Shown: positions 1 to 64,000, numbered from the stretch's first letter. The stretch is DNA of 64,000 bases from an uncultured Bacillota bacterium (GCA_937973635.1 CALJJZ010000035.1:10812-74811), one strand, 5' to 3'. Notes: generated from the letters alone by a model not told the origin. Numbers and translations are program-made.

Positions 1-544
1 GAGTGCCGTCAAGAATTTCCCGGTGCAAATACTGCATAAAAGAGCCGCGCTTTCCGAAGTAATTAACCCGCATGGCCAGATCGGCCAGTTCGTCTACACG
101 GCCGGCGGGAAGCCCCGTTACTTCGATTGCTATGGCCAGATCGCCTTTAAAGTAGCAAAGTTCCCTGTAAGCAATTGTCGGCACATAAAGGCCCCGCGGT
201 GCCTCCCGCTCTTCTTGTTTTACTTTTAAAAAGGTGTTCTGCACCACACAATAGGCAGGAGGCCGCAGCCTGATTTCCCTCGCCTTGATTAAATCAAAGA
301 CGGCATGGGCCCGGTTTAGGGCTTCCTCTTGGCCGTACATCCTGAAACAGGCGTCGATTAACGCCAGTTTTACCGCATAAGGAGTAGGCACAAAGAGCGT
401 TTTTCCCCCTTTGCTCGTAGCATGGGTCATGCGTAGGGAGAAGAAGGTGGTCGGTGCATAACTAATAATCAGCCATTTTTCTTTCTGCTCGTCTTTTTCC
501 TCTTCCAGGGGTGCTGCTTGTCTTAAGCCGATCTTTTTGGGCAT
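1..544 (-). CDS. cas5: Cas5-family RAMP protein, 5' part only (ATG at 544..542; the ORF runs off the window start)
   Basis: Manual translation of the minus strand from ATG 544 gives MPKKIGLRQAAPLEEEKDEQKEKWLIISYAPTTFFSLRMTHATSKGGKTLFVPTPYAVKLALIDACF...YFGKRGSFMQYLHREILDGT, an open frame of more than 180 aa. It starts 1 nt after the cas7 stop, and position and size fit the Cas5 slot of a type I module. The family call is tentative. Confidence 0.4.
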   Translation of the reverse strand, partial: MPKKIGLRQAAPLEEEKDEQKEKWLIISYAPTTFFSLRMTHATSKGGKTLFVPTPYAVKLALIDACFRMYGQEEALNRAHAVFDLIKAREIRLRPPAYCVVQNTFLKVKQEEREAPRGLYVPTIAYRELCYFKGDLAIAIEVTGLPAGRVDELADLAMRVNYFGKRGSFMQYLHREILDGT

Positions 545-545
545 C

Positions 546-1532
546 TTATTCACTCCAAGGCTGAACTGAGTTCGCGATCATGCCCATAATCTCGCTGAAG
601 TTCCCCATGCCAGAAAACTGCCATGTCTTTACCTTATCCCCTCCGGAAACCTTGTTCAGGTTGCGAGCAATGACCTCGATCTCCTCCAGGTAATTTTTAT
701 TAAGGGGGCTGAGCGTGGGGGCGGGCAAAGAAGAGAACGAAGCAGCCACCACCCCGCTGAAATCCAGGATATGGGGGTGCTGCGTATTCCTGTGAGCGCC
801 GCCAGGCTTGACAAAGGTATAGAGCACGCTGTTGAGCATGGCTTTAATGCGCTTGTGGCGCATCTCCTCGTCCAGATCGTAATTAAGGGTAATATCGTTG
901 CGTCCGATGCGGTAAAGGTCAATGTTGAGGACTACGGCATATTGACCGCTCGAGGCCGGCCGGTGGAAAATGTTCTGGCCGAGGTTCTGCTCCGAACCGG
1001 AGCCTGTGCCCCTGCCTTCAGGGACATATTTGGCGTGCATGTAGGTTTCTGTCCTGGTAACCTCCGGGCGGCCCACCACCCAACCGAATTCTATGCAGGA
1101 TTTCCTAGCCAGGGATTTGGAACCGGCCCAGCCCGTTAACAGGATACCTTCGCAATCGTCCAGCGTGCACGCCTGGATTACTCTGCTCAAGTTGTAAGAG
1201 TCAACCTTGCCCTGTTCTTTGGCCTTCTGGTATTCCGCGCTTTGTTCCACTTTTTCCGCCAGGGCGAAATCGCCGGCTATCCTGTTGGCGTCAAAGTGGC
1301 TGCATCCGCCGCACAGGGGAAGGGACGATACTTTGGCTTCCCTGAAAAGGTGCTCCGCCTGGATATGTTTAAACATATCGCCGGAGACCGCATTTACAGT
1401 GTAAAGGTTGCCGTCTTCACCCACGATTTCTACCATACGCGTCATCATGGTGTTCCCTTCGGAGCCTTCATTGTTCAGGGCATGTAAGTTCATCGTTACA
1501 AGGCCGGATATGGAGAGGGAATGGAGACGCAT
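546..1532 (-). CDS. cas7: Cas7 backbone subunit (Csa2/DevR-like RAMP)
   Basis: 328 aa. The N-terminal MNLHALNNEGSEGN motif is typical of I-A/I-B-type Cas7 (COG1857-like) and there is a Gly-rich RAMP loop. The gene lies between the cas8-like and cas5-like genes. Confidence 0.6.
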   Translation of the reverse strand: MRLHSLSISGLVTMNLHALNNEGSEGNTMMTRMVEIVGEDGNLYTVNAVSGDMFKHIQAEHLFREAKVSSLPLCGGCSHFDANRIAGDFALAEKVEQSAEYQKAKEQGKVDSYNLSRVIQACTLDDCEGILLTGWAGSKSLARKSCIEFGWVVGRPEVTRTETYMHAKYVPEGRGTGSGSEQNLGQNIFHRPASSGQYAVVLNIDLYRIGRNDITLNYDLDEEMRHKRIKAMLNSVLYTFVKPGGAHRNTQHPHILDFSGVVAASFSSLPAPTLSPLNKNYLEEIEVIARNLNKVSGGDKVKTWQFSGMGNFSEIMGMIANSVQPWSE

Positions 1533-1534
1533 CT

Positions 1535-3277
1535 TTAGATAACCTCCTTTTCTTGTTCCGGTTCTTCCGGTTCTTCTGTTTGTTCCTCTACCTGCACCTC
1601 TGTTTGCGGCTGTGCACTGCCCTCCTGTTTTGGCAGGCGGGCAAAGCCATAAGCGAGGAGGAGCATGCCCACCAGTTCGGCACCGTGCTGGTGAATAAGC
1701 GCAATCAGCTCGTCCAGATCACTCGCGCTTACCTTATGGCGCCTCCACCCGTCTCCTGGAGCTTTAACATCCAAGTTCTCGCTTTCCCAGTTATACTGTT
1801 GGACAAACTCTGCCAGGGCCGCAATGAATTCTTTATCCCCGCCCTTTATTTTCTGTTTCCATTTCTGCGCCAGGCCGAAGCGGACCTCCCTTTCAAATTT
1901 TTTCTGCTTCTGCGCCTGCAGCGCGTAGATCGTCGCCTCCCGCACCGCCCTCGCTATGCTCTGGAACCCTTTTTTTTCAATTATCCCCTGCATGTTATAC
2001 CCCCTTAGCATGATAGTATCCAAAATTCCCGCAGAGATCTTGATCACCCATTCATCCCTGCCCATGCGGTCCATAACATGGACGGCAAAATGATAGCAGA
2101 ACAATAAAAAGTCCTTGAGCTCGCCATTGGCCAGCCAGCGGCGAAACTGCTGCAGCACAGGCACATCATGGGAGCGATCCTCCCTTAAGGATTGCAGGCA
2201 GCCCGTCTCACCGTCTTTCTCTTTCCGCCCCACAAAGGAGCGGATAATCTTAAGGTAGGCGTTAGCATCCTCCCTGTCGTTAATGACAAACCAGGAAGGC
2301 AGGGCGGTGAAAGAATAATTCATTAAGGCCGCGGAAGTCCCCATGTTCTGGAAATAAGCCTGGTGCAAACCTCGCACCACATCTGCCGGCCGCCTGCTAC
2401 GCAGGGGGATGGGGTTGCCCAGCACGTCGGAATGCTGGATCAACAGCTCCGTCAAGCGCAGAGGTGTTTCAATATCCAGCATCAGCTTCCTCTTCCTCGA
2501 GATAACGATCCCGCGCAGCTCCCCACGCAGCTTTGACAAGGCGGAGAGGTAAATGTCTGCCGGCTCGATGACCAAGACCTTAAAGTCCCCGTCAAAACGA
2601 TAGGGGAGCATGGCCCGATAAGCACCGCGGTATTTTAACCACTCGGCAAAGGGATCCACAACTTCGCCCGAAATGCTGCCCGGAGCTGTGGAGTCAGGCT
2701 TCGGCCGGTGCACCCCTTTCCCGGAAATGGGGTTAAACACCTGGCTGTTGTTGACTTTAGGAGCTTCAGGGCTATATGCGCCGGGATCAAGGTTGGCTTT
2801 GATCCAGCGCGCCGCCCGTTTAAGATCTTCGCACAACCATAGATACAGCTGTTTGTCAGAAGACCAGCCTCTGCGCATCATCGCCAGGAAAAGGGCCATC
2901 TGGTACTCCGGGACCGGCGCCGGCGGCTCTTCCAGACCCTGAGCACGCAGCGCCTGGAGCATCTTCTCCCTCTTTTTGTCTGTGGCCAGGCGAAAATCCC
3001 GCTGGGCCTCGGCCTTTTTTCTCTCCTGCTCGTAGTCCAGCACCCAGCCGGCAGGCGGGTTGCCGTCTTTCGGGAGGTAGATAAAAGGGTAACCCGGCTC
3101 GATTTTTGGCCAATCTTCCACTGCCGCAGGGATCTCTTTGCCTTCCAGGACAAAGCGGTCGCCCGCCCCGCAGATACGTACACCGGCTCCGGTCAGCTCT
3201 TCCACCAGGCTCGCCATGCCTACTGCTTCCAGGACATCGGCATAGGTATTGGTCCGCTTGGGCACTACATAGTTCAT
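1535..3277 (-). CDS. cas8: Cas8-like large subunit candidate (start MNYVVPKRT at 3277; the ORF track's upstream extension to 3367 is probably not real)
   Basis: About 580 aa with no other recognisable domain, sitting between cas3 and cas7 as large subunits do. Its ATG overlaps the cas3 TGA (ATGA). The family call is positional. Confidence 0.4.
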   Translation of the reverse strand: MNYVVPKRTNTYADVLEAVGMASLVEELTGAGVRICGAGDRFVLEGKEIPAAVEDWPKIEPGYPFIYLPKDGNPPAGWVLDYEQERKKAEAQRDFRLATDKKREKMLQALRAQGLEEPPAPVPEYQMALFLAMMRRGWSSDKQLYLWLCEDLKRAARWIKANLDPGAYSPEAPKVNNSQVFNPISGKGVHRPKPDSTAPGSISGEVVDPFAEWLKYRGAYRAMLPYRFDGDFKVLVIEPADIYLSALSKLRGELRGIVISRKRKLMLDIETPLRLTELLIQHSDVLGNPIPLRSRRPADVVRGLHQAYFQNMGTSAALMNYSFTALPSWFVINDREDANAYLKIIRSFVGRKEKDGETGCLQSLREDRSHDVPVLQQFRRWLANGELKDFLLFCYHFAVHVMDRMGRDEWVIKISAGILDTIMLRGYNMQGIIEKKGFQSIARAVREATIYALQAQKQKKFEREVRFGLAQKWKQKIKGGDKEFIAALAEFVQQYNWESENLDVKAPGDGWRRHKVSASDLDELIALIHQHGAELVGMLLLAYGFARLPKQEGSAQPQTEVQVEEQTEEPEEPEQEKEVI

Positions 3278-5685
3278 TCTTTCACTCCTTCCGCTGTGCC
3301 CGCAGCTGTGCCTGCCTGATCTGCCAGGCGCAAGCGGCGGACAAGGTACCAGTATAGCGCCAGCCATTTACCGTCCTGCTCGTTGCAAGCCGCAATCAGC
3401 TCCCGGGCAAACTGCCCGCCCCGCATCGCTTCATCCGGCCGGTCCCACAAGCTATTAAGAAGGGGCAGGCCTTCCCGGGATAGGCATTTGTTTAAAGCGT
3501 CCGCAGCTGTGCCGTCAATGCTAAACGCCCCCAGTTTGAGCGCATGGCCGGCGTGGTGCCGGGCGATGGCGGTAATAATGCAGGCAGCCAGCTCCGGTGC
3601 TCCCTCAAAAGTTTGATACAGGTAAAGGCAAACGGCATAAGCCCCCTCCACCGCATGGGGCGGCCGCCGGGGGACGTCCCTGTCAGTTAAAGGGTCAAAA
3701 TCCAGGTGAGAAAGGGGGACAGGAGGTGCCCGGCCCGGCGTCTTCGATTCCTGGTAAGCCCTGGCTATGGACTGCCAGTCCACACTCAGTTTACCCGCAT
3801 CATGTAAAATACACGCCAAGAGGCCGGCCTGTTCCAGCTGCTCTTTTGTCAGCCCGAGGTTCCGGGCCAGTAGCTGCAACGTGCGGGAGTATCCTTGATG
3901 CTGAAGGCGATACTGTTGCAAAACGCGCTCTACGTGCTCCCCCATTGTCTCCATACGATAACGGTAGCGCCCAAGGGTTCCCCTGTCGCGATAGCGCAGC
4001 GCCGACCCGCCTCCCGGCCTTCCCAGGACAAGGCCCAGTTCGGCCGAATAAAAGGCGTATGCAGGGTTTATGGCCAGCAACCAGGCGCCCGGAATTGCCA
4101 CAACGTTTAGCTCGCGCCAGGTGAATTTGAGGGCATAATCTTCCTCCAAACCTGGATCCACAGCAAAGGGCGCTTTAACGACCCATTCAGATGATGGCTG
4201 TGCGGAGGCTTTTTGCAGAAACGACCGCATGCTGGAAACGGGTACGGACAACGTTGCAGGCCAGCTGCCCGTATGTTGGAGCTGGACGGCTTCAGGCTTG
4301 TCCGTAACGACCACATTAACGTTGTTAATGTCGCGAATCAGTTCATCACGGACGCTCTCCAGCCAGCCGTCCATGGCCTGGTTTACTTTGGTACGGCGCT
4401 GATACAAATTTTCATATACTTTCAGAAATTTAACTTCGCGGGCACCGAGGACTTTGTTGACCGCTGCCTGCTCTTCTCGCCAACTCCATACTTTGCCCGA
4501 CAACCCCTGCAGCAATGCCGCCGTCTCCTCCATCTCCTCTTTACTGTAAGGCGGATACCCCGACGCAGGAAAGACCGTGACTGTCCCCTCCCCTCCGTAA
4601 CGGGCACAGCGCCCGGCCCGCTGGACCAGGCTGTTTATGGGCGCAAGCTCAGAGTAAAGGCGCTCTACGGAAAAATCCATGCCTGCTTCCACCACCTGGG
4701 TGCTCACCAGAATAAAATTATCCGGTTCCTGCCAGCTGCCTTTACCCAGCCGCCGCTGCAGCTCCTGCTCCGTCTTTCCCCGGTCTTCGGGATAAAAACG
4801 GGAATGCAGCAGGCGTATCTCCGTAGTTCCAGAGGAGAGGCGGCAAAGCTCTGTATAGATCTCCTGAGCGCGGGAAACGGTATTGGCGATGACCAGCGTG
4901 CGGGATTGGTGAGCTTGCAAAATGTCCGCAAGGAATGATGGGCCTCCATCGGCAAACACCCATTTTCTGGCGGTCGGCTCCCCCTTTTTGCTTTCAATTT
5001 GAGCAATTTCCTCTACATCCAGGTCTATTGTTGTTGTACGGGGCAGTTTTTTCTGCAACCACTCTATGGCGCTATCGGATAAAGTAGCGGTCATGATTAT
5101 AAAATTACAGTAGCCAGACAACCTATCCAGCATCTCTATGGCCGTGCCCATGGAGCGCTGCGGATCAAGGAGATGAAACTCGTCAAAAACTACTAGGCTC
5201 CCCAACAGGGCCCCCGCGTTGATATTGGCCAGACGAAGGGGTAGCGACACCGGGGCCAAAAGATATGCGGAAAGAAGCTGATCAATGGTGGTAAAGATAA
5301 TATCCCCCTGAAAGAACGGGTCTTCCTGCTGTTCGCCGGTTTGCACCGTGACAGCAATACTGTGAATATTTTTATTCCCGCTGCTGACTGCCCGGCAGGC
5401 GTCCCGTGTTATTCCATATAGCTGCCCAGCCAGGGAGCGGAGCGGCAGGGAGTAGAGCACCCGGTCAAAAAGGGGCTCTCCCTCCACCCGGCCCAGTATA
5501 TACGGCAGCAGGGCCGCCCATGTTTTGCCTGCGCCCGTCGGCGCACGCAGGATCAGGTTTGTACCCGCTAGGACAGCAGCAGCCACCCTCTGCTGGTAGG
5601 GGTAAATAGAAATGTCATCCTTTTGCATTAATAAGCGGAAAAGGCGGTTTAATTTATCGTATAAGTTAGCTCTGTTCTCTACCAT
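3274..5685 (-). CDS. cas3: Cas3 helicase-nuclease with the HD domain at the C-terminus
   Basis: 803 aa. Walker A APTGAGKT and a DEFH motif II (VVFDEFHLLD) are in the N-terminal helicase. The C-terminus carries HD motifs (LLACILHDAGKL, AIARHHAGH). C-terminal HD placement is reported for I-U/I-G and some I-A variants. Confidence 0.8.
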   Translation of the reverse strand: MVENRANLYDKLNRLFRLLMQKDDISIYPYQQRVAAAVLAGTNLILRAPTGAGKTWAALLPYILGRVEGEPLFDRVLYSLPLRSLAGQLYGITRDACRAVSSGNKNIHSIAVTVQTGEQQEDPFFQGDIIFTTIDQLLSAYLLAPVSLPLRLANINAGALLGSLVVFDEFHLLDPQRSMGTAIEMLDRLSGYCNFIIMTATLSDSAIEWLQKKLPRTTTIDLDVEEIAQIESKKGEPTARKWVFADGGPSFLADILQAHQSRTLVIANTVSRAQEIYTELCRLSSGTTEIRLLHSRFYPEDRGKTEQELQRRLGKGSWQEPDNFILVSTQVVEAGMDFSVERLYSELAPINSLVQRAGRCARYGGEGTVTVFPASGYPPYSKEEMEETAALLQGLSGKVWSWREEQAAVNKVLGAREVKFLKVYENLYQRRTKVNQAMDGWLESVRDELIRDINNVNVVVTDKPEAVQLQHTGSWPATLSVPVSSMRSFLQKASAQPSSEWVVKAPFAVDPGLEEDYALKFTWRELNVVAIPGAWLLAINPAYAFYSAELGLVLGRPGGGSALRYRDRGTLGRYRYRMETMGEHVERVLQQYRLQHQGYSRTLQLLARNLGLTKEQLEQAGLLACILHDAGKLSVDWQSIARAYQESKTPGRAPPVPLSHLDFDPLTDRDVPRRPPHAVEGAYAVCLYLYQTFEGAPELAACIITAIARHHAGHALKLGAFSIDGTAADALNKCLSREGLPLLNSLWDRPDEAMRGGQFARELIAACNEQDGKWLALYWYLVRRLRLADQAGTAAGTAEGVKE

Positions 5686-5737
5686 AAAACCCTTTAATCT
5701 CCCGACAACCTCCTTTCACCGCTCCGCCGGCGAAAAT

Positions 5738-5767
5738 AATTTACAGAGTATTTATTATTTTAGCAAA
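5738..5767 (-). promoter_or_regulatory. Candidate sigma-A promoter for cas3 (minus strand TTGCTA-N18-TAAATT)
   Basis: Read on the minus strand, TTGCTA lies at 5767..5762 and TAAATT at 5743..5738, in the 135-bp gap upstream of the cas3 ATG (5685). The RBS AAAGGG sits 5 nt before the ATG. Confidence 0.25.
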
Positions 5768-5820
5768 ACCGGTGTGCCAAAGGCTGTCATACTGCCCTCA
5801 GGTGCGGCAATTTTTGTTTT

Positions 5821-6819
5821 TTAATGATTATAGTTGGCGTACGCCTGCTGCAGCTCGCTTCTTACCGCTGCGGCCAGTTCGGGCGGCGAGATGACCCGGG
5901 CCGCAGCCCCGAAGCTCAAAACCCAGCTTTTTACTTTCTCCAGGCCGCTTACGGTCAGCTCCATGATTAAAGAGCCGTCCTCCTGGAAAGAGAGCTTCTG
6001 GGAAGGGTGCCACTGCTTTTCTTTAATACGACGGGCCCGCTTGGGGCTGAACCATATCTTCACAAGGGAGGGGACGTTGCCCCGGAAAAACTGAAAGCTG
6101 TCCTGGAGGTAGACAGCTAGGTCGAAATCATCCTGCCGAAAAAGCCTTTTGCCGGCGGGGAACACTTCTTTAATACGGTCCAGAGCAAAGATCCGCATCT
6201 CCTGCCTTAGATGGCAGTACGCAATCAGATACCAGGCGCCGCGGAAATAGCGAAGGTGCAAGGGGTCAACGGTCCTTTTGGTTTCCTCGTCCCGGTCGAT
6301 GCTGTAGTGGACCATCTCCACGGCCTGCCTTTTGTTAATTGCCGCTCCAATAGCCGCAAAATTTTGCGCCACCTTTTCTTCCTCGCCCCTTAAGGGCTCC
6401 ACTTCAAACTCAACGTTTTCTGATATGTCGGCAAAGTCTACGGTGACGATCTCTGGTAGGCTGGCGCAGATCTTCTGAAAGGCCCTGTTGATTTCGCGTT
6501 CATACGGCCTGCCGGCGCATTTCTTTAAAAGGTTGTGGCCCAGGTACAGGGCAACGAGCTCCCCCTCGGTCAGCCGCACAAAGCGCAGGGAGAAGCCTTC
6601 TTCGGCATAGTAGTAACCTCGTTTCTTAGGGCAAAAGGCCAGGGGTGCACCCAGCCTGTCCCGCATAAACTCTACATCCCGCAGGATCGTCCTCCGGCTT
6701 ACTTCCAGCAGCTCCGCCAGCTGCCTGGAATTGGGATATTTCCCTTCTTTAATCATATTGTCAATGAAGTGCATCCTAGAGATAAAAAAGCGCCTCGTTG
6801 TCGTCTCTCCATCCGGCAT
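5821..6819 (-). CDS. WYL-domain transcriptional regulator (N-terminal HTH, WYL, C-terminal extension), CRISPR-associated by position
   Basis: 332 aa. The HTH segment is NSRQLAELLEVSRRTILRDVEFM and the WYL signature is WYLIAYCHLRQEMRIFALDRIKEV. It is encoded between the cas6-like gene and cas3 on the same strand. Confidence 0.75.
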   Translation of the reverse strand: MPDGETTTRRFFISRMHFIDNMIKEGKYPNSRQLAELLEVSRRTILRDVEFMRDRLGAPLAFCPKKRGYYYAEEGFSLRFVRLTEGELVALYLGHNLLKKCAGRPYEREINRAFQKICASLPEIVTVDFADISENVEFEVEPLRGEEEKVAQNFAAIGAAINKRQAVEMVHYSIDRDEETKRTVDPLHLRYFRGAWYLIAYCHLRQEMRIFALDRIKEVFPAGKRLFRQDDFDLAVYLQDSFQFFRGNVPSLVKIWFSPKRARRIKEKQWHPSQKLSFQEDGSLIMELTVSGLEKVKSWVLSFGAAARVISPPELAAAVRSELQQAYANYNH

Positions 6820-6872
6820 GGCCTCCTGCCCCCTTGCTGTCGAATTATGGCGAAATACAGCGAAAAATATTG

Positions 6873-6884
6873 CGGAATATTCCG
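6873..6884. promoter_or_regulatory. Perfect 12-bp palindrome CGGAATATTCCG in the promoter region of the WYL gene (candidate operator)
   Basis: Seen directly. It is 54-65 bp upstream of the WYL regulator ATG (6819, minus strand), within an AT-rich 145-bp intergenic region. Confidence 0.35.
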
Positions 6885-6964
6885 ATTTTTTATTTTCTGG
6901 TTGTTTCCTCTTATTTTGTTAAATTTCGCCATCCAGCCAGTAATTCCTTCTTTAAAAAAGGGCG

Positions 6965-7951
6965 TTATCCCTGAAAATTTTTTGTTTGGTTAAGCTCGGT
7001 TAAGCAAAAAAAAAGGCGGTATTTGCCCAGGCCAAAGACGGTGTTTTTGCCCACGTGGAGATGTTCGCCCAGAACTAAAAAGGGCAAAAATTCGTCCAGC
7101 GCGCCTTCATAGACCACGGCCCCCAACAGACCGCCCATGCTCAGGCGCTGTTTCTGGCGGCGGGAGTAGCGCTCCCACTCGTGCCAGCGTGTCGTATCCT
7201 CTGTCAGAGTTACTTCCCGGGAGCGTGCAGCCAAGCCGGGATAATCCACGGCAAGCTGTACCCCCTGGTGAAAATAGGCGAGGGCGGAGATGCGGCGCAG
7301 AGCTTGGCGGAAAAAGACGTGAAAATGCGGCCGATAGACAATTTTGCCGCCGTCTTTTAGCTGCAGGGGCGTATCGAAAACGACGCGCAGGCGGGCTGCC
7401 TTCGCCGGAGAGCGCTGCAGCAGCTGGGCGCCGCTGTACGACAGATCCAAGTTTTTAATCACCCCCGTTGCCGCTGTATAGAGCTCCGCCTCCTCTTCCA
7501 AACCACAGGCAGTTACCTCTTCCAGGGTAAAGGGCCGTCGCCCCTGGCCCAGGCCAGCTGCACCCATTTCACGAAAAACAAGGATAAAGTAAGGCAGGAA
7601 GTTGATGGCGCGGCCAATTAAGAGAAGATGGAAGGGGATGGTTTCTCCCGCGAGGTAATCCTTTCTTGTCTCCAGGGGGGGCTGGAGGACAAAGGGGCGG
7701 GGGATACTTTCATATTTGCGCAGGGCCGTAGCCTCAGGGGGCGGGGCAGTTTCAAAGATATAGGCATAGGGGCATTCTTCCCGCAAACCGCAGCCATGGC
7801 AGTCCTGCTGGTGCACAGCGCAACTGATACGCCGAAAAACAGAGCCAAAACCTCCCCGGAAGGTGGCTCCCTTGTAGGGGGGCAGAACCAGGCCCTCCGG
7901 CCCTGCCTTGATATTGAAACGAAAACGCGCTAGACGAAAATTTGCAAACAT
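6965..7951 (-). CDS. cas6: Cas6-like RAMP endoribonuclease candidate with an inserted four-Cys cluster
   Basis: 328 aa. The N-terminus LARFRFNIKAG...LPPYKGATFRGGFGSVFRR resembles Cas6 beta1-alpha1. The Cys cluster reads C-x7-C-x2-C-x5-C (CAVHQQDCHGCGLREEC). The C-terminal Gly-rich loop GKNTVFGLGKY fits the Cas6 G-loop. It sits immediately upstream of the WYL-cas3 block. Confidence 0.45.
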   Translation of the reverse strand: MFANFRLARFRFNIKAGPEGLVLPPYKGATFRGGFGSVFRRISCAVHQQDCHGCGLREECPYAYIFETAPPPEATALRKYESIPRPFVLQPPLETRKDYLAGETIPFHLLLIGRAINFLPYFILVFREMGAAGLGQGRRPFTLEEVTACGLEEEAELYTAATGVIKNLDLSYSGAQLLQRSPAKAARLRVVFDTPLQLKDGGKIVYRPHFHVFFRQALRRISALAYFHQGVQLAVDYPGLAARSREVTLTEDTTRWHEWERYSRRQKQRLSMGGLLGAVVYEGALDEFLPFLVLGEHLHVGKNTVFGLGKYRLFFCLTELNQTKNFQG

Positions 7952-8104
7952 AGCTCTTCACCATTTACCTGTATATTTTTTGTCGGTCGGTTTGCATACC
8001 CTCCTGGCTCCAGAACAGTTATATATTTCCATTTAGCCCGGTTCTTTTCCTCCCCGGCCCCTAAAATTTTAGCTGCCGCACGGCATAAGCCGCATATCTC
8101 CTTT

Positions 8105-8869
8105 TTATCCGGGGCAGGGGATTTCCACATCCAAAATCTGGGAAAAGCCCTGAAAAAGGGCTACGGCAAGCTCGTCGACAGAGACAAAGTAGCCCAGGTC
8201 ATAGAGGCCCGCCCCCTTTTGCGCCAGCCTCTCTAGGTACGCCTTTTTCTCCCGGGGGCCGGGGAATTTGAGGACTTCAGCATAGAGCTCCGGGGAGAGG
8301 GTGAGGAGGATGGAGCCGTGCTGCAAGAGGACCCCCCGGCGGCGCAACTGGGCGCTGCCCGCCACTTTTTTGCCCCGGACCTGGAGCTCGTAAGGGGAGG
8401 GGGCATCAAAACAGGCCCCGGAGGTAAGCCTCCGCCCTTCTTTTTTCGCCGGAGCCAGGGAGGGGTTTATACCCAGCAGGAGGAAAGCCGCCACCAGCCC
8501 CCCGCTCAAGTACCTGTATGCGCCCAGCACGTCCCGGGGCAGGCAGGGATAGTTTTCGGGGAGGACAATGCTGTAGGTCAGCTCGCTGTGGTGCAGGACG
8601 GCCCTGCCTCCGGTGGGACGCCTGACCACATCAATGCCGAGGCGGCGGCAGGCCTGGCGATCCACCACCGTTTCCTCCTTCTGCAAGAAGCCCAGGGAGA
8701 GGGCCGGCGGAGACCAGCGGTAGAGACGCAGCGTAGGAGGCGCCTCGCCGGCAGCCACAGCTTTCATTATCTCCAGGTCTTTCTCCATGTTCACCCTGCC
8801 GGGCAAGGGCGGATCATAGAGACCCTGCCAGCACTCTTTTGCCATATCCGGCCTCCTTTCCTGCGACAC
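8105..8869 (-). CDS. Lipoate/octanoate-protein ligase family protein (BPL/LPL catalytic domain)
   Basis: 254 aa. Family-level resemblance to LplA/LipB-like catalytic domains (RLYRWSPPALSLG..., GRRLTSGACF...). Confidence 0.55.
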   Translation of the reverse strand: MSQERRPDMAKECWQGLYDPPLPGRVNMEKDLEIMKAVAAGEAPPTLRLYRWSPPALSLGFLQKEETVVDRQACRRLGIDVVRRPTGGRAVLHHSELTYSIVLPENYPCLPRDVLGAYRYLSGGLVAAFLLLGINPSLAPAKKEGRRLTSGACFDAPSPYELQVRGKKVAGSAQLRRRGVLLQHGSILLTLSPELYAEVLKFPGPREKKAYLERLAQKGAGLYDLGYFVSVDELAVALFQGFSQILDVEIPCPG

Positions 8870-8893
8870 CGGCGTAAAAACCGGAGATAGAGC

Positions 8894-9472
8894 TTATTTA
8901 TATCCTTTCCCTCCCTGCGCTATCTTCTCCAGCTCCCTGGCTGCCATTTCTTTGCCTGCTAAAGTAAAAAACCATTTTTCCTTCATCCCGTTTAAATAAT
9001 GCCAGTATTCCCCGGCATCCACGTTGAAACGGGCCACATCGATGGCAAAACCCCTGGGCGAGAAGCGGAAAAGCTTGTCCGCGTCCTTTACTATCTTTTC
9101 TTCCAGGGTAAGGGGTTGCCAGCCCGAATCGTGGCTGCCGACGATGCGCAAAATCTCCTCCCGCACTGCCGCCTCCAGGGAAAGCTCCTGCAGGATCTTT
9201 GCGGCAATTTTTACCCCTTCAACTTCATGCACCCGGTTGATCCCGGGGTCGCTGCCGGGGCCAAAGGCTTTGAGGTGCAGCTCTTCCGGGACTGCGCTCC
9301 AGCCCACGTCATGGAGGATCACGGCAGGGAAAATGATCCCCCGGTCTCCCCCCAGTTTTTCCTGCAACTCCCGGGCAAAGGCCAAGGCTATCTCCGTATG
9401 TTCCCGGTTGAAACGTACCGTCAGGTAGGGAGCAGCCAGTTTAAAAAGCAGCGCGACGGTCCTTTCGTCCAT
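8894..9472 (-). CDS. HD-domain phosphohydrolase (start MDERTV at 9472 with an AGGAGA RBS; the longer ORF to 9565 is unlikely)
   Basis: HD signature AVILHDVGW, plus a later GSHDSGW motif. Confidence 0.6.
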   Translation of the reverse strand: MDERTVALLFKLAAPYLTVRFNREHTEIALAFARELQEKLGGDRGIIFPAVILHDVGWSAVPEELHLKAFGPGSDPGINRVHEVEGVKIAAKILQELSLEAAVREEILRIVGSHDSGWQPLTLEEKIVKDADKLFRFSPRGFAIDVARFNVDAGEYWHYLNGMKEKWFFTLAGKEMAARELEKIAQGGKGYK

Positions 9473-9521
9473 CTTTATCTCCTCTTTAGCCTTTATTTTT
9501 GTCTGCCTTTTGCCGCAGGTC

Positions 9522-10751
9522 TCAACGGGCCGCAGGGCCATCTCCCTGCCGGCTGGCCGCGGCAAATTCCCTTTCCCCGGCTACGGGCTGCCGGAGAAAA
9601 AGGGATAATACCACAACGGCGCTGCAGACAAGGCCCAGCAGCATAAAAACGCCCTGGAAGCTCCCCTGCCGGGCAAAGAGATAACCTGCAAGGAGAGGAA
9701 AGACACCGGCGCAGCCCAGGCCCGTGAAAAGCAGGCCGTAAAAAAGGCCGAAGTTTTTCTCCCCGAAGTAGGTGGCCACCGCCGCGGGGAAAAGGGTGTA
9801 GAGGCCTCCGTAGGCCAGGCCCAGGGCGGAGACGGCCACCCCCAGCTGTAAGGGCGAAGCAGCACGGAGCAGGAAAAGGAGGGCGAGAAGGGTCACGCAG
9901 AAATCCAAGGTCATGGCCCTGTTCCGCCCCAAGCGGTCGGAGGCCAGGCCGGCCACGATCCTGCCCGCCGCGTTGAAAAAAGCAAAGAGGGAGACCAGGA
10001 TATAGCCCCGCTCCAGGGCGGCCTCGACGCGGGAGATGGTGTCCAGGTGGGTGACAAAAGTTACGCCGATACCCGTGCCCACCCAGAACATGAACCAGAG
10101 CAGGTAAAACTGAGGATAACGGAAAATACTGTGCCAGGCAGTATCCCGGCCCCCTCCGCCTGAGGGGGAGAGGGAAAGGGGAGCGGAAGCAGCGGGGGGA
10201 TTTTTAACCATCCTGGCCAGGGGTGTAATCCCGGCCAGCAGCAAGGCGCCCAGGAGAAGAAAAGTGTTGCGCATGCCGTAACCCACAAGGAGGTGGATCA
10301 GGGGCGCCATAACGAAGGCGGAGATACCAGTCCCCAGGACCACGATGCCGGTAATCATGCCTTTTTTCTCCAGGGGAAACCATTTCATCGCCGCCGGGGT
10401 AACGGAAGCAAAACAAAAGGCCGCGCCAATGCCATAAAATATCCCCCACATCACCGTAACCCCTGCCGGCGTAAGGAGAAAAGCGCTGAGCAGCGTAGCT
10501 GCGGCCAGCAAACACCCGCCCGTCATCACCACAGGGCGCGGCCCCGCCTGGTCCTGCCAGCGCCCGGCCGGCACCATACAAAAAGCATAGCTGAACAGGA
10601 ATACGGTATAAGGGAGGGCAGCCTCAACGGGGCTCCACCCCAGCTCCCGGCTCAGGCCGGAGGCGATGATGCTCCAGGCGTAGATCAGGCCTATGAGGAA
10701 ATTAATGCCGGCCCCGGCCAGGCCCACTTTCCACCCTTCAGACAGCGGCAA
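9522..10751 (-). CDS. MFS transporter (oxalate/formate antiporter-like)
   Basis: 409 aa with about 12 predicted hydrophobic helices. It has the MFS N-terminal pattern and a central loop. Confidence 0.7.
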   Translation of the reverse strand: MPLSEGWKVGLAGAGINFLIGLIYAWSIIASGLSRELGWSPVEAALPYTVFLFSYAFCMVPAGRWQDQAGPRPVVMTGGCLLAAATLLSAFLLTPAGVTVMWGIFYGIGAAFCFASVTPAAMKWFPLEKKGMITGIVVLGTGISAFVMAPLIHLLVGYGMRNTFLLLGALLLAGITPLARMVKNPPAASAPLSLSPSGGGGRDTAWHSIFRYPQFYLLWFMFWVGTGIGVTFVTHLDTISRVEAALERGYILVSLFAFFNAAGRIVAGLASDRLGRNRAMTLDFCVTLLALLFLLRAASPLQLGVAVSALGLAYGGLYTLFPAAVATYFGEKNFGLFYGLLFTGLGCAGVFPLLAGYLFARQGSFQGVFMLLGLVCSAVVVLSLFLRQPVAGEREFAAASRQGDGPAAR

Positions 10752-10940
10752 AGGAAAAACTCCCTTTCTTTATTTTCTGTATTTCAGCAAGGGCTGAGAT
10801 TTCTTTTAAATTTTTAAATTCTATAAATCTAGGCTTATCTCCTCTGTCCCTTCTCCTCCTTTTCCTTTTCCCGACGGTGTTTTCTTTTCTTTGTCTTTAT
10901 GATAAGATTTGGAAGGACTTTCTCCACCAAGGGGGTAAAG

Positions 10941-11906
10941 ATGCAAGAAGGCCCTGTTTCCCGCGAAATTATCGTGGCACGGGATCTGGTTAAACACTAC
11001 AACGGCAGAGCAGTGGTGGACGGCATAAGTTTCCAAGTTTACCGGGGCGAATGTTTTGGCCTCCTGGGCCCCAACGGCGCAGGGAAGACCACGACGGTAA
11101 AGATGGTGTACGGCCTCTCCCCCATCAGCGCCGGGGAGTTAACCGTGCTGGGTCTGCATGCAGGCAGCCAGTCCAGGGAGATCCGTAAACACCTGGGCGT
11201 GGTCAGCCAGGACAACAACCTGGATCCCGACCTTACGGTTTGGGAGAATATGGAGATGTTTGCCCGTTATTACGGCCTGCGGCCGGCCCATATCGCAGCG
11301 CGCCTGCGGCAGCTCCTGGATCTCATGGATCTGAGCAGTGCCGCCCATGCCCGGGTAGAGACCCTCTCCGGCGGGATGAAAAGGCGCCTGGCCATTGCCC
11401 GCAGCCTGATCAACAACCCGCAGCTCCTTATCCTGGACGAACCCACCACTGGCCTCGACCCCCAGGCCCGCCACCTTCTCTGGCAGCAGCTGCGGGAGAT
11501 CAAGGAACAAAAGATTACCATCCTGCTCACCACCCATTACCTGGAAGAAGCTACCAAGCTCTGCGACCGCCTGGTGATTATGGACCGGGGGCGCATCCTG
11601 GAGGAGGGCGAGCCTTCGGCCCTGGTGGCAAAACATGTGGGCCCCCAGGTGCTGGAGCTGGGTTTAAAAGAAGACCCGCCCGCCTGGCAGGAGGCGCTTA
11701 CAGGCCGGTTTGCTCACCTTTTGAAAGGCTCCTGGCTCCTCGGCGATACTCTCTACTTGTATACGGACGGCGGCAACCGGCTGCTGCAGGAGCTGCAGGA
11801 ACTGGCGCCACCCTGCCACTACCACCTTTTGCGCGCCGCTACCCTGGAGGACGTTTTTCTCAAGCTCACAGGAAAGGAGCTTGCCCCCGCCGATGTCGAG
11901 GCATAA
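10941..11906 (+). CDS. ABC transporter ATP-binding protein (ABC-2/DrrA-like); start MQEG at 10941 after a GGGGGT RBS
   Basis: Walker A GPNGAGKTT, signature LSGGMKRRLAIARSL, Walker B LLILDEPTTGLD. Confidence 0.8.
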   Translation: MQEGPVSREIIVARDLVKHYNGRAVVDGISFQVYRGECFGLLGPNGAGKTTTVKMVYGLSPISAGELTVLGLHAGSQSREIRKHLGVVSQDNNLDPDLTVWENMEMFARYYGLRPAHIAARLRQLLDLMDLSSAAHARVETLSGGMKRRLAIARSLINNPQLLILDEPTTGLDPQARHLLWQQLREIKEQKITILLTTHYLEEATKLCDRLVIMDRGRILEEGEPSALVAKHVGPQVLELGLKEDPPAWQEALTGRFAHLLKGSWLLGDTLYLYTDGGNRLLQELQELAPPCHYHLLRAATLEDVFLKLTGKELAPADVEA

Positions 11907-12696
11907 AATTAAAAGCAGCCCTTTGCTCTTCCGGCCAGAGATTAGCTCCCGTTTTCTCGTGGTGCTGCAGCGCAACCTTCTTGTCTATACCAAGTACTGG
12001 CGCTCGAGTATGATGTTCAATTTCGTTGAACCCATGCTTTACCTGGCAGCCCTGGGCGTGGGGCTCGGCGCCTATATCCCCCGCATAGAAGGCATGAGCT
12101 ACCTGGAGTTTATCGCCCCGGGGCTTTTGGCCTCCTCCACCATGTGGGCCACCTCTTTTGAATGCACGTACGGCAGCTTTATCCGGCTGCAGGTGCAGAA
12201 ATCCTACCACGCCATTATCACCACCCCCGTCAGCCTGGACGAGGTGGTGCTGGGGGATATCGCCTTTGGCGCCTTCAAGAGCATCCTCTACGGCAGCGTC
12301 ATCCTGCTCGTGTTTCTCCTCCTCGGGCTCGTCAGCTCTCCCCTGGCCCTTTTTGTGCCCCTGGTTATGCTCCTCTCCGGCCTTGTCTTTGCCCAACTTT
12401 CCATGATCTGGACCAGCCTGGCCCCTAATTTTGAGATCTTCGCCTATTACTTCACCCTGCTGCTGACACCCATGTTCCTCTTTTCCGGCATTTTCTTCCC
12501 CGTGGAAACCCTGCCCCTTATGGCCCGCTATCTAGCCTGGCTGATGCCCCTTTTCCATACGGTACAGCTTTGCCGGGGCTTAGTCAGCGGTCAGTTGCCG
12601 GCCGGTTTTATCTTCAATCTGCTGGCTCTCCTGCTCTTTGTCCTGGTGCTGTTCCTGCCGCCCCTTTTGCTCATGCGGCGACGTCTTATCCAGTAG
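11881..12696 (+). CDS. ABC-2 family transporter permease
   Basis: 271 aa with six hydrophobic segments. It overlaps and follows the ATPase gene. Confidence 0.65.
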   Translation: MPPPMSRHKIKSSPLLFRPEISSRFLVVLQRNLLVYTKYWRSSMMFNFVEPMLYLAALGVGLGAYIPRIEGMSYLEFIAPGLLASSTMWATSFECTYGSFIRLQVQKSYHAIITTPVSLDEVVLGDIAFGAFKSILYGSVILLVFLLLGLVSSPLALFVPLVMLLSGLVFAQLSMIWTSLAPNFEIFAYYFTLLLTPMFLFSGIFFPVETLPLMARYLAWLMPLFHTVQLCRGLVSGQLPAGFIFNLLALLLFVLVLFLPPLLLMRRRLIQ

Positions 12697-13362
12697 GGAA
12701 AGGGGCTCCAGGCAGGCCGGGCTGTCGTACAGGGGGTTGTTGACCAGGGGAGAAACGGGGTAGAATGTCAGCTCCCCTGCCGCAGGGTAGAGCTGCAGCA
12801 GTTCCTGCAGCTCCGCTGCGCCCGTATTGCCGGCCAGCCAGGGGTCAACGGCTTCTTCCGGCAGGATGAGGGGCATGCGGTGGTGCAGTTCCGCCAGGCT
12901 CCCCCGGGCAGCGGTAGTAATGAGGGCAAAGGTCTCCTTCAAAACGCCCTCCCGCTCCCACCTTTCCCAGAGGGCAGCCAGGGAAAGGAGCCGGTTATCC
13001 CTGTCCCGGATATAATAAGGCTGCTTTTTGCCACCCACCTGCCGCCATTCATAATAACCGCTGGCCGGAATAAGGGCACGGCGCTGCCGCAGCGCCCGGC
13101 GGAAGTAAGGTTTGACCATTACCGTTTCCGCCCGGGCGTTAATCGGCCCGGCAGTAGTTTTTTTCTCCGGCACCCACGCAGGGATAAAGCCCCATTGCAG
13201 CCGCACCAGCTCCCGGCTGCCGCCCGGGCCCCGTTCCCGCACCGCCAGGGCATAACGGGAGGGAGCCAGGTTATAGCAGGGTTCCAGTTCCGGCAGGTTG
13301 TTTAGCCTGTACAGCAGATCCAGCACCCGGGGGTTGAGCACCTGGGCAAAACGGCCACACAT
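12580..13362 (-). CDS. SOS-response-associated peptidase (SRAP/YedK family, abasic-site processing)
   Basis: The N-terminal MCGRF has the catalytic Cys2. The SRAP core spans about 200 aa. A low-complexity C-terminal tail overlaps the 3' end of the convergent permease gene. Confidence 0.7.
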   Translation of the reverse strand: MCGRFAQVLNPRVLDLLYRLNNLPELEPCYNLAPSRYALAVRERGPGGSRELVRLQWGFIPAWVPEKKTTAGPINARAETVMVKPYFRRALRQRRALIPASGYYEWRQVGGKKQPYYIRDRDNRLLSLAALWERWEREGVLKETFALITTAARGSLAELHHRMPLILPEEAVDPWLAGNTGAAELQELLQLYPAAGELTFYPVSPLVNNPLYDSPACLEPLSLLDKTSPHEQKGRQEQHQDKEQESQQIEDKTGRQLTAD

Positions 13363-13380
13363 TGTTCACTCCCCCCGCCC

Positions 13381-14178
13381 TTAACGTCCCTTTACTTTTA
13401 CTTCCACGGCGCCCAGCAAAGCTCGCCCGTAAATATGGACTACAGGCCCGCCGGCGCTGCCTTCCTGGCGCGTCCCTGCGCTGGCAAAGATGCCGCCGTT
13501 GCTTCTGCCCATAAACTCCACGCCGCCTAGTATGGCCGTCCCTTCAGCGTAAACGGTGAGGTCCGGCGGGACAGTAATCTCCACCCCGCCCATAATGGCA
13601 TGGCAGTTAAGGTAATACTCCCCCTCAGCGATGACGGCCCGGCGCAGATCCAGCTCCACACCGCCCATGATGGCCCAGTAACTGCCGCTCTCCAGCGTCC
13701 AGGCGTCGTTGCTCCGCTCTACACTGCCCATAAATGCCAGGCTGCTGCGCCCCCGGGCCTGGGGCCCCCGCAAAAAACTCACTCCGAGTAAAATCAGTAC
13801 CACCGGCCAGAAAAGGCGCCAGAAAAAGCGCAGTTCAAAGTAATATAAATCCAGGTTGCGGCCCAGAAAAAGCAGGCCCAGGAGAATAAAAATCAAGGCG
13901 GAAAGATAGCCACCCCTCTCCCTGTTGTTGGTCAAAATATTAAACCCCAGCAGTAACAGGACCACCGGCCAGTACGTCCTGAGGATCTGAAAGACGTTGA
14001 CCTCCACCAGCTCGAAATTGCCCAGCAGGAAGATAACACCCAGGGCGATAATCACCAGACCCAGCCACCAGTTCCCGCGGTTTTGCTCCACAGCGCCCAC
14101 CCCTTTTTTAAATTTTGTTCCTCTCCCGATTCCGGCCCCGGGTAAAAACTTCCCCGGGGAAGCCCTCTTTTCCTGCAA
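13381..14178 (-). CDS. LiaF-like membrane protein (DUF2154 C-terminal beta-repeat domain)
   Basis: N-terminal transmembrane helices are followed by repeated IMGGVE / ILGGVE / LLGAVE motifs, as in the LiaF C-terminal domain. Confidence 0.55.
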
Positions 14179-14301
14179 GCCCGCCCTCCGGAAGACTACA
14201 AAAAAACATGGAACATATCTTGGGCCCGCTTTAATTTAAAGACATTGACAAGGGAGTGCAGAATCCCGATAATGAATTATGCAGAAAGGAGAAATGTGAA
14301 A

Positions 14302-14718
14302 ATGAAAGCTTGGCGGGAGTACCTCTGGTTTGAAACAAAAAACAGGGTGGAGTTTATCAATATTACCCCCCGCGTAGAGGAGATCGTTCGGCGCAGCGGC
14401 ATCCAGGAGGGGTTGTGCCTGGTCAATGCCATGCATATTACGGCCAGCGTCTTTATTAACGACGACGAAAAGGGGCTGCATGCCGATTTTCAGCGCTGGC
14501 TGGAAAAGCTGGCCCCCCATGAGCCCGTTTCCCAGTACGCCCACAATACCTTTGAAGACAACGCTGACGGGCACCTCAAACGCCAGATCATGGGCCGGGA
14601 AGTGGTAGTGGCCGTGACAGAGGGGAAGCTGGATTTCGGCCCCTGGGAGCAGATTTTTTACGGGGAATTTGACGGACGGCGGCGCAAGCGCGTCCTAGTC
14701 AAGGTAATCGGAGCATAG
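14302..14718 (+). CDS. yjbQ: YjbQ/UPF0047 family protein (secondary thiamine-phosphate synthase-like)
   Basis: Start MKAWREY at 14302 after an AAGGAG RBS. It has the conserved YjbQ blocks [38 protein letters not shown]. Confidence 0.7.
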
Positions 14719-14744
14719 GAAAGCTAAAAGCGGATTTAAGGGCA

Positions 14745-14777
14745 GCAGGCGGACATTTTGTCCGCCTGCCTGATTTT
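14745..14777. terminator. Bidirectional intrinsic terminator (GCAGGCGGAC-ATTTT-GTCCGCCTGC followed by CTGATTTTT)
   Basis: A perfect 10-bp stem at 14745-14769 with a T-run on the plus strand and AAAAT on the other side. It lies between the convergent yjbQ and oxidoreductase gamma genes. Confidence 0.6.
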
Positions 14778-14798
14778 TGCTTTAAAATATCACAGCAC

Positions 14799-15389
14799 TC
14801 AACCCTGCCAGGCATAACCGCAGCGTAAAGCCCTGAGCATCTGCGGCAGGGCCTTCTGTTTGCTGCCGCTGAAGATCTCCTCCATGGCCTCTTCCACCTT
14901 TCCCAGGCTCACCACGGCGCTGGCCCTGACCAGGGTCCCCAGCATCACCATATTGGCCATCTTGTGCTCCCCCACTTCCTGGTAGGCGATCTCACTGGCA
15001 GGTATACAGATGCTTTCAAGATCGTCCCTGGTAATCAGGGCGGGATCCACAAAGGAGGTGTTGATCAGCAGCAGGCCGCCTTTTTTGATCCTGCCCTGGT
15101 ACTTAAAGAGGGAGGGCTTGCTCATGGAAAAGACGCAGCACGGTTCTTCAGCAAAGGGAGAACCGATGCGCTCCGAGGAGATGACCACAGTGCAGTTTGC
15201 CGCCCCGCCGCGCATCTCCACGCCGTAGGCCGGCATCCAGGTAACCTGCTTCGCCTCCAACATAGCAGCATGGGCCAGCACTTCCCCGGCCAGCAGGATA
15301 CCCTGCCCGCCAAAGCCGGAAAAGATAAGGTCATAGTACTGCATTGGCCGTATCCTCCTCCTCCGGCGCCGCTGCGGAGGCAGGGGCAC
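14799..15389 (-). CDS. 2-oxoacid:ferredoxin oxidoreductase gamma subunit
   Basis: GFGGQGILLAG motif of the POR/KOR gamma family. Confidence 0.8.
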   Translation of the reverse strand: MPLPPQRRRRRRIRPMQYYDLIFSGFGGQGILLAGEVLAHAAMLEAKQVTWMPAYGVEMRGGAANCTVVISSERIGSPFAEEPCCVFSMSKPSLFKYQGRIKKGGLLLINTSFVDPALITRDDLESICIPASEIAYQEVGEHKMANMVMLGTLVRASAVVSLGKVEEAMEEIFSGSKQKALPQMLRALRCGYAWQG

Positions 15390-16143
15390 CAGTGTCTTTA
15401 TAGGTCCCTAAGGGGAAGGCCCGGAGCATATTTTTTTCAATATGTTCAACGGACTGGTAGGGCGTGAGGCGCCAGTTGGTGGGACAAGCGCTGATAAACT
15501 CCAGGAAAGAGAAGCCCCGTTTCTCCAGCTGCGTTTCAAAAGCCCGCTGCAGCGCCCGGCGCGCTTTTTTTACATGGGCCGGCGTATGCAGGGAAACGCG
15601 GGCGGCAAAAGCCACGCCCTCCAGGGGCGCCAGCAGCTCCGCCAGGTGCAAGGGGTAGCCGTCGTTGCGGCTGTCCCGCCCCGCCGGCGAAGTAGTGGTG
15701 CACTGCCCCAGCAGGGTGGTGGGCGCCATCTGGCCTCCCGTCATGCCATATACGGCGTTGTTGACAAAAATTACGGTGAAGTTCTCCCCCCGGTTGGCGG
15801 CATGGATTACTTCGGCCGTACCGATGGCACCAAGGTCGCCGTCGCCCTGGTAAGTAAAAACAAAATGATCCGGCTGGACCCGCTTGATGCCCGTGGCCAC
15901 AGCTGTGGCCCGGCCATGGGGGGCTTCGCAGACGTCAATGTCGATATAATCATAGAGAAATACGCCGCAGCCCACTCCCGGCACACCCACGGCCCTCTCC
16001 CGCAGGCCGTAATGGTCCAGCATCTCGCAAAGCAGGCGGTGCACAATGCCGTGATGGCAACCGGGACAGAAATGAAACCCCGTATCGAGCAACGTAGCCG
16101 GCCTAGCAAATATTTTCTGCAAAATGATCACCTGCTCTGACAA
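15331..16143 (-). CDS. 2-oxoacid:ferredoxin oxidoreductase beta subunit (TPP-binding)
   Basis: TPP-binding region GDGDLGAIG...N; conserved Cys cluster CPGCHHG. Confidence 0.8.
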   Translation of the reverse strand: MSEQVIILQKIFARPATLLDTGFHFCPGCHHGIVHRLLCEMLDHYGLRERAVGVPGVGCGVFLYDYIDIDVCEAPHGRATAVATGIKRVQPDHFVFTYQGDGDLGAIGTAEVIHAANRGENFTVIFVNNAVYGMTGGQMAPTTLLGQCTTTSPAGRDSRNDGYPLHLAELLAPLEGVAFAARVSLHTPAHVKKARRALQRAFETQLEKRGFSFLEFISACPTNWRLTPYQSVEHIEKNMLRAFPLGTYKDTGAPASAAAPEEEDTANAVL

Positions 16144-17182
16144 ATTTTTCTATTTCCTCAAAAATCTCTTTCGGCGCGGGGATGGCGCCGCCGGGACGGG
16201 CAAGGAGGCGGCAAAGGGTGCCGGGATGGACGGCAAGGCGCACATCTTCCCACATCTGCCCCGTGTTCATCTCCACGGTAAGGACTTTACCCACGCGGCG
16301 CGAAGCCTCCCTGATCTCCCGGGAGGGGAAAGGGAAAAGGGTAATGGGCCGGATATGGCCCACCCTGTAGCCCCTGGAGCGGGCCAAGGCCACGGCCGAG
16401 TTGACCATGCGCGAGCAGGAACCAAAGGAAACGAGCAGCAGGTCCATCTGCTCTTCCAGATCCTCTTCTACCATTACCTCCGCTTCCTGCAGGCGCTGGT
16501 ATTTCGCGTACATTTTCCAGTTGTGCTTCTCCATCTCCCCGTCCGCCAGGTAGAGGGACTTGATCAGCTGGGCTTTCCGCCCCCGCGCCCCTGTAAGGGC
16601 CCAGGGCTTGGGCGGGATCTCCACCAGGGGCGGCTCGAGGTTCACGGGCTCCATCATCTGTCCCAGGATGGCATCGGCCAGGATCATGGCAGGATTGCGG
16701 TACTGGTCCGCCAGGTGCAGGGCCCTGATCGCCAGGTCATGCATCTCCTGCACAGAGTTGGGGGCCAGCACAATGAGGCGGTAATCGCCGTGCCCGCCGC
16801 CCCGGGTGGCCTGCCAGTAGTCCCCCTGGCAGGCGGCGATACCTCCCAGGCCGGGCCCCAGGCGCGTAATGTTAACCACCAGGCCCGGCAGCTCGGAACC
16901 GGCCATATAGGAAAGCCCTTCCTGCATGAGGGAGATGCCGGGACCGGAGGAGGAGGTCATGGCCCGGGCCCCTGCGGCCGCCGCGCCCAGCATCATGTTA
17001 ATAGAAGCTATTTCGCTCTCCGCCTGGAGGAAAACGCCCCCTACTTCAGGCAAGCGGCTGGAAAGGTGTTCGGAGATCTCGTTCTGCGGCGTAATGGGAT
17101 AACCGAAATAATAGCGGCACCCCGCCGTAATCGCTCCCTCGGCCAGGGCGATACTGCCCCGCATCATTCTGCGTTTTGCCAT
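16103..17182 (-). CDS. 2-oxoacid:ferredoxin oxidoreductase alpha subunit
   Basis: 359 aa POR/KOR alpha-like (GYPITPQNE...). Confidence 0.8.
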   Translation of the reverse strand: MAKRRMMRGSIALAEGAITAGCRYYFGYPITPQNEISEHLSSRLPEVGGVFLQAESEIASINMMLGAAAAGARAMTSSSGPGISLMQEGLSYMAGSELPGLVVNITRLGPGLGGIAACQGDYWQATRGGGHGDYRLIVLAPNSVQEMHDLAIRALHLADQYRNPAMILADAILGQMMEPVNLEPPLVEIPPKPWALTGARGRKAQLIKSLYLADGEMEKHNWKMYAKYQRLQEAEVMVEEDLEEQMDLLLVSFGSCSRMVNSAVALARSRGYRVGHIRPITLFPFPSREIREASRRVGKVLTVEMNTGQMWEDVRLAVHPGTLCRLLARPGGAIPAPKEIFEEIEKFVRAGDHFAENIC

Positions 17183-17418
17183 TTTAAAGCCACCTTTCCC
17201 CGTTCCCGGAAAACTTCAATGAGCACCTCCGGGCAGATTTCTGCGCAGAGGGCGCAGCCTGTGCACGCCTCGCCGTTGCTAAAAACAGCGGGGTTATAAC
17301 CGAGGTTGTTGATCCTCTCCGGGTCAATGCGGATCAGCTCCCGTTTACAGGCAAGGACACAATAAGCGCAGCCCTTGCACCTTTCTTCCCGGATCGTAAT
17401 TTTATTCATGGGCAACAT
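17164..17418 (-). CDS. 2-oxoacid:ferredoxin oxidoreductase delta subunit (2x[4Fe-4S] ferredoxin); real start MLPMNK at 17418
   Basis: Two CxxCxxCxxxCP motifs (CKGCAYCVLAC, CTGCALCAEICP). The 174-aa ORF in the track has a non-coding-looking N-terminal extension. Confidence 0.75.
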   Translation of the reverse strand: MLPMNKITIREERCKGCAYCVLACKRELIRIDPERINNLGYNPAVFSNGEACTGCALCAEICPEVLIEVFRERGKVALKWQNAE

Positions 17419-17449
17419 CTCCTGCAAAAATTTTAACCACTTTCCCCTC

Positions 17450-17797
17450 TTACTTTTCTCCTTCCTCCGGAACGATGCAGATGAGGGCAAAGGTTTCTTT
17501 GCCTTTATTCTTAAACTGGTGCTCTGCGTCCCCGGGGACAAAGGCATAAGCACCCGCTTCCAGCTCATATTCCCTGTCCTCCAGGTAAAGGGCCCCTTTG
17601 CCGCGGAGCACAAAGTTGATATGGGGCCAGACATGGCGGTGGCGGGGCGTATAACCTTCTTCCCCCAGCTCAAAAAGGCGCAGCACATAGCCCTGCCAGC
17701 CCTCCCGGGGAGAGAGCAGGACCTTCTTGGCTACGTTTTTTAACCCTTCCCCTTGCAGTTCCACGGCCGGGACATCTTTTTCGTTTCCTACGATCAC
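17450..17797 (-). CDS. Cupin-domain protein
   Basis: 115 aa; the cupin two-His motifs are GYTPRHRHVWPHINFVL and PGDAEHQF. Confidence 0.5.
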   Translation of the reverse strand: MIVGNEKDVPAVELQGEGLKNVAKKVLLSPREGWQGYVLRLFELGEEGYTPRHRHVWPHINFVLRGKGALYLEDREYELEAGAYAFVPGDAEHQFKNKGKETFALICIVPEEGEK

Positions 17798-17916
17798 CCT
17801 TTATAAACCTCCCTTTTGCCGCTTTGCCCTTACATGCAGGTTTATTTATTTCTTCCTGCCGGCCTTTTTTCCTGCCACTGTCTGGAAAATATTTATGCTT
17901 TAAGGCCATAACTGTT

Positions 17917-17945
17917 GCAGCCGGCCGGGTAAGCCGGCCGGCTGC
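17917..17945. repeat. Perfect 12-bp GC-rich hairpin (GCAGCCGGCCGG-gtaag-CCGGCCGGCTGC)
   Basis: Seen directly in the 205-bp gap between the cupin gene and the fadB-like gene. No flanking U-tract on either strand. Confidence 0.5.
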
Positions 17946-18002
17946 GGAGCCATAACCAAAGCAGATAAACCATGGCAACGGGGAAAGATCCGCCGTTGAA
18001 GA

Positions 18003-20024
18003 CTATTTTTTAAATTCGGCCGGCCTTTTCTCCAGGAAGGCGCTGATTCCTTCCTTTGCCGCCTCCGTGCAGGCAATTTTGCCAAAAGCTCTATAACCCA
18101 CGGCCAGGGCCGCAGCAAAGGAATCGGCGGCGGCGCCTTCTTCAATGGCCTGGGTAATAATGGCCACGGCTTCATCGCTCAGACGCAGCTTGCCCGCCAT
18201 AGGGTTCTCCAGAGGGGGCAGGGGATCAAGTTTCACCGGCGCATCGGGGATGCGCGGCACCGGTTTGCCGGCCATATTGTTTACCTCCGCCACTGCCAGC
18301 TTGATCAGGTCGGCATAGTTGTCGGCCAGGGCGGTAAAGATACCCAGCTGCTGCGCTTCCTCGGCCCCCAAGCGCCTGGCCTGGCGGATCATCTCGTGGA
18401 AAATAGCGGCGCCCTGGGGCCAGCGACGGTAGGGCACGATCATGCCGCCGATACCCGGCAGGATCCCTAGAGTAACTTCGGGAAGCTGGAGCACGGCATG
18501 CTTGGCCCCCACCAGTTTGTGGCAGCGCAGGGCCAGCTCAAAACCGCCGCCCAGGGCCATACCGTTTACGGCCGCCACTACCGGCTTGCTGCTCTGGTCC
18601 AGGTAAAGGAAGAGCTCCGAATGTTCTTCGGCATGCCTGATCGCCGCCTCCGCATTGCCGAGTACAGCAGGGAAGCCGCCGATATCGGCGCCGGCGCTAA
18701 AGGCGCGCTCGCCGTATCCGGTAATAACAAAACCCTTAACCGCGGGGTCGTTCTCAAATTCTTTAAGAGCGTCCAGGATTTCGGACATGACTTCTTTGCT
18801 GAGGGCGTTCAGGGCCTGGGGACGGCGGATGGTAATAATCTTCACTCCGTCTATCTCATCCACAAGGACATGGCGCCTGAACTGCTGGTAACGCTCGTAG
18901 CTCCCCTCCATGCCGGGATAACCGGGGCGGTCTTTCTGGAAGGTTTCAATAATCTGCGTCGTCTTCTCTTTGCCCAGGTCACGCATAATATCAAAGGGCC
19001 CCTTGCGAAAACCGAGGGCCAGCTGGCAGCCCAGGTTCAGGTCTTCCAGGGTGCCGATCCCCCTGTTGATGATATCGAAGGACTGGGAGAAAAGCACACC
19101 CAGGAGCCGGTTACGGACGAACTCCTTCAAGGCGGGGTCAATATCCACCTGCTGCCCCGGCTTGGGCGTAACCCACGTATCCACAGAACGGAGGATCAAG
19201 GCGGGAAGGTAGTGCTCTCCTTCTTCCATCTGCAGCGTGTTCGTCTCCACGATGATAGGGTTGCCCCTGGTCAGGTTGAGCACGAAAAAGGGGCCGGCAT
19301 AGACAAATTCCTGCGCCACCTTGTCGATCTGCACGGAAGTGGCCCTGTCCAGCAGGTAGGCGGCGTCATTGCACCAGTTATCAAAAATACGGTCCAGCAC
19401 AAAGCAGATGGCGTCCTGGGTAATGATGGGGACCTTCCCTATGGTGCAGAACATCCAGTTCAGGTAATCCACCACTTGCCGATCCGACTTCTCCCAGGTA
19501 ACGATCTCCAGGGCCGGGTTCTGGTGGGCCGGGCCAAAGAAGTGGGTAATGGTGGTACGCCCGGGCAGCTTGGCCTCGCTGAAGATGCGCGCTGCGGGGA
19601 TAGAGCTGGTGTTGGAGGTAATAATCGTGTCCTCCCGCACGATGCTCTCAATCTGGGCAATAATTTTGCGCTTAAGGGGCAGGTTTTCCGTAGCCGCCTC
19701 GATCACCAGGTCTGCGTCTTTGAGCTCGTTGTAGTCGGTGGTAAAAACGATATTTTGCCTTACCGCCTCGGCCTGCTCCGGGCTCATCTTCTTTTTATCC
19801 AGGGCTTTCTGCAGGTAAGTATCGTAACGCTTGCTGGCATTCTCCAGCTGCTTCTCCACCACGTCGATGAGAATCAGCTTGCCGTCGGGAATGGCGCTCT
19901 TCAGGAAATAACCGATATCGGGGCCGATCGTCCCCGCCCCTACCATGGCAAAGACCTTGGGCAGGGTTTTCTTTACCTCCAGCAGCAGGGGGTTGCGAAA
20001 GCCGGGGTATAGCTCCATTTTCAT
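18003..20024 (-). CDS. Fused 3-hydroxyacyl-CoA dehydrogenase (N-terminal) and enoyl-CoA hydratase (C-terminal)
   Basis: Start MKMELYP at 20024 after a GGAGGA RBS. N-terminal GxGxxG (MVGAGTIGPDIGYF) NAD-binding motif. The C-terminal crotonase fold (VAAVNGMALGGGFELAL) matches the enoyl-CoA hydratase signature. Confidence 0.75.
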   Translation of the reverse strand: MKMELYPGFRNPLLLEVKKTLPKVFAMVGAGTIGPDIGYFLKSAIPDGKLILIDVVEKQLENASKRYDTYLQKALDKKKMSPEQAEAVRQNIVFTTDYNELKDADLVIEAATENLPLKRKIIAQIESIVREDTIITSNTSSIPAARIFSEAKLPGRTTITHFFGPAHQNPALEIVTWEKSDRQVVDYLNWMFCTIGKVPIITQDAICFVLDRIFDNWCNDAAYLLDRATSVQIDKVAQEFVYAGPFFVLNLTRGNPIIVETNTLQMEEGEHYLPALILRSVDTWVTPKPGQQVDIDPALKEFVRNRLLGVLFSQSFDIINRGIGTLEDLNLGCQLALGFRKGPFDIMRDLGKEKTTQIIETFQKDRPGYPGMEGSYERYQQFRRHVLVDEIDGVKIITIRRPQALNALSKEVMSEILDALKEFENDPAVKGFVITGYGERAFSAGADIGGFPAVLGNAEAAIRHAEEHSELFLYLDQSSKPVVAAVNGMALGGGFELALRCHKLVGAKHAVLQLPEVTLGILPGIGGMIVPYRRWPQGAAIFHEMIRQARRLGAEEAQQLGIFTALADNYADLIKLAVAEVNNMAGKPVPRIPDAPVKLDPLPPLENPMAGKLRLSDEAVAIITQAIEEGAAADSFAAALAVGYRAFGKIACTEAAKEGISAFLEKRPAEFKK

Positions 20025-20165
20025 CTCTGTTCCTCCTTCTTCCTTCCTCATCTGTCTGCTCTGAAATACCGCAAGCAGCAATTTTTAATTTTACAGCCGG
20101 TTTACAGCCGGGGGTCAGGGAGCACTTTCACCCCCGGAGATGACAGCATGGGCAGGCCAGGCTGT

Positions 20166-21362
20166 CTAACAGGTCACCTTGACGATCATGCCAGCACCGG
20201 TATCGCCGGCAGCACAGCCGGTAAAGAGCCCATAACCGCCGCCCAGCAGCAGCAGCTCCTCGATCAGCTCGATGATGCAGCGCCCTGCAGTGGGCCCCTG
20301 CGGGTGGCCGAAGATCATGGAGCTGCCGTAGTTGTTGAAGGTCATGGGATCCAGGCCCATCTTTTTGGACATGTAAGCGTCGTTGGCAGCAAAGGGGTTG
20401 TGGGTTTTGATTGCCTTTATATCTTTAAGGGTTAACCCCGCATTTTTCAGGGTCATCTCCGCCGCCGGCACCGGCGCAGCAGCCATAAAACCTTTATCCA
20501 CCCTGCTGAAACCATAGGAGACAATCTGGATCTCCACGTTTTTGTCTGCACTCAGCTCCCGTGCCTTTTCCCTGGTGGTGACGATAAAAGCGCAGTTGCC
20601 GTCGGCGGGGTGGGTCTGGGAAGCAAAGGTGTGGACGCCGCCGGGGATGACCGGCTTGAGGGCGGCTATACCCTCCCTGGTAGAGGGGGTGATACCTTCG
20701 TCCGCTTCCAGGATACCCGTCTCCTTCTTGCTGATCTTGTATTCCACGGGAAACATATAGCGCTTTTGGAATTCCCGGTCGTTTTTCAGCGAATCCTGGT
20801 ACTGCTCATAGCGCCGGTAAGCGATCTCGTCACAGAGCTCTTTGGTGATCCCTTCCACGGAAGCGGCGGCGTTTTCCGCTGTCTTGATCATGGGCAGCCC
20901 CACCCAGGGGTCTGAGTTAAAATTGTCCATAAGCCAGTTTTCCGAGATTACCTCGCCACCCGGCCCCATGGGGTTGGGCCAGACCGTATGCGGGCCGTTG
21001 GAGCAGCGGTCCGTCATCAGGCAGAAGACCAGGCCCAGGCTGTCCGTCTCCACGCTCAGCGCCGCATAATTGAGGCAGGTGGTGGAGGTGGAGCAGGCCT
21101 GGGAGATATGCACCGCCGGCACCTTCTCTGCCCCCAGCATGGCCCCGGCCCAGGTAGAGGCATAAAAGGTATGGTGCTGCCCGATGGTCTTGCCAAAGAC
21201 CACGTATTCGATCATTTTAGGATCAAAGCCCTTGTGGGCAAGCCAGCGCCGGGCCGTCTTAGCTCCCAGCTCAATGGCGTTTTCGTTCTGCAAGCTGCCC
21301 TGCCAGCGGGAAAAGGGGGAACTGTAGTAACCGCGGAAAGGAATATACGCTTTTGTATACAT
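20166..21362 (-). CDS. Thiolase-family protein (acyl-CoA acyltransferase-like); probable start MYTKAYI at 21362
   Basis: About 400 aa with a thiolase-like fold (active-site-like QACSTS, C-terminal GCAAGDTGAGMIV). The upstream 66 codons of the ORF look non-coding. Confidence 0.6.
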   Translation of the reverse strand: MYTKAYIPFRGYYSSPFSRWQGSLQNENAIELGAKTARRWLAHKGFDPKMIEYVVFGKTIGQHHTFYASTWAGAMLGAEKVPAVHISQACSTSTTCLNYAALSVETDSLGLVFCLMTDRCSNGPHTVWPNPMGPGGEVISENWLMDNFNSDPWVGLPMIKTAENAAASVEGITKELCDEIAYRRYEQYQDSLKNDREFQKRYMFPVEYKISKKETGILEADEGITPSTREGIAALKPVIPGGVHTFASQTHPADGNCAFIVTTREKARELSADKNVEIQIVSYGFSRVDKGFMAAAPVPAAEMTLKNAGLTLKDIKAIKTHNPFAANDAYMSKKMGLDPMTFNNYGSSMIFGHPQGPTAGRCIIELIEELLLLGGGYGLFTGCAAGDTGAGMIVKVTC

Positions 21363-21608
21363 GAATCGATCAAACCTCCTTACAAAATAACTCGTGCAAA
21401 TGTTAAAATGCCGCTTTGCCCCAGCGCCCTGCACTACCGGGTGAACACCTCCTTTTGCGCAAGCCTGCAGGCGCTTTTGGGCCGGCGGCCCAAAACCTGT
21501 GTTTTTTGGCGACTCCGGGGGCAGAGATACACGCTTTAAAGGGAATTCGCCATCACACAAAACTTTTCCTGCTATTGATTCAAGATTTAGCCTTTTTCTT
21601 TTTGTTTA

Positions 21609-21617
21609 TGGTATAAT
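21609..21617 (+). promoter_or_regulatory. Extended -10 promoter element TGgTATAAT upstream of ltaE
   Basis: TG-N-TATAAT at 21609-21617, about 37 bp upstream of the ATG (21654), with an AGGAGG RBS at 21639-21644. Confidence 0.4.
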
Positions 21618-21653
21618 GCCCTAGGAATTTAAAGCACAGGAGGACCGACCTAA

Positions 21654-22724
21654 ATGGAGAAGATTGTGGACCTGCGCAGCGATACCGTAACCCTGCCCAC
21701 ACCGGCCATGCGGGAGGCCATGGCCTGCGCCGCCCTGGGCGACGATGTCTTCGGCGAAGACCCTACCGTCAGGCGCCTGGAGGAGGAAGGGGCAGCCCTC
21801 GTGGGCAAAGAAGCGGCCCTTTTCCTGCCGTCGGGCACCATGGGTAACCTGGTAGCCGTGCTCAGCCACACGGCAAGGGGGGACGCCGTCTTGCTGGACA
21901 GCGAGGCGCACATCTTCTATTACGAAGCCGGAGGGGCATGCCTAGCCGCAGGGGTGCAGCTCTGGCCCATTGAGGGGCTGCACCGGGGCGGCGCTGTGTT
22001 AAAGCTTAAAAGGGCGGTACGTCCGCCCGATATCCATTTTGCCCCGGCCCGCCTGCTCTGCCTGGAAAACACGCACAACCGCCTGGGGGGGATTGTAATG
22101 CTGCCCCAGGAACAGGAAAACCTTTACGCCTGCGCCCGGGAGCTGGGCCTTGCCGTCCACCTGGACGGAGCGCGCGTCTTCAATGCCGCCGCCGCCCTTG
22201 CCTGTCCGGTCACCGCCATTACCCGCCACTGCGATTCGGTGATGTTTTGCCTCTCCAAGGGGCTTGGCGCTCCCGTCGGTTCTATCCTGGCCGGCAGCGC
22301 CCCTTTTATCGCACGGGCCCGGCGCAACCGCAAACTGTTGGGAGGAGGTATGCGCCAGGCCGGCGTCCTGGCTGCAGCGGGGCTGCTGGCCCTGGAACAG
22401 CGCCATGCCCTGAGCACGGATCACCGCCGGGCCGCGGAGCTGGCCGCAGGGCTGTCCCGGCATAAAGGGCTGAAAGTGGACCCTTTCCCCCCGCCCACAA
22501 ATATGGTCTTTATCTCCACCGTCGATACGGGGCTCCCGGCGGCGGATTTCTGCTCCCTGCTGGCCGCAAAAGGCGTCAGGGCTATTCCCATGGACGAAAA
22601 GAGGGTGCGTTTCGTTACCCACCGGGACATTGACGACGCTGACATTAAACGCGTGCTGGAAAGTGTAAGCGCCATTATGGCAAACCTGCCCTCAGGGAGG
22701 CCGCCCCTGGGGCTTGAACTTTAA
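21654..22724 (+). CDS. ltaE: Low-specificity L-threonine aldolase
   Basis: N-terminal DLRSDTVTLPT, plus a PLP-fold match; 356 aa. Confidence 0.8.
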   Translation: MEKIVDLRSDTVTLPTPAMREAMACAALGDDVFGEDPTVRRLEEEGAALVGKEAALFLPSGTMGNLVAVLSHTARGDAVLLDSEAHIFYYEAGGACLAAGVQLWPIEGLHRGGAVLKLKRAVRPPDIHFAPARLLCLENTHNRLGGIVMLPQEQENLYACARELGLAVHLDGARVFNAAAALACPVTAITRHCDSVMFCLSKGLGAPVGSILAGSAPFIARARRNRKLLGGGMRQAGVLAAAGLLALEQRHALSTDHRRAAELAAGLSRHKGLKVDPFPPPTNMVFISTVDTGLPAADFCSLLAAKGVRAIPMDEKRVRFVTHRDIDDADIKRVLESVSAIMANLPSGRPPLGLEL

Positions 22725-22745
22725 AACCAAAGGCGGGCTTAGAGC

Positions 22746-23558
22746 TTAAATCATCCTTTCCCGCATGAGGATAAAGATAAAGCCTACGATCTCTTCCCGC
22801 AACCTCTCCGGAGCATCGATAAACTCCACCGCATGGCGAAAATGTACTGTGCGCTCCGGCTGGTACGGCCCCACCCATACTACTTTGCCCTTAACAAAGA
22901 GCGTCTTTTTCTTTTTCTTACTCTCTAAAAAAAGGGCCAGGAGCAAGACCGTGCCGATGGGCAGCCAGTGGGGCGCCACCAGCTGCGCCCCGCCCCCGCT
23001 GAGGTCCGCAATCATGGCTTTTCCTGGTTTTCCTAGCTGTTTTGCTAGTTTTTCCAGAGAACTGACCTCTACTTTTTTTTCTTTACGCAAGGGCTCCCCC
23101 GCTGCATTCTCTGCCTCTTCCTCCAGCTGGCCCCTTGCCGGCGCCTCTTCCCCTGTTGCTTTTTCCTGCTCCCCTTCTGCCTGCAGCTGTTCTTTTTCTT
23201 CCCAGGGTTTCTTCAAGATCCAGTAATGGGCGTCAAAGGAACAGGGAAAGCGGTAATATTCCCGGCGCTGCACCCTTTTGACCTCGTCAGGCCAACTGAT
23301 TATATAAAGAGAGACATTGCCGCTTTTTTTTAGGCCCAGGCAGCGGCTACTGAAGTACAAAAGGGTGTCCCTGCTGGAAAGGCGAAAATCCCATACGCTG
23401 TCTTCGGGCATAAAGAGCTGCTTCTGCCGGCGCAGGGGTACGCCGATAGCCAGATAGGACTCATTTACCTCCTGGATGATGCTCTTGTAATAGATATTGT
23501 CCCGCGGGTCATAGACCTCCAAGAGCATATTTTCACGAAACATCTCTTTAACGCCCAT
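22746..23558 (-). CDS. YcgR-like PilZ-domain c-di-GMP receptor (flagellar-brake type)
   Basis: N-terminal YcgR_N-like region, then PilZ motifs RREYYR ... DLSGGG. Start MGVKEMF at 23558. Confidence 0.55.
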   Translation of the reverse strand: MGVKEMFRENMLLEVYDPRDNIYYKSIIQEVNESYLAIGVPLRRQKQLFMPEDSVWDFRLSSRDTLLYFSSRCLGLKKSGNVSLYIISWPDEVKRVQRREYYRFPCSFDAHYWILKKPWEEKEQLQAEGEQEKATGEEAPARGQLEEEAENAAGEPLRKEKKVEVSSLEKLAKQLGKPGKAMIADLSGGGAQLVAPHWLPIGTVLLLALFLESKKKKKTLFVKGKVVWVGPYQPERTVHFRHAVEFIDAPERLREEIVGFIFILMRERMI

Positions 23559-23827
23559 TTTTTCCCTTCCCGTGCAAAGGATCGGGCTTCCGCCCAAGCA
23601 AAAAAATTCTTGCTTTAATATACCATAATTTGCTGCCTAATAACATAGACTTTTGCCCCACAGGTTAATATTCTTCTGAGCGGTGCCGCGGGGACAGTTT
23701 CAGCGTCACCGCAGGGGAAACGGTGCAACTGCCTCCACAGCTAGCGGTAACCCTTCCCCTTTCCCTTGCATAAGATAGCAAAGCCCTAGTTACGGGAATA
23801 ATTATTAAAAAGGGAGGAGGGGTTTCT

Positions 23828-25669
23828 TTGTGCGGTTTTTGCTGTCTGCTGCCGGAGGAAGGCCCTGTAGATGCGACTTTGCTTACGAGGATGAGGGACC
23901 TGATGCTGCACCGGGGCCCCGATGAGGGGGTAAATTACCTGGCCCCCGGCTTTGGCCTGGGGTTCCGCCGCCTCAGCATTATTGATCTGAGCACCGGGAG
24001 CCAGCCGCTCCATAACGAGGACGGCAGCATCTGCCTGGCCTGCAACGGCGAAATCTACAATTTCACTGCCCTGCGCCAGGAGTTAAAAAGGCGGGGACAC
24101 CGCTTCAGTACGGGCAACGACGCCGAGGTCATTGTGCACCTCTACGAAGAAAAGGGCGTTGCCTGCCTAGCCATGCTGCGCGGTATGTTTGCCTTTGTCC
24201 TCTGGGACGAGAAGCAGCAGCTGCTCTTCGGCGCCCGGGATCGCTTTGGCATCAAGCCGTTCTATTACCTGGAGACAAAAGGTCTTTTCGCCTGCGCTTC
24301 CGAGAGCAAAGCCCTGGCCGTCCTACCCCAGTTCTGCCGCCAGGTAGACAAGGGGGCCTTTATGGACTACTTGAGCTTCCAGTACGTGCCGGAGCCCCGC
24401 ACCCTTTTCCAGGGCGTTTACCGCCTGCCCCCGGCCCACTACCTCCTGAAAAGGGCGGGCAAACCTCTGGAGCTTAACCGCTACTGGCGGGTGGAGTTTG
24501 CTCCTGCGCAAAAACCCCTGGATTATTTTGTGGAAGGGGTACGAGAAAAGATGCGGGAAGCGGTCAAGCTGCACCTGCAAAGCGACGTGCCCCGGGGCGC
24601 TTTCCTTTCCAGCGGCATCGATTCAGCAATTATTGTCGCCCTGGCGCGGGAAAGGGAAAAAATCTCCACTTTCAGCGTCGGTTACAAAGAAGCGGCCTAC
24701 AGCGAGCTCCCCCAGGCCAGGCGGACAGCAGCGTACCTGGAGACAGACCACCATGAATATGTGCTCAGCCCCGAGGAGTTCCTGGAGCAGCTGCCCCGCC
24801 TGGTCTGGCACCTCGACGAACCGGTGGCGGACCCGGCAGCCATCTCCCTTTTTTTTGTGGCGCGGCTGGCCCGGCAGAAGATCACCGTGGCCCTTTCGGG
24901 AGAAGGGGCCGACGAAGTTTTTGCGGGCTACGGCATCTACCGGGAGCCTTTTGCCTTGGCCCCTTTTAAACAACTGCCCCCGTCCCTTTTCCGTTCCCTG
25001 GAGCTGCTGGCCGGCTTCCTGCCCACCGGGATGCCGGGCAAAAATCTCCTTGCCCGGGCCAGACAGCCTCTGGAAAAGCGTTTTATCGGCAATGCCTTTA
25101 TTTTTCGGCCAGAGGGAAAAAGCAGGATTACGCCCGTGCAAGGGCACCCCTCCCCTTACCGTATAACCGAGCCACTGTACCTTCAGGTTGCCCCTTTAGA
25201 CGAGGTAACGCGCATGCAGTACATAGATCTCCATACCTGGATGCCCGGCGATATTCTGGTAAAGGCAGACCGGATGACCATGGCCAATTCCCTGGAACTG
25301 CGCGTCCCTTTCCTCGACCACCATCTCTTTGAGTTCGCCGCCACCCTCCCTCCGCATTATAAAATCAAGGGGAAAAGCACCAAAAAGATCCTGCGGGAGG
25401 CCTTTAAAGACCTCCTGCCCGAAGCGGCCATCAGCCGGCCGAAACGGGGCTTTCCCGTGCCCACCCGGGAATGGCTGAAGCGGCGGGATTTTCAAAACTT
25501 TTTCCGGCAACTGCTGCAGGAAGAAGGCAAGGACTGGTTCAAAGAAAAGGCGGTGCAGCAGCTTTACAGCGCCCACACCGCCGGGAAAAACGACCACAGC
25601 CGCCGGCTGTGGACAATACTTATTTTTCTGCTCTGGCATAGGATTTTTATTTCCGGGAAAGGAGACTAA
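23828..25669 (+). CDS. asnB: Asparagine synthase (glutamine-hydrolysing)
   Basis: GTG start giving MCGFC (Cys2 nucleophile) after an AGGGAGGAGG RBS. It has a GATase-2 domain and an Asn synthase domain with SGGIDS. Confidence 0.85.
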   Translation: MCGFCCLLPEEGPVDATLLTRMRDLMLHRGPDEGVNYLAPGFGLGFRRLSIIDLSTGSQPLHNEDGSICLACNGEIYNFTALRQELKRRGHRFSTGNDAEVIVHLYEEKGVACLAMLRGMFAFVLWDEKQQLLFGARDRFGIKPFYYLETKGLFACASESKALAVLPQFCRQVDKGAFMDYLSFQYVPEPRTLFQGVYRLPPAHYLLKRAGKPLELNRYWRVEFAPAQKPLDYFVEGVREKMREAVKLHLQSDVPRGAFLSSGIDSAIIVALAREREKISTFSVGYKEAAYSELPQARRTAAYLETDHHEYVLSPEEFLEQLPRLVWHLDEPVADPAAISLFFVARLARQKITVALSGEGADEVFAGYGIYREPFALAPFKQLPPSLFRSLELLAGFLPTGMPGKNLLARARQPLEKRFIGNAFIFRPEGKSRITPVQGHPSPYRITEPLYLQVAPLDEVTRMQYIDLHTWMPGDILVKADRMTMANSLELRVPFLDHHLFEFAATLPPHYKIKGKSTKKILREAFKDLLPEAAISRPKRGFPVPTREWLKRRDFQNFFRQLLQEEGKDWFKEKAVQQLYSAHTAGKNDHSRRLWTILIFLLWHRIFISGKGD

Positions 25670-27375
25670 AATGTTTCAGTCCGCACATAGACACCCCGGC
25701 CCCGCAGGCTGCGTATCTCCGTCATCGTCGGTGAACCGGCACGGAGATCCAGGGGATTGTCCCCGATGACCAGCCAGGCAAGGTCGGGCAAGACGGTAAG
25801 GGGCGTGATACTGTTGATCTTGTTGCTCCAGGCATTGAGCGTGGTCAGGTTCGACAGGCCGGCCAGAGGCGAGAGATCGCCGATCTGGTTCCCCCAGCAG
25901 AAGAGGGTCACAAGCTCTCTCATCCCGGCCAGGACGTGCAGGCTGCTGATCTGGTTATTGGCAAGGTTGAGGGTGCGCATGTTTCTCATGGCGGCAAGGG
26001 CGCTGAGATCGCTTATCTCATTGCCGGCCAGGGAGAGCCAGCGCAGCTCCGTAAGGCCGGTCAGAGGCGAAATATCGCTTAAGCGGTTGTTATTGAGGGA
26101 AAGCCAGTTCAGGCTTTGCAATTCCGCCAGGGGGGTGATGTCGCTTACCTGGTTATAGCTCAGTTCCAGGCGCTGCAGCGCCGTCAGGCGCGCCAGGGGC
26201 GAGATGTCCCGGATATGATTGTTGGCCAGGGAAAGGGTACGCAGGTTGGTACAATACTCGATGCCGCTTAAGTCTTCGATCACCAGGCCGCTGGCCGTCA
26301 GTTCCGTCAGTCTGGCCAGTTCGGAACGGTAAAGCGGCCCTGTGGGCTTGTTCAGTTTGCTGCGTATTACCGCCAGCAGCTCCGCATCCCGGAATTCCAC
26401 GGGCAGATCGCGGAAAACTTCTACAATGGCCGTGGCCCGGTAAGTATGGAATGTTGCCGTAATCGTGGCCGTGCCGGGGGCAAGGGCCGAAATACGCCCT
26501 TCACGGACAGTGGCCACACTGGCGTTGCTTGTGGTCCACGCAGCCCGGCCTGCGGGGATGGCCTGCTGCTCCTGCCCCGTATAACGGGCCAGCAGGGTCA
26601 GCTCACCGCTCTCCCCCATCTCCAGGCTGAGCGTAGCCGGGAAGAGGGCAATACTGCTGAGGGACTCGTCAACATTGACGGTCACGCCGCCGGAAGCGCC
26701 CCCGTAAGTGGCCGTAATGACCGCGCTCCCCGGGCCTACGCCCGTAACCACTCCCCTCTCCACCGTAGCCACAGCGCTGTTGGAAGAACGCCAGGCCACC
26801 CCGGGCCCTTCCACCCTTTCCTGACCGCCCTCGGCCAAGTGTGCGATCACGGCCACCTCTCCCGTTTGCCCACTGCGCAGGGATAAATGGGCCGGCGTAA
26901 GGGTCAGGGCCGTGACGCGCACGGGTCCCCTGATACTGACGGTACGGGCAACGGGATCCCAGGCCGTTTCCGCCCCAAAAGCCTGGCTCACAAAGCGCAG
27001 AGGCACAAAGGTGCGCCCGCTTACAAGACGCGCCGGGACATCCAGCTGCTCCGGCCTGCCGTTAAGCAGGGTCGTTCTTTTGTCTATCTCCAGGACTACA
27101 ACCGTTTCCCCCCGGCTAGCCGTAACCGTCCTGGTCTGTCCGTCCCAGGCCACTGCAGCCCCCAGGGCGCGGAAAATAGCCGCCATGGGCACAATGACCC
27201 GCCCACCTTCGATAAAGGGCTCGGCCCCGTCAAAGGAGAGCCTCTCCCCGTCCACGTAAACCCTGATCGTATCGCCCAGGGTAATATTAATCCCGCCGGT
27301 AGCCGCAGCAGCAGGGTTAAGGATAAAGCAGAAAAAGAATAACAACAGCACCGTTGTCTTTAAGCCCCGTTTCAT
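25666..27375 (-). CDS. Secreted surface protein: signal peptide, Cu-amine-oxidase-N-like domain, two Big_2 Ig-like domains, C-terminal leucine-rich repeats
   Basis: Start MKRGLKTTVLLLFFF at 27375 after a GAGGAGG RBS. There are about eight 22-aa LRRs (LxxLxLxxNxIxDISPL) near the C-terminus (DNA about 25750-26300). Confidence 0.6.
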   Translation of the reverse strand: MKRGLKTTVLLLFFFCFILNPAAAATGGINITLGDTIRVYVDGERLSFDGAEPFIEGGRVIVPMAAIFRALGAAVAWDGQTRTVTASRGETVVVLEIDKRTTLLNGRPEQLDVPARLVSGRTFVPLRFVSQAFGAETAWDPVARTVSIRGPVRVTALTLTPAHLSLRSGQTGEVAVIAHLAEGGQERVEGPGVAWRSSNSAVATVERGVVTGVGPGSAVITATYGGASGGVTVNVDESLSSIALFPATLSLEMGESGELTLLARYTGQEQQAIPAGRAAWTTSNASVATVREGRISALAPGTATITATFHTYRATAIVEVFRDLPVEFRDAELLAVIRSKLNKPTGPLYRSELARLTELTASGLVIEDLSGIEYCTNLRTLSLANNHIRDISPLARLTALQRLELSYNQVSDITPLAELQSLNWLSLNNNRLSDISPLTGLTELRWLSLAGNEISDLSALAAMRNMRTLNLANNQISSLHVLAGMRELVTLFCWGNQIGDLSPLAGLSNLTTLNAWSNKINSITPLTVLPDLAWLVIGDNPLDLRAGSPTMTEIRSLRGRGVYVRTETF

Positions 27376-27717
27376 CTCTGTAACCTCCTCGTTCCAGCCT
27401 TGACGCCTTTTTAAAATCTTTCTACAGCGAGGGCCAAAATCCTGCACCGGCCCCCCTTTTCCCCTTCGCTGATTTTAAGGGCACCGCCCCATCTTCGCCA
27501 AAAACATGTTATAATAAACTTCGCCCGGACGAACCGGGCCGGGTCATGCCTTTGTGTTTGGATATTGCCGTGTAAAGAAGGGATCGTGCTGGTCGCCTTT
27601 TATCCCCTTGGTAAAAACGAACAGGTAATGCTAACAGCAACCGTGCTGCCCTCCTTGCTGGGAAGCGCCACGCCCGGCACAGGCAGTGCAGGGGTTTCCC
27701 CCCGGCCGGAGGGAAAA

Positions 27718-28965
27718 ATGGAGCAGGTGATAAGCCTGCCGGAGCAAAACAGGCCCTTTAAAGCAGCATTTTTCCTGCAACAGGGGCGGGCTACAGCCAT
27801 AAGGCCGCTCCCGCCGGCAAGGAGCGGAGAAAAAAGCCGGGAAAATCTCCTGCCGGGACCAGGGTGGCGTTACCTCCCTTGCCCCGACGATCAGCTGCTG
27901 GTTCCGGCCTTTGTGGATTGCCACCTCCATCTTGCCCTGGACGGGATAGAGGGTTTCCGCAGTTTTACCGCCCCCCCGACGTCCTCTGCCCTTTTCGCCC
28001 GCCTGCGTGCCCTGGCTGCAGCCGGGGTGCTGGCGCTGCGTGACGGAGGCGACCTTTACGGCAGCGCCCTCACCGCCCGGCGGCTGCTGGCGGAAGCAGA
28101 CGCAGGGCCGGTGCAGCAGGCAGCTCTGCTGCCCCGCATCATCGCCACAGGTCCCGCCCTTTTCCGGCGCGGCCATTATGGCGCTAAGCTGGGAGGCAAA
28201 GGTCTTGACGGGCTGGCGGAGCTGGAAAAGGAGATCAGGGAGCGCAAGGAGGCGGGGGCAATGCAGTTAAAGGTGATCCTCTCCGGCCTGGTAAGCCTGC
28301 AGGAACCGGGAAAAGTCGGCTCCCTGCAGTTCAGCCTCTCCGAGCTGCAGGAGATTGTCCGGCTGGCCTCCTTTTATGGACTGCCCGTGATGGCCCACGC
28401 CAGCTCCGATGCCGCCGTGCGCCTGGCCGCCCTGGCAGGCGTGGGCAGTGTAGAACATGGTTATTTCGTCCGGGAAGAAACGCTGCAGCTGCTGGCGGAG
28501 AAGGGGGTGGCCTGGGTGCCCACCCTGGCCCCCCTGGCGGTCCTGGCCGGGATAACCGGCCCGGCGGAAGCAGAGGAGGGGCCAAAACCGGATAAACAAG
28601 GAACTCCTGCCCGGGAAGCTGCTCCTGCTCCTTTCCTGGCTACTCTCCTGGAGGAGCACCTCAGGATGATCGGCAGAGCCTCGGAACTGGGGGTGAAGAT
28701 AGCCGTAGGGACAGATAGCGGCGCACCGGGCGTGGGCTTTGGCCGCGGTTACTGGACAGAGCTGGCGCTGCTGGCCCGTGCCGGCTTTAGTCCCTCCGGG
28801 CTTTTAGAGCTCGCCGCTGTAAACGGAGCCGCAGTCCTGGGTCTGGAAGAAGAACGGGGGCTTATTGCCCCGGGTAAGCCTCCCTGCTGGCTCTGCCTGG
28901 ACAGGAGCTTCCTCGACGGCAAAATCGCCCCGCAGACGCTAAAGGGTATTATTGGCGTAACGTAG
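27718..28965 (+). CDS. Amidohydrolase-family metal-dependent hydrolase
   Basis: Probable start MEQVIS at 27718 (GGAGGG RBS). HxH metal motif in VDCHLHL; amidohydrolase fold. Confidence 0.6.
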   Translation: MEQVISLPEQNRPFKAAFFLQQGRATAIRPLPPARSGEKSRENLLPGPGWRYLPCPDDQLLVPAFVDCHLHLALDGIEGFRSFTAPPTSSALFARLRALAAAGVLALRDGGDLYGSALTARRLLAEADAGPVQQAALLPRIIATGPALFRRGHYGAKLGGKGLDGLAELEKEIRERKEAGAMQLKVILSGLVSLQEPGKVGSLQFSLSELQEIVRLASFYGLPVMAHASSDAAVRLAALAGVGSVEHGYFVREETLQLLAEKGVAWVPTLAPLAVLAGITGPAEAEEGPKPDKQGTPAREAAPAPFLATLLEEHLRMIGRASELGVKIAVGTDSGAPGVGFGRGYWTELALLARAGFSPSGLLELAAVNGAAVLGLEEERGLIAPGKPPCWLCLDRSFLDGKIAPQTLKGIIGVT

Positions 28966-30364
28966 GGAAGGGCGGCGCCGCGTCCGCATACTTTTCCTCC
29001 AGGGGAATACCCAGGAAGAGACGCCCCACCTGCCAGATATCGCCGGCGCCCATGGTAATCACCAGGTCGCCGGGGCGGGCAAAGTGCTCCAGGGCCGTCA
29101 GAAGCTGTTCTCTGCCGGCAAGGAAATGGGCGCCTCCGTGGCCCTGCCCCTGCAATAGGCGGACGAGCCTCTCTGAGGAGATGCCCGGCAGGGGGTCCTC
29201 CCCCGCAGCATAGATCTCGTCCAGAAGAAGGACCTCTGCATGGTGAAAAGCCCCGAGGAACTCCGACCAGAGAAAATGGGTACGGGTATAGCGATGGGGC
29301 TGAAAAACGCAGATAATGCGCCGGCCGCTCTGCCGCGCCGCTTCCAGCGTAGCCCTGATTTCCGTGGGATGGTGGGCGTAATCGTCTACCACCATGATGC
29401 CATTCCTTTCCCCCACCAGCTCAAAGCGGCGCTTTACCCCTCTAAAAGAACGGAGGGCTTCTTGCATCGCCCGGGGTTCAACCCCGCACACCGAAGCAGC
29501 TGCTATGGCCCCCAGGGCATTGAGCACATTATGCCGCCCCGGCACCTGCAGGCTAAATTCCCCCAGCTCCCGGCCGGCCCCGTAAACGCGAAAACGGGAA
29601 CCAAGGCCCTCCAGGGCCAAGTCGGCGGCACGGAAAGCGGCAGCGTCGTCAAAACCATATGTAACCACCACGGGGCACAGCAGAGGGCGCAAGCGCCGGA
29701 GCTCAGGGTCGTCGGCACAGATTACCGCCGTCCCCCCTTCTTTAACGCTGTTGATAAAATCCAGGTAAGCCGTCACCAGGCGGCAAAAATTGCCTTCGTA
29801 GTGTTCCAAGTGGTCGGCTTCGATATTGGTAACCAGGGCCAATTCAGGACGATAGCGCCTGAAGGAATGGTCGCTCTCACAGGCTTCGGCCACCACGTGC
29901 CGCCCTTGCCCCAGGCGTGCGTTGCCCCCGAAAAAAGAAACCTCACCGCCAATAATTGCCGTGGGATCCAGACCTCCCCCGGCCAGGAGCAGGGCAGTCA
30001 TGGCTGTCGTGGTGGTCTTGCCGTGGGCGCCGGCCACAGCCACCCCCTTTTTCTCATTAAAGACGGCGGCCAGCAGCTCGGAACGGTGCCAGAGGGGCAA
30101 ACCCCGCTCCTTTGCCGCCAGCAGCTCCGGATTATCGGCGGGAATGGCTGTGGAATAGACTACGAGCTGCGCCTCCCCCAGCTGCTCCGCCCGATGTCCC
30201 TGATAGATCCTGGCGCCGCTTTTTTGCAGCAAACGTGTAAGGCTGCAATCCCTGAGGTCCGAGCCGCTTACTTCATAGCCGCCCTGCAGGAGGATAAAAG
30301 CCAGGGCACTCATGCCATAGCCGCCAATCCCAATAAAATGGACTTTCTTCATAGCTGACAGCAT
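28949..30364 (-). CDS. murC: UDP-N-acetylmuramate--L-alanine ligase
   Basis: MLSAMKKVHFIGIGGYGMSALA N-terminus and Mur ligase domains. Start at 30364 with a GGAGT RBS. Confidence 0.85.
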   Translation of the reverse strand: MLSAMKKVHFIGIGGYGMSALAFILLQGGYEVSGSDLRDCSLTRLLQKSGARIYQGHRAEQLGEAQLVVYSTAIPADNPELLAAKERGLPLWHRSELLAAVFNEKKGVAVAGAHGKTTTTAMTALLLAGGGLDPTAIIGGEVSFFGGNARLGQGRHVVAEACESDHSFRRYRPELALVTNIEADHLEHYEGNFCRLVTAYLDFINSVKEGGTAVICADDPELRRLRPLLCPVVVTYGFDDAAAFRAADLALEGLGSRFRVYGAGRELGEFSLQVPGRHNVLNALGAIAAASVCGVEPRAMQEALRSFRGVKRRFELVGERNGIMVVDDYAHHPTEIRATLEAARQSGRRIICVFQPHRYTRTHFLWSEFLGAFHHAEVLLLDEIYAAGEDPLPGISSERLVRLLQGQGHGGAHFLAGREQLLTALEHFARPGDLVITMGAGDIWQVGRLFLGIPLEEKYADAAPPFPTLRQ

Positions 30365-30602
30365 CGTCAAAACTCCTTCTCTCCGTGCGTTACTTTGGAC
30401 CGGCTGCCCCGCTGTCAAATTTTCCCGCAGGCCAGACATTATACCATAATACCATATTCAACCCTCAAGGGGGAGGTGCGCAGCGGCAAAGAGCCTACCC
30501 ACAGGAAAAACCTGCCACCAAAAGTTTATGTCAACAAAATTTATGGTTCTAAGTTACCCCTATACAACATATATTTTAAAGTTAGACAAGTTTCCCACAG
30601 AG

Positions 30603-30676
30603 TAATCCACAGTATCCACAGAGTTATCCACAAGATAAAGGTAAGTAAGATCCTGCTTCCGGCAATAATATCCACA
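30603..30676 (+). promoter_or_regulatory. Cluster of four tandem, same-orientation DnaA-box-like 9-mers (TAATCCACA 30603, GTATCCACA 30612, TTATCCACA 30624, ATATCCACA 30668), plus weaker boxes at 30495 and 30591
   Basis: Seen directly. The consensus is TTATCCACA. The boxes sit in the 352-bp AT-rich intergenic region between tsaD (end 30717) and murC (start 30364). Confidence 0.5.
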
Positions 30677-30716
30677 AGGCCCGTTTCAGGTTACATAAAA
30701 CAGTAACCAGGTACCT

Positions 30717-31748
30717 TTATAACTGAAGACCCTCAAACCCCAGGGTAGAAACGGCATTAAGATCAGGGGTGGCAAGGCGTCCCCGGCGCAGGGCATAGTA
30801 TCCCGCCGCTCCGATCATGGCGCCATTGTCCGTGCACAGCCGGGGCGGAGGCGAGATTAGTTCAACCCCTGCTTCCGCCAGGCGGCGGCGCATACGGCTG
30901 CGCAGCTCGCCGTTAGCGGCCACACCGCCGGAAAGCAGCAGCTGCCGTACAGGATATTTTTGCAGCGCCAGAAATGCTTTCTCCACCAGCACCTCCACCA
31001 CCGCCTCCTGGAAAGCGGCAGCCAGATCCTCCAGCTGCAGGGAGGCACCTTTTTCCTTTTCCCTGCGGATAAAGTTCAACACTGCCGTTTTGAGCCCGCT
31101 GAAACTAAAATCCAGTTTGCCCTCCTCGCCCATGAGGGCCCGGGGAAAGGTGATCAGGGACGGATCTCCCTGCTGGGCTAGTTTTTCTAGAATCGGCCCC
31201 CCGGGAAAACCGAGGGAAAGGGCCCGGGCCACTTTGTCAAAGACCTCGCCGGCCGCATCGTCCCGCGTGCGGCCAAGGACCGTAATCTCCCCGTGATCCT
31301 GCATGTAAAGCAAAGAAGTATGCCCCCCTGAAACGATGAGGCAGAGCACGGGGAAAACAATAACGGCCCCTGTCAGAAAATTGGCATAGATATGCCCTTC
31401 CAGGTGGTTTACGGCAACCAGAGGCAGATCCAGGGCATAGGCGAGGGCTTTGGCCGTGGCAATACCTACCAGCAAAGAACCTACCAAGCCCGGCCCCTGT
31501 GTTACGGCTATGCCCTCCAGGTCGCCAAAGGTTACGCCTGCCTTGGCCAGGGCTTCGTCAATGACCGGGTTGATCATCTCCAAGTGACGGCGCGAAGCAA
31601 TTTCGGGGACAATGCCGCCAAAGCGCCGGTGCAGGTCGTCCTGGGAAGAGATGATATTGCTCAGCAGCTGGCGCCCGTTGAGCACCACCGCTGCCGCCGT
31701 ATCGTCACAGCTGCTTTCCAGCCCGAGAATCAAAGTGCGTTGGGGCAT
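30717..31748 (-). CDS. tsaD: tRNA N6-adenosine threonylcarbamoyltransferase
   Basis: Kae1/Gcp family, 343 aa, with the His pair in NHLEGHIY. Confidence 0.85.
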   Translation of the reverse strand: MPQRTLILGLESSCDDTAAAVVLNGRQLLSNIISSQDDLHRRFGGIVPEIASRRHLEMINPVIDEALAKAGVTFGDLEGIAVTQGPGLVGSLLVGIATAKALAYALDLPLVAVNHLEGHIYANFLTGAVIVFPVLCLIVSGGHTSLLYMQDHGEITVLGRTRDDAAGEVFDKVARALSLGFPGGPILEKLAQQGDPSLITFPRALMGEEGKLDFSFSGLKTAVLNFIRREKEKGASLQLEDLAAAFQEAVVEVLVEKAFLALQKYPVRQLLLSGGVAANGELRSRMRRRLAEAGVELISPPPRLCTDNGAMIGAAGYYALRRGRLATPDLNAVSTLGFEGLQL

Positions 31749-31799
31749 GGCAGGGAAGACCTCCTTTGCTTTATGGGTTGCACCGAGCCACAGAGGGAG

Positions 31800-32276
31800 C
31801 TAGCGCCAGGAAAAGCTCGTGGCGCTGCAATGCCGCGCCATCACCACTGCATCTTCATCAAGATAATATTTTTTCCTGATGCCTTTTATTTTAAAACCAA
31901 ATTTCTCGTAAAGCCTGCGGGCCGCTTCATTGGAGTCCCGCACTTCCAGGAAGATCTGCCGCGCCCCCCGTCCATAAGCCTGCTTTATCAAAGAAGCAAG
32001 GAGGGCGCTCCCTGTCCCATTACGGCGGAAGAGGGGATGGACCGCCAGTGTGGTTACATGGGCCTCGTCAAAAATGACCCAGCATCCGGCATAGCCTATT
32101 ACCCGGCCTTCCTCTCTGCTGCAGGCCACAAGGTAACAGGCATAATTGTTTTCCACTAATTCTTTTTCAAAAGAGCTGCGGGACCAGGGCAGGGGAAAAG
32201 ACGCCCTTTCTATTTCCATCACCTGATCCAGGTCGTCGCCGCTCATGGCCGTGATGCTAATCCCGGGGAAAAGCAC
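31800..32276 (-). CDS. rimI: Ribosomal-protein-alanine N-acetyltransferase (GNAT)
   Basis: GNAT fold with RRNGTGSALL; it sits in the conserved tsaE-tsaB-rimI-tsaD arrangement. The start may be the internal MSGDDLD. Confidence 0.75.
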   Translation of the reverse strand: MLFPGISITAMSGDDLDQVMEIERASFPLPWSRSSFEKELVENNYACYLVACSREEGRVIGYAGCWVIFDEAHVTTLAVHPLFRRNGTGSALLASLIKQAYGRGARQIFLEVRDSNEAARRLYEKFGFKIKGIRKKYYLDEDAVVMARHCSATSFSWR

Positions 32277-33002
32277 TTAAAAATCGGCTCCTTTCTGCCG
32301 CGCCAGGAGGCGTCGCTCTGCCTCCGGGAGGCGGAGATAGACGGGTTCCAGGGCATAAAGGGGAACCGGCCCCTTTTCCCGCCAGTTGATAAACCCCTGC
32401 TGCAGCACCAGGGAAGCGCGGTTGAGGGAGAGAAAAGGAGACACCTCCTGGTACAGCTCGCCCAGGACGGGCCAGAGAACCCTGCGGCAAAGGGGGAGAT
32501 TGTCCCCGAGGAAAAGAACTTTTTCCCCCCAGGCCAGAAGCGTTTCCCCCAGCTCCTTCAGCGAGACAGCCCGGGGCGGGAGCAGCTCTTCCAGGACAGG
32601 GCCGCCGCCGCGATAGACAGCCGTATAAACCTGTTCCCGGCGCGCGTCCAGCAGGGGGCAGATCAGCGTGGGAGCAAAAACACAGGCCCCTGCCAGGGCC
32701 TGCAGGGTATTGACACCAACAAGGGGGAGCTCCAGGGCCTGGGCCAGGCCCCGTGCCGTGGCCAGGCCGATGCGTATGCCTGTAAAGGAACCAGGACCGA
32801 CGGCCACAAAGATCCCCTCCAGCTGATCTCGCCTGGTATTGCTGTCCTCCATTAAAGAGATAATCAGGGGCATAAGGCGCTGGGAGTGGGTCTTTTTTAT
32901 GTTCAGCAGGTACTCGCCCAGGAGCCGCTCTTCATCGCCCAGGGCCACGCTGCAAACTGCCGTCGTTGTGTCCAGGGCTAAGCAGAGCATCGGCTGTACC
33001 AC
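32277..33002 (-). CDS. tsaB: tRNA threonylcarbamoyladenosine biosynthesis protein TsaB
   Basis: YeaZ-like inactive Kae1 homologue, 241 aa. Confidence 0.8.
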   Translation of the reverse strand: MVQPMLCLALDTTTAVCSVALGDEERLLGEYLLNIKKTHSQRLMPLIISLMEDSNTRRDQLEGIFVAVGPGSFTGIRIGLATARGLAQALELPLVGVNTLQALAGACVFAPTLICPLLDARREQVYTAVYRGGGPVLEELLPPRAVSLKELGETLLAWGEKVLFLGDNLPLCRRVLWPVLGELYQEVSPFLSLNRASLVLQQGFINWREKGPVPLYALEPVYLRLPEAERRLLARQKGADF

Positions 33003-33472
33003 TCCTTTAACAGGCTCCCGTTTGCCCCGCCCTTACAATCCACATGCAAAAGTCGCGTCTCCTCGCTTCCCCCTTCATCCCGGGTAATGGTAATCTCCAG
33101 CCTGTCCGGGGGCAGTATCCCGGCAAATTTCTCGGCCCACTCCACCAGCACAACCCCCTCGTCTTCAAAATACTCCTCCAGGTCCAGGGAATCCAGCTCG
33201 CTGTTTTGTTCCAGGCGATAAAAGTCAAAATGGTAAAGGGTGAGCCGGCCCTGGTAAACGTTCATCAGCACAAAAGAAGGGCTGGTAACCGTCTCTCCGA
33301 TACCAAGCCCCCGGGCTACGCCCTGGGCAAAAACCGTCTTGCCTGCTCCCAGGTCGCCGTTAAGGGCAATCACCGTCCCGGCAGGAACCAGCTCCCCGAG
33401 GCGCCGTCCCATTTCCCGCGTCCTGGCGCTGCTCTCGCTTTTCAAGGTGTACAAATGCTCACGCCCCGTCAT
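32978..33472 (-). CDS. tsaE: tRNA threonylcarbamoyladenosine biosynthesis ATPase TsaE
   Basis: Walker A GDLGAGKT; start MTGREH at 33472. Confidence 0.8.
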   Translation of the reverse strand: MTGREHLYTLKSESSARTREMGRRLGELVPAGTVIALNGDLGAGKTVFAQGVARGLGIGETVTSPSFVLMNVYQGRLTLYHFDFYRLEQNSELDSLDLEEYFEDEGVVLVEWAEKFAGILPPDRLEITITRDEGGSEETRLLHVDCKGGANGSLLKEWYSRCSA

Positions 33473-33650
33473 AAAGATACCGCTGCCGGAAGCGGCAGAA
33501 GCCGTCTGCTTTCCGCCCGCTTCCCAAATTAGATTATAACTTTTGATGCATATACACGGCAATACAAATATTTTGCAAATAAGTTATAATAATTATGAGC
33601 ACGCTAGAAGCATGACGGTTAAGCTAAAAAGATGCCAAGGAGGCGAAATA

Positions 33651-34559
33651 ATGAGGGCAAAACAGCTCAAGGGGTTTCCTGTAATTGACCTCGGGCAGGG
33701 AGTTATGCTCGGGCGCGTCCAGGATCTGGCTGTGGACCCGGCCGCAAAAAAGGTAACGGCCCTGGTAATAGGGGAAAAAGGCCTCTTAAAGGGAAGAGGC
33801 AGGCTCATCTCTTTTGCGCAGGTGCACAGCATCGGTAAAGATGCAATTACAGTCGGCGGCGGAACGGAGGAAAACGGGACAGAAGAAGCGGCAACAAAAC
33901 AGTTGCGGCCTTATTCTTTCTTGGGGAAAAGCGTGATCAGCAGCAGCGGCAATTATATTGCCAGGGTTTACGATTATGCCTTCTCCACCGCCACCGGCGC
34001 TCTGGAGGCCCTGCTTTTGCACGATTTTAAAGAAGGGGAGAAAAAAAACCGGGAGTTCTCCTTGCAGATGGAAGGAGTATACAGCCTGGGGCAGGATTAC
34101 GTCATCGCTGGCGCAGATTACGACGCCTACCTGCACGAGGCCTCCGCAGAGGAAAAAGAAGGGGCAGAAGCAGAAGAAGAGAAGGAAAGAACGACAGAGA
34201 GAGAAACGACAGCCGGGGGAGAAGAAGACGGGGAAGAAAGGCCCGTCAAGCTGCAAAGCCGTATCGCCGAGCTCTGGGAGCGGGTGGAAAAGGAGGTAAG
34301 CCGTGAAGGCAGGGAGCTGGCCCTGGAAACACGGGAGCAGGTAAAAAAATACGTCCTGGGCAAAAAAGCCGGCTATACGGTCAAAAATAGCCGGGGCAAC
34401 TTTTTGGTACGCGGCGGTGAAGTAATTACGGCGGAAATACTTAAAGAAGCCGAGGCCGAAGAAAGGCTGGCTCCCCTCTTTTTCTCCGTCCTTTCCCAAG
34501 ACGTGGAAGAGAGCCTCAACCTCATCGGCGAGCGCATCGGCCGCATCTTTAAAGGATAA
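33651..34559 (+). CDS. PRC-barrel domain protein with an acidic central linker
   Basis: Start MRAKQLKGFPVIDL at 33651 after an AAGGAGG RBS. PRC-barrel-like N-terminal and C-terminal segments flank an E/K-rich linker. Confidence 0.5.
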   Translation: MRAKQLKGFPVIDLGQGVMLGRVQDLAVDPAAKKVTALVIGEKGLLKGRGRLISFAQVHSIGKDAITVGGGTEENGTEEAATKQLRPYSFLGKSVISSSGNYIARVYDYAFSTATGALEALLLHDFKEGEKKNREFSLQMEGVYSLGQDYVIAGADYDAYLHEASAEEKEGAEAEEEKERTTERETTAGGEEDGEERPVKLQSRIAELWERVEKEVSREGRELALETREQVKKYVLGKKAGYTVKNSRGNFLVRGGEVITAEILKEAEAEERLAPLFFSVLSQDVEESLNLIGERIGRIFKG

Positions 34560-34595
34560 CCCAGCAGAACGCGGCACGGCACAGGGGCGGCAGGC

Positions 34596-34633
34596 AAAAA
34601 GCGCCTGGAGGGCTCTAGCAGCCCTCCAGGCGC
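34596..34633 (-). terminator. Intrinsic terminator downstream of hisC (13-bp perfect stem GCGCCTGGAGGGC/GCCCTCCAGGCGC, U-run on the minus strand)
   Basis: The stem is at 34601-34633 and AAAAA at 34596-34600 reads as UUUUU on the minus strand. Confidence 0.6.
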
Positions 34634-34713
34634 TCCTTCCCCTGATCCGGCAGAGCCGCGTGCCTGGTCAGACCGGGGCAATAATAACCTGACCAAAAAC
34701 AGTTTGCTCTTTG

Positions 34714-35823
34714 CTATTCTTGCGGCCAGTTTTTCAAAGTATCTTCCAGCACACGGATAAAGCGCCGGTTTTCTTCTTCCGTACCAAAAGAGACACGTAT
34801 AAATTGAGGATAACCAAAGATGTCTCCCGTGCGCACGATTACGCCCTGCTGCAGCAGTTTCTGGAAAAGAGCCTTGGAGTCCACGCCTACTTCCACAAAA
34901 ATAAAATTGGCATGGGAGGGGACGAAGAAAAGGCCCAGGCGCTTAAATTCCTTGGCCAGGTACTCGCGGCCCCGCGTGTTCGCTTCCAGAACAGCCTGTT
35001 TATGCGCTTCATCCTCCAGCGCCGCCCGGGCGGCGACCTGGGCCACGGCGTTTACATTAAACGGTTCCCGCACCGTGTTGATCTCCCTGATGATCTCCTC
35101 ACCGGCCAGACCGTAGCCCACACGCAGCCCCGCCAGGCCGTAGATCTTGGAGAAGGTGCGCAGGATCAGCACATTATAGCCGTCCTTTAAAAATTCAATA
35201 CTGCGGGCATAGGCAGGGTCGGTCACATATTCGTAATAGGCCTCGTCCATCACCACCAGGATACGGGAGGGCACCTCTTTTAAAAACGCCGCCAGCTCGG
35301 CATGGGTGAGCATGGTACCCGTGGGGTTGTTAGGGTTGCAGATATAAATAATTTTAGTCCGCTCCGTAATCGCCGCCAGCATCCCCGGCAGGTCGTGCCC
35401 GAAATTTACAGCAGGGACGCGCACAGGCTGCGCCCCCATGAGGCGGGCGGCAAAATCGTACTCAGAAAAGCTGGGGTGGGCCATGATAATCTCGTCGCCG
35501 GGGTCCAGGTAAGTTGTCGCCGCCAGGATGATCAGCTCGTCGGCCCCATTGCCGCAGATGATGTTTTGCTCAGAGAGGCCAAGGTGCGCAGCCAGGGCCT
35601 GCTTGAGGTAATAGGCATTGCCGTCGGGGTAGAGGTTGATCTTGGGCAGAAAGTTCTGGATCGCCTCCAGCACCCGGGGCGAGGGCCCCAGGGGGTTTTC
35701 GTTGGAAGCCATCTTGATTACATCGGTAATGCCCAGCTCCCTTTCCACTTCCTCGATGGGTTTGCCCGGCGTATAAGGGATAATAGGCTCGAGGCAGGCC
35801 CGTTTTTTAAAATCCTTTGCCAT
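34714..35823 (-). CDS. hisC: Histidinol-phosphate aminotransferase
   Basis: Class II aminotransferase, 369 aa, with the PLP-lysine region in YNVLILRTFSKIYGLAGLRVGY. Confidence 0.85.
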   Translation of the reverse strand: MAKDFKKRACLEPIIPYTPGKPIEEVERELGITDVIKMASNENPLGPSPRVLEAIQNFLPKINLYPDGNAYYLKQALAAHLGLSEQNIICGNGADELIILAATTYLDPGDEIIMAHPSFSEYDFAARLMGAQPVRVPAVNFGHDLPGMLAAITERTKIIYICNPNNPTGTMLTHAELAAFLKEVPSRILVVMDEAYYEYVTDPAYARSIEFLKDGYNVLILRTFSKIYGLAGLRVGYGLAGEEIIREINTVREPFNVNAVAQVAARAALEDEAHKQAVLEANTRGREYLAKEFKRLGLFFVPSHANFIFVEVGVDSKALFQKLLQQGVIVRTGDIFGYPQFIRVSFGTEEENRRFIRVLEDTLKNWPQE

Positions 35824-35914
35824 TTTTTCACTTCCTTAAATTTAATAGAAAAACCCCAAAAAATTAAGAAGATGATACAAGTTTCTATATCCAGCCGGAG
35901 AAATCCTTCTAAGC

Positions 35915-36451
35915 TCAAGTGTTTAAATGTTTTGCCGCCAGCAATAATCCGGCAATAGTCTTGCCGTCGTCGATCTCCTGGGCCATGATCTTCGCCATGG
36001 CCTCATCCAAAGAGAGGCGGTGCACATCCAGAAATTCTCCTTCTTCTCCCGGCGACTCCCGGGGCTCCAGCTCTGTAGCCAGGTAGAGGTAGATCGCTTC
36101 GTCGCTGAAGCCGGGAGAAGAATAATAAAAGGCCATCTGCCGCATCTGCCGCGGATAGTAACCAATCTCCTCCACCAGCTCACGGCGCGCACACTCCAGG
36201 GGATCTTCCCCCGCTTCCAGCTTCCCCGCCGGGATCTCCAGCAAAACCCTTTCCAGCGGCTTACGGTACTGCCTTACCAGGTAAACCATATTCTGCTCAT
36301 CTACAGGGACAATGGCCACAGCGCCCACATGTTCCACAATCTCCCGCTCGCTTTCCCGCCCGTCGGGCAACTGCACTCTGTCCAGGCGTACTTTAATCAC
36401 CTTGCCCTCAAAAATCCTGCGGCTTTCCAGCGTTTTTTCTGTAAAATCCAC
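35915..36451 (-). CDS. Nudix hydrolase (ADP-ribose pyrophosphatase-like)
   Basis: Nudix box GKLEAGEDPLECARRELVEEIGY. Confidence 0.75.
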   Translation of the reverse strand: MDFTEKTLESRRIFEGKVIKVRLDRVQLPDGRESEREIVEHVGAVAIVPVDEQNMVYLVRQYRKPLERVLLEIPAGKLEAGEDPLECARRELVEEIGYYPRQMRQMAFYYSSPGFSDEAIYLYLATELEPRESPGEEGEFLDVHRLSLDEAMAKIMAQEIDDGKTIAGLLLAAKHLNT

Positions 36452-36665
36452 TGTGCCTAACCCCCTGTACCCCTCACTTGATCTAATAATTACCTGTTAT
36501 TATAGCACGAAAGGGCGGCGCCAGGCCATCACCCTCCGGAGCAAAAAATAAACATGGAAGCAGGAGCGGCGCCCGGATTTGGCGAAATATTATGCAGTAT
36601 ATCCGCGAGCACCAAATTAAAAGCTTTACATCAAGCGCGGGGTAAAACCAAAGCGGGGGGCAGCC

Positions 36666-37772
36666 ATGAAAAAAACCTTTGTCATCAATACGGATCAACT
36701 GGTGCCGGGGATGGTCCTTGCAGAGGACCTGCTCCAGGAGAAGACGGGGGCTGTCTTGCTCAAAGAAGGCACAGTAATCAATGAGAGCCACCTGGAGCAC
36801 ATCGCCCTGCTGCAAAAACAGTGCGTCATCTACAACCCTTCCTGGGCACCACCCGCTGCCGAAACAGAAGGGGCGGCTCCGCAAGCGGAAGCAATAACCC
36901 CTCTGCCCCCTTACATCAACCCCGCCGCCCAGAAAATCTACCTGGAAGCCTTTGAAACGGTGAAAAAAGTATTCAGCAGCAAGGAGATGACAGAAAAGGA
37001 CCTGCAGGAGGTCAAAAACATCTCGGAAAACCTTGCCCGGGAGATTACCAGGGATCCCCAGGTCTTGCTCCAGATCGCCGTATTAAAGGCGGTGCATGCC
37101 TATACCTTCTCCCACTCCCTCCACGTCGCCATCTACGCCACCGTCCTGGCCCGCCACCTGGGCCACAGCCAGGCGGCGCTAAAAGACATCTGCCTGGCGG
37201 GGCTCCTGCATGACCTGGGCAAACTGGACGTACCGGAGGAGATCGTGAACAAGCCGGGACCCTTAACAACGGAAGAATTTGAGGTAATGAAAAAACATGT
37301 CATTTACAGTTATGAAAGGCTCGCCAGGATGAAAAACCTGAGCAGTGACATCCTTATGGCCATAAGCCAGCACCATGAGAAAATAAACGGCACCGGCTAC
37401 TACCAGGGCCTAAGGGGAGAGCAGATCCACCCCTGGGGCAAAATCCTGGCCACAGCCGACGTGTACGATGCCGTGACCACGGATCGCGTCTACAGAAGCG
37501 CCCTGCTCCCCCACGAAGGGGCGGAAGTGATTATGGGTTCCACCCTCGACCACCTGGATTACCTCCATGTACAGACATTCTCCCGGAAAATACCCTTTTA
37601 CCCCGTAGGGACCAGCGTCACCCTGAATACAGGAGAAACAGGCAGAGTAATCGGTTATTACCCCCTGGCCCCGCTCAGGCCCATCGTGGAGGTGGAGACG
37701 GCAACGGGCAAGAAGACCGTTGATTTAACCAGTAACCTGACGGTCCATATCACCCGCCTGTGGGTTTCCTAG
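36666..37772 (+). CDS. HD-GYP domain c-di-GMP phosphodiesterase-like protein
   Basis: HD motif LLHDLGK and ISQHHEKINGTGYYQGL (a GYP-type motif), plus an uncharacterised N-terminal region. Confidence 0.7.
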   Translation: MKKTFVINTDQLVPGMVLAEDLLQEKTGAVLLKEGTVINESHLEHIALLQKQCVIYNPSWAPPAAETEGAAPQAEAITPLPPYINPAAQKIYLEAFETVKKVFSSKEMTEKDLQEVKNISENLAREITRDPQVLLQIAVLKAVHAYTFSHSLHVAIYATVLARHLGHSQAALKDICLAGLLHDLGKLDVPEEIVNKPGPLTTEEFEVMKKHVIYSYERLARMKNLSSDILMAISQHHEKINGTGYYQGLRGEQIHPWGKILATADVYDAVTTDRVYRSALLPHEGAEVIMGSTLDHLDYLHVQTFSRKIPFYPVGTSVTLNTGETGRVIGYYPLAPLRPIVEVETATGKKTVDLTSNLTVHITRLWVS

Positions 37773-37902
37773 CGCCGTCAGAGCCGGGATTAAAGCGGCC
37801 ATAAATTTTTCAAGCTGCCGGGGATAGAGCCACTGCATATTACCCACGCCGGGGCACATAAATATAAGCAGGAAGCTAGCTAGCCTTTTAGAGGGTGGGG
37901 AA

Positions 37903-38682
37903 ATGGCCAGGGTGATCATCATCCCTAAAAAAAGCTGCCTCCTGGGTTTTTTGCTTCTGCTCCTGGTCTTGGCGGCAATTGCCCTGCGCGGCGCAGGTCC
38001 CTTTGCTTCGGTTTTGACCATGGTGCGGCCGGAACGCCTGGTGCCCATCTACTACGTGGATACCCCGGAGAAAAAAATTGCCTTCTCCTTTGACGCCAGC
38101 TGGGGTGCCCAGTACACGCCCCTCCTTTTGCAGATCTTAGAAGAAAATGGGATCAAAACCACTTTTTTCCTTACCGGTTTCTGGGTGGAAAAATACCCGG
38201 AGATGGTCAAAGAGATCTTTGCCGCCGGCCATGAGATCGGCAACCATACCTACAGCCACCCCCACCTCAATAGCCTGGAACCGGCCCAGATCAAAGTGGA
38301 ACTGCTACGGGTAGGCCATATCATCTACGAGCTGACCGGCCAGCAGCCTCTCCTCTTCCGCCCGCCTTTCGGCGAGTACAGCGACAAGGTGATCCGCGTC
38401 GCTACAGCATGCGGCTACAAGACCATCCAATGGAGCGTTGACTCCCTGGACTGGCAGGAACTGGGAGTAGAACCCATGGTCAAACGGGTTACAGAAAAGC
38501 TGCACCCCGGAGCCATCGTCCTCTTTCATAATAATGCCCGCTACACTACAGAAGCGCTGCCGCAGATTATCGCTTATGCCCGGAAGCACGGCTATGCGAT
38601 AGTGCCTGTCTCAGAACTCATTTACCAAGACAACTACTTTATTGATAGCCACAGCGGAGCCCAGATTAAAAAAGAGGGTTAA
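37903..38682 (+). CDS. Polysaccharide deacetylase (NodB-homology) with an N-terminal membrane anchor
   Basis: NodB motifs FDASWG and HTYSHP; N-terminal hydrophobic segment. Confidence 0.7.
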   Translation: MARVIIIPKKSCLLGFLLLLLVLAAIALRGAGPFASVLTMVRPERLVPIYYVDTPEKKIAFSFDASWGAQYTPLLLQILEENGIKTTFFLTGFWVEKYPEMVKEIFAAGHEIGNHTYSHPHLNSLEPAQIKVELLRVGHIIYELTGQQPLLFRPPFGEYSDKVIRVATACGYKTIQWSVDSLDWQELGVEPMVKRVTEKLHPGAIVLFHNNARYTTEALPQIIAYARKHGYAIVPVSELIYQDNYFIDSHSGAQIKKEG

Positions 38683-38715
38683 GCAGGGAAAAGTCCTCTT
38701 TAGCGCAAAGCAGGT

Positions 38716-39225
38716 CTAGGATGTTGCCCGCAGCCGGAACCTTTTCCTGTAATCCAGGAAAGAGGCTACCACCAGGAATAGCCCTATGGCCGCAGCCAGG
38801 AAGCTGGCAAAGTTGGCCCTGGCGATGCACTGGTTGATGTAACTGGAAAGATCCGCCGAAACATCGGCAGGAATAAAGTCCGTTATAAACTTCAGCAGGA
38901 TCTGAAATAAGATCACGCTGAACACGGAAATGACCCCCGGCGCCACAAAAACCCCAAGGTGGTGTTCCAGGAAATAAAGGAAGATAAGGCACAGGGCCAT
39001 GCCAAAGATGGCAAAAAAGAGAGCTATCTGGATATTAAGGGGCTGTAAATGGGCTATAAAAATTACCTCTGCGTTCTGCCTTGCCGTCGCTTCAGTGATA
39101 ATTATCTCCAGCGAATCGGTGGCTACCGTCCCAGTCAGCGCGTAAGCCGTAATACTGACAAGGACGCAAACCGCAAACACGAAGCCTATAATGATCCTGA
39201 GCCAGATCTTTACCGTCTGGAGCAT
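38716..39225 (-). CDS. Hypothetical integral membrane protein
   Basis: 169 aa with four hydrophobic helices; no family recognised. Confidence 0.35.
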   Translation of the reverse strand: MLQTVKIWLRIIIGFVFAVCVLVSITAYALTGTVATDSLEIIITEATARQNAEVIFIAHLQPLNIQIALFFAIFGMALCLIFLYFLEHHLGVFVAPGVISVFSVILFQILLKFITDFIPADVSADLSSYINQCIARANFASFLAAAIGLFLVVASFLDYRKRFRLRATS

Positions 39226-39391
39226 AAATTAACCGGTCCTCCCTCCAATTTTTGCCCTTTTTTGCGGCTAATTACCTTTGGCCAAAACAAAAAAAGGTCC
39301 TTCCCATATTATCACTATTCAAACTATTCTACATAAACACGCCAGATCCTTTTTTTAGGCCGGAAAAATCCTTTGCCCTAAGCAAAGCACC

Positions 39392-40390
39392 TCAGGGGCA
39401 GGAAGCAGAGTCGGGCGTAAAAACACAAACCCGGTTGCGGCCGTCTTGCTTGGCCTGGTAGAGAGCCCTGTCCGCACAAGCCAACAGTTTTTTTGCGGAG
39501 ATAGAACCATGGGGGACGACAGTAGTTACACCAAGGCTGATGGTAACCACAGGGCAGGCGCAGGAACAGCCGTGGGCGATCTGCAGCCCTTCGATGAGCT
39601 CCCGCATCTCTTCGGCAAGGAGAGCGGCCCCCTCTAAAGGGGTTTCCGGTAGGACAACAACAAATTCCTCGCCGCCGTAACGGGCAAGGAGGTCGCCAGG
39701 CCTTTTTAAACCCTTCTGCAGGGCCCGGGCTATCTGCTTCAGGCAGTCATCGCCGGCTAGATGCCCGTAATTGTCATTATACGCCTTAAAACTATCGATG
39801 TCGATCATGATGAGGGAAATGGGGGTCTTGTTCCGGCGCGCCCTTTTCCACTCTATCTCCATAAATTCTTCGAAACGCCTGCGGTTGGCGATACCTGTTA
39901 AGCCGTCGAGAGAGCTCTGCGCCTGTAGCTTCGCATTTGCCTCCTCCAGGAGGCGGGTCACGCCCAGGAGCTCTTCTTCGCGGGCCTTGCGCCGGTCCAT
40001 CTCCCTCTTCAAGGTCAAGGCGGAACGGATCCTGGCCAAGAGCACGACCTTGCTCAAGGGTTTGGTGATATAGTCTATTGCCCCGGCGTTAAAAGCTGCT
40101 TCCAGGAACTCTTCTTCCGACTTGGCCGTAATGATGATCAGGGGGATCCCTTTGAGGTGTGCCGTGGACTTGATCTGCCTGCAGGCTTCAATACCGTCCA
40201 TCCCCGGCATGACTACGTCCATGAGGATTAAGTCAACCTCCGACTTTGCGGTAGGGTCATGGAGCTGTAAGCACGCAAAGGCCTCCTCGGCGTTCGCAGC
40301 GCAGAGCACTTCTTGGTAGCCGGCCTTCTCCAATGTATCTTTGATATAAGTGCAAACAAAGGGAGAATCATCTACAACAAGGACTTTCAT
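39392..40390 (-). CDS. Response regulator with GGDEF diguanylate cyclase output (PleD/WspR-like)
   Basis: The REC domain has the phosphoacceptor in LILMDVVMPGMDG. The GGDEF domain has an RxxD I-site (KRPGD) and the catalytic motif GGEEF. Confidence 0.85.
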   Translation of the reverse strand: MKVLVVDDSPFVCTYIKDTLEKAGYQEVLCAANAEEAFACLQLHDPTAKSEVDLILMDVVMPGMDGIEACRQIKSTAHLKGIPLIIITAKSEEEFLEAAFNAGAIDYITKPLSKVVLLARIRSALTLKREMDRRKAREEELLGVTRLLEEANAKLQAQSSLDGLTGIANRRRFEEFMEIEWKRARRNKTPISLIMIDIDSFKAYNDNYGHLAGDDCLKQIARALQKGLKRPGDLLARYGGEEFVVVLPETPLEGAALLAEEMRELIEGLQIAHGCSCACPVVTISLGVTTVVPHGSISAKKLLACADRALYQAKQDGRNRVCVFTPDSASCP

Positions 40391-40497
40391 TAGCTAGAGA
40401 CCACCTTCTTCAGTCTTTAAAAAATTCTCCTTTTTTTTTAATTTTCCTGCCATATCCCCTTCATCTTTATGGATTTTCTTCCCCGATGCTCCCAATG

Positions 40498-41754
40498 CTA
40501 CAGTGCAAGGATTTTGCCGCGTAGTTGAGCCAGGAGACGGAGGTAGGCAAGGGCGTTGTTGGTCAAAAGGAAGTTCTTTCTTACCTTCTCCCTGCCGCGC
40601 TCGCCCATCTCCCGGGCCAGCGGGGGATTGCGCAGGAGCGTCAGGGTCTTGGCGGCACACTCCTCCACCGTATCCGCCAGGTAGCCGTCTACCCCGTCTG
40701 TGATCTGGAGCTTAATTCCGCCTACCCTGCCCCCCACCACGGGACGGCCTTTCCACAGGGCCTCGGCCACGGTAAGGCCGAAACCTTCTTTAAGGGATTT
40801 TTGCAAGACCACGTCTGAAACAGTCTGAAAAGCGTTTACCTCCAGGCCGGTGATCCCGTTAAAGTTGGTCACCACTTTGACGTCATAGTCCTCGCCGGCT
40901 TTGCGCAGCGTCCTGTAGAGGTAATCCCAGCCTTCCGGGTCATCGTGGGCCATGGAGCCTACCAGGGCCAGCTGCACCTCCGGCAGCTCCTTTTTGACCA
41001 TACGGTACACATCGAGAACACCCAGAGGGTCTTTCCAGGGATCAAAGCGGGAAACCTGAGAGATAAGGGGCCGGCTGAGATCAATGCCAAAACCGGCGAC
41101 GATCTCCCGTGCCTGCTCCGGCGCCAGAGGGGCGTTTTTGAGGCTGAGGGGGTCGATGGAAGGAGTAATAAAAGCCAGAAAAGGCAGGCCGTGATCTTCC
41201 TTTACGTAAGCGGGCAGGGAAAAGATACAGGCATCATAAAGGGAGATCTAGCCATGGAGGAAGCTCCAGTAAGCGGGGTGGGGGGCCGAGGTATCGATAT
41301 GGCAGCGCCAGATCCACTTTTCACCGGCCTTCCTGCCCCGGTAGTAAAGCAGAGCCGCAGGCTGGGGATCATGGATGACATAGTAGTCGTAGCGCCAATC
41401 CTGCATGGCCCGGGCATTAAGCTCATTGTAACGGAGGTAGACCTCTAGATCTCGCTGCTGCAGGCAGCCTTTCTGCCCCTGCAGGCCATTATGGAAGTTC
41501 TTGGTAATATAAAAAAACTGATTGGAGCAGCCGCTGATGATCCACCAGTGGACTTCCAGACCCAGATCGTTGAGCAGGGGGACCAGGGAATGGAGTTTTT
41601 CCGCCACCCCCCCTCCATAGCAGGTAGCGCTGACCATGGCAACCCTTGCGCCCCGCAGGTCTTCAAGCAGCGCCGTGAAAGCGTCGAGGGTCTGGAGGTC
41701 TAAAAAACGGCAATAATCTCTAAAGCTTTTTTTCCCTGTTTGTACCTGTTTCAA
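40498..41754 (-). pseudogene. treT: TreT-like trehalose glycosyltransferring synthase (GT4) interrupted by a single in-frame TAG at 41250..41248
   Basis: The ORFs 41248..41754 and 40498..41010 are in the same frame. Manual translation across the gap is continuous (...AYWSFLHG*ISLYDACIFSLPAYVKEDHGLPFLAFITPSIDPLSLKNAPLAPEQAREIVAGFGIDLSRPLISQVSRFDPWKDPLGVLDVYRMVKK...). That gives a 418-codon TreT-length protein with one amber codon. Confidence 0.6.
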
Positions 41755-41861
41755 GAAACTCCCTCCTTTGCCCCGCAGCTAGATAACGGGCCTGTTTTAT
41801 TGTTTGCGTTTTGGCCATTTATATTTACAGGCCGGCTTTCTGCCATATTTTGTAGGACAGT

Positions 41862-43709
41862 TTGCCCCTTATAGCCGGGACTTTTTCAGGTTATACTAAG
41901 CCTATGCACATGGGAGCAAAAATAATCGACAGAGAAAAAGAAGTAGTGGAATTCAGGGTCTTTGCCTACAAGCAAAAAAAAGTGGAGCTGCTCCTCAAAG
42001 GGGAGGACCAGAGGCAATGGAGCGTACCCATGGAAAAGGAAGGGCCTCACCTTTACCGTGCCGTCATCGCCGGACAGGGGCTTTCGCCCCTTTATAAATT
42101 CCGCCTCGGAGAAGAAGGGGACTTCCCCGACCCGTATGCCGTTTACCTGCCCGAGGGGGTCCACGGTTTCTGCCAGGTTATAGACGACGGCGCCTACTGC
42201 TGGCAGGCGGAGAACTGGAAAGGCCTCGCCCTGGAAAAGTTGATTTTCTATGAGGTGCACACGGGCACTTTTTCAAAGGAGGGGACTTTCCAAGGCATAG
42301 CGGCCAGGCTGGATTACTTGCTAGAATTGGGCGTCAACGCCCTGGAGCTTATGCCCGTAAACCAGACCCCGGGGAGATGGAACTGGGGTTACGACGGGGT
42401 GGCCCTTTTCAGCGTCAACCACAATTACGGTACGCCGGACGACCTGAAATCCCTGGTGGACACATGCCACCAGCGGGGCCTGGCGATCTTTCTGGACGTC
42501 GTCTACAACCATTTTGGTCCGGAGGGCAATTACCTTTACGCTTTCGGGCCCTACTTTACAGAAAAGTATAAGACGCCCTGGGGGCCTGCCTTAAATTTTG
42601 ACGACCGGCACTGTATGTACATGCGGCGCATGATCCTAGACAATGTCCGCTACTGGCTGGAAAGCTACCGTTTTGACGGTCTGCGCCTGGATGCGGTGCA
42701 TACCATCCGGGACGAGAGCCCCACGCATATCCTCGCGGAAATAAGCCGGACAGCCAGGGAGATAGCCCAAAGGAGCGGCCGCCGGATCGCCGTGGTCGCG
42801 GAAACGGATAGAAACGACGTCCAGCTGATCAATCCCCCGCAAAAGGGAGGTTACGGCATCGACGCCCAGTGGATGGACGACCTGCACCACTGCATCCATA
42901 CGGCGCTGACAGGGGAAAAAGACGGCTATTACCTCGATTATGGCCGGCTAGCTGACCTGGAAAAAGTTTATAAAAATTACCTCTTTACCGGCGAATATTC
43001 CCCTTTCTGGGGCAAAGCAAGGGGTACAGATGCCTCCGCCAACCCCGGTCACCAGTTCATCGTAGCCATCCAAAACCATGACCAGGTAGGCAACCGGGCC
43101 GGGGGCGAAAGGCTGACCCACCTGGTAGATTTCCCCCTGCGTAAAGCCGCCGCTGGGCTGCTTTTCTTCTCCCCTTATCTTCCTCTCCTTTTTATGGGAG
43201 AAGAGTACGGCGAAAGGCGACCGTTCCTCTTTTTTACCGATTACGGCGACGAGAAGCTGAAAGCCGCCGTCTCCCGCGGCCGCAGGGAAGAATTCCAGGC
43301 TTTTGCCTGGGATAATTTCCCCGACCCCGGGGACGAAGAGACCTTCTACCGCTCCAGGCTGACACCGCAGGAACAATGGGATGAGGGAAATAAATGCCAT
43401 TTTGCTTTTTATCAGGATCTAATCCGCCTAAGGAAAACACATCCAGCCCTACTGCTGCCGGATAAAGAAAAAACTGCCGTCAAGGTGCAGGGGGAAAAGG
43501 CCATAGTGGAGATCACGCGCTGGAACGGCAAAACAAAGCTTGTTGCCCTGTTTAACCTGGGAAAGGAGACACTGGAAATGGGCGCCTATCGGGGCAAGCA
43601 GATCTTTAACTCCGAATGGCGCAGGTACGGCGGCATAGTTGAAGGCGAGACAAGAGAGCTCTACCAGGGGAATATGCTTGTCCTGGAAAACACGGACGAC
43701 CAAAGCTGA
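41862..43709 (+). CDS. treZ: Malto-oligosyltrehalose trehalohydrolase-like GH13 enzyme
   Basis: N-terminal E-set region (EFRVFAY) and GH13 catalytic regions (GFDGLRLDAVH, the EY segment of GEEYGE, NHDQ). The start may be the internal MHMGAKI. Confidence 0.7.
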   Translation: MPLIAGTFSGYTKPMHMGAKIIDREKEVVEFRVFAYKQKKVELLLKGEDQRQWSVPMEKEGPHLYRAVIAGQGLSPLYKFRLGEEGDFPDPYAVYLPEGVHGFCQVIDDGAYCWQAENWKGLALEKLIFYEVHTGTFSKEGTFQGIAARLDYLLELGVNALELMPVNQTPGRWNWGYDGVALFSVNHNYGTPDDLKSLVDTCHQRGLAIFLDVVYNHFGPEGNYLYAFGPYFTEKYKTPWGPALNFDDRHCMYMRRMILDNVRYWLESYRFDGLRLDAVHTIRDESPTHILAEISRTAREIAQRSGRRIAVVAETDRNDVQLINPPQKGGYGIDAQWMDDLHHCIHTALTGEKDGYYLDYGRLADLEKVYKNYLFTGEYSPFWGKARGTDASANPGHQFIVAIQNHDQVGNRAGGERLTHLVDFPLRKAAAGLLFFSPYLPLLFMGEEYGERRPFLFFTDYGDEKLKAAVSRGRREEFQAFAWDNFPDPGDEETFYRSRLTPQEQWDEGNKCHFAFYQDLIRLRKTHPALLLPDKEKTAVKVQGEKAIVEITRWNGKTKLVALFNLGKETLEMGAYRGKQIFNSEWRRYGGIVEGETRELYQGNMLVLENTDDQS

Positions 43710-43733
43710 GGCCAGAGAAACAGCCCTGATCTC

Positions 43734-47142
<3,409 letters not shown>

Positions 47143-47153
<11 letters not shown>

Positions 47154-48354
47154 CGTTGAGCTCTCCGCCTTTCTGCTGGCCCTCTTCCGCCACAAACATA
47201 TTGATCAGGGTCACATCGTCGCTGAAGCTGTCCGCACCGGCAAAGTCCCGCAGCATCTGCACTAAAGACGGGACTAGCTGCGATGCCTTTGTCCTGTCCA
47301 TCCCCTTTAACAAAGCGCGCAGGCGCCCTTCGCCGAACTGTTCCCCGTCTTTATTTTTCTGCTCTGTTAAGCCGTCCGTATATAAAAAGAGCCCCTCCTC
47401 TGCTGACAGCTGCACCGCCTGCTCCCTAAAGTCTTTCCCTTCTCCCAGAGACATGATTGGGCTGCCATAACAAACCAGCTCCCGCAGCCCCCCTGCCCCG
47501 CCGTACAGAAAAACGGGCTGGGCAAACCCGGCAGCGGAGTACGTCAGGGTCCTTTCCTTGCTATGGTAAAAGGCCAGGAAGATGGTAATAAATATCTCGG
47601 GCGGAAAGTCCTCCTCCCGGAAAGCTTCTTCCAGTGCCAACAGGCAGCGGCGGGGGCTAAAGGGGCCTACTCCCTCTCCGAAGGAGAGCTTGCGGAAATA
47701 GCCGGCAAGGGTCTCCCGGATAAAGACCGTGAGCATGGCGGCATCGAGCTGGTGGCCGGAGACATCGGCCAGGTAAAGGCAGACTACGTCTCCTCCCAGG
47801 CTGAAAATATTAAAATAATCCCCGCCCAGCAGCTCTGCCGGCTGGTAAAAAGTATTAAATCTTAGGTTGGCGGGGGAGGGGTACTCCCGGGGTAGGAGGG
47901 CCCGTTGAATGCGCTGGGCCGTTTTAATATTGGCAAGAAGGTTTTCATTCAGCTCCTTTAGCTGCTGGTAGTAACGGCGCAGGCGCAAGAGGGACCTTAC
48001 CCGCGCCTTCAGCTCCATAGGATCCACCGGCTTGCTTAAAAAATCGTCGGCGCCCATCTCTAGACACTTTAATTTGGCCGCCCGGTCGTGCAGGGCTGTA
48101 ACCATAATCACGGGGATGAACATAGTCTCCTCCCTGCTTTTAAGCCGGCGGCAGACTTCAAAACCGTCAAGGCCGGGCATGACAATATCAAGAAGGACCA
48201 GATCCGGTTTTACCTCCTCCACTCTCACAAGGGCTTCCTCACCTGAGGCAGCCTGCGAAATCTGCGTATAGCCAGCCTCTTCTAAGTAGCGCTGCAGCAA
48301 CCTGCGGTTAAGTTGTTTATCGTCCACAATGAGTATTTTGGGCGGAGCTCCCAC
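47143..48354 (-). CDS. Response regulator with PP2C/SpoIIE phosphatase output (RsbY/RsbU-like)
   Basis: REC domain with phosphoacceptor in LVLLDIVMPGLDG, then a PP2C region (GGDYFNIF...LADVSGHQLDAAML). Confidence 0.8.
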
Positions 48355-48407
48355 CGTTTTCCCCCCGCATAAAAATAAAAGAGTACTGCCGGAATCCGAT
48401 ACCGCGG

Positions 48408-48719
48408 TCAGATAATTTTAATCACCTTATCCAGCTGGATGATCCTGAACATCCTGCTGACATTCTCGTTAGTCACGTTGCTCACACGCAGCTCGCCGTG
48501 CCGTTCCTTGAGCAGTTTATGGAACAGCAAAAGTTTGCCCAGCCCGGAGCTGTCGATGGCGTTTACATGGGTAAAATCTATGGTAATGGTGTTATATCCT
48601 TCATCATAAAGCTCCAGCAGCTTCTCTTTTAGCCCCTGAGAGTTGGAGATATCTATGCTCCCCTCCGGAATTACTACAACCGCCTTGTCGTCCGTCTTTA
48701 CTGTTTTCATTTCAAGCAA
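48408..48719 (-). CDS. STAS-domain anti-sigma-antagonist-like protein (phosphorylatable Ser present: IDSSGLG)
   Basis: 103 aa with a SpoIIAA-like fold and a DSSG motif. Confidence 0.75.
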   Translation of the reverse strand: MLEMKTVKTDDKAVVVIPEGSIDISNSQGLKEKLLELYDEGYNTITIDFTHVNAIDSSGLGKLLLFHKLLKERHGELRVSNVTNENVSRMFRIIQLDKVIKII

Positions 48720-48732
48720 AGCCCCCTTTAGA

Positions 48733-50604
48733 TTAAAATAAGGTCAGATCTCCCTCTGCCGAGCCCTCGTCCAGCTCATGGGCCTGCAGGTACTCCTTTG
48801 CCTGCAGGCGCTCCAGGTAGCTTGTAAAAAGTTTATACAGTTCCAGCAGTTCTGCGTTTTTCTCCTGCCATTCCTGCAGCCCCCAGCGCTGCAGCTCCAC
48901 CTCCTGCTGCTCCCTAGTCACCTGGACAATCTCCCCAAAGAGCACTTTGAGTCTCCCCACGGCCTGATGCAGGTGCACTGTATGCTGCAAAGCGTCGTTG
49001 ACTTCCTGCAGTTTCTGGAACAACGCCGTAATCTCGGCAGAGAGGGCGAGGACAGCCTGGCCGGCGATCTTGTTTGCCGCGCCAAAACGCTCCAGGTTGA
49101 CGTTTACCTCTGTGAGGGCATGGTCGATATGTCCCTGGTTGCGGAAGACAAGCTGAGCAAAGCGGTCCAGGTCCCTCTGCAGGCGGCCTTTAAGTTTAAA
49201 AAACGAGTTCCTATTCACCGTGACCGTCTCGTCCACCGCCTCAATTACCCCATCGATCTTGCTGCCGATGGCTGCATCGTGCCGGTTAATCCGCGCCAAC
49301 TCAATGCGGGACAGCAGCTTGATCTTTTTCAACAGGGAAACCCGCTCCTGGACAGCTTCAAGGCTTTGCTGCACCTGCAAGATATTCTCGTCGTAAAGGC
49401 TGCGGTCCTCCACCAGGCTGTTTACCCTTTTCCTGATCTCCAGCAGGACCTCCTTGAACTCCTCCATAAAGGCATAAACCGAGCTAAAGGTATAATCTAC
49501 GGCGGTCAGGGTCCTGCTGCCATGCCTGATAGAAGGCTCACCGGCCAGATAGGCAGCCAGGAGCTGTGCTTCCTCTCTGACCCCGTCAAGGGCCTGCAGG
49601 AGGTTCTTGGCCGTCAGGCCGATCTGGTTCAAGGAAGCCACCAGCTGCTCAGACATCCCCTCCACAAGTTTCTGTGTCATCCCCGCCACGCCGTTGACAA
49701 AAACGATATGGTCAAGGCGTCTTTCCTTTGTCTCTGGGGCAACGGGTAAAAAAAGGTACGTCTTGTATTTTAATTCCAAAGCCTGCAGGCACCTGATGCT
49801 GTTCTCCATGTTCTGCCTGATAATATCCTGGCGCTGGATCAACCCCATCAGCTCCTGGAAAGGCGAGAGCACCAACTGCACATTGGCGATGATATTTTTT
49901 AAGATTTTGCTCATCTCCCCGATGGAGGCAATAAGGTTGGCAAAGATCTCTTCTAACCTGTTAATATAACCCTTTACCGCTGTCTCCTGGTTGCCGATAA
50001 TGCCCTGTACATCTTCCTGGAATTCGCTGTACCAGCGGTTCAAAGCTATAAGGAAAGCGTCGATGCGCTGGAATTCCTTTTCCAGGAAAATAGATGTCTG
50101 CAGGATATGGTCCGAGACGACAGCAAAGGCCCTCCCTTCCTCGCCGAGCCGGGAAGAGAAGATAATGGCGTTTAAAGAGATGTCGTTAACGTCGGAAAGG
50201 GTCCTTTTAATCACACCTACCAGGTCAATAAAGGTGCGGAAAGAGTTCTCCCGGTTCTCTCCGCCCAAAAACAAGCCCAGCAAACGGTTCACGTCTTCCT
50301 GCCCTACTAAAAGGGTGCTGATCTCCCTAAAATTATCCCGCACCTTTTGCAGCGCTTGAGCAAAAAGGAGAAACTCGCCAGCTTTAGCGGCCTGGGCCGT
50401 CTGCTCTGATTGGATAAAGTAGTTAATCAGGATATTGGTCTCCTGCTGTGTAAGCTCCAAGTTCCGCTCGATCACCGGCAGGCTTTCGTGTACAATGCCG
50501 TAATAATGCTCTGTCTCCCCGATCAGTTCCTGCAACTTCATGACAGTGTCTTCAATTACTTTCAGCAGGTGCTGTTCTACCCTGCCCACGGCTTGCTCCG
50601 CCAT
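48733..50604 (-). CDS. Soluble, divergent MCP-signalling-domain protein (MCP highly conserved hairpin-tip-like motif near the N-terminus, about 450-aa C-terminal region of unknown function)
   Basis: Residues 139-166 (LSLNAIIFSSRLGEEGRAFAVVSDHI) match the MCP tip [26 protein letters not shown] at about 15 of 26 positions, the same order as the bona fide MCP in this window. There are no TM segments and the remainder is coiled-coil-rich. Confidence 0.55.
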   Translation of the reverse strand: MAEQAVGRVEQHLLKVIEDTVMKLQELIGETEHYYGIVHESLPVIERNLELTQQETNILINYFIQSEQTAQAAKAGEFLLFAQALQKVRDNFREISTLLVGQEDVNRLLGLFLGGENRENSFRTFIDLVGVIKRTLSDVNDISLNAIIFSSRLGEEGRAFAVVSDHILQTSIFLEKEFQRIDAFLIALNRWYSEFQEDVQGIIGNQETAVKGYINRLEEIFANLIASIGEMSKILKNIIANVQLVLSPFQELMGLIQRQDIIRQNMENSIRCLQALELKYKTYLFLPVAPETKERRLDHIVFVNGVAGMTQKLVEGMSEQLVASLNQIGLTAKNLLQALDGVREEAQLLAAYLAGEPSIRHGSRTLTAVDYTFSSVYAFMEEFKEVLLEIRKRVNSLVEDRSLYDENILQVQQSLEAVQERVSLLKKIKLLSRIELARINRHDAAIGSKIDGVIEAVDETVTVNRNSFFKLKGRLQRDLDRFAQLVFRNQGHIDHALTEVNVNLERFGAANKIAGQAVLALSAEITALFQKLQEVNDALQHTVHLHQAVGRLKVLFGEIVQVTREQQEVELQRWGLQEWQEKNAELLELYKLFTSYLERLQAKEYLQAHELDEGSAEGDLTLF

Positions 50605-50640
50605 AACACCCCTCCTTCTTTTCCCAGCGACAAGGAAAAG

Positions 50641-51729
50641 CTAGCCGCGCACATAACTTACGATGGCCCCGCCGATATCATCCAGGGGCAAGATCTTATC
50701 CACAGCCCCCGCCGCGATGGCCTGCTTAGGCATGCCAAAAACAACAGAGCTCTGCTCGTCCTGGGCGATGGTCAGGGCGCCTGCGTCATGCATGGCTTTT
50801 AATCCCCGGGCGCCGTCGTCCCCCATACCCGTAAGGATAATGCCCAGGCTATTGCCGGAAGCATTTTGGGCTACAGAGAAAAAGGTCTTATCCACAGAGG
50901 GGCGGTGCCGGTTTACAGGCGGGCCGTTATCCAGGCGCACGATAAAACCGCTTGCTCCCTTGGACAGGAGCATATGTTTGCCTCCTGGCGCGACCAGAAC
51001 GCTGCCGTTGACGAGAGGGTCGCCGTCTTGAGCCTCCTTGACCCGCAGGCGGCAGAAATTGTTCAGGCTGGCCGCGTAGGAGGCGGTAAAACCGGCAGGC
51101 ATATGCAGCACCACAAGGATGCCCGGCAGGTTGGCCGGCAGCTTAGAGAGTATATTTTTCACCGCCACGGTGCCGCCGGTGGAAGCGCCGATGGCGATGA
51201 CCTTATCTGTGCTCTGCACCAGCCCCCTTCCCGGCTCGCGGGCCGCCAGGTCAGGGATAAGCTCTGCCGGTGCCATCAAGCGGTCGATGCGTTCCTGCCT
51301 GACCTGGCGGCGCAGGACCTCCATGTTTGCCGCAGCAGCATTTCTAATCTTGCCGATTATCTCTGGCGCCAGCTCTTCCAGGGCGCTCCCCAGACCCAGA
51401 GTAGGTTTAGAAATGTAATCCACGGCACCGAGTTCCAAGGCACGGAGTGTAGCTTCGCTCCCCTCCCGGGCCAGGGAGCTGATAACCACCACGGGCAGGG
51501 GATAGGAGGCCATCAACTTTTCCAGAAAAGTAAGGCCGTCCATCCGGGGCATCTCCAGGTCGAGGGTAATCACGTCAGGGCGCTCCTCTTTGATCTTTTT
51601 GATGGCGTACAGGGGATCGTTTGCCGTGCCCAGCACCTCCATACCCCGTTCCCTGGAGATAATGCGGGCTAGCAGTTCCCGTACCAGCGCTGAGTCGTCC
51701 ACAATGAGTACTTTAATCGGCTTAGGCAT
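50641..51729 (-). CDS. cheB: Chemotaxis response regulator protein-glutamate methylesterase
   Basis: REC domain (LIVDDS...DVITLDLEMPRMDG) and the methylesterase catalytic Ser region GASTGG. Confidence 0.9.
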   Translation of the reverse strand: MPKPIKVLIVDDSALVRELLARIISRERGMEVLGTANDPLYAIKKIKEERPDVITLDLEMPRMDGLTFLEKLMASYPLPVVVISSLAREGSEATLRALELGAVDYISKPTLGLGSALEELAPEIIGKIRNAAAANMEVLRRQVRQERIDRLMAPAELIPDLAAREPGRGLVQSTDKVIAIGASTGGTVAVKNILSKLPANLPGILVVLHMPAGFTASYAASLNNFCRLRVKEAQDGDPLVNGSVLVAPGGKHMLLSKGASGFIVRLDNGPPVNRHRPSVDKTFFSVAQNASGNSLGIILTGMGDDGARGLKAMHDAGALTIAQDEQSSVVFGMPKQAIAAGAVDKILPLDDIGGAIVSYVRG

Positions 51730-52334
51730 TACCTGTGGCCCCTCCCATTGTTAAAAATCGTCAGCTCGCTTTCTTTCTGCTGCTGCTGGCGCATCCAGTA
51801 AAAGAAACGCTTTTCCCGGGAAATGGCATCTTCCAGCGTCTGGTTATACTGGATGCGTTTCAGGTAAACTGTAAACTCTTCGGGGAAAAAAAAGATCTTG
51901 CGCCCGTATTTGCCGCCTAAGTTCTCCGCAAGCACCGGGATCTCTTCCATCTGCAGGTAGGTAAGGGCAAAATCAATATTGGACTGAGAGACATTGAGCA
52001 GGGTCGTATCCATGACCTTCCCTCCGCCAAAGACTTTGGCTTCTAGGGTGTCGCGGCGGGCGCCGAGCTTCATCATGCTGTTAATCATCTTTTCCATGGC
52101 ATTGATGCCATAACGGGCGTCCTGGCTGAAAAGGATCTCTTCGGCACGCAGGCTCCCCGGCAGCATAAAATGGTTCATGCCCACAATGCCCGTAGTCCTG
52201 TCCCGCAGACAGACAGAGACACAGGAACCGAGGAGCGTGGTCAGAATGATATTTTTCTCCCGCGTAGCGTAATAGTCCCCCGCGAACAGCTCGTACGTGT
52301 ATTTGTTAAAAGTCCGGTTGAAATACTTTTTCAA
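51729..52334 (-). CDS. cheD: Chemoreceptor glutamine deamidase
   Basis: CheD family, 201 aa (LGSCVSVCL...GMNHFMLPG). Confidence 0.85.
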   Translation of the reverse strand: MKKYFNRTFNKYTYELFAGDYYATREKNIILTTLLGSCVSVCLRDRTTGIVGMNHFMLPGSLRAEEILFSQDARYGINAMEKMINSMMKLGARRDTLEAKVFGGGKVMDTTLLNVSQSNIDFALTYLQMEEIPVLAENLGGKYGRKIFFFPEEFTVYLKRIQYNQTLEDAISREKRFFYWMRQQQQKESELTIFNNGRGHR

Positions 52335-52358
52335 CGCTTCCTTTGCACCACCTTGCCC

Positions 52359-53225
52359 TCAGCCGAGCTTTTGATAGATGGTATGTTTAAGCAGCCGCCA
52401 CCTCCCGGCATTGCCGGAAACAGTATTAATGGATTCGGAATGGCCCAGGAAGAGGAGCCCGCCCTCCATAAGGTGCCGGTGGTAACGCTTTAACACCCTT
52501 TGCTGCGTCTCTTTGTCAAAATAGATAAAGACATTGCGGCAAAAAATAAAATTAAGGGCCTCCCCCACGGGATATTCGCCGGCACTGGTAAGGTTAATGC
52601 GACGGAAAGTGATCAGCTCCCGCAGCATGTCTTTGACCTTGAAAAAACCCGCATTTGGTCCCGTGCCCAACTTAAAATAGGTTTTCAAGTTCTCATAGGG
52701 AATACCTTCCACTTCGTCCTTGCTGTAGATGCCCTCGCGGGCCTTTTGCAGCGTTTCTGTATTAATATCGGAAGCCAGGATCTGGATCTTCCAGTTTTTG
52801 TGCCCTTTGAAATAGCGGTGCAGCACCATGGCGATGGTATAAGGCTCTTCGCCCGTAGAGCAGCCGGCGGACCAGCAGCGCAGGCGGCGGGGCACAAGGC
52901 CCGCCGCCGCCAGCTCTTCCAGCCGGGGCAAGTACTCTTCCACCAGGTAGGCATAGTGGTGGTTCTCCCGGAAAAACTTGGTCACGTTGGTGGTAATAAG
53001 ATTAAACATGGTATCAAGCTCGCCAGGATTTTCCCGGACATATCCAAGGTACGCGCTCACGTCTTTGAGCTGTAGCTCCCGCAGCCTGCGGGAAAGGCGG
53101 GAAATCGTCAACGCCCTTTTGCTTTCCGTTAGGTTCACCCCGATGGAGTTGTAGATCATCTCGCGGATGGCGAGGAATTCTTTATCCGTTAAGGTGTACT
53201 GTTTGCCCGGCAGCGTCGCCATCAT
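52359..53225 (-). CDS. cheR: Chemotaxis protein methyltransferase
   Basis: CheR N-terminal helical domain and SAM-MTase motif WSAGCSTGEEPY. Confidence 0.9.
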   Translation of the reverse strand: MMATLPGKQYTLTDKEFLAIREMIYNSIGVNLTESKRALTISRLSRRLRELQLKDVSAYLGYVRENPGELDTMFNLITTNVTKFFRENHHYAYLVEEYLPRLEELAAAGLVPRRLRCWSAGCSTGEEPYTIAMVLHRYFKGHKNWKIQILASDINTETLQKAREGIYSKDEVEGIPYENLKTYFKLGTGPNAGFFKVKDMLRELITFRRINLTSAGEYPVGEALNFIFCRNVFIYFDKETQQRVLKRYHRHLMEGGLLFLGHSESINTVSGNAGRWRLLKHTIYQKLG

Positions 53226-55339
53226 GACCCTGCCACCTTCGCCGTCTCGCTGCCGCTGTAATCAGCCTTGCGCACCAGGCGGAAGAGGGAGGAGACGTCC
53301 AGAATGATGGCCACTTTCCCGTCGCCCATGATCGTGACTCCGGCCACGCCGTCGACCTGCTCCATGTTTTCCTTAATGCTTTTAATTACTACCTGTTCCT
53401 GGCCGATAATCTCGTCTACAAGCAGCGCCATCTTTTTCTGGCCATCCTTGATGATCACTAGGATCCCCTCCGTGGGACGAGTATGCTCTGCTTCCAGGTG
53501 CAGCAGCTGGTAAAGGGCGGAGTAGGGGATATACTCGTTGCGCAACTGCATAATCAACCCTTTGCCCTCTGCCTGCCGGATGTCTCCCTGGCGGGCTTTA
53601 ATAAATTCCATAATAGAGGTGAGAGGGATGATAAAACGTTCCGTGCCCACCCGTACCATCATGCCGTCGATAATAGCCAAGGTCAGGGGCAGCTTGATGC
53701 TGAATTTTGTCCCCTTGCCCCGTTCAGAAAAGAGCTCCACGCTGCCGCGCAGGTTCTTAATATTGTTGGCCACCACATCCAGCCCTACCCCGCGACCGGA
53801 GATGTCAGAAACCTCTTTGGCCGTGGAAAAACCGGGCATAAAGAGCAGGCGCTGCAGCTCCGCCTGGCTGGGCAGACGGTCCTTTTCCACCAGCCCCCTT
53901 TCCCTGGCCTTCGCCAGGACGGCTTCTTCGTTGATCCCCCTACCGTCGTCGCTGATCTCAATGACAATATTCCCTTCCTGGTGAAAAGCATTGAGATGGA
54001 TCGTGCCCTGAGGTTTCTTGCCGGCAGCTAGGCGCTCCTCCGCCGTCTCCAGGCCGTGATCCACGGCATTGCGGATGAGATGCTTCAGGGGGTCCGTGAT
54101 CTGCTCAATGACCTTTTTATCTAGCTCCGTCTCCTTGCCGCTCATCACCAGCTCGATTTCTTTGCCTTTTTCCCGTGCCAGATCCCTGACCATGCGCTGG
54201 AAGCGCATAAAGGTGCCGCCAATGGGGATCATGCTGGTGGTCATGACCTCCTCTTGGAGGAAACGGATAATTTTGTCCACTTCCTGGAAAGCATTCAACA
54301 CCTCCGCCACCGCTGCCCGTTCTCCCAGCATTTTGGAAACAAGCTCTTTCACGCGGGACTGGGCAATGAGCAGCTCGGCGATATAATTCAGGATCTCTTC
54401 CAACTTACCTGTATCTACGCGAATGGTGTTGGCCTGCTCCTGCTCGCGGAAGCGCTGCTGCGTCTGCATGACCTTGCTCACCTGCCCGCTGGCAAGCTTG
54501 CCCTCAAGCACCAAAAGCTCCCCCACTCGCTTCTGCTTGGCCAGGACCTCTTCTACCTCTTCAGGTGAAATTAGGCCCCGCTCCACGAGCATCTCCCCGG
54601 TCCTTTTCTCTCCGTGAAACCACTGGTCCAGCTCATTGGTGATCTCGTCGATCTTGATCTCGTTGTCGTCGGCAACAAAAATAAAGATATTTTCCAGCTC
54701 TTCTTTACTGCTGCCTGTCTCCAGAAAGATAGTCCAGGAAAGATAGAGCTGCTGCGGATCAAGTTCCTGCAGAGGGGGCAACTTGGCCATATTCACGTAG
54801 TTCTCCAAAAAGACGCCCGTCTCTTCCAGCTCCAGCAAAAGCATCAGGGGATCTGTGCCCGTGGCAAAAAGGTCCGGTTTAAACTTCAGCTCTAGCTTAT
54901 AGTAGCGCTTTCCTGGAGAAGCCTTAGGGGGAGCTTCCTTTTCTGCCGGTGTTTCTCCCCCGGCAGCATATAAATCGGCTTTCCGGATCAGCTCTGCTAC
55001 CTCTTTCTGGTAAGCCGTACCCTCGGGGTCGCCGCTTTCCAAGAGCTGGCGCAAGACATCCAGCCCGGCAAACATAAGAGAGAATACCTCCCTGGGCATA
55101 CCTTCTCCGGACTGGCGGATCTGATCTAAGATGTTTTCCAGGTGGTGAGCCGCCTGGCTAATCTGGGTAAAGCCCATGAGGCCGGCCCCTCCTTTAATTG
55201 TATGCATGGCCCGGAAAACAAGGTCGATCAGCCCCATATCCCCGGGGTTGTCTTCTAGCTCCAGGAGCCCTTCCTCCAGGGACTGGAGGTTTTCCTCCGT
55301 CTCTTCGATAAAAATTTTAAGCATATCTTCACCGGCCAA
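53222..55339 (-). CDS. cheA: Chemotaxis histidine kinase CheA (P1 Hpt, dimerisation, HATPase_c, CheW-like P5)
   Basis: P1 His in AMHTIKGGAG, G-boxes in the HATPase_c domain, and a C-terminal CheW-like domain. Confidence 0.9.
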   Translation of the reverse strand: MAGEDMLKIFIEETEENLQSLEEGLLELEDNPGDMGLIDLVFRAMHTIKGGAGLMGFTQISQAAHHLENILDQIRQSGEGMPREVFSLMFAGLDVLRQLLESGDPEGTAYQKEVAELIRKADLYAAGGETPAEKEAPPKASPGKRYYKLELKFKPDLFATGTDPLMLLLELEETGVFLENYVNMAKLPPLQELDPQQLYLSWTIFLETGSSKEELENIFIFVADDNEIKIDEITNELDQWFHGEKRTGEMLVERGLISPEEVEEVLAKQKRVGELLVLEGKLASGQVSKVMQTQQRFREQEQANTIRVDTGKLEEILNYIAELLIAQSRVKELVSKMLGERAAVAEVLNAFQEVDKIIRFLQEEVMTTSMIPIGGTFMRFQRMVRDLAREKGKEIELVMSGKETELDKKVIEQITDPLKHLIRNAVDHGLETAEERLAAGKKPQGTIHLNAFHQEGNIVIEISDDGRGINEEAVLAKARERGLVEKDRLPSQAELQRLLFMPGFSTAKEVSDISGRGVGLDVVANNIKNLRGSVELFSERGKGTKFSIKLPLTLAIIDGMMVRVGTERFIIPLTSIMEFIKARQGDIRQAEGKGLIMQLRNEYIPYSALYQLLHLEAEHTRPTEGILVIIKDGQKKMALLVDEIIGQEQVVIKSIKENMEQVDGVAGVTIMGDGKVAIILDVSSLFRLVRKADYSGSETAKVAGS

Positions 55340-55353
55340 AACAGCCTCACCAC

Positions 55354-55734
55354 CTATTTAACGAATTTTTTCACTACAGCAATGAGCTGCTCCGGTTTAA
55401 ATGGCTTAACCAGCCAACCGGCAGCTCCGGCATTTTTCCCTTCCATCTTTTTTTGTTCCTGTGATTCTGTAGTAAGTACAAGGATGGGAATAAATTTTAA
55501 AGCGGTATTTTTTTTAACCTCTTTAATAAAAGTAATCCCGTCCATACGCGGCATATTAATATCCGTAATGATCATGGCCGGCTTTTTGCCCTTATTGCCC
55601 AGCTCCTGGAGACGCTCCAGCCCGTCCTGACCGTCCACCGCCGCAACTACCTCATAGCCCCCCTTGGACAGGGTATACTCCAGAGAAGCCCTGACCGTCT
55701 TTGAGTCATCCAGAACAAAAATAAACTTGTTCAT
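55354..55734 (-). CDS. cheY: CheY-like single-domain response regulator
   Basis: 126 aa. It has D (in LDDS), phosphoacceptor in MIITDINMPRMDG, T (LTTES) and K (VKPF). Confidence 0.85.
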   Translation of the reverse strand: MNKFIFVLDDSKTVRASLEYTLSKGGYEVVAAVDGQDGLERLQELGNKGKKPAMIITDINMPRMDGITFIKEVKKNTALKFIPILVLTTESQEQKKMEGKNAGAAGWLVKPFKPEQLIAVVKKFVK

Positions 55735-56024
55735 TGTCCCTTGAATACTCCCTTCTCCACAATATCAACGGCCCCTGAAAGTTCCAGTAACTGTTCCAGC
55801 ATCTTTCCCCTGTTCATCAGGCTAAAAGAGAGGCCTTCCCGCTGGCAGGCTTTAAACGTAGCCAGGAGTAGCTGTATACCGGCTGCATCGACATCCTGCA
55901 GGACAGCAGCATCCAGCACAAACTCCTTTTTCCCCTCTTTCATCCTTTTTCCCAGGTGCGCCAGGATCTCCTCCCGCACCTCCCGGACATTGTGGATATT
56001 CAAAAATTCAGGGAGTTTCAACAT
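55731..56024 (-). CDS. STAS-domain protein with Ala in place of the phosphorylatable Ser (DVDAAG instead of DSSG)
   Basis: 97 aa with a SpoIIAA-like fold. Its start overlaps cheY (ATGA). Confidence 0.65.
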   Translation of the reverse strand: MLKLPEFLNIHNVREVREEILAHLGKRMKEGKKEFVLDAAVLQDVDAAGIQLLLATFKACQREGLSFSLMNRGKMLEQLLELSGAVDIVEKGVFKGQ

Positions 56025-57222
56025 CGGTCATCATCCCCTTGTCATTTTCCCAAAACGGTTCTGCCGCGTCCATCCGCACTATTCCCCCCAGGGCATTTTC
56101 CCGCAGCTCATTATGGCGGGCCATACCCCGGGCATGGTCGCAGTACATAATACCCGCCTCCCCGTTTTCGCAGCAGCGGTTGCCAGCCAAAAGCGGGGCC
56201 GCATAATCCCGGACAATAATGCCAGACCAGTTATTTTTTAAGCATTCGTTCCTTTTTGCCATGCCAGTAGCATGATCGAAAAAGGTAATGCCTCCTTCTT
56301 CATTTCCCTGGCAGATATTGTGGAGCAGCACGGGGGCAGCCTGCTCCAGGACGGCAATGCCAGACCACTTATTGCGGAGGCAGCGGCAATAAAAAGCGCC
56401 GCCGCCGCTTAAGCCCATAAAAGCTATGCCCGTTTCGCCGTTGGAGCTGCACTCGTTTTCCTGCAGGAAGGGGGCGGCTTGCTCCAGCACCGTAATGCCG
56501 TCGGAGCTGTTGTTAAGGCACCTGTTCCCCCGGGCCAAGCCCCCGCTCTGATGGAAATAGACAATGCCAGATTCGCCGTTTTCATAACAGTGGTTGGCTT
56601 CAAGGAGCGGGTGGGCCTTCTCCAGCACGGCGATACCCGCCCGGCCATTACTGGTGCAGGTGTTCTCCAGCACCACCGCGCAGGAACCGCCCAGGAGGAC
56701 GATGCCCGCATGGCCGTTGTCTCGGCAGGTATTCTGCTCAAGGGAGGCCCTGGACTGCCCCGTTACAGCGATGCCGGACCTGTCATTGCCATAACTGAGA
56801 GAGGCGGCAATGCTGCCCTGCGCTCCACTACCTAGCCAAAGGCCGTCTCCGCCTGAAGCCGCGCCTTCCGCATAAACACCACCGCTGAAAGCACAGCCCT
56901 CGATCACCACCGTGCCCTCCTTGACCTGTAAAACATTTGCCCCTGCCTTACCCCCATATTGAAAGGCAATACCGCTAAACTGCCAGCTTCCCCTGCCCTC
57001 CAGCAGCACAACGGCGGGGCCGCCCTCGCCAATAATCTTCGTCTGCTCTCGCCCTTTCCCTTTAAGGGCCAGAGGCTTGGTGAGGACAAGGGGTTCCGCC
57101 AGGCGGTATTCACCTGCGGCAAGGAGCAGAATATCCCCCTCCCCGGCAACAGCAAGGGCCCCGCGCAGGTTTTCCGCTCCCGGGGCAACTTGTAAAATAC
57201 GGCCTTCTTTCCCTTTGTCCAT
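56008..57222 (-). CDS. Cytoplasmic right-handed parallel beta-helix (PbH1) repeat protein
   Basis: 404 aa with no signal peptide. About eleven exact-period 23-aa repeats of consensus N-x-C-x-x-N-G-x-x-G-I... run from residue 141 to 393. Confidence 0.6.
   Translation of the reverse strand: MDKGKEGRILQVAPGAENLRGALAVAGEGDILLLAAGEYRLAEPLVLTKPLALKGKGREQTKIIGEGGPAVVLLEGRGSWQFSGIAFQYGGKAGANVLQVKEGTVVIEGCAFSGGVYAEGAASGGDGLWLGSGAQGSIAASLSYGNDRSGIAVTGQSRASLEQNTCRDNGHAGIVLLGGSCAVVLENTCTSNGRAGIAVLEKAHPLLEANHCYENGESGIVYFHQSGGLARGNRCLNNSSDGITVLEQAAPFLQENECSSNGETGIAFMGLSGGGAFYCRCLRNKWSGIAVLEQAAPVLLHNICQGNEEGGITFFDHATGMAKRNECLKNNWSGIIVRDYAAPLLAGNRCCENGEAGIMYCDHARGMARHNELRENALGGIVRMDAAEPFWENDKGMMTDVETP
56044..56802 (-). 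repeat. Coding tandem repeat, 69-bp period (the PbH1 repeats of the beta-helix protein)
   Basis: Derived from the 23-aa protein periodicity seen in the translation. Confidence 0.55.
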
Positions 57223-57246
57223 TTTTCCCCTCCCTGGCCCTGCCCT

Positions 57247-57606
57247 CTAGAGCTTCTCCTGCCAGCCGGGGCGCTGGAAAAACCTTTTTAGCTCCTCAAC
57301 CTGGCGGGTCAGTGCATCTAAAAGCTCCTTTGCTTCCTCCAAACGCCCTTCTTTTCCAGCAGCCTCCAGTTCAAGGGCAAGTTTGTACGCTGTCTGCGCG
57401 CCGATATTGCCTAGCTCACCTTTAAGGCCATGGGCAGGGGCAACAATCCCCTGGGCATCCTGCCGGCTGAGCGCTTCCTGGACAACATTAAGGTCATGGC
57501 AGCAGTCTTCAAAAAAGAGGGCTACAATCTCCGCCAGAAGATCTTTGCTGCCACCCATCTGCTTGAGCATGTTTTCCAAATCGGGGTGCATCTTCTCGTG
57601 GTGCAT
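57247..57606 (-). CDS. Stand-alone Hpt (histidine phosphotransfer) domain protein
   Basis: 119 aa. Hpt signature around HGLKGELGNIGA, as in the ArcB/Ypd1/HptB family. Confidence 0.7.
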   Translation of the reverse strand: MHHEKMHPDLENMLKQMGGSKDLLAEIVALFFEDCCHDLNVVQEALSRQDAQGIVAPAHGLKGELGNIGAQTAYKLALELEAAGKEGRLEEAKELLDALTRQVEELKRFFQRPGWQEKL

Positions 57607-57689
57607 CTTCAGTTCTCCTTTACCCTTAAACCTTTTAGCTATTTGTTTTTTTCCACAAATTTCTCCTTTTTTCCTTTTTGCCCCGCAAA

Positions 57690-58157
57690 TTATTTGTTCC
57701 CTGCCTCACCTGAGCTCCCTTGCTGCAGTTTTGTAGCCTGCATACAGCCTTCCATCTCCATATTGACGGGCCTGTCCACCTGCCTGCTCTGTGCTAGAAG
57801 GCCAGGGCCGCCTAGCCCCATGAAGTTGAACTCTTGGCACTTGAGCTTGAGAGGATTTTCTTCAATGCAGATCACGTGCTGCAGGCTGAGGCGGTCAAAG
57901 AGCTGCCTGACAAAGGGGTGGCCCACATTGACCAGTTTCAGTTCGCCTCCTTGCTCTTTCAGCCGCTTCTGAGTAACAAGCAAGCAGCTCAACCCGGCGC
58001 TGTCGATGCGCTGCAGAACGTCGCAGTCCAAAGCTAGAACGCTGCAGCCTTCTTCTAAGAGCCGGCCCAATACTTGCTTCAGCTCCCCTGCGTTGGTCAT
58101 ATCCACAAAAGAGGGGAGCCTAACCAGGGCGCAGCTCTTCTCCTTCTCCACTCTCAT
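57690..58157 (-). CDS. STAS-domain protein with a C-terminal extension (Ser retained: IDSAGLS)
   Basis: 155 aa: a STAS core of about 110 aa plus a tail of about 45 aa. Confidence 0.65.
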   Translation of the reverse strand: MRVEKEKSCALVRLPSFVDMTNAGELKQVLGRLLEEGCSVLALDCDVLQRIDSAGLSCLLVTQKRLKEQGGELKLVNVGHPFVRQLFDRLSLQHVICIEENPLKLKCQEFNFMGLGGPGLLAQSRQVDRPVNMEMEGCMQATKLQQGSSGEAGNK

Positions 58158-58291
58158 GATAAAACCTCCTCCCAGTTCTTCCTAACCTAACTGTGAACAT
58201 GTCCCAGTCGCCTTTCCTTATAGCCAAGGACAGCGCAGCAGGGCCCAAGCAATCATAATGCTCCGGCCTTTTTTTGTCCCTCTTCAAGCGC

Positions 58292-60004
58292 CTAGAATTT
58301 TTCAAAATCGTCTTCGTCGAAAGCCCCAGGGCCGGGCAGCATGGGAAAAACTTGCTTGTTTTTGCCTTTGGTCTCCATCCTGGCGGAGAAGGCTTTCCCG
58401 CCTTGGGCAGGGGGCACCGCCCTTTGGCCCAGGCCGCGCTGCTCCCCCGTATCCCGGAGGGTAAAGAGCCCCACCATCTCGGAGAGCTCCGTCGCTTCTC
58501 TATCCATGTTTTCGCTGGAGCTGGCGATCTCCTCTACTAAGGAAGCGTTCTGCTGGGTAACCTGGTTGAGCTCTTCGATAGCCGTACGGATATCTGCAGC
58601 AGCGGCAGACTGCTCGCGCAAAGAGGCGGATATCTCTCCCACTACGTCGCTGGTTTTTCGCGTGTTCTGGACAATGATCTCCAGTACCTTTTCCGTCTCC
58701 CCCATCAGCTCGTTGCCCTTATCTACACGGGCAATGCTGTCCTTAATTAACTTTTCGATCTCTTTGGCCGACGCCGCAGAACGCCCGGCCAAGTTCCGCA
58801 CCTCCGCCGCCACCACGGCAAAGCCCCGGCCCTGCTCTCCAGCCCGGGCCGCCTCTACAGCAGCGTTTAAGGCTAAAAGGTTGGTCTGGAAAGCAATGTC
58901 ATTCACCGCAGCAATAATCTCTGAAATCTCCCGGCTGCCCCGCGTGATCTCTTGCATTGCCCCTTGCATCTGCCTGACCACCTCTACCCCCTGAGAGACG
59001 CTTTGCAGCGTCTTTTTGGAGATGGTGTCCGCTTCTGTGGCGTTGGCGGCCGCCGTCTCTAGGGAAGAAGTGATCTCTTCCACGGTGGAGGAGATCTCCT
59101 CTAAGGAAGAAGCCTGCTCTTCCGTCCTCTGGGAGAGGTCCTGGTTCCCCGAGGATATCTCCGAAGAGGCCAGAGAGATGAGGTTGGCCCCGTTGCGTAC
59201 GCTTAAAATAATATCGTTCAGTTTCCCCACAAACGCGTTGAAGCTAGAGGCCAAGTCTCCCACTTCGTCCCGGGACCGGACCACTATCCTCCTGGTCAGG
59301 TCGCCTCCTTGCTTCGCCATCTCCTGCAAGGAAGTGACAACTGCCTTAATGGGGACAGTTATACCCCGGTTCAAGAGCATGGCCATGACTACGCCCAGCA
59401 CCAAAGCTAGCAAAGAGGCAAGGACGATGACCCTGCGGGAGAGCTCGTTCTGGGCTTCGGCCATGGCCACTTGTTTCTCTTTCTCCTGGCCCAGGACATC
59501 TTGTAGCTCTTTGAGTAAAACCCTGACTTCTGTAATATAAAGTTGGGTGCGGTCCCGGTAGACCTGCAGGGCCTGCTCCCGGGCCAGAGGCGAGCCCATC
59601 CCCTGGGCTGCAAAAATTTCGACGATCTCTGCCGCCGAGGCATGCAAAAGGGCATGGGGCTCTTCCAGCCTGAGGAAGGCATCTTGAAACTCCCTGGAAG
59701 CCGCTTTAAAGCCCTCCCCCCTGAGGGTGGCATAATACCACCGCCCGAAATCGCACTGGGTGTGGTCGAGCTGGCCCGTAAATTGCCTTTGTAAAACAAA
59801 GGTATTAGCCAGGTTGTTTAGCCAGTCCAGATGGTCCACTTCTTTTTGTACTGTGAAAATAATTTCCTCCATCTTCTGCATGGCCACAGCATTGGCCCTT
59901 TCTACCCTGGCGTTGGTCAGGTAGGCAATGCCACCCATAGCCAGCATTAGCGCCAGGACCACACCAAAGCCACCAAGCAATTTGAGTTTTAACGAAAAGC
60001 GCAT
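58292..60004 (-). CDS. Methyl-accepting chemotaxis protein (two TM segments, periplasmic helical sensor, HAMP, MA domain)
   Basis: TM1 at residues 8-30 and TM2 near residue 195. The tip motif is LALNAAVEAARAGEQGRGFAVVAAEVRNLAGRS. It has an acidic C-terminal tail ending DEDDFEKF. Confidence 0.9.
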   Translation of the reverse strand: MRFSLKLKLLGGFGVVLALMLAMGGIAYLTNARVERANAVAMQKMEEIIFTVQKEVDHLDWLNNLANTFVLQRQFTGQLDHTQCDFGRWYYATLRGEGFKAASREFQDAFLRLEEPHALLHASAAEIVEIFAAQGMGSPLAREQALQVYRDRTQLYITEVRVLLKELQDVLGQEKEKQVAMAEAQNELSRRVIVLASLLALVLGVVMAMLLNRGITVPIKAVVTSLQEMAKQGGDLTRRIVVRSRDEVGDLASSFNAFVGKLNDIILSVRNGANLISLASSEISSGNQDLSQRTEEQASSLEEISSTVEEITSSLETAAANATEADTISKKTLQSVSQGVEVVRQMQGAMQEITRGSREISEIIAAVNDIAFQTNLLALNAAVEAARAGEQGRGFAVVAAEVRNLAGRSAASAKEIEKLIKDSIARVDKGNELMGETEKVLEIIVQNTRKTSDVVGEISASLREQSAAAADIRTAIEELNQVTQQNASLVEEIASSSENMDREATELSEMVGLFTLRDTGEQRGLGQRAVPPAQGGKAFSARMETKGKNKQVFPMLPGPGAFDEDDFEKF

Positions 60005-60084
60005 TTTCTTTTCTTCCTTTCTCTTTCATGCTAATTTATCTTTGCTTAACTTTTCAGGCTGGAAGCTTTTTAGATTTCTAATCC

Positions 60085-61098
60085 TCAAGCTTCCACAAGC
60101 TGCTCAAGGCGGAGCCCTTTTCCCCAGAAGAGATAAAGACAGGCCTTGGTAACATCCGGGTCATAACAGCACCCTTTCTGCCGGTCGATCTCCCCCAGGG
60201 CCTCCTCCATACCCAAGGCAGGGCGGTAGGGGCGGTGCGAATTTATGGCCTCCACTACGTCCGCCACGCATAAGATCTTCGCCTCCAGGAGGATCTCGTG
60301 ATCTTTCAGGCCCGAAGGGTAGCCGCTGCCATCGATTTTTTCATGGTGCTGAGCAATGATGCGGGCAATGGGCCAGGGGAAATAAGTTTCGCCCAGGATC
60401 TCACTGCCGACCTGAGGGTGCATCTTCATCATGCTGAACTCTATCTCGCTGAGTTTGCCCGGCTTGGTCAGGATCTCCGCCGGAATAGCGATCTTGCCAA
60501 TATCGTGAATTAAAGAGGCCAGGCGCAGCCCTTCGATACGCTCTTTCTCCAGGCCCATCTCCCTAGCGATGCTCACGGCCAGAGCTGCTACTCGGCGCTG
60601 GTGCCCAGCCGTATAAGGGTCCCGCTTCTCGATCATCTTGCCCATACCCCGGATGATCCCTTCCCTGCTCTCCAGCAGCTGCAGCTCCGCTTTTTCCCTT
60701 TCCCTTTCCAGCTTCCTTAAATAGAGCAGCCGCCGTACACGGTGGCGGAGCTCTTCTTTGTTAATGGGCTTGGTCACAAAATCAGAAGCCCCGGCCTGAT
60801 ACGCCTGCTCCATGATCCCCCCTTCGTCTTTGGCCGTAACCATAAGCACGGGCACAAGTTTTCCCCCGGTTAGCTCTTTAATCTTCCGGCAGGCTTCCAG
60901 CCCATCCATAACAGGCATGACAATATCCAACAAAACCATGTCAGGCTGTTCCGTTAAAAACAAGTGCAGCACCTGCCTGCCGTTCTCCGCTTCCTTAACT
61001 TGCAGGCCCTCGCTGTTTAAAATATGGGCAATCATCCGTCTGGAAGCCTTATGGTCATCGGCCACGACGACCAGAGGTGCCGTCCGGGCAGAGAACAT
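60085..61098 (-). CDS. Response regulator with HD-GYP phosphodiesterase output (RpfG-like)
   Basis: REC domain (VVVADD...MVLLDIVMPVMDG) and HD-GYP domain (LIHDIGK, AQHHEKIDGSGYP). Confidence 0.8.
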   Translation of the reverse strand: MFSARTAPLVVVADDHKASRRMIAHILNSEGLQVKEAENGRQVLHLFLTEQPDMVLLDIVMPVMDGLEACRKIKELTGGKLVPVLMVTAKDEGGIMEQAYQAGASDFVTKPINKEELRHRVRRLLYLRKLEREREKAELQLLESREGIIRGMGKMIEKRDPYTAGHQRRVAALAVSIAREMGLEKERIEGLRLASLIHDIGKIAIPAEILTKPGKLSEIEFSMMKMHPQVGSEILGETYFPWPIARIIAQHHEKIDGSGYPSGLKDHEILLEAKILCVADVVEAINSHRPYRPALGMEEALGEIDRQKGCCYDPDVTKACLYLFWGKGLRLEQLVEA

Positions 61099-61115
61099 CG
61101 CTATCCCTACTTTCT

Positions 61116-61523
61116 TCAGACTTTACCTTCTTCACCTTGACCTTGGAAGGCCTTTAAGCTCTCCACCAGCGTAAGGACGTCGTCCCCAAAGTTTTCCCGG
61201 GAGACATAACCGTCAAAACAGGCTGTTCCTGCATTAGAATCAAAAAGCAGGGCTTTGAAGACAGTTAGGCCGATAATTTTTGTCCCCGCTGCCACTTTTT
61301 TCAGCCTTCTGCAGAGCTCAGGCGTATCCCCACCCGCAAAAACAGGGTTGAGGAAGATAATCTGGGGTTGTAATTGCCTGGTTATCCTCAGAGCCTGTTC
61401 TGCGTCGTCACTCAGCATCACTTCGTCCACCAGCTGCAGGGTAGATAAAAAGTGCCGAGCAACCTGGTTGAACGGGCCTTTCAGGTCGATGATCAGTATA
61501 TTCAAAGGAGCCATTTTTTTCAT
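61116..61523 (-). CDS. Pseudo-receiver domain protein (REC fold lacking the phosphoacceptor Asp and the conserved Lys)
   Basis: Beta1 is ILIIDLKG (single acidic residue). At the beta3 end, IIFLNPVF has Asn where Asp is expected. There is no K in the beta5 region. Confidence 0.5.
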   Translation of the reverse strand: MKKMAPLNILIIDLKGPFNQVARHFLSTLQLVDEVMLSDDAEQALRITRQLQPQIIFLNPVFAGGDTPELCRRLKKVAAGTKIIGLTVFKALLFDSNAGTACFDGYVSRENFGDDVLTLVESLKAFQGQGEEGKV

Positions 61524-61661
61524 CCTTTTTAAGAGGTGTAGCCAACACATAAGAGGCGCAGCCAGCACGCCCGGTTGCACCTCCTATTATACTTCGGCCC
61601 GGCCAGGGATCCATATCAGCAAGTTCCCTATTAAGGAGCGCAACATTTCCCATATCTCCAT

Positions 61662-61688
61662 AAAAAAAGCCCCATTTTAAAACAGGGC
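61662..61688 (-). terminator. Weak intrinsic terminator candidate downstream of the NarL-type regulator gene (short GC stem plus U7)
   Basis: On the minus strand: GCCC-tgttttaaaatg-GGGC followed by TTTTTTT (plus-strand A-run at 61662-61668). Confidence 0.3.
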
Positions 61689-61726
61689 ATAGAGCACAGA
61701 CCTTGAAGCAAAATTTAGAGGTTTCA

Positions 61727-62371
61727 TCAGGGTTCCAGCAGGCCGATCAACCTGGCAAACTGGCGGATATCTCCTTCCTGGCGCAGTTCCAGCTTTTCCA
61801 TGATGTTGCTCTTATGCCTGTCCACCGTTTTGGGGCTGATACAAAGCCTTCTGCCGATCTCCGAGCGGCTGCAGTTCCTGGCCCACAGGTTAAAGACTTC
61901 CTTTTCCCGGGAAGTCAGCTTGCTGTAACTGGCCATGGCGCCGCTACTTGGGCCTGCTTGCAAATAACCGGCCAGCACGGGCTGGAGCACCGCAGAGCTC
62001 AAATAGGGCCTGTCCTTTTTAACCGCCTCCAGGGCCAGCATAAGTTCATCATAGACCGCGTCTTTATGCACATATCCCATGGCGCCGGACTTTAAAGCCT
62101 GGTCCACATAGATACTATCCGCATAGCCAGAGAGGATCACCACCCTGGCAGAGGGGATATATTCCTTTATCTGTCTGGTCGCCTCCAGGCCGCTCACCCC
62201 CGGCAGGGAGATATCCATAATCACCACGTCAGGGGCCACTTTTGCGCTGAGGGCCACGGCCTCAAGGCCGTCGCCCGCCTCCCCCACCACCTCGATGGAC
62301 CCTTCTTTCTCCAGCAGTGCTCTTAGCCCCTGGCGGAAAAGGGCATGGTCATCAACCAGGAGAACACGCAT
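61727..62371 (-). CDS. NarL/FixJ-family response regulator (REC plus LuxR-type HTH)
   Basis: REC domain (LLVDDH...VVIMDISLPGVSG) and LuxR HTH (LTSREKEVFNLWARNCSRSEIGRRLCISPKTVDRHKSNIMEKL). Confidence 0.85.
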   Translation of the reverse strand: MRVLLVDDHALFRQGLRALLEKEGSIEVVGEAGDGLEAVALSAKVAPDVVIMDISLPGVSGLEATRQIKEYIPSARVVILSGYADSIYVDQALKSGAMGYVHKDAVYDELMLALEAVKKDRPYLSSAVLQPVLAGYLQAGPSSGAMASYSKLTSREKEVFNLWARNCSRSEIGRRLCISPKTVDRHKSNIMEKLELRQEGDIRQFARLIGLLEP

Positions 62372-62398
62372 ATTTTCACCTCTCGCTCAGTCAAGTTC

Positions 62399-63502
62399 TC
62401 AACACCGCTTAAAAGGTACAGACAATTTAATCGTCGTCCCTTTGCCCGGCATGGCACTGATCTCCATCTTGCCGCCTAAAAGGGAGACCCTTTCCCTCAT
62501 CCCCTGCAGGCCCAGGCGATCCGGAGCCGCAGCAGCCGCAGCCGGGTCAAAGCCGGCACCGTCATCGGCAACGACGATGGAAAGGTCGCCCGGGCTCCAG
62601 GCCAGCTCCACCGCAGCAGTCCTGGCTCCCGCATGTTTGGCGATATTGGTCAGAGCCTCCTGGATACAGCGGTAAAGGGCCGTCTCAATTTCAGGGGGTA
62701 GCTTAACCTCCTCGCCTTTAACCCGCAGATCCGCATCGATACCGGTGAGGCGGCCCAGTTCCTGCAGCATATTGCGCACAACCGCATGGAGCCCAAGGTC
62801 ATCCAGGGCAGGAGGCCGCATTGTCGCTGCTTTATGGCGGATGATGGCCAGGGAATTGTTCACCATCTCGATGCTGGAGGCAAGCCTCTGTTCCAGCTCC
62901 GGCCTTCCGGCAGAGAGCTCTTTTTTTAAGAGCTGTAGCTCTAGCTTGACGGTGGTGAGAGCCATACCTACTTCGTCGTGCAGCTCCCTGGCCAGGCGGA
63001 TACGTTCCTCTTCATAGGCATGGAGTATTTTTTGCGAAAGGGCCTGCATCTCCGCAAGGTTTTCTTGAAGCCGCAGCTCCGCCGCTCTGCGCTTGGCTTC
63101 CAACTCCCGCAGGTACAGCAGGCGGCGGACACGGTGACGCAGCTCCTCCCTGTTAATAGGCTTGGTCAGAAAATCCGCAGCACCAGCTTTAAACGCTCGT
63201 TCCGCCGCGTTGCCGTCGTCCTGCCCCGTAAAAACAAGGATGGGAACCTCACTACCCGCCGGCAGGGATTTAATCCGGGCACATGTCTCTATCCCGTCAA
63301 GGGCGGGCATCATAATATCCAGCAGGACCACATGGGGATAGTGCGTCACAAACATCTCCAGAGCCGTATGCCCGTCTGCCGCCTCCAGAAAGTCTATCCC
63401 GTCAGCTTTAAAGACACTGCGGATCAACCTCCTGGTGGCCCGGTGGTCGTCGGCAATCAAAATCAGCGGCCTGGCTGTTTGGCTCTTCTTCTTAGTGGCC
63501 AT
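62399..63502 (-). CDS. Cytoplasmic hybrid protein: N-terminal receiver plus HisKA_3/HATPase_c histidine kinase (NarX/DegS-type core)
   Basis: REC domain (LILIADD...VVLLDIMMPALDG), H-box LHDEVGMALTTVKLELQ, and C-terminal ATPase G-boxes (VADDGAGFD, GLQGMRERV). Confidence 0.8.
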   Translation of the reverse strand: MATKKKSQTARPLILIADDHRATRRLIRSVFKADGIDFLEAADGHTALEMFVTHYPHVVLLDIMMPALDGIETCARIKSLPAGSEVPILVFTGQDDGNAAERAFKAGAADFLTKPINREELRHRVRRLLYLRELEAKRRAAELRLQENLAEMQALSQKILHAYEEERIRLARELHDEVGMALTTVKLELQLLKKELSAGRPELEQRLASSIEMVNNSLAIIRHKAATMRPPALDDLGLHAVVRNMLQELGRLTGIDADLRVKGEEVKLPPEIETALYRCIQEALTNIAKHAGARTAAVELAWSPGDLSIVVADDGAGFDPAAAAAAPDRLGLQGMRERVSLLGGKMEISAMPGKGTTIKLSVPFKRC

Positions 63503-64000
63503 GACAAGGATCCTTCCCCTTACTGCCGTTTATCTTCTCCAGGATTTTAACGGCTTCGTAAAAATTTTTGCCGTAACAATCTCCCCCCACGTACGGTAGC
63601 AGCGCAGCATCCACATTGAAGATCCTGCCGCCCACAATGACAACACCTTTAAACTGCCGCACCGCCCTGACCTTTTCGATGGTCTCTCGGACAAATCTGA
63701 CATTAAAGGAAAGGGAGCAAGAGAGGCCTAAGGCCGTATAATCGCCCCTGCCCAAAGCCTCGGCAATAAAATGGGGAGGAATGTTTGAACCTAGATAGGT
63801 TACATCCCAGCCCTCCAGTTCCCAGATGTCAGAGAGCATCCTGGCCCCCAGCTCGTGCAGTTCGCTCCCCGGGCAGGCGACAAGCACTTTACCCCTCTCT
63901 TTCTCCCGGGATTCGATGCTTTGCAGCAACGTCGGGTAATGGCTAGAAATAATATTCTGAGTAATCGCCGTAGCCAGGTGCTCCTGGGCCACGCTGATCT
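63492..64000 (-). CDS. Cobalamin (B12)-binding domain protein; the 5' end may lie beyond the window
   Basis: Rossmann-like B12-binding core GKVLVACPGSELHELG (an xHxxG-type motif) preceded by a helical B12-binding_2-like segment. The frame is still open at 64000. Confidence 0.55.
   Translation of the reverse strand, partial: ISVAQEHLATAITQNIISSHYPTLLQSIESREKERGKVLVACPGSELHELGARMLSDIWELEGWDVTYLGSNIPPHFIAEALGRGDYTALGLSCSLSFNVRFVRETIEKVRAVRQFKGVVIVGGRIFNVDAALLPYVGGDCYGKNFYEAVKILEKINGSKGKDPCHGH

Follow-up and report, generated by a model that had tools for sequence, protein, structure and literature searches.

We found that two receiver proteins encoded in one 64,000-nucleotide stretch of DNA from an uncultured Bacillota bacterium (the window) share a rare type of receiver and signalling helix and carry it on different enzymes. 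One of them, here called B, is a receiver-controlled histidine kinase (Rec-HK) of the LvrB type. The other, A, is an old domain chimera in which a receiver from the clade of B has been joined to an HD-GYP domain of RpfG type. We estimate a probability of about 0.6 for the explanation as a whole, in which a phosphodonor common to A and B would drive a transcriptional output through the kinase and a second-messenger output through the hydrolase.

The two proteins and their gene neighbourhood

Pfam searches verified the open reading frames and domain architectures that a preliminary description of this DNA had given for A, B and two further receiver proteins, REC-PP2C and REC-GGDEF (Table 1). In B, the receiver (Response_reg, 102 bits) has its acidic pair D18/D19, acceptor D62, T92 and K114 all in place. 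The kinase core (HisKA_3, 48.5 bits; HATPase_c, 51.5 bits) has an H-box with H175 in LHDE and both N and G boxes (NIAKH, DDGAG, GLQGM), and the closest solved kinase core is that of DesK. The AF2 model (pLDDT 85.1) gave LvrB as its top fold match (8VC9, E 1e-18), and the long helix was predicted on the monomer. With this receiver, a DHp/CA core and a predicted helical alphaS linker, B is a Rec-HK of the LvrB type. Protein A, whose AF2 model has a pLDDT of 93.9, likewise has an intact phospho-acceptor site (D14/D15, D58, T88, K110), together with the HD-GYP motifs HD at 198, HH at 251 and GYP at 259; its HD_5 match of 134 bits covers profile positions 5-170 of 170. We considered an assembly chimera and rejected it: the identical A protein is found on three assemblies, and the two receiver genes, being at most 75% alike in DNA, are too different for a mis-join.

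Table 1. Features of the window discussed in the text
Feature	Position (nt)	Strand	Basis
REC + GGDEF	39392-40390	(-)	Pfam
REC + SpoIIE/PP2C	47143-48354	(-)	Pfam
Stand-alone Hpt protein, 119 aa; proposed phosphodonor to A and B receivers	57247..57606	(-)	Pfam
A: REC - alphaS-type helix - HD-GYP response regulator, 337 aa	60085..61098	(-)	Pfam, motifs, AF2
A, HD-GYP catalytic domain, residues 154-316	60151..60639	(-)	56-65% identity to RpfG-family proteins
A, residues 114-159: single predicted helix (alpha5, linker and first HD-GYP helix)	60622..60759	(-)	AF2
A, stretch quoted in the preliminary description, residues 105-143	60670..60786	(-)	
A, receiver domain, residues 10-122; Rec-HK clade type, not RpfG type	60733..61071	(-)	Identities; NJ bootstrap
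Pseudo-receiver; Asn for phospho-acceptor Asp, DD pair lost	61116..61580	(-)	Pfam
Terminator-like hairpin, then T7, between the NarL and pseudo-receiver genes (146-nt gap)	61669..61688	(-)	Consensus scan only
NarL/GerE-type response regulator, presumed cognate output of B	61727..62371	(-)	Pfam; pair with kinase gene kept in all related loci
B: Rec-controlled histidine kinase, REC - alphaS helix - HisKA_3 DHp - HATPase_c, 367 aa	62399..63502	(-)	Pfam, motifs, orthologues, AF2
B, residues 118-196: single predicted helix (alpha5, linker and DHp helix 1 including H175), the alphaS signalling helix	62915..63151	(-)	AF2 secondary structure; conservation across clade
B, stretch quoted in the preliminary description, residues 109-147; 29/39 identical to A	63062..63178	(-)	
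B12-binding_2 + B12-binding protein gene, 3' part (227 aa in full); overlaps B start by 11 nt	63492..64000	(-)	Pfam

A gap of 17 nt separates A from the pseudo-receiver gene upstream, which makes co-transcription of the two probable; the pseudo-receiver has weak syntenic homologues in two related loci (L167 and L015). If the predicted hairpin is functional, it may place A in a transcription unit apart from B and the NarL-type gene. Past the window edge, beyond the B12-binding gene, are a small ORF and the gene for a 608-aa hybrid kinase (PAS-HisKA-HATPase-REC). The order hybrid kinase - Rec-HK - NarL is kept in loci L003-L009, L165 and L167, intergenic distances running from -4 to about 60 nt; the exception is L010, where the hybrid kinase is downstream of NarL. 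The Rec-HK/NarL module has, in addition, a CheA cluster consistently linked to it, which makes CheA, or some other kinase, a possible donor.

The clade of B

Protein B belongs to a narrow clade of about 45 Rec-controlled histidine kinases; about 42 orthologues have 47-63% identity to B. Members come only from metagenomes and MAGs, the identifiable sources being soda-lake sediments and Syntrophomonadaceae-labelled MAGs. Every kinase of the clade carries the hallmark alpha5 motif KPxNxEELRHRVxRLLYLRxLE.

A word-indexed search with the B receiver alone was of little use: all its matches were short single-domain proteins (identity 49% or less), and B itself was not among them. In an exhaustive search of 1.84 billion representatives with a profile of the A and B receivers, the best 150 matches were mostly multi-receiver proteins, whose scores add up, and a kinase orthologue (P0328) was the sole informative match among them. 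A metagenome scan with the clade alignment, seeded on the generic patterns GASDF..KP and DD..R. and not on the alpha5 hallmark, yielded one further clade kinase (L083); the next matches were REC-PAS-GGDEF-EAL proteins, whose alpha5 differs ('PINW').

A receiver of kinase type on an HD-GYP domain

The A receiver has 52-62% identity to 44 kinase receivers of the clade, compared with at most about 46-47% to more than 800 others drawn from A's own RpfG-family matches, single-domain matches and multi-REC matches. Its identity to RpfG-family receivers is 29-47% (mean 41%), and the HD-GYP domain of A matches the same family as closely as Table 1 records. The alpha5 of RpfG-family proteins differs from that of A: DFVTKPYQREELLARVRTHLELNRLRNHLE. 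In a neighbour-joining tree of 186 receivers with 300 bootstraps, the clade that includes A and B received 89% support and a clade of kinases only received 12%. Kinase-type sequence in A runs to about residue 144 (…AELQLLES) and RpfG-type sequence begins at about 149-154; typical RpfG-family members have a linker that is longer by 4 or 11 residues. A test on the ratios of receiver to HD-GYP identity within the RpfG family gave 41% against about 50% expected, a difference within about 1 sd.

The nesting of the receiver and helix in the kinase clade, combined with an RpfG-type HD-GYP domain, argues that A is an old domain chimera: judged from sequence, the receiver, alpha5 and some 16 linker residues derive from within the Rec-HK clade and the catalytic domain is of the ordinary RpfG type, so that receiver and linker appear not to have been inherited together with the HD-GYP domain. 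A is the sole non-kinase member of the clade that we found. The solved relatives of its catalytic domain are 5z7c, 4mcw and 4r8z; the best of these, 5z7c (E 9e-38), is specific for 3'3'-cGAMP, which makes this dinucleotide a candidate substrate. The substrate of A would be c-di-GMP, or possibly 3'3'-cGAMP.

Age of the divergence between A and B

Among the 10 receivers of the window, no two resemble each other more than those of A and B (53% identity over 137 aa, E 1e-51 by BLASTP); the remaining pairs are 15-39% identical. The preliminary description had spoken of closely related receiver paralogues on four outputs, which describes A and B and does not extend to REC-PP2C and REC-GGDEF. It had also called the alpha5-linker stretch near-identical: this is true of alpha5 itself, where 15 of 16 residues agree, but the whole quoted stretch of 39 residues is 74% identical.

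The same two segments had been reported as nearly identical in DNA, which they are not. The best repeat (60706-60811 versus 63098-63203) spans 106 nt at 75% identity, and third codon positions of A and B are 33-60% identical. At positions with the same amino acid, A and B use the same codon in 32 cases, whereas codon usage predicts 27.5 +/- 4.0 (z = 1.1). Inside the conserved stretch they do so in 11, with 8.7 +/- 2.3 expected. Codon matching at the level of chance indicates that the DNA similarity is the product of protein conservation alone, and that the divergence of A and B is old and under selection, with no recent copy. The duplication could not be dated from the DNA of the two segments, as had been suggested, because synonymous sites are saturated.

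These data bear directly on the idea that recent duplication or gene conversion produced the near-identical alpha5 stretch. The 106-nt direct repeat is detectable, and the agreement of A and B in alpha5 exceeds that of either with foreign kinases (0.79). Even so, the low identity of that repeat and the chance level of codon matches, both in the stretch and overall, leave this explanation with next to no likelihood, and the codon analysis rules out recent gene conversion between the two genes. Some foreign kinases, for example P0396, have the same alpha5 as B, from which it follows that the B-type alpha5 is an ancestral state. Furthermore, the distance tree does not join A and B as sisters (0.3% bootstrap); in it B evolves faster, and long-branch effects are possible with 135 columns. 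Polarised site patterns that would order A, B and the foreign kinases gave counts of 1, 2 and 1, which favour no order. Across the receiver A is closer to the foreign consensus than is B, equalling it at 16 sites compared with 10.

The phosphodonor and the number of outputs

The presence of the same rare receiver and signalling helix on A and B makes a common upstream phosphorelay probable. Alpha1 positions of A and B were mapped to those that we take to be equivalent to the partner-contact residues of Spo0F. The contact-equivalent score of A against the clade had a median of 16; for 873 other receivers the median was 1 and the highest score 16, and only 0.1% of the 873 reach the clade median in their match to A. 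The likeness of A and B in alpha1 is not independent of their common ancestry. Since A has contact-equivalent residues of the clade and an intact phospho-acceptor, a donor common to A and B is the most likely arrangement.

Paralogues are frequently insulated from each other after duplication, and the A receiver may have come from the kinase clade and then been rewired to another donor, such as CheA of the adjacent Che cluster or a 1153-aa hybrid kinase, with alpha5 and linker kept for the coiled-coil switch only. The contact-equivalent residues of A and B differ at 3 of 6 positions (HASMHI versus HATLSV), as would suit insulation, yet those of A fall inside the range of the orthologous kinases (RASMNI, HATLHI and others) and surpass those of 99.9% of other receivers in their match to the clade. 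Similarly, the old divergence of the pair, an overall identity of only 52-53% and an alpha1 identity of only 31% would be compatible with rewiring, but it is A and not B that is the more conservative over the receiver. Gene position fits an insulated A, which lies beside MCP, STAS and Hpt genes and behind the possible terminator. So does the related cluster L163, which in a like setting encodes an HD-GYP protein with an unrelated receiver; when we looked for an A-like orthologue beside the related kinases, the REC-HD-GYP protein in L163/L164 had such an unrelated receiver and 33% identity to A overall. On balance we regard insulation as unlikely, while giving it appreciable weight, and favour a donor shared by A and B.

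The preliminary description had proposed a branched phosphorelay with one donor and four outputs (GGDEF, HD-GYP, PP2C and a second kinase), all four receivers being of one subfamily. The four receivers are indeed intact and each is followed by a helical linker, and their genes lie within 25 kb along with the Hpt gene, two hybrid kinases and CheA. The REC-PP2C and REC-GGDEF receivers share, however, only background identity (32-39%) with those of A and B. When 831 pooled receivers are ordered by identity to either the PP2C or the GGDEF receiver, A and B come no higher than 106th to 408th, and hundreds of database receivers are nearer to these two. Their contact-equivalent residues, KLNLRY in REC-PP2C and SFVYDT in REC-GGDEF, stand at the 34th and 1st percentiles when scored against A, and the REC-GGDEF gene lies at a distance of 20 kb, beyond carbohydrate-metabolism genes on the opposite strand. 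A branch to four outputs is thus very improbable. Two outputs are plausible, given the rare clade shared by A and B and their alike alpha1, and we infer a two-output branch.

Of the candidate donors named in the preliminary description (the stand-alone Hpt, the hybrid kinase and CheA), the Hpt has independent support. In at least seven other loci (L004, L006, L167, L008, L010, L165 and L163/164), the hybrid kinase beside the orthologous kinase-NarL module carries at its C-terminus an Hpt domain with 34-46% identity to the stand-alone protein.

Proposed mechanism and its significance

In the favoured explanation the conserved neighbouring hybrid kinase would pass phosphoryl groups to the free Hpt protein, the best candidate route, and thence to the receivers of both A and B. 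The phosphorylated receiver of B would send a signal along the long alphaS helix and so switch the HisKA_3 kinase, which would then phosphorylate the adjoining NarL-type regulator. The donor of B would also phosphorylate A, which retains clade alpha1 residues and the intact acceptor site, and the A receiver would act on the HD-GYP dimer via alpha5 continued as a coiled-coil linker. A single input could in this way control transcription through the Rec-HK and NarL proteins as well as hydrolysis of the cyclic dinucleotide.

In Rec-HKs the alpha5/linker region forms a phosphorylation-dependent dimer with a 4-5-5 receiver interface and an alphaS coiled coil. Given this role, the shared alpha5 and the similar linker heptads of A and B, mixed dimers of the two are conceivable, in which the receiver-helix module of A would be the dominant partner, coupling or antagonising kinase activation and cyclic-dinucleotide hydrolysis. 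We consider this a long shot; were it true, a histidine kinase and a phosphodiesterase would be cross-regulated physically by a common signalling helix, beyond the sharing of a phosphodonor.

If the shared-donor explanation is true, the locus is a natural experiment in modular signalling, in which a kinase receiver and its signalling helix were moved onto an HD-GYP hydrolase and kept there by purifying selection. It would suggest that the recently described alphaS coiled-coil switch of LvrB type is portable to another enzyme class, and that an Hpt protein feeding the Rec-HK/NarL and HD-GYP branches ties gene regulation to second-messenger turnover in an uncultured anaerobe. To our knowledge LvrB has no paralogue that shares its receiver with a phosphodiesterase, and we know of no structure that shows an alpha5 coiled-coil switch for an HD-GYP domain.

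Comparison with known systems

The locus adds no new category. Receiver domain shuffling and Rec-HKs are already documented, and so are phosphorelays in which one branch leads to a transcription factor and the other to a c-di-GMP phosphodiesterase; the design of A and B is one variation on the branched two-component systems already known. In the Lvr pathway of pathogenic Leptospira the hybrid kinase LvrA signals to the Rec-HK LvrB and thence to LvrC, and the phosphorylated receiver of LvrB induces the alphaS coiled coil and frees the CA domain (PMC13269768; PDB 8VC9). B resembles LvrB in its Rec-DHp-CA layout, in the long alphaS helix that links receiver to DHp and in adjoining an upstream hybrid kinase. 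It differs in that its DHp is of the HisKA_3 (DesK-like) type with only about 18% identity to LvrB, its output is a NarL/GerE regulator and not a Rec-anti-sigma protein, and an Hpt step is implied.

TRTR phosphorelays, for example TodS/TodT and RedCDEF (PMC3018481, citing Busch et al. 2009), have the same order as that proposed here, of kinase, receiver, second kinase and NarL/FixJ-type regulator, and they raise the alternative that the B receiver passes its phosphoryl group directly to the DHp histidine. In those relays the modules are fused in one protein (TodS) or the second transmitter is non-autophosphorylating, whereas B has all the kinase motifs.

A shares with the RpfG family (RpfC/RpfG; PA4781, PDB 4r8z; PmGH, 4mcw; V-cGAP3, 5z7c) its two-domain layout, length and HD and GYP motifs, and departs from it in having a receiver and alpha5/linker of another receiver lineage. 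In Rec-GGDEF cyclases of the DgcR type, which operate by a coiled-coil register switch (PMC8041772), the receiver controls a dimeric cyclic-dinucleotide enzyme via an alpha5 continued as a coiled-coil linker, as we infer for A, although the output there is a cyclase and not an HD-GYP hydrolase.

A parallel for the branch is the Roc system of Pseudomonas aeruginosa, in which RocS1/RocS2 (HK-REC-Hpt) feed both RocA1 (REC-GerE) and RocR (REC-EAL) (PMC12051241). There, as in the relay modelled here from sequence alone, an Hpt-terminated phosphorelay branches to a GerE-type transcription factor and a receiver-controlled c-di-GMP phosphodiesterase, and the hybrid kinase (608 aa) and Hpt module that such a relay requires are both present. 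In our case the transcription branch would run through a second kinase, the Rec-HK; the phosphodiesterase is an HD-GYP and not an EAL protein; and the Hpt is a free protein.

Results

The two most similar of the ten receivers in the window belong to a REC-HD-GYP protein, here A, and to a Rec-controlled histidine kinase (Rec-HK), here B. Aligned over 137 residues, they need no gaps and are 53% identical (E 1e-51); the remaining pairs are 15-39% identical. The preliminary description had called them paralogues with a nearly identical helical stretch; paralogy and a conserved helix are both borne out, but the stretch it quoted is identical at 29 of 39 residues and it is alpha5 proper that approaches identity (15 of 16). 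The similarity holds at the protein level. Near-identity of the DNA, also claimed there, does not: the best repeat (60706-60811 vs 63098-63203) is 75% identical, third positions in the best windows agree at 33-60%, and the same codon is used at identical amino acids 32 times, where local codon usage predicts 27.5 +/- 4.0 (11 against 8.7 +/- 2.3 in the conserved stretch). Because codon matching is so near expectation, synonymous sites are saturated, and the dating of the duplication from the DNA that had been proposed is not possible.

All of the genes discussed lie on the minus strand, and Pfam agrees with the four receiver architectures originally named (HD-GYP, HisKA_3 kinase, PP2C and GGDEF). 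The locus is identical on two further assemblies, both of which run past the window end. Upstream of B are a stand-alone B12-binding protein, a small ORF and a 608-aa hybrid kinase (PAS-HisKA-HATPase-REC). The B12-binding protein gene overlaps the start of B by 11 nt; the orthologous loci surveyed, L003-L010 and L163-L167, all lack it, and through it a cobalamin or light input may reach B in this lineage only. The genes separating B from A encode a NarL/GerE response regulator and a degenerate pseudo-receiver, which has Asn at the phospho-acceptor Asp site, has lost the DD pair, and lies 17 nt upstream of A; weak syntenic homologues occur 3' of the NarL gene in L167, where the acceptor site is Glu, and in L015. 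The 146-nt gap between the NarL and pseudo-receiver genes contains a terminator-like hairpin of 8 bp followed by T7, which suggests two transcription units, and A and the pseudo-receiver may thus be set off in a unit of their own.

Downstream of A the order is MCP, STAS, free Hpt, beta-helix protein, second STAS, CheY, CheA, CheR, CheD and CheB, followed by an MCP-like protein, a third STAS and REC-PP2C, and lastly by a two-receiver hybrid kinase of 1153 aa. Partner-switching components are scattered among the genes of this Che cluster; the only match of a 623-aa protein encoded there is a sub-threshold MCPsignal. The REC-GGDEF gene is 20 kb off, beyond carbohydrate-metabolism genes of the plus strand. 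A trehalose synthase (TreT N-terminal domain and glycosyltransferase 1 domain) is present as two ORFs some 240 nt apart, which may reflect a frameshift or a pseudogene. Type I CRISPR-Cas genes encode Cas7/DevR, Cas6, a WYL-WCX regulator, a Cas3 helicase whose HD domain is C-terminal, and a protein of 610 aa that matches no Pfam family.

Features of the locus and of the rest of the window (L001, sequence used for genes that run past the window end)
Feature	Coordinates	Strand	Basis
A: REC + HD-GYP, 337 aa	60085-61098	-	Pfam
B: REC + HisKA_3 + HATPase_c, 367 aa	62399-63502	-	Pfam
REC + SpoIIE/PP2C	47143-48354	-	Pfam
REC + GGDEF	39392-40390	-	Pfam
NarL/GerE response regulator	61727-62371	-	
Pseudo-receiver	61116-61580	-	Response_reg 26.7 bits, below threshold
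Terminator-like hairpin	61669-61688	-	
Free Hpt	57247-57606	-	
B12-binding_2 + B12-binding protein, 227 aa	63492-64000 (3' part); full gene L001:4096-4779	-	
Che cluster	47143-58157	-	
STAS proteins (three)	48408-48719; 55731-56024; 57690-58157	-	
623-aa protein	48733-50604	-	MCPsignal, sub-threshold
Beta-helix/NosD-like protein	56008-57222	-	
Trehalose synthase, two ORFs	40498-41010; 41248-41754	-	
Type I CRISPR-Cas genes	546-7951	-	

About 42 orthologues of B, at 47-63% identity, are present in the protein database, and scores fall steeply after them (E 1e-97 to 1e-66). In a scan of one genome per species, full-length orthologues (49-56%) occurred only in Syntrophomonadaceae-labelled MAGs, whose isolate names point to soda-lake sediments. 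Every orthologue has the motif KPxNxEELRHRVxRLLYLRxLE..R.AAE..L, leading directly into the DHp H-box (…LSRKVL.AYEEER.RLARELHDE). B, with its HisKA_3/DesK-type core and NarL-type partner, shows every sequence-level feature sought in an LvrB-type Rec-HK.

The PP2C and GGDEF receivers had been placed in the same subfamily as A and B, with the suggestion that one phosphodonor could feed all four outputs. They are 32-39% identical to A and B, a likeness no greater than that of the PP2C receiver to the second receiver of the hybrid kinase (39%). Ranked by identity to either, A and B come only 106th to 408th in a pool of 831 receivers from all searches, which is itself enriched for A/B-like sequences, and the motif originally cited, D[FY]hxKP…EL…R[VI]R.L, is a general receiver consensus. 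These two receivers fall outside the subfamily, leaving a four-output relay without support.

It is the kinases that A resembles in its receiver. This receiver is 52-62% identical to those of the kinase clade (about 45 Rec-HKs including B), slightly closer to them than is that of B (47-66%), and reaches at most about 46-47% with any other receiver collected, those of its own full-length homologues included. Those homologues are REC-HD-GYP proteins of the RpfG family and number in the thousands. Their HD-GYP domains are 56-65% identical to that of A, their receivers only 29-47%; they differ in alpha5 (DFVTKPYQREELLARVRTHLELNRLRNHLE), and their linkers exceed that of A by 4 or 11 residues. Neighbour-joining on 186 receivers (135 columns, 300 bootstraps), a distance method applied here to a short domain, groups A, B and 43 other kinase receivers at 89%, against 12% for a kinase-only clade without A; B pairs with the database protein P0394 (86%), and A and B are sisters in 0.3% of replicates. 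The identity gap, the alpha5 contrast and the tree show A to be kinase-like up to about residue 144 (…AELQLLES) and RpfG-type beyond. Judged from its sequence, A is a domain chimera whose receiver and signalling helix derive from the kinase lineage. In an identity-ratio test of this chimerism A departed from expectation by only about 1 sd. B evolves faster than A (A alone has the foreign consensus at 16 sites, B alone at 10), and polarised site counts gave no order among A, B and the remaining clade. No second non-kinase member of the clade was found in the homologue search with A, the metagenome scan or the neighbourhoods of related kinases.

In its output domain A has the catalytic features expected of an RpfG-type HD-GYP regulator, as far as sequence can indicate, and its receiver does not appear to have been inherited with that domain. 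Its closest solved relative is 5z7c, a 3'3'-cGAMP-specific HD-GYP enzyme; next come the HD-GYP proteins 4mcw and 4r8z, of which 4r8z carries the annotation c-di-GMP phosphodiesterase. In another genome (L163/L164) the Rec-HK/NarL/Che cluster includes a REC-HD-GYP protein, whose receiver is unrelated, and an EAL-HDOD protein (3047-4141, 6757-7965), which hints at repeated recruitment of cyclic-di-GMP phosphodiesterases to such clusters.

Discussion

Our findings point to a signalling helix shared between two different enzymes. Alpha5 is predicted to run on as a single helix over residues 114-159 of A (AF2, pLDDT 93.9) and 118-196 of B, through the phospho-accepting His175 (pLDDT 85.1), and the closest structural match of B is LvrB of Leptospira (8VC9, E 1e-18). 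From these models and this match, the stretch first noticed would be alphaS, the signalling helix composed of alpha5, linker and DHp helix 1. In LvrB, the prototype Rec-HK, the receivers adopt a 4-5-5 dimer arrangement once phosphorylated, alphaS forms a coiled coil and the CA domain is released (PMC13269768); Rec-GGDEF cyclases are under the control of a related register switch (PMC8041772). An alternative, by analogy with TRTR relays such as TodS (PMC3018481), is that the receiver of B would hand its phosphoryl group straight to the DHp histidine. In every comparison conservation peaks in beta5 and alpha5 (0.78-0.94 identity per segment, against 0.31-0.73 in alpha1). Strong conservation of alphaS is expected within a Rec-HK family; its retention in A, where it would drive another enzyme, is less expected.

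The order hybrid kinase, Rec-HK, NarL regulator is kept in L003-L009, L165 and L167 with gaps of -4 to about 60 nt, and the upstream kinases are orthologues (42-57% identity) of the 608-aa kinase; in L010 the hybrid kinase is instead downstream of NarL. Some flanking hybrid kinases have a fused C-terminal Hpt domain that is 34-46% identical to the free Hpt; these kinases lie upstream in L004, L006 and L167 and just 3' of NarL in L008, L010 and L165, with a 1954-aa kinase in L163/L164 besides. The upstream kinases of L167, L004 and L006 thus differ by gene fission or fusion from the window genome, with its Hpt-less kinase and free Hpt gene (e.g. L167:1-2028 vs L001:1890-3716). This pattern is comparative evidence for a relay from hybrid kinase (His to Asp) through Hpt to the Rec-HK receiver. 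At six alpha1 positions, which we take to be equivalent to the Spo0B-contacting residues of Spo0F, A has HASMHI, B HATLSV and the clade RASMNI, HATLHI and similar. The median similarity of A to the clade at these positions is 16, against a median of 1 and a maximum of 16 for 873 other receivers; the PP2C receiver scores 0 and the GGDEF receiver -8. CheA is a possible donor too, and the kinase-NarL module is consistently linked to a Che cluster as well. The Hpt fusion pattern and the alpha1 positions together favour a two-way branch from Hpt, in which the hybrid kinase would pass its phosphoryl group to Hpt, and Hpt would serve both B, and through it the NarL regulator, and A.

A is a lineage-specific chimera through which a conserved cascade (hybrid kinase - Hpt - Rec-HK - NarL) probably gains a cyclic-dinucleotide output, and its main value is as a natural test of whether an HD-GYP domain can come under the control of the signalling helix of a Rec-HK. 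The arrangement is a variant of known designs. Closest to the proposed network is the Roc system of P. aeruginosa, whose kinases, ending in Hpt, have two targets, a GerE-type regulator and the REC-EAL phosphodiesterase RocR (PMC12051241); the LvrA-LvrB-LvrC cascade is also close.
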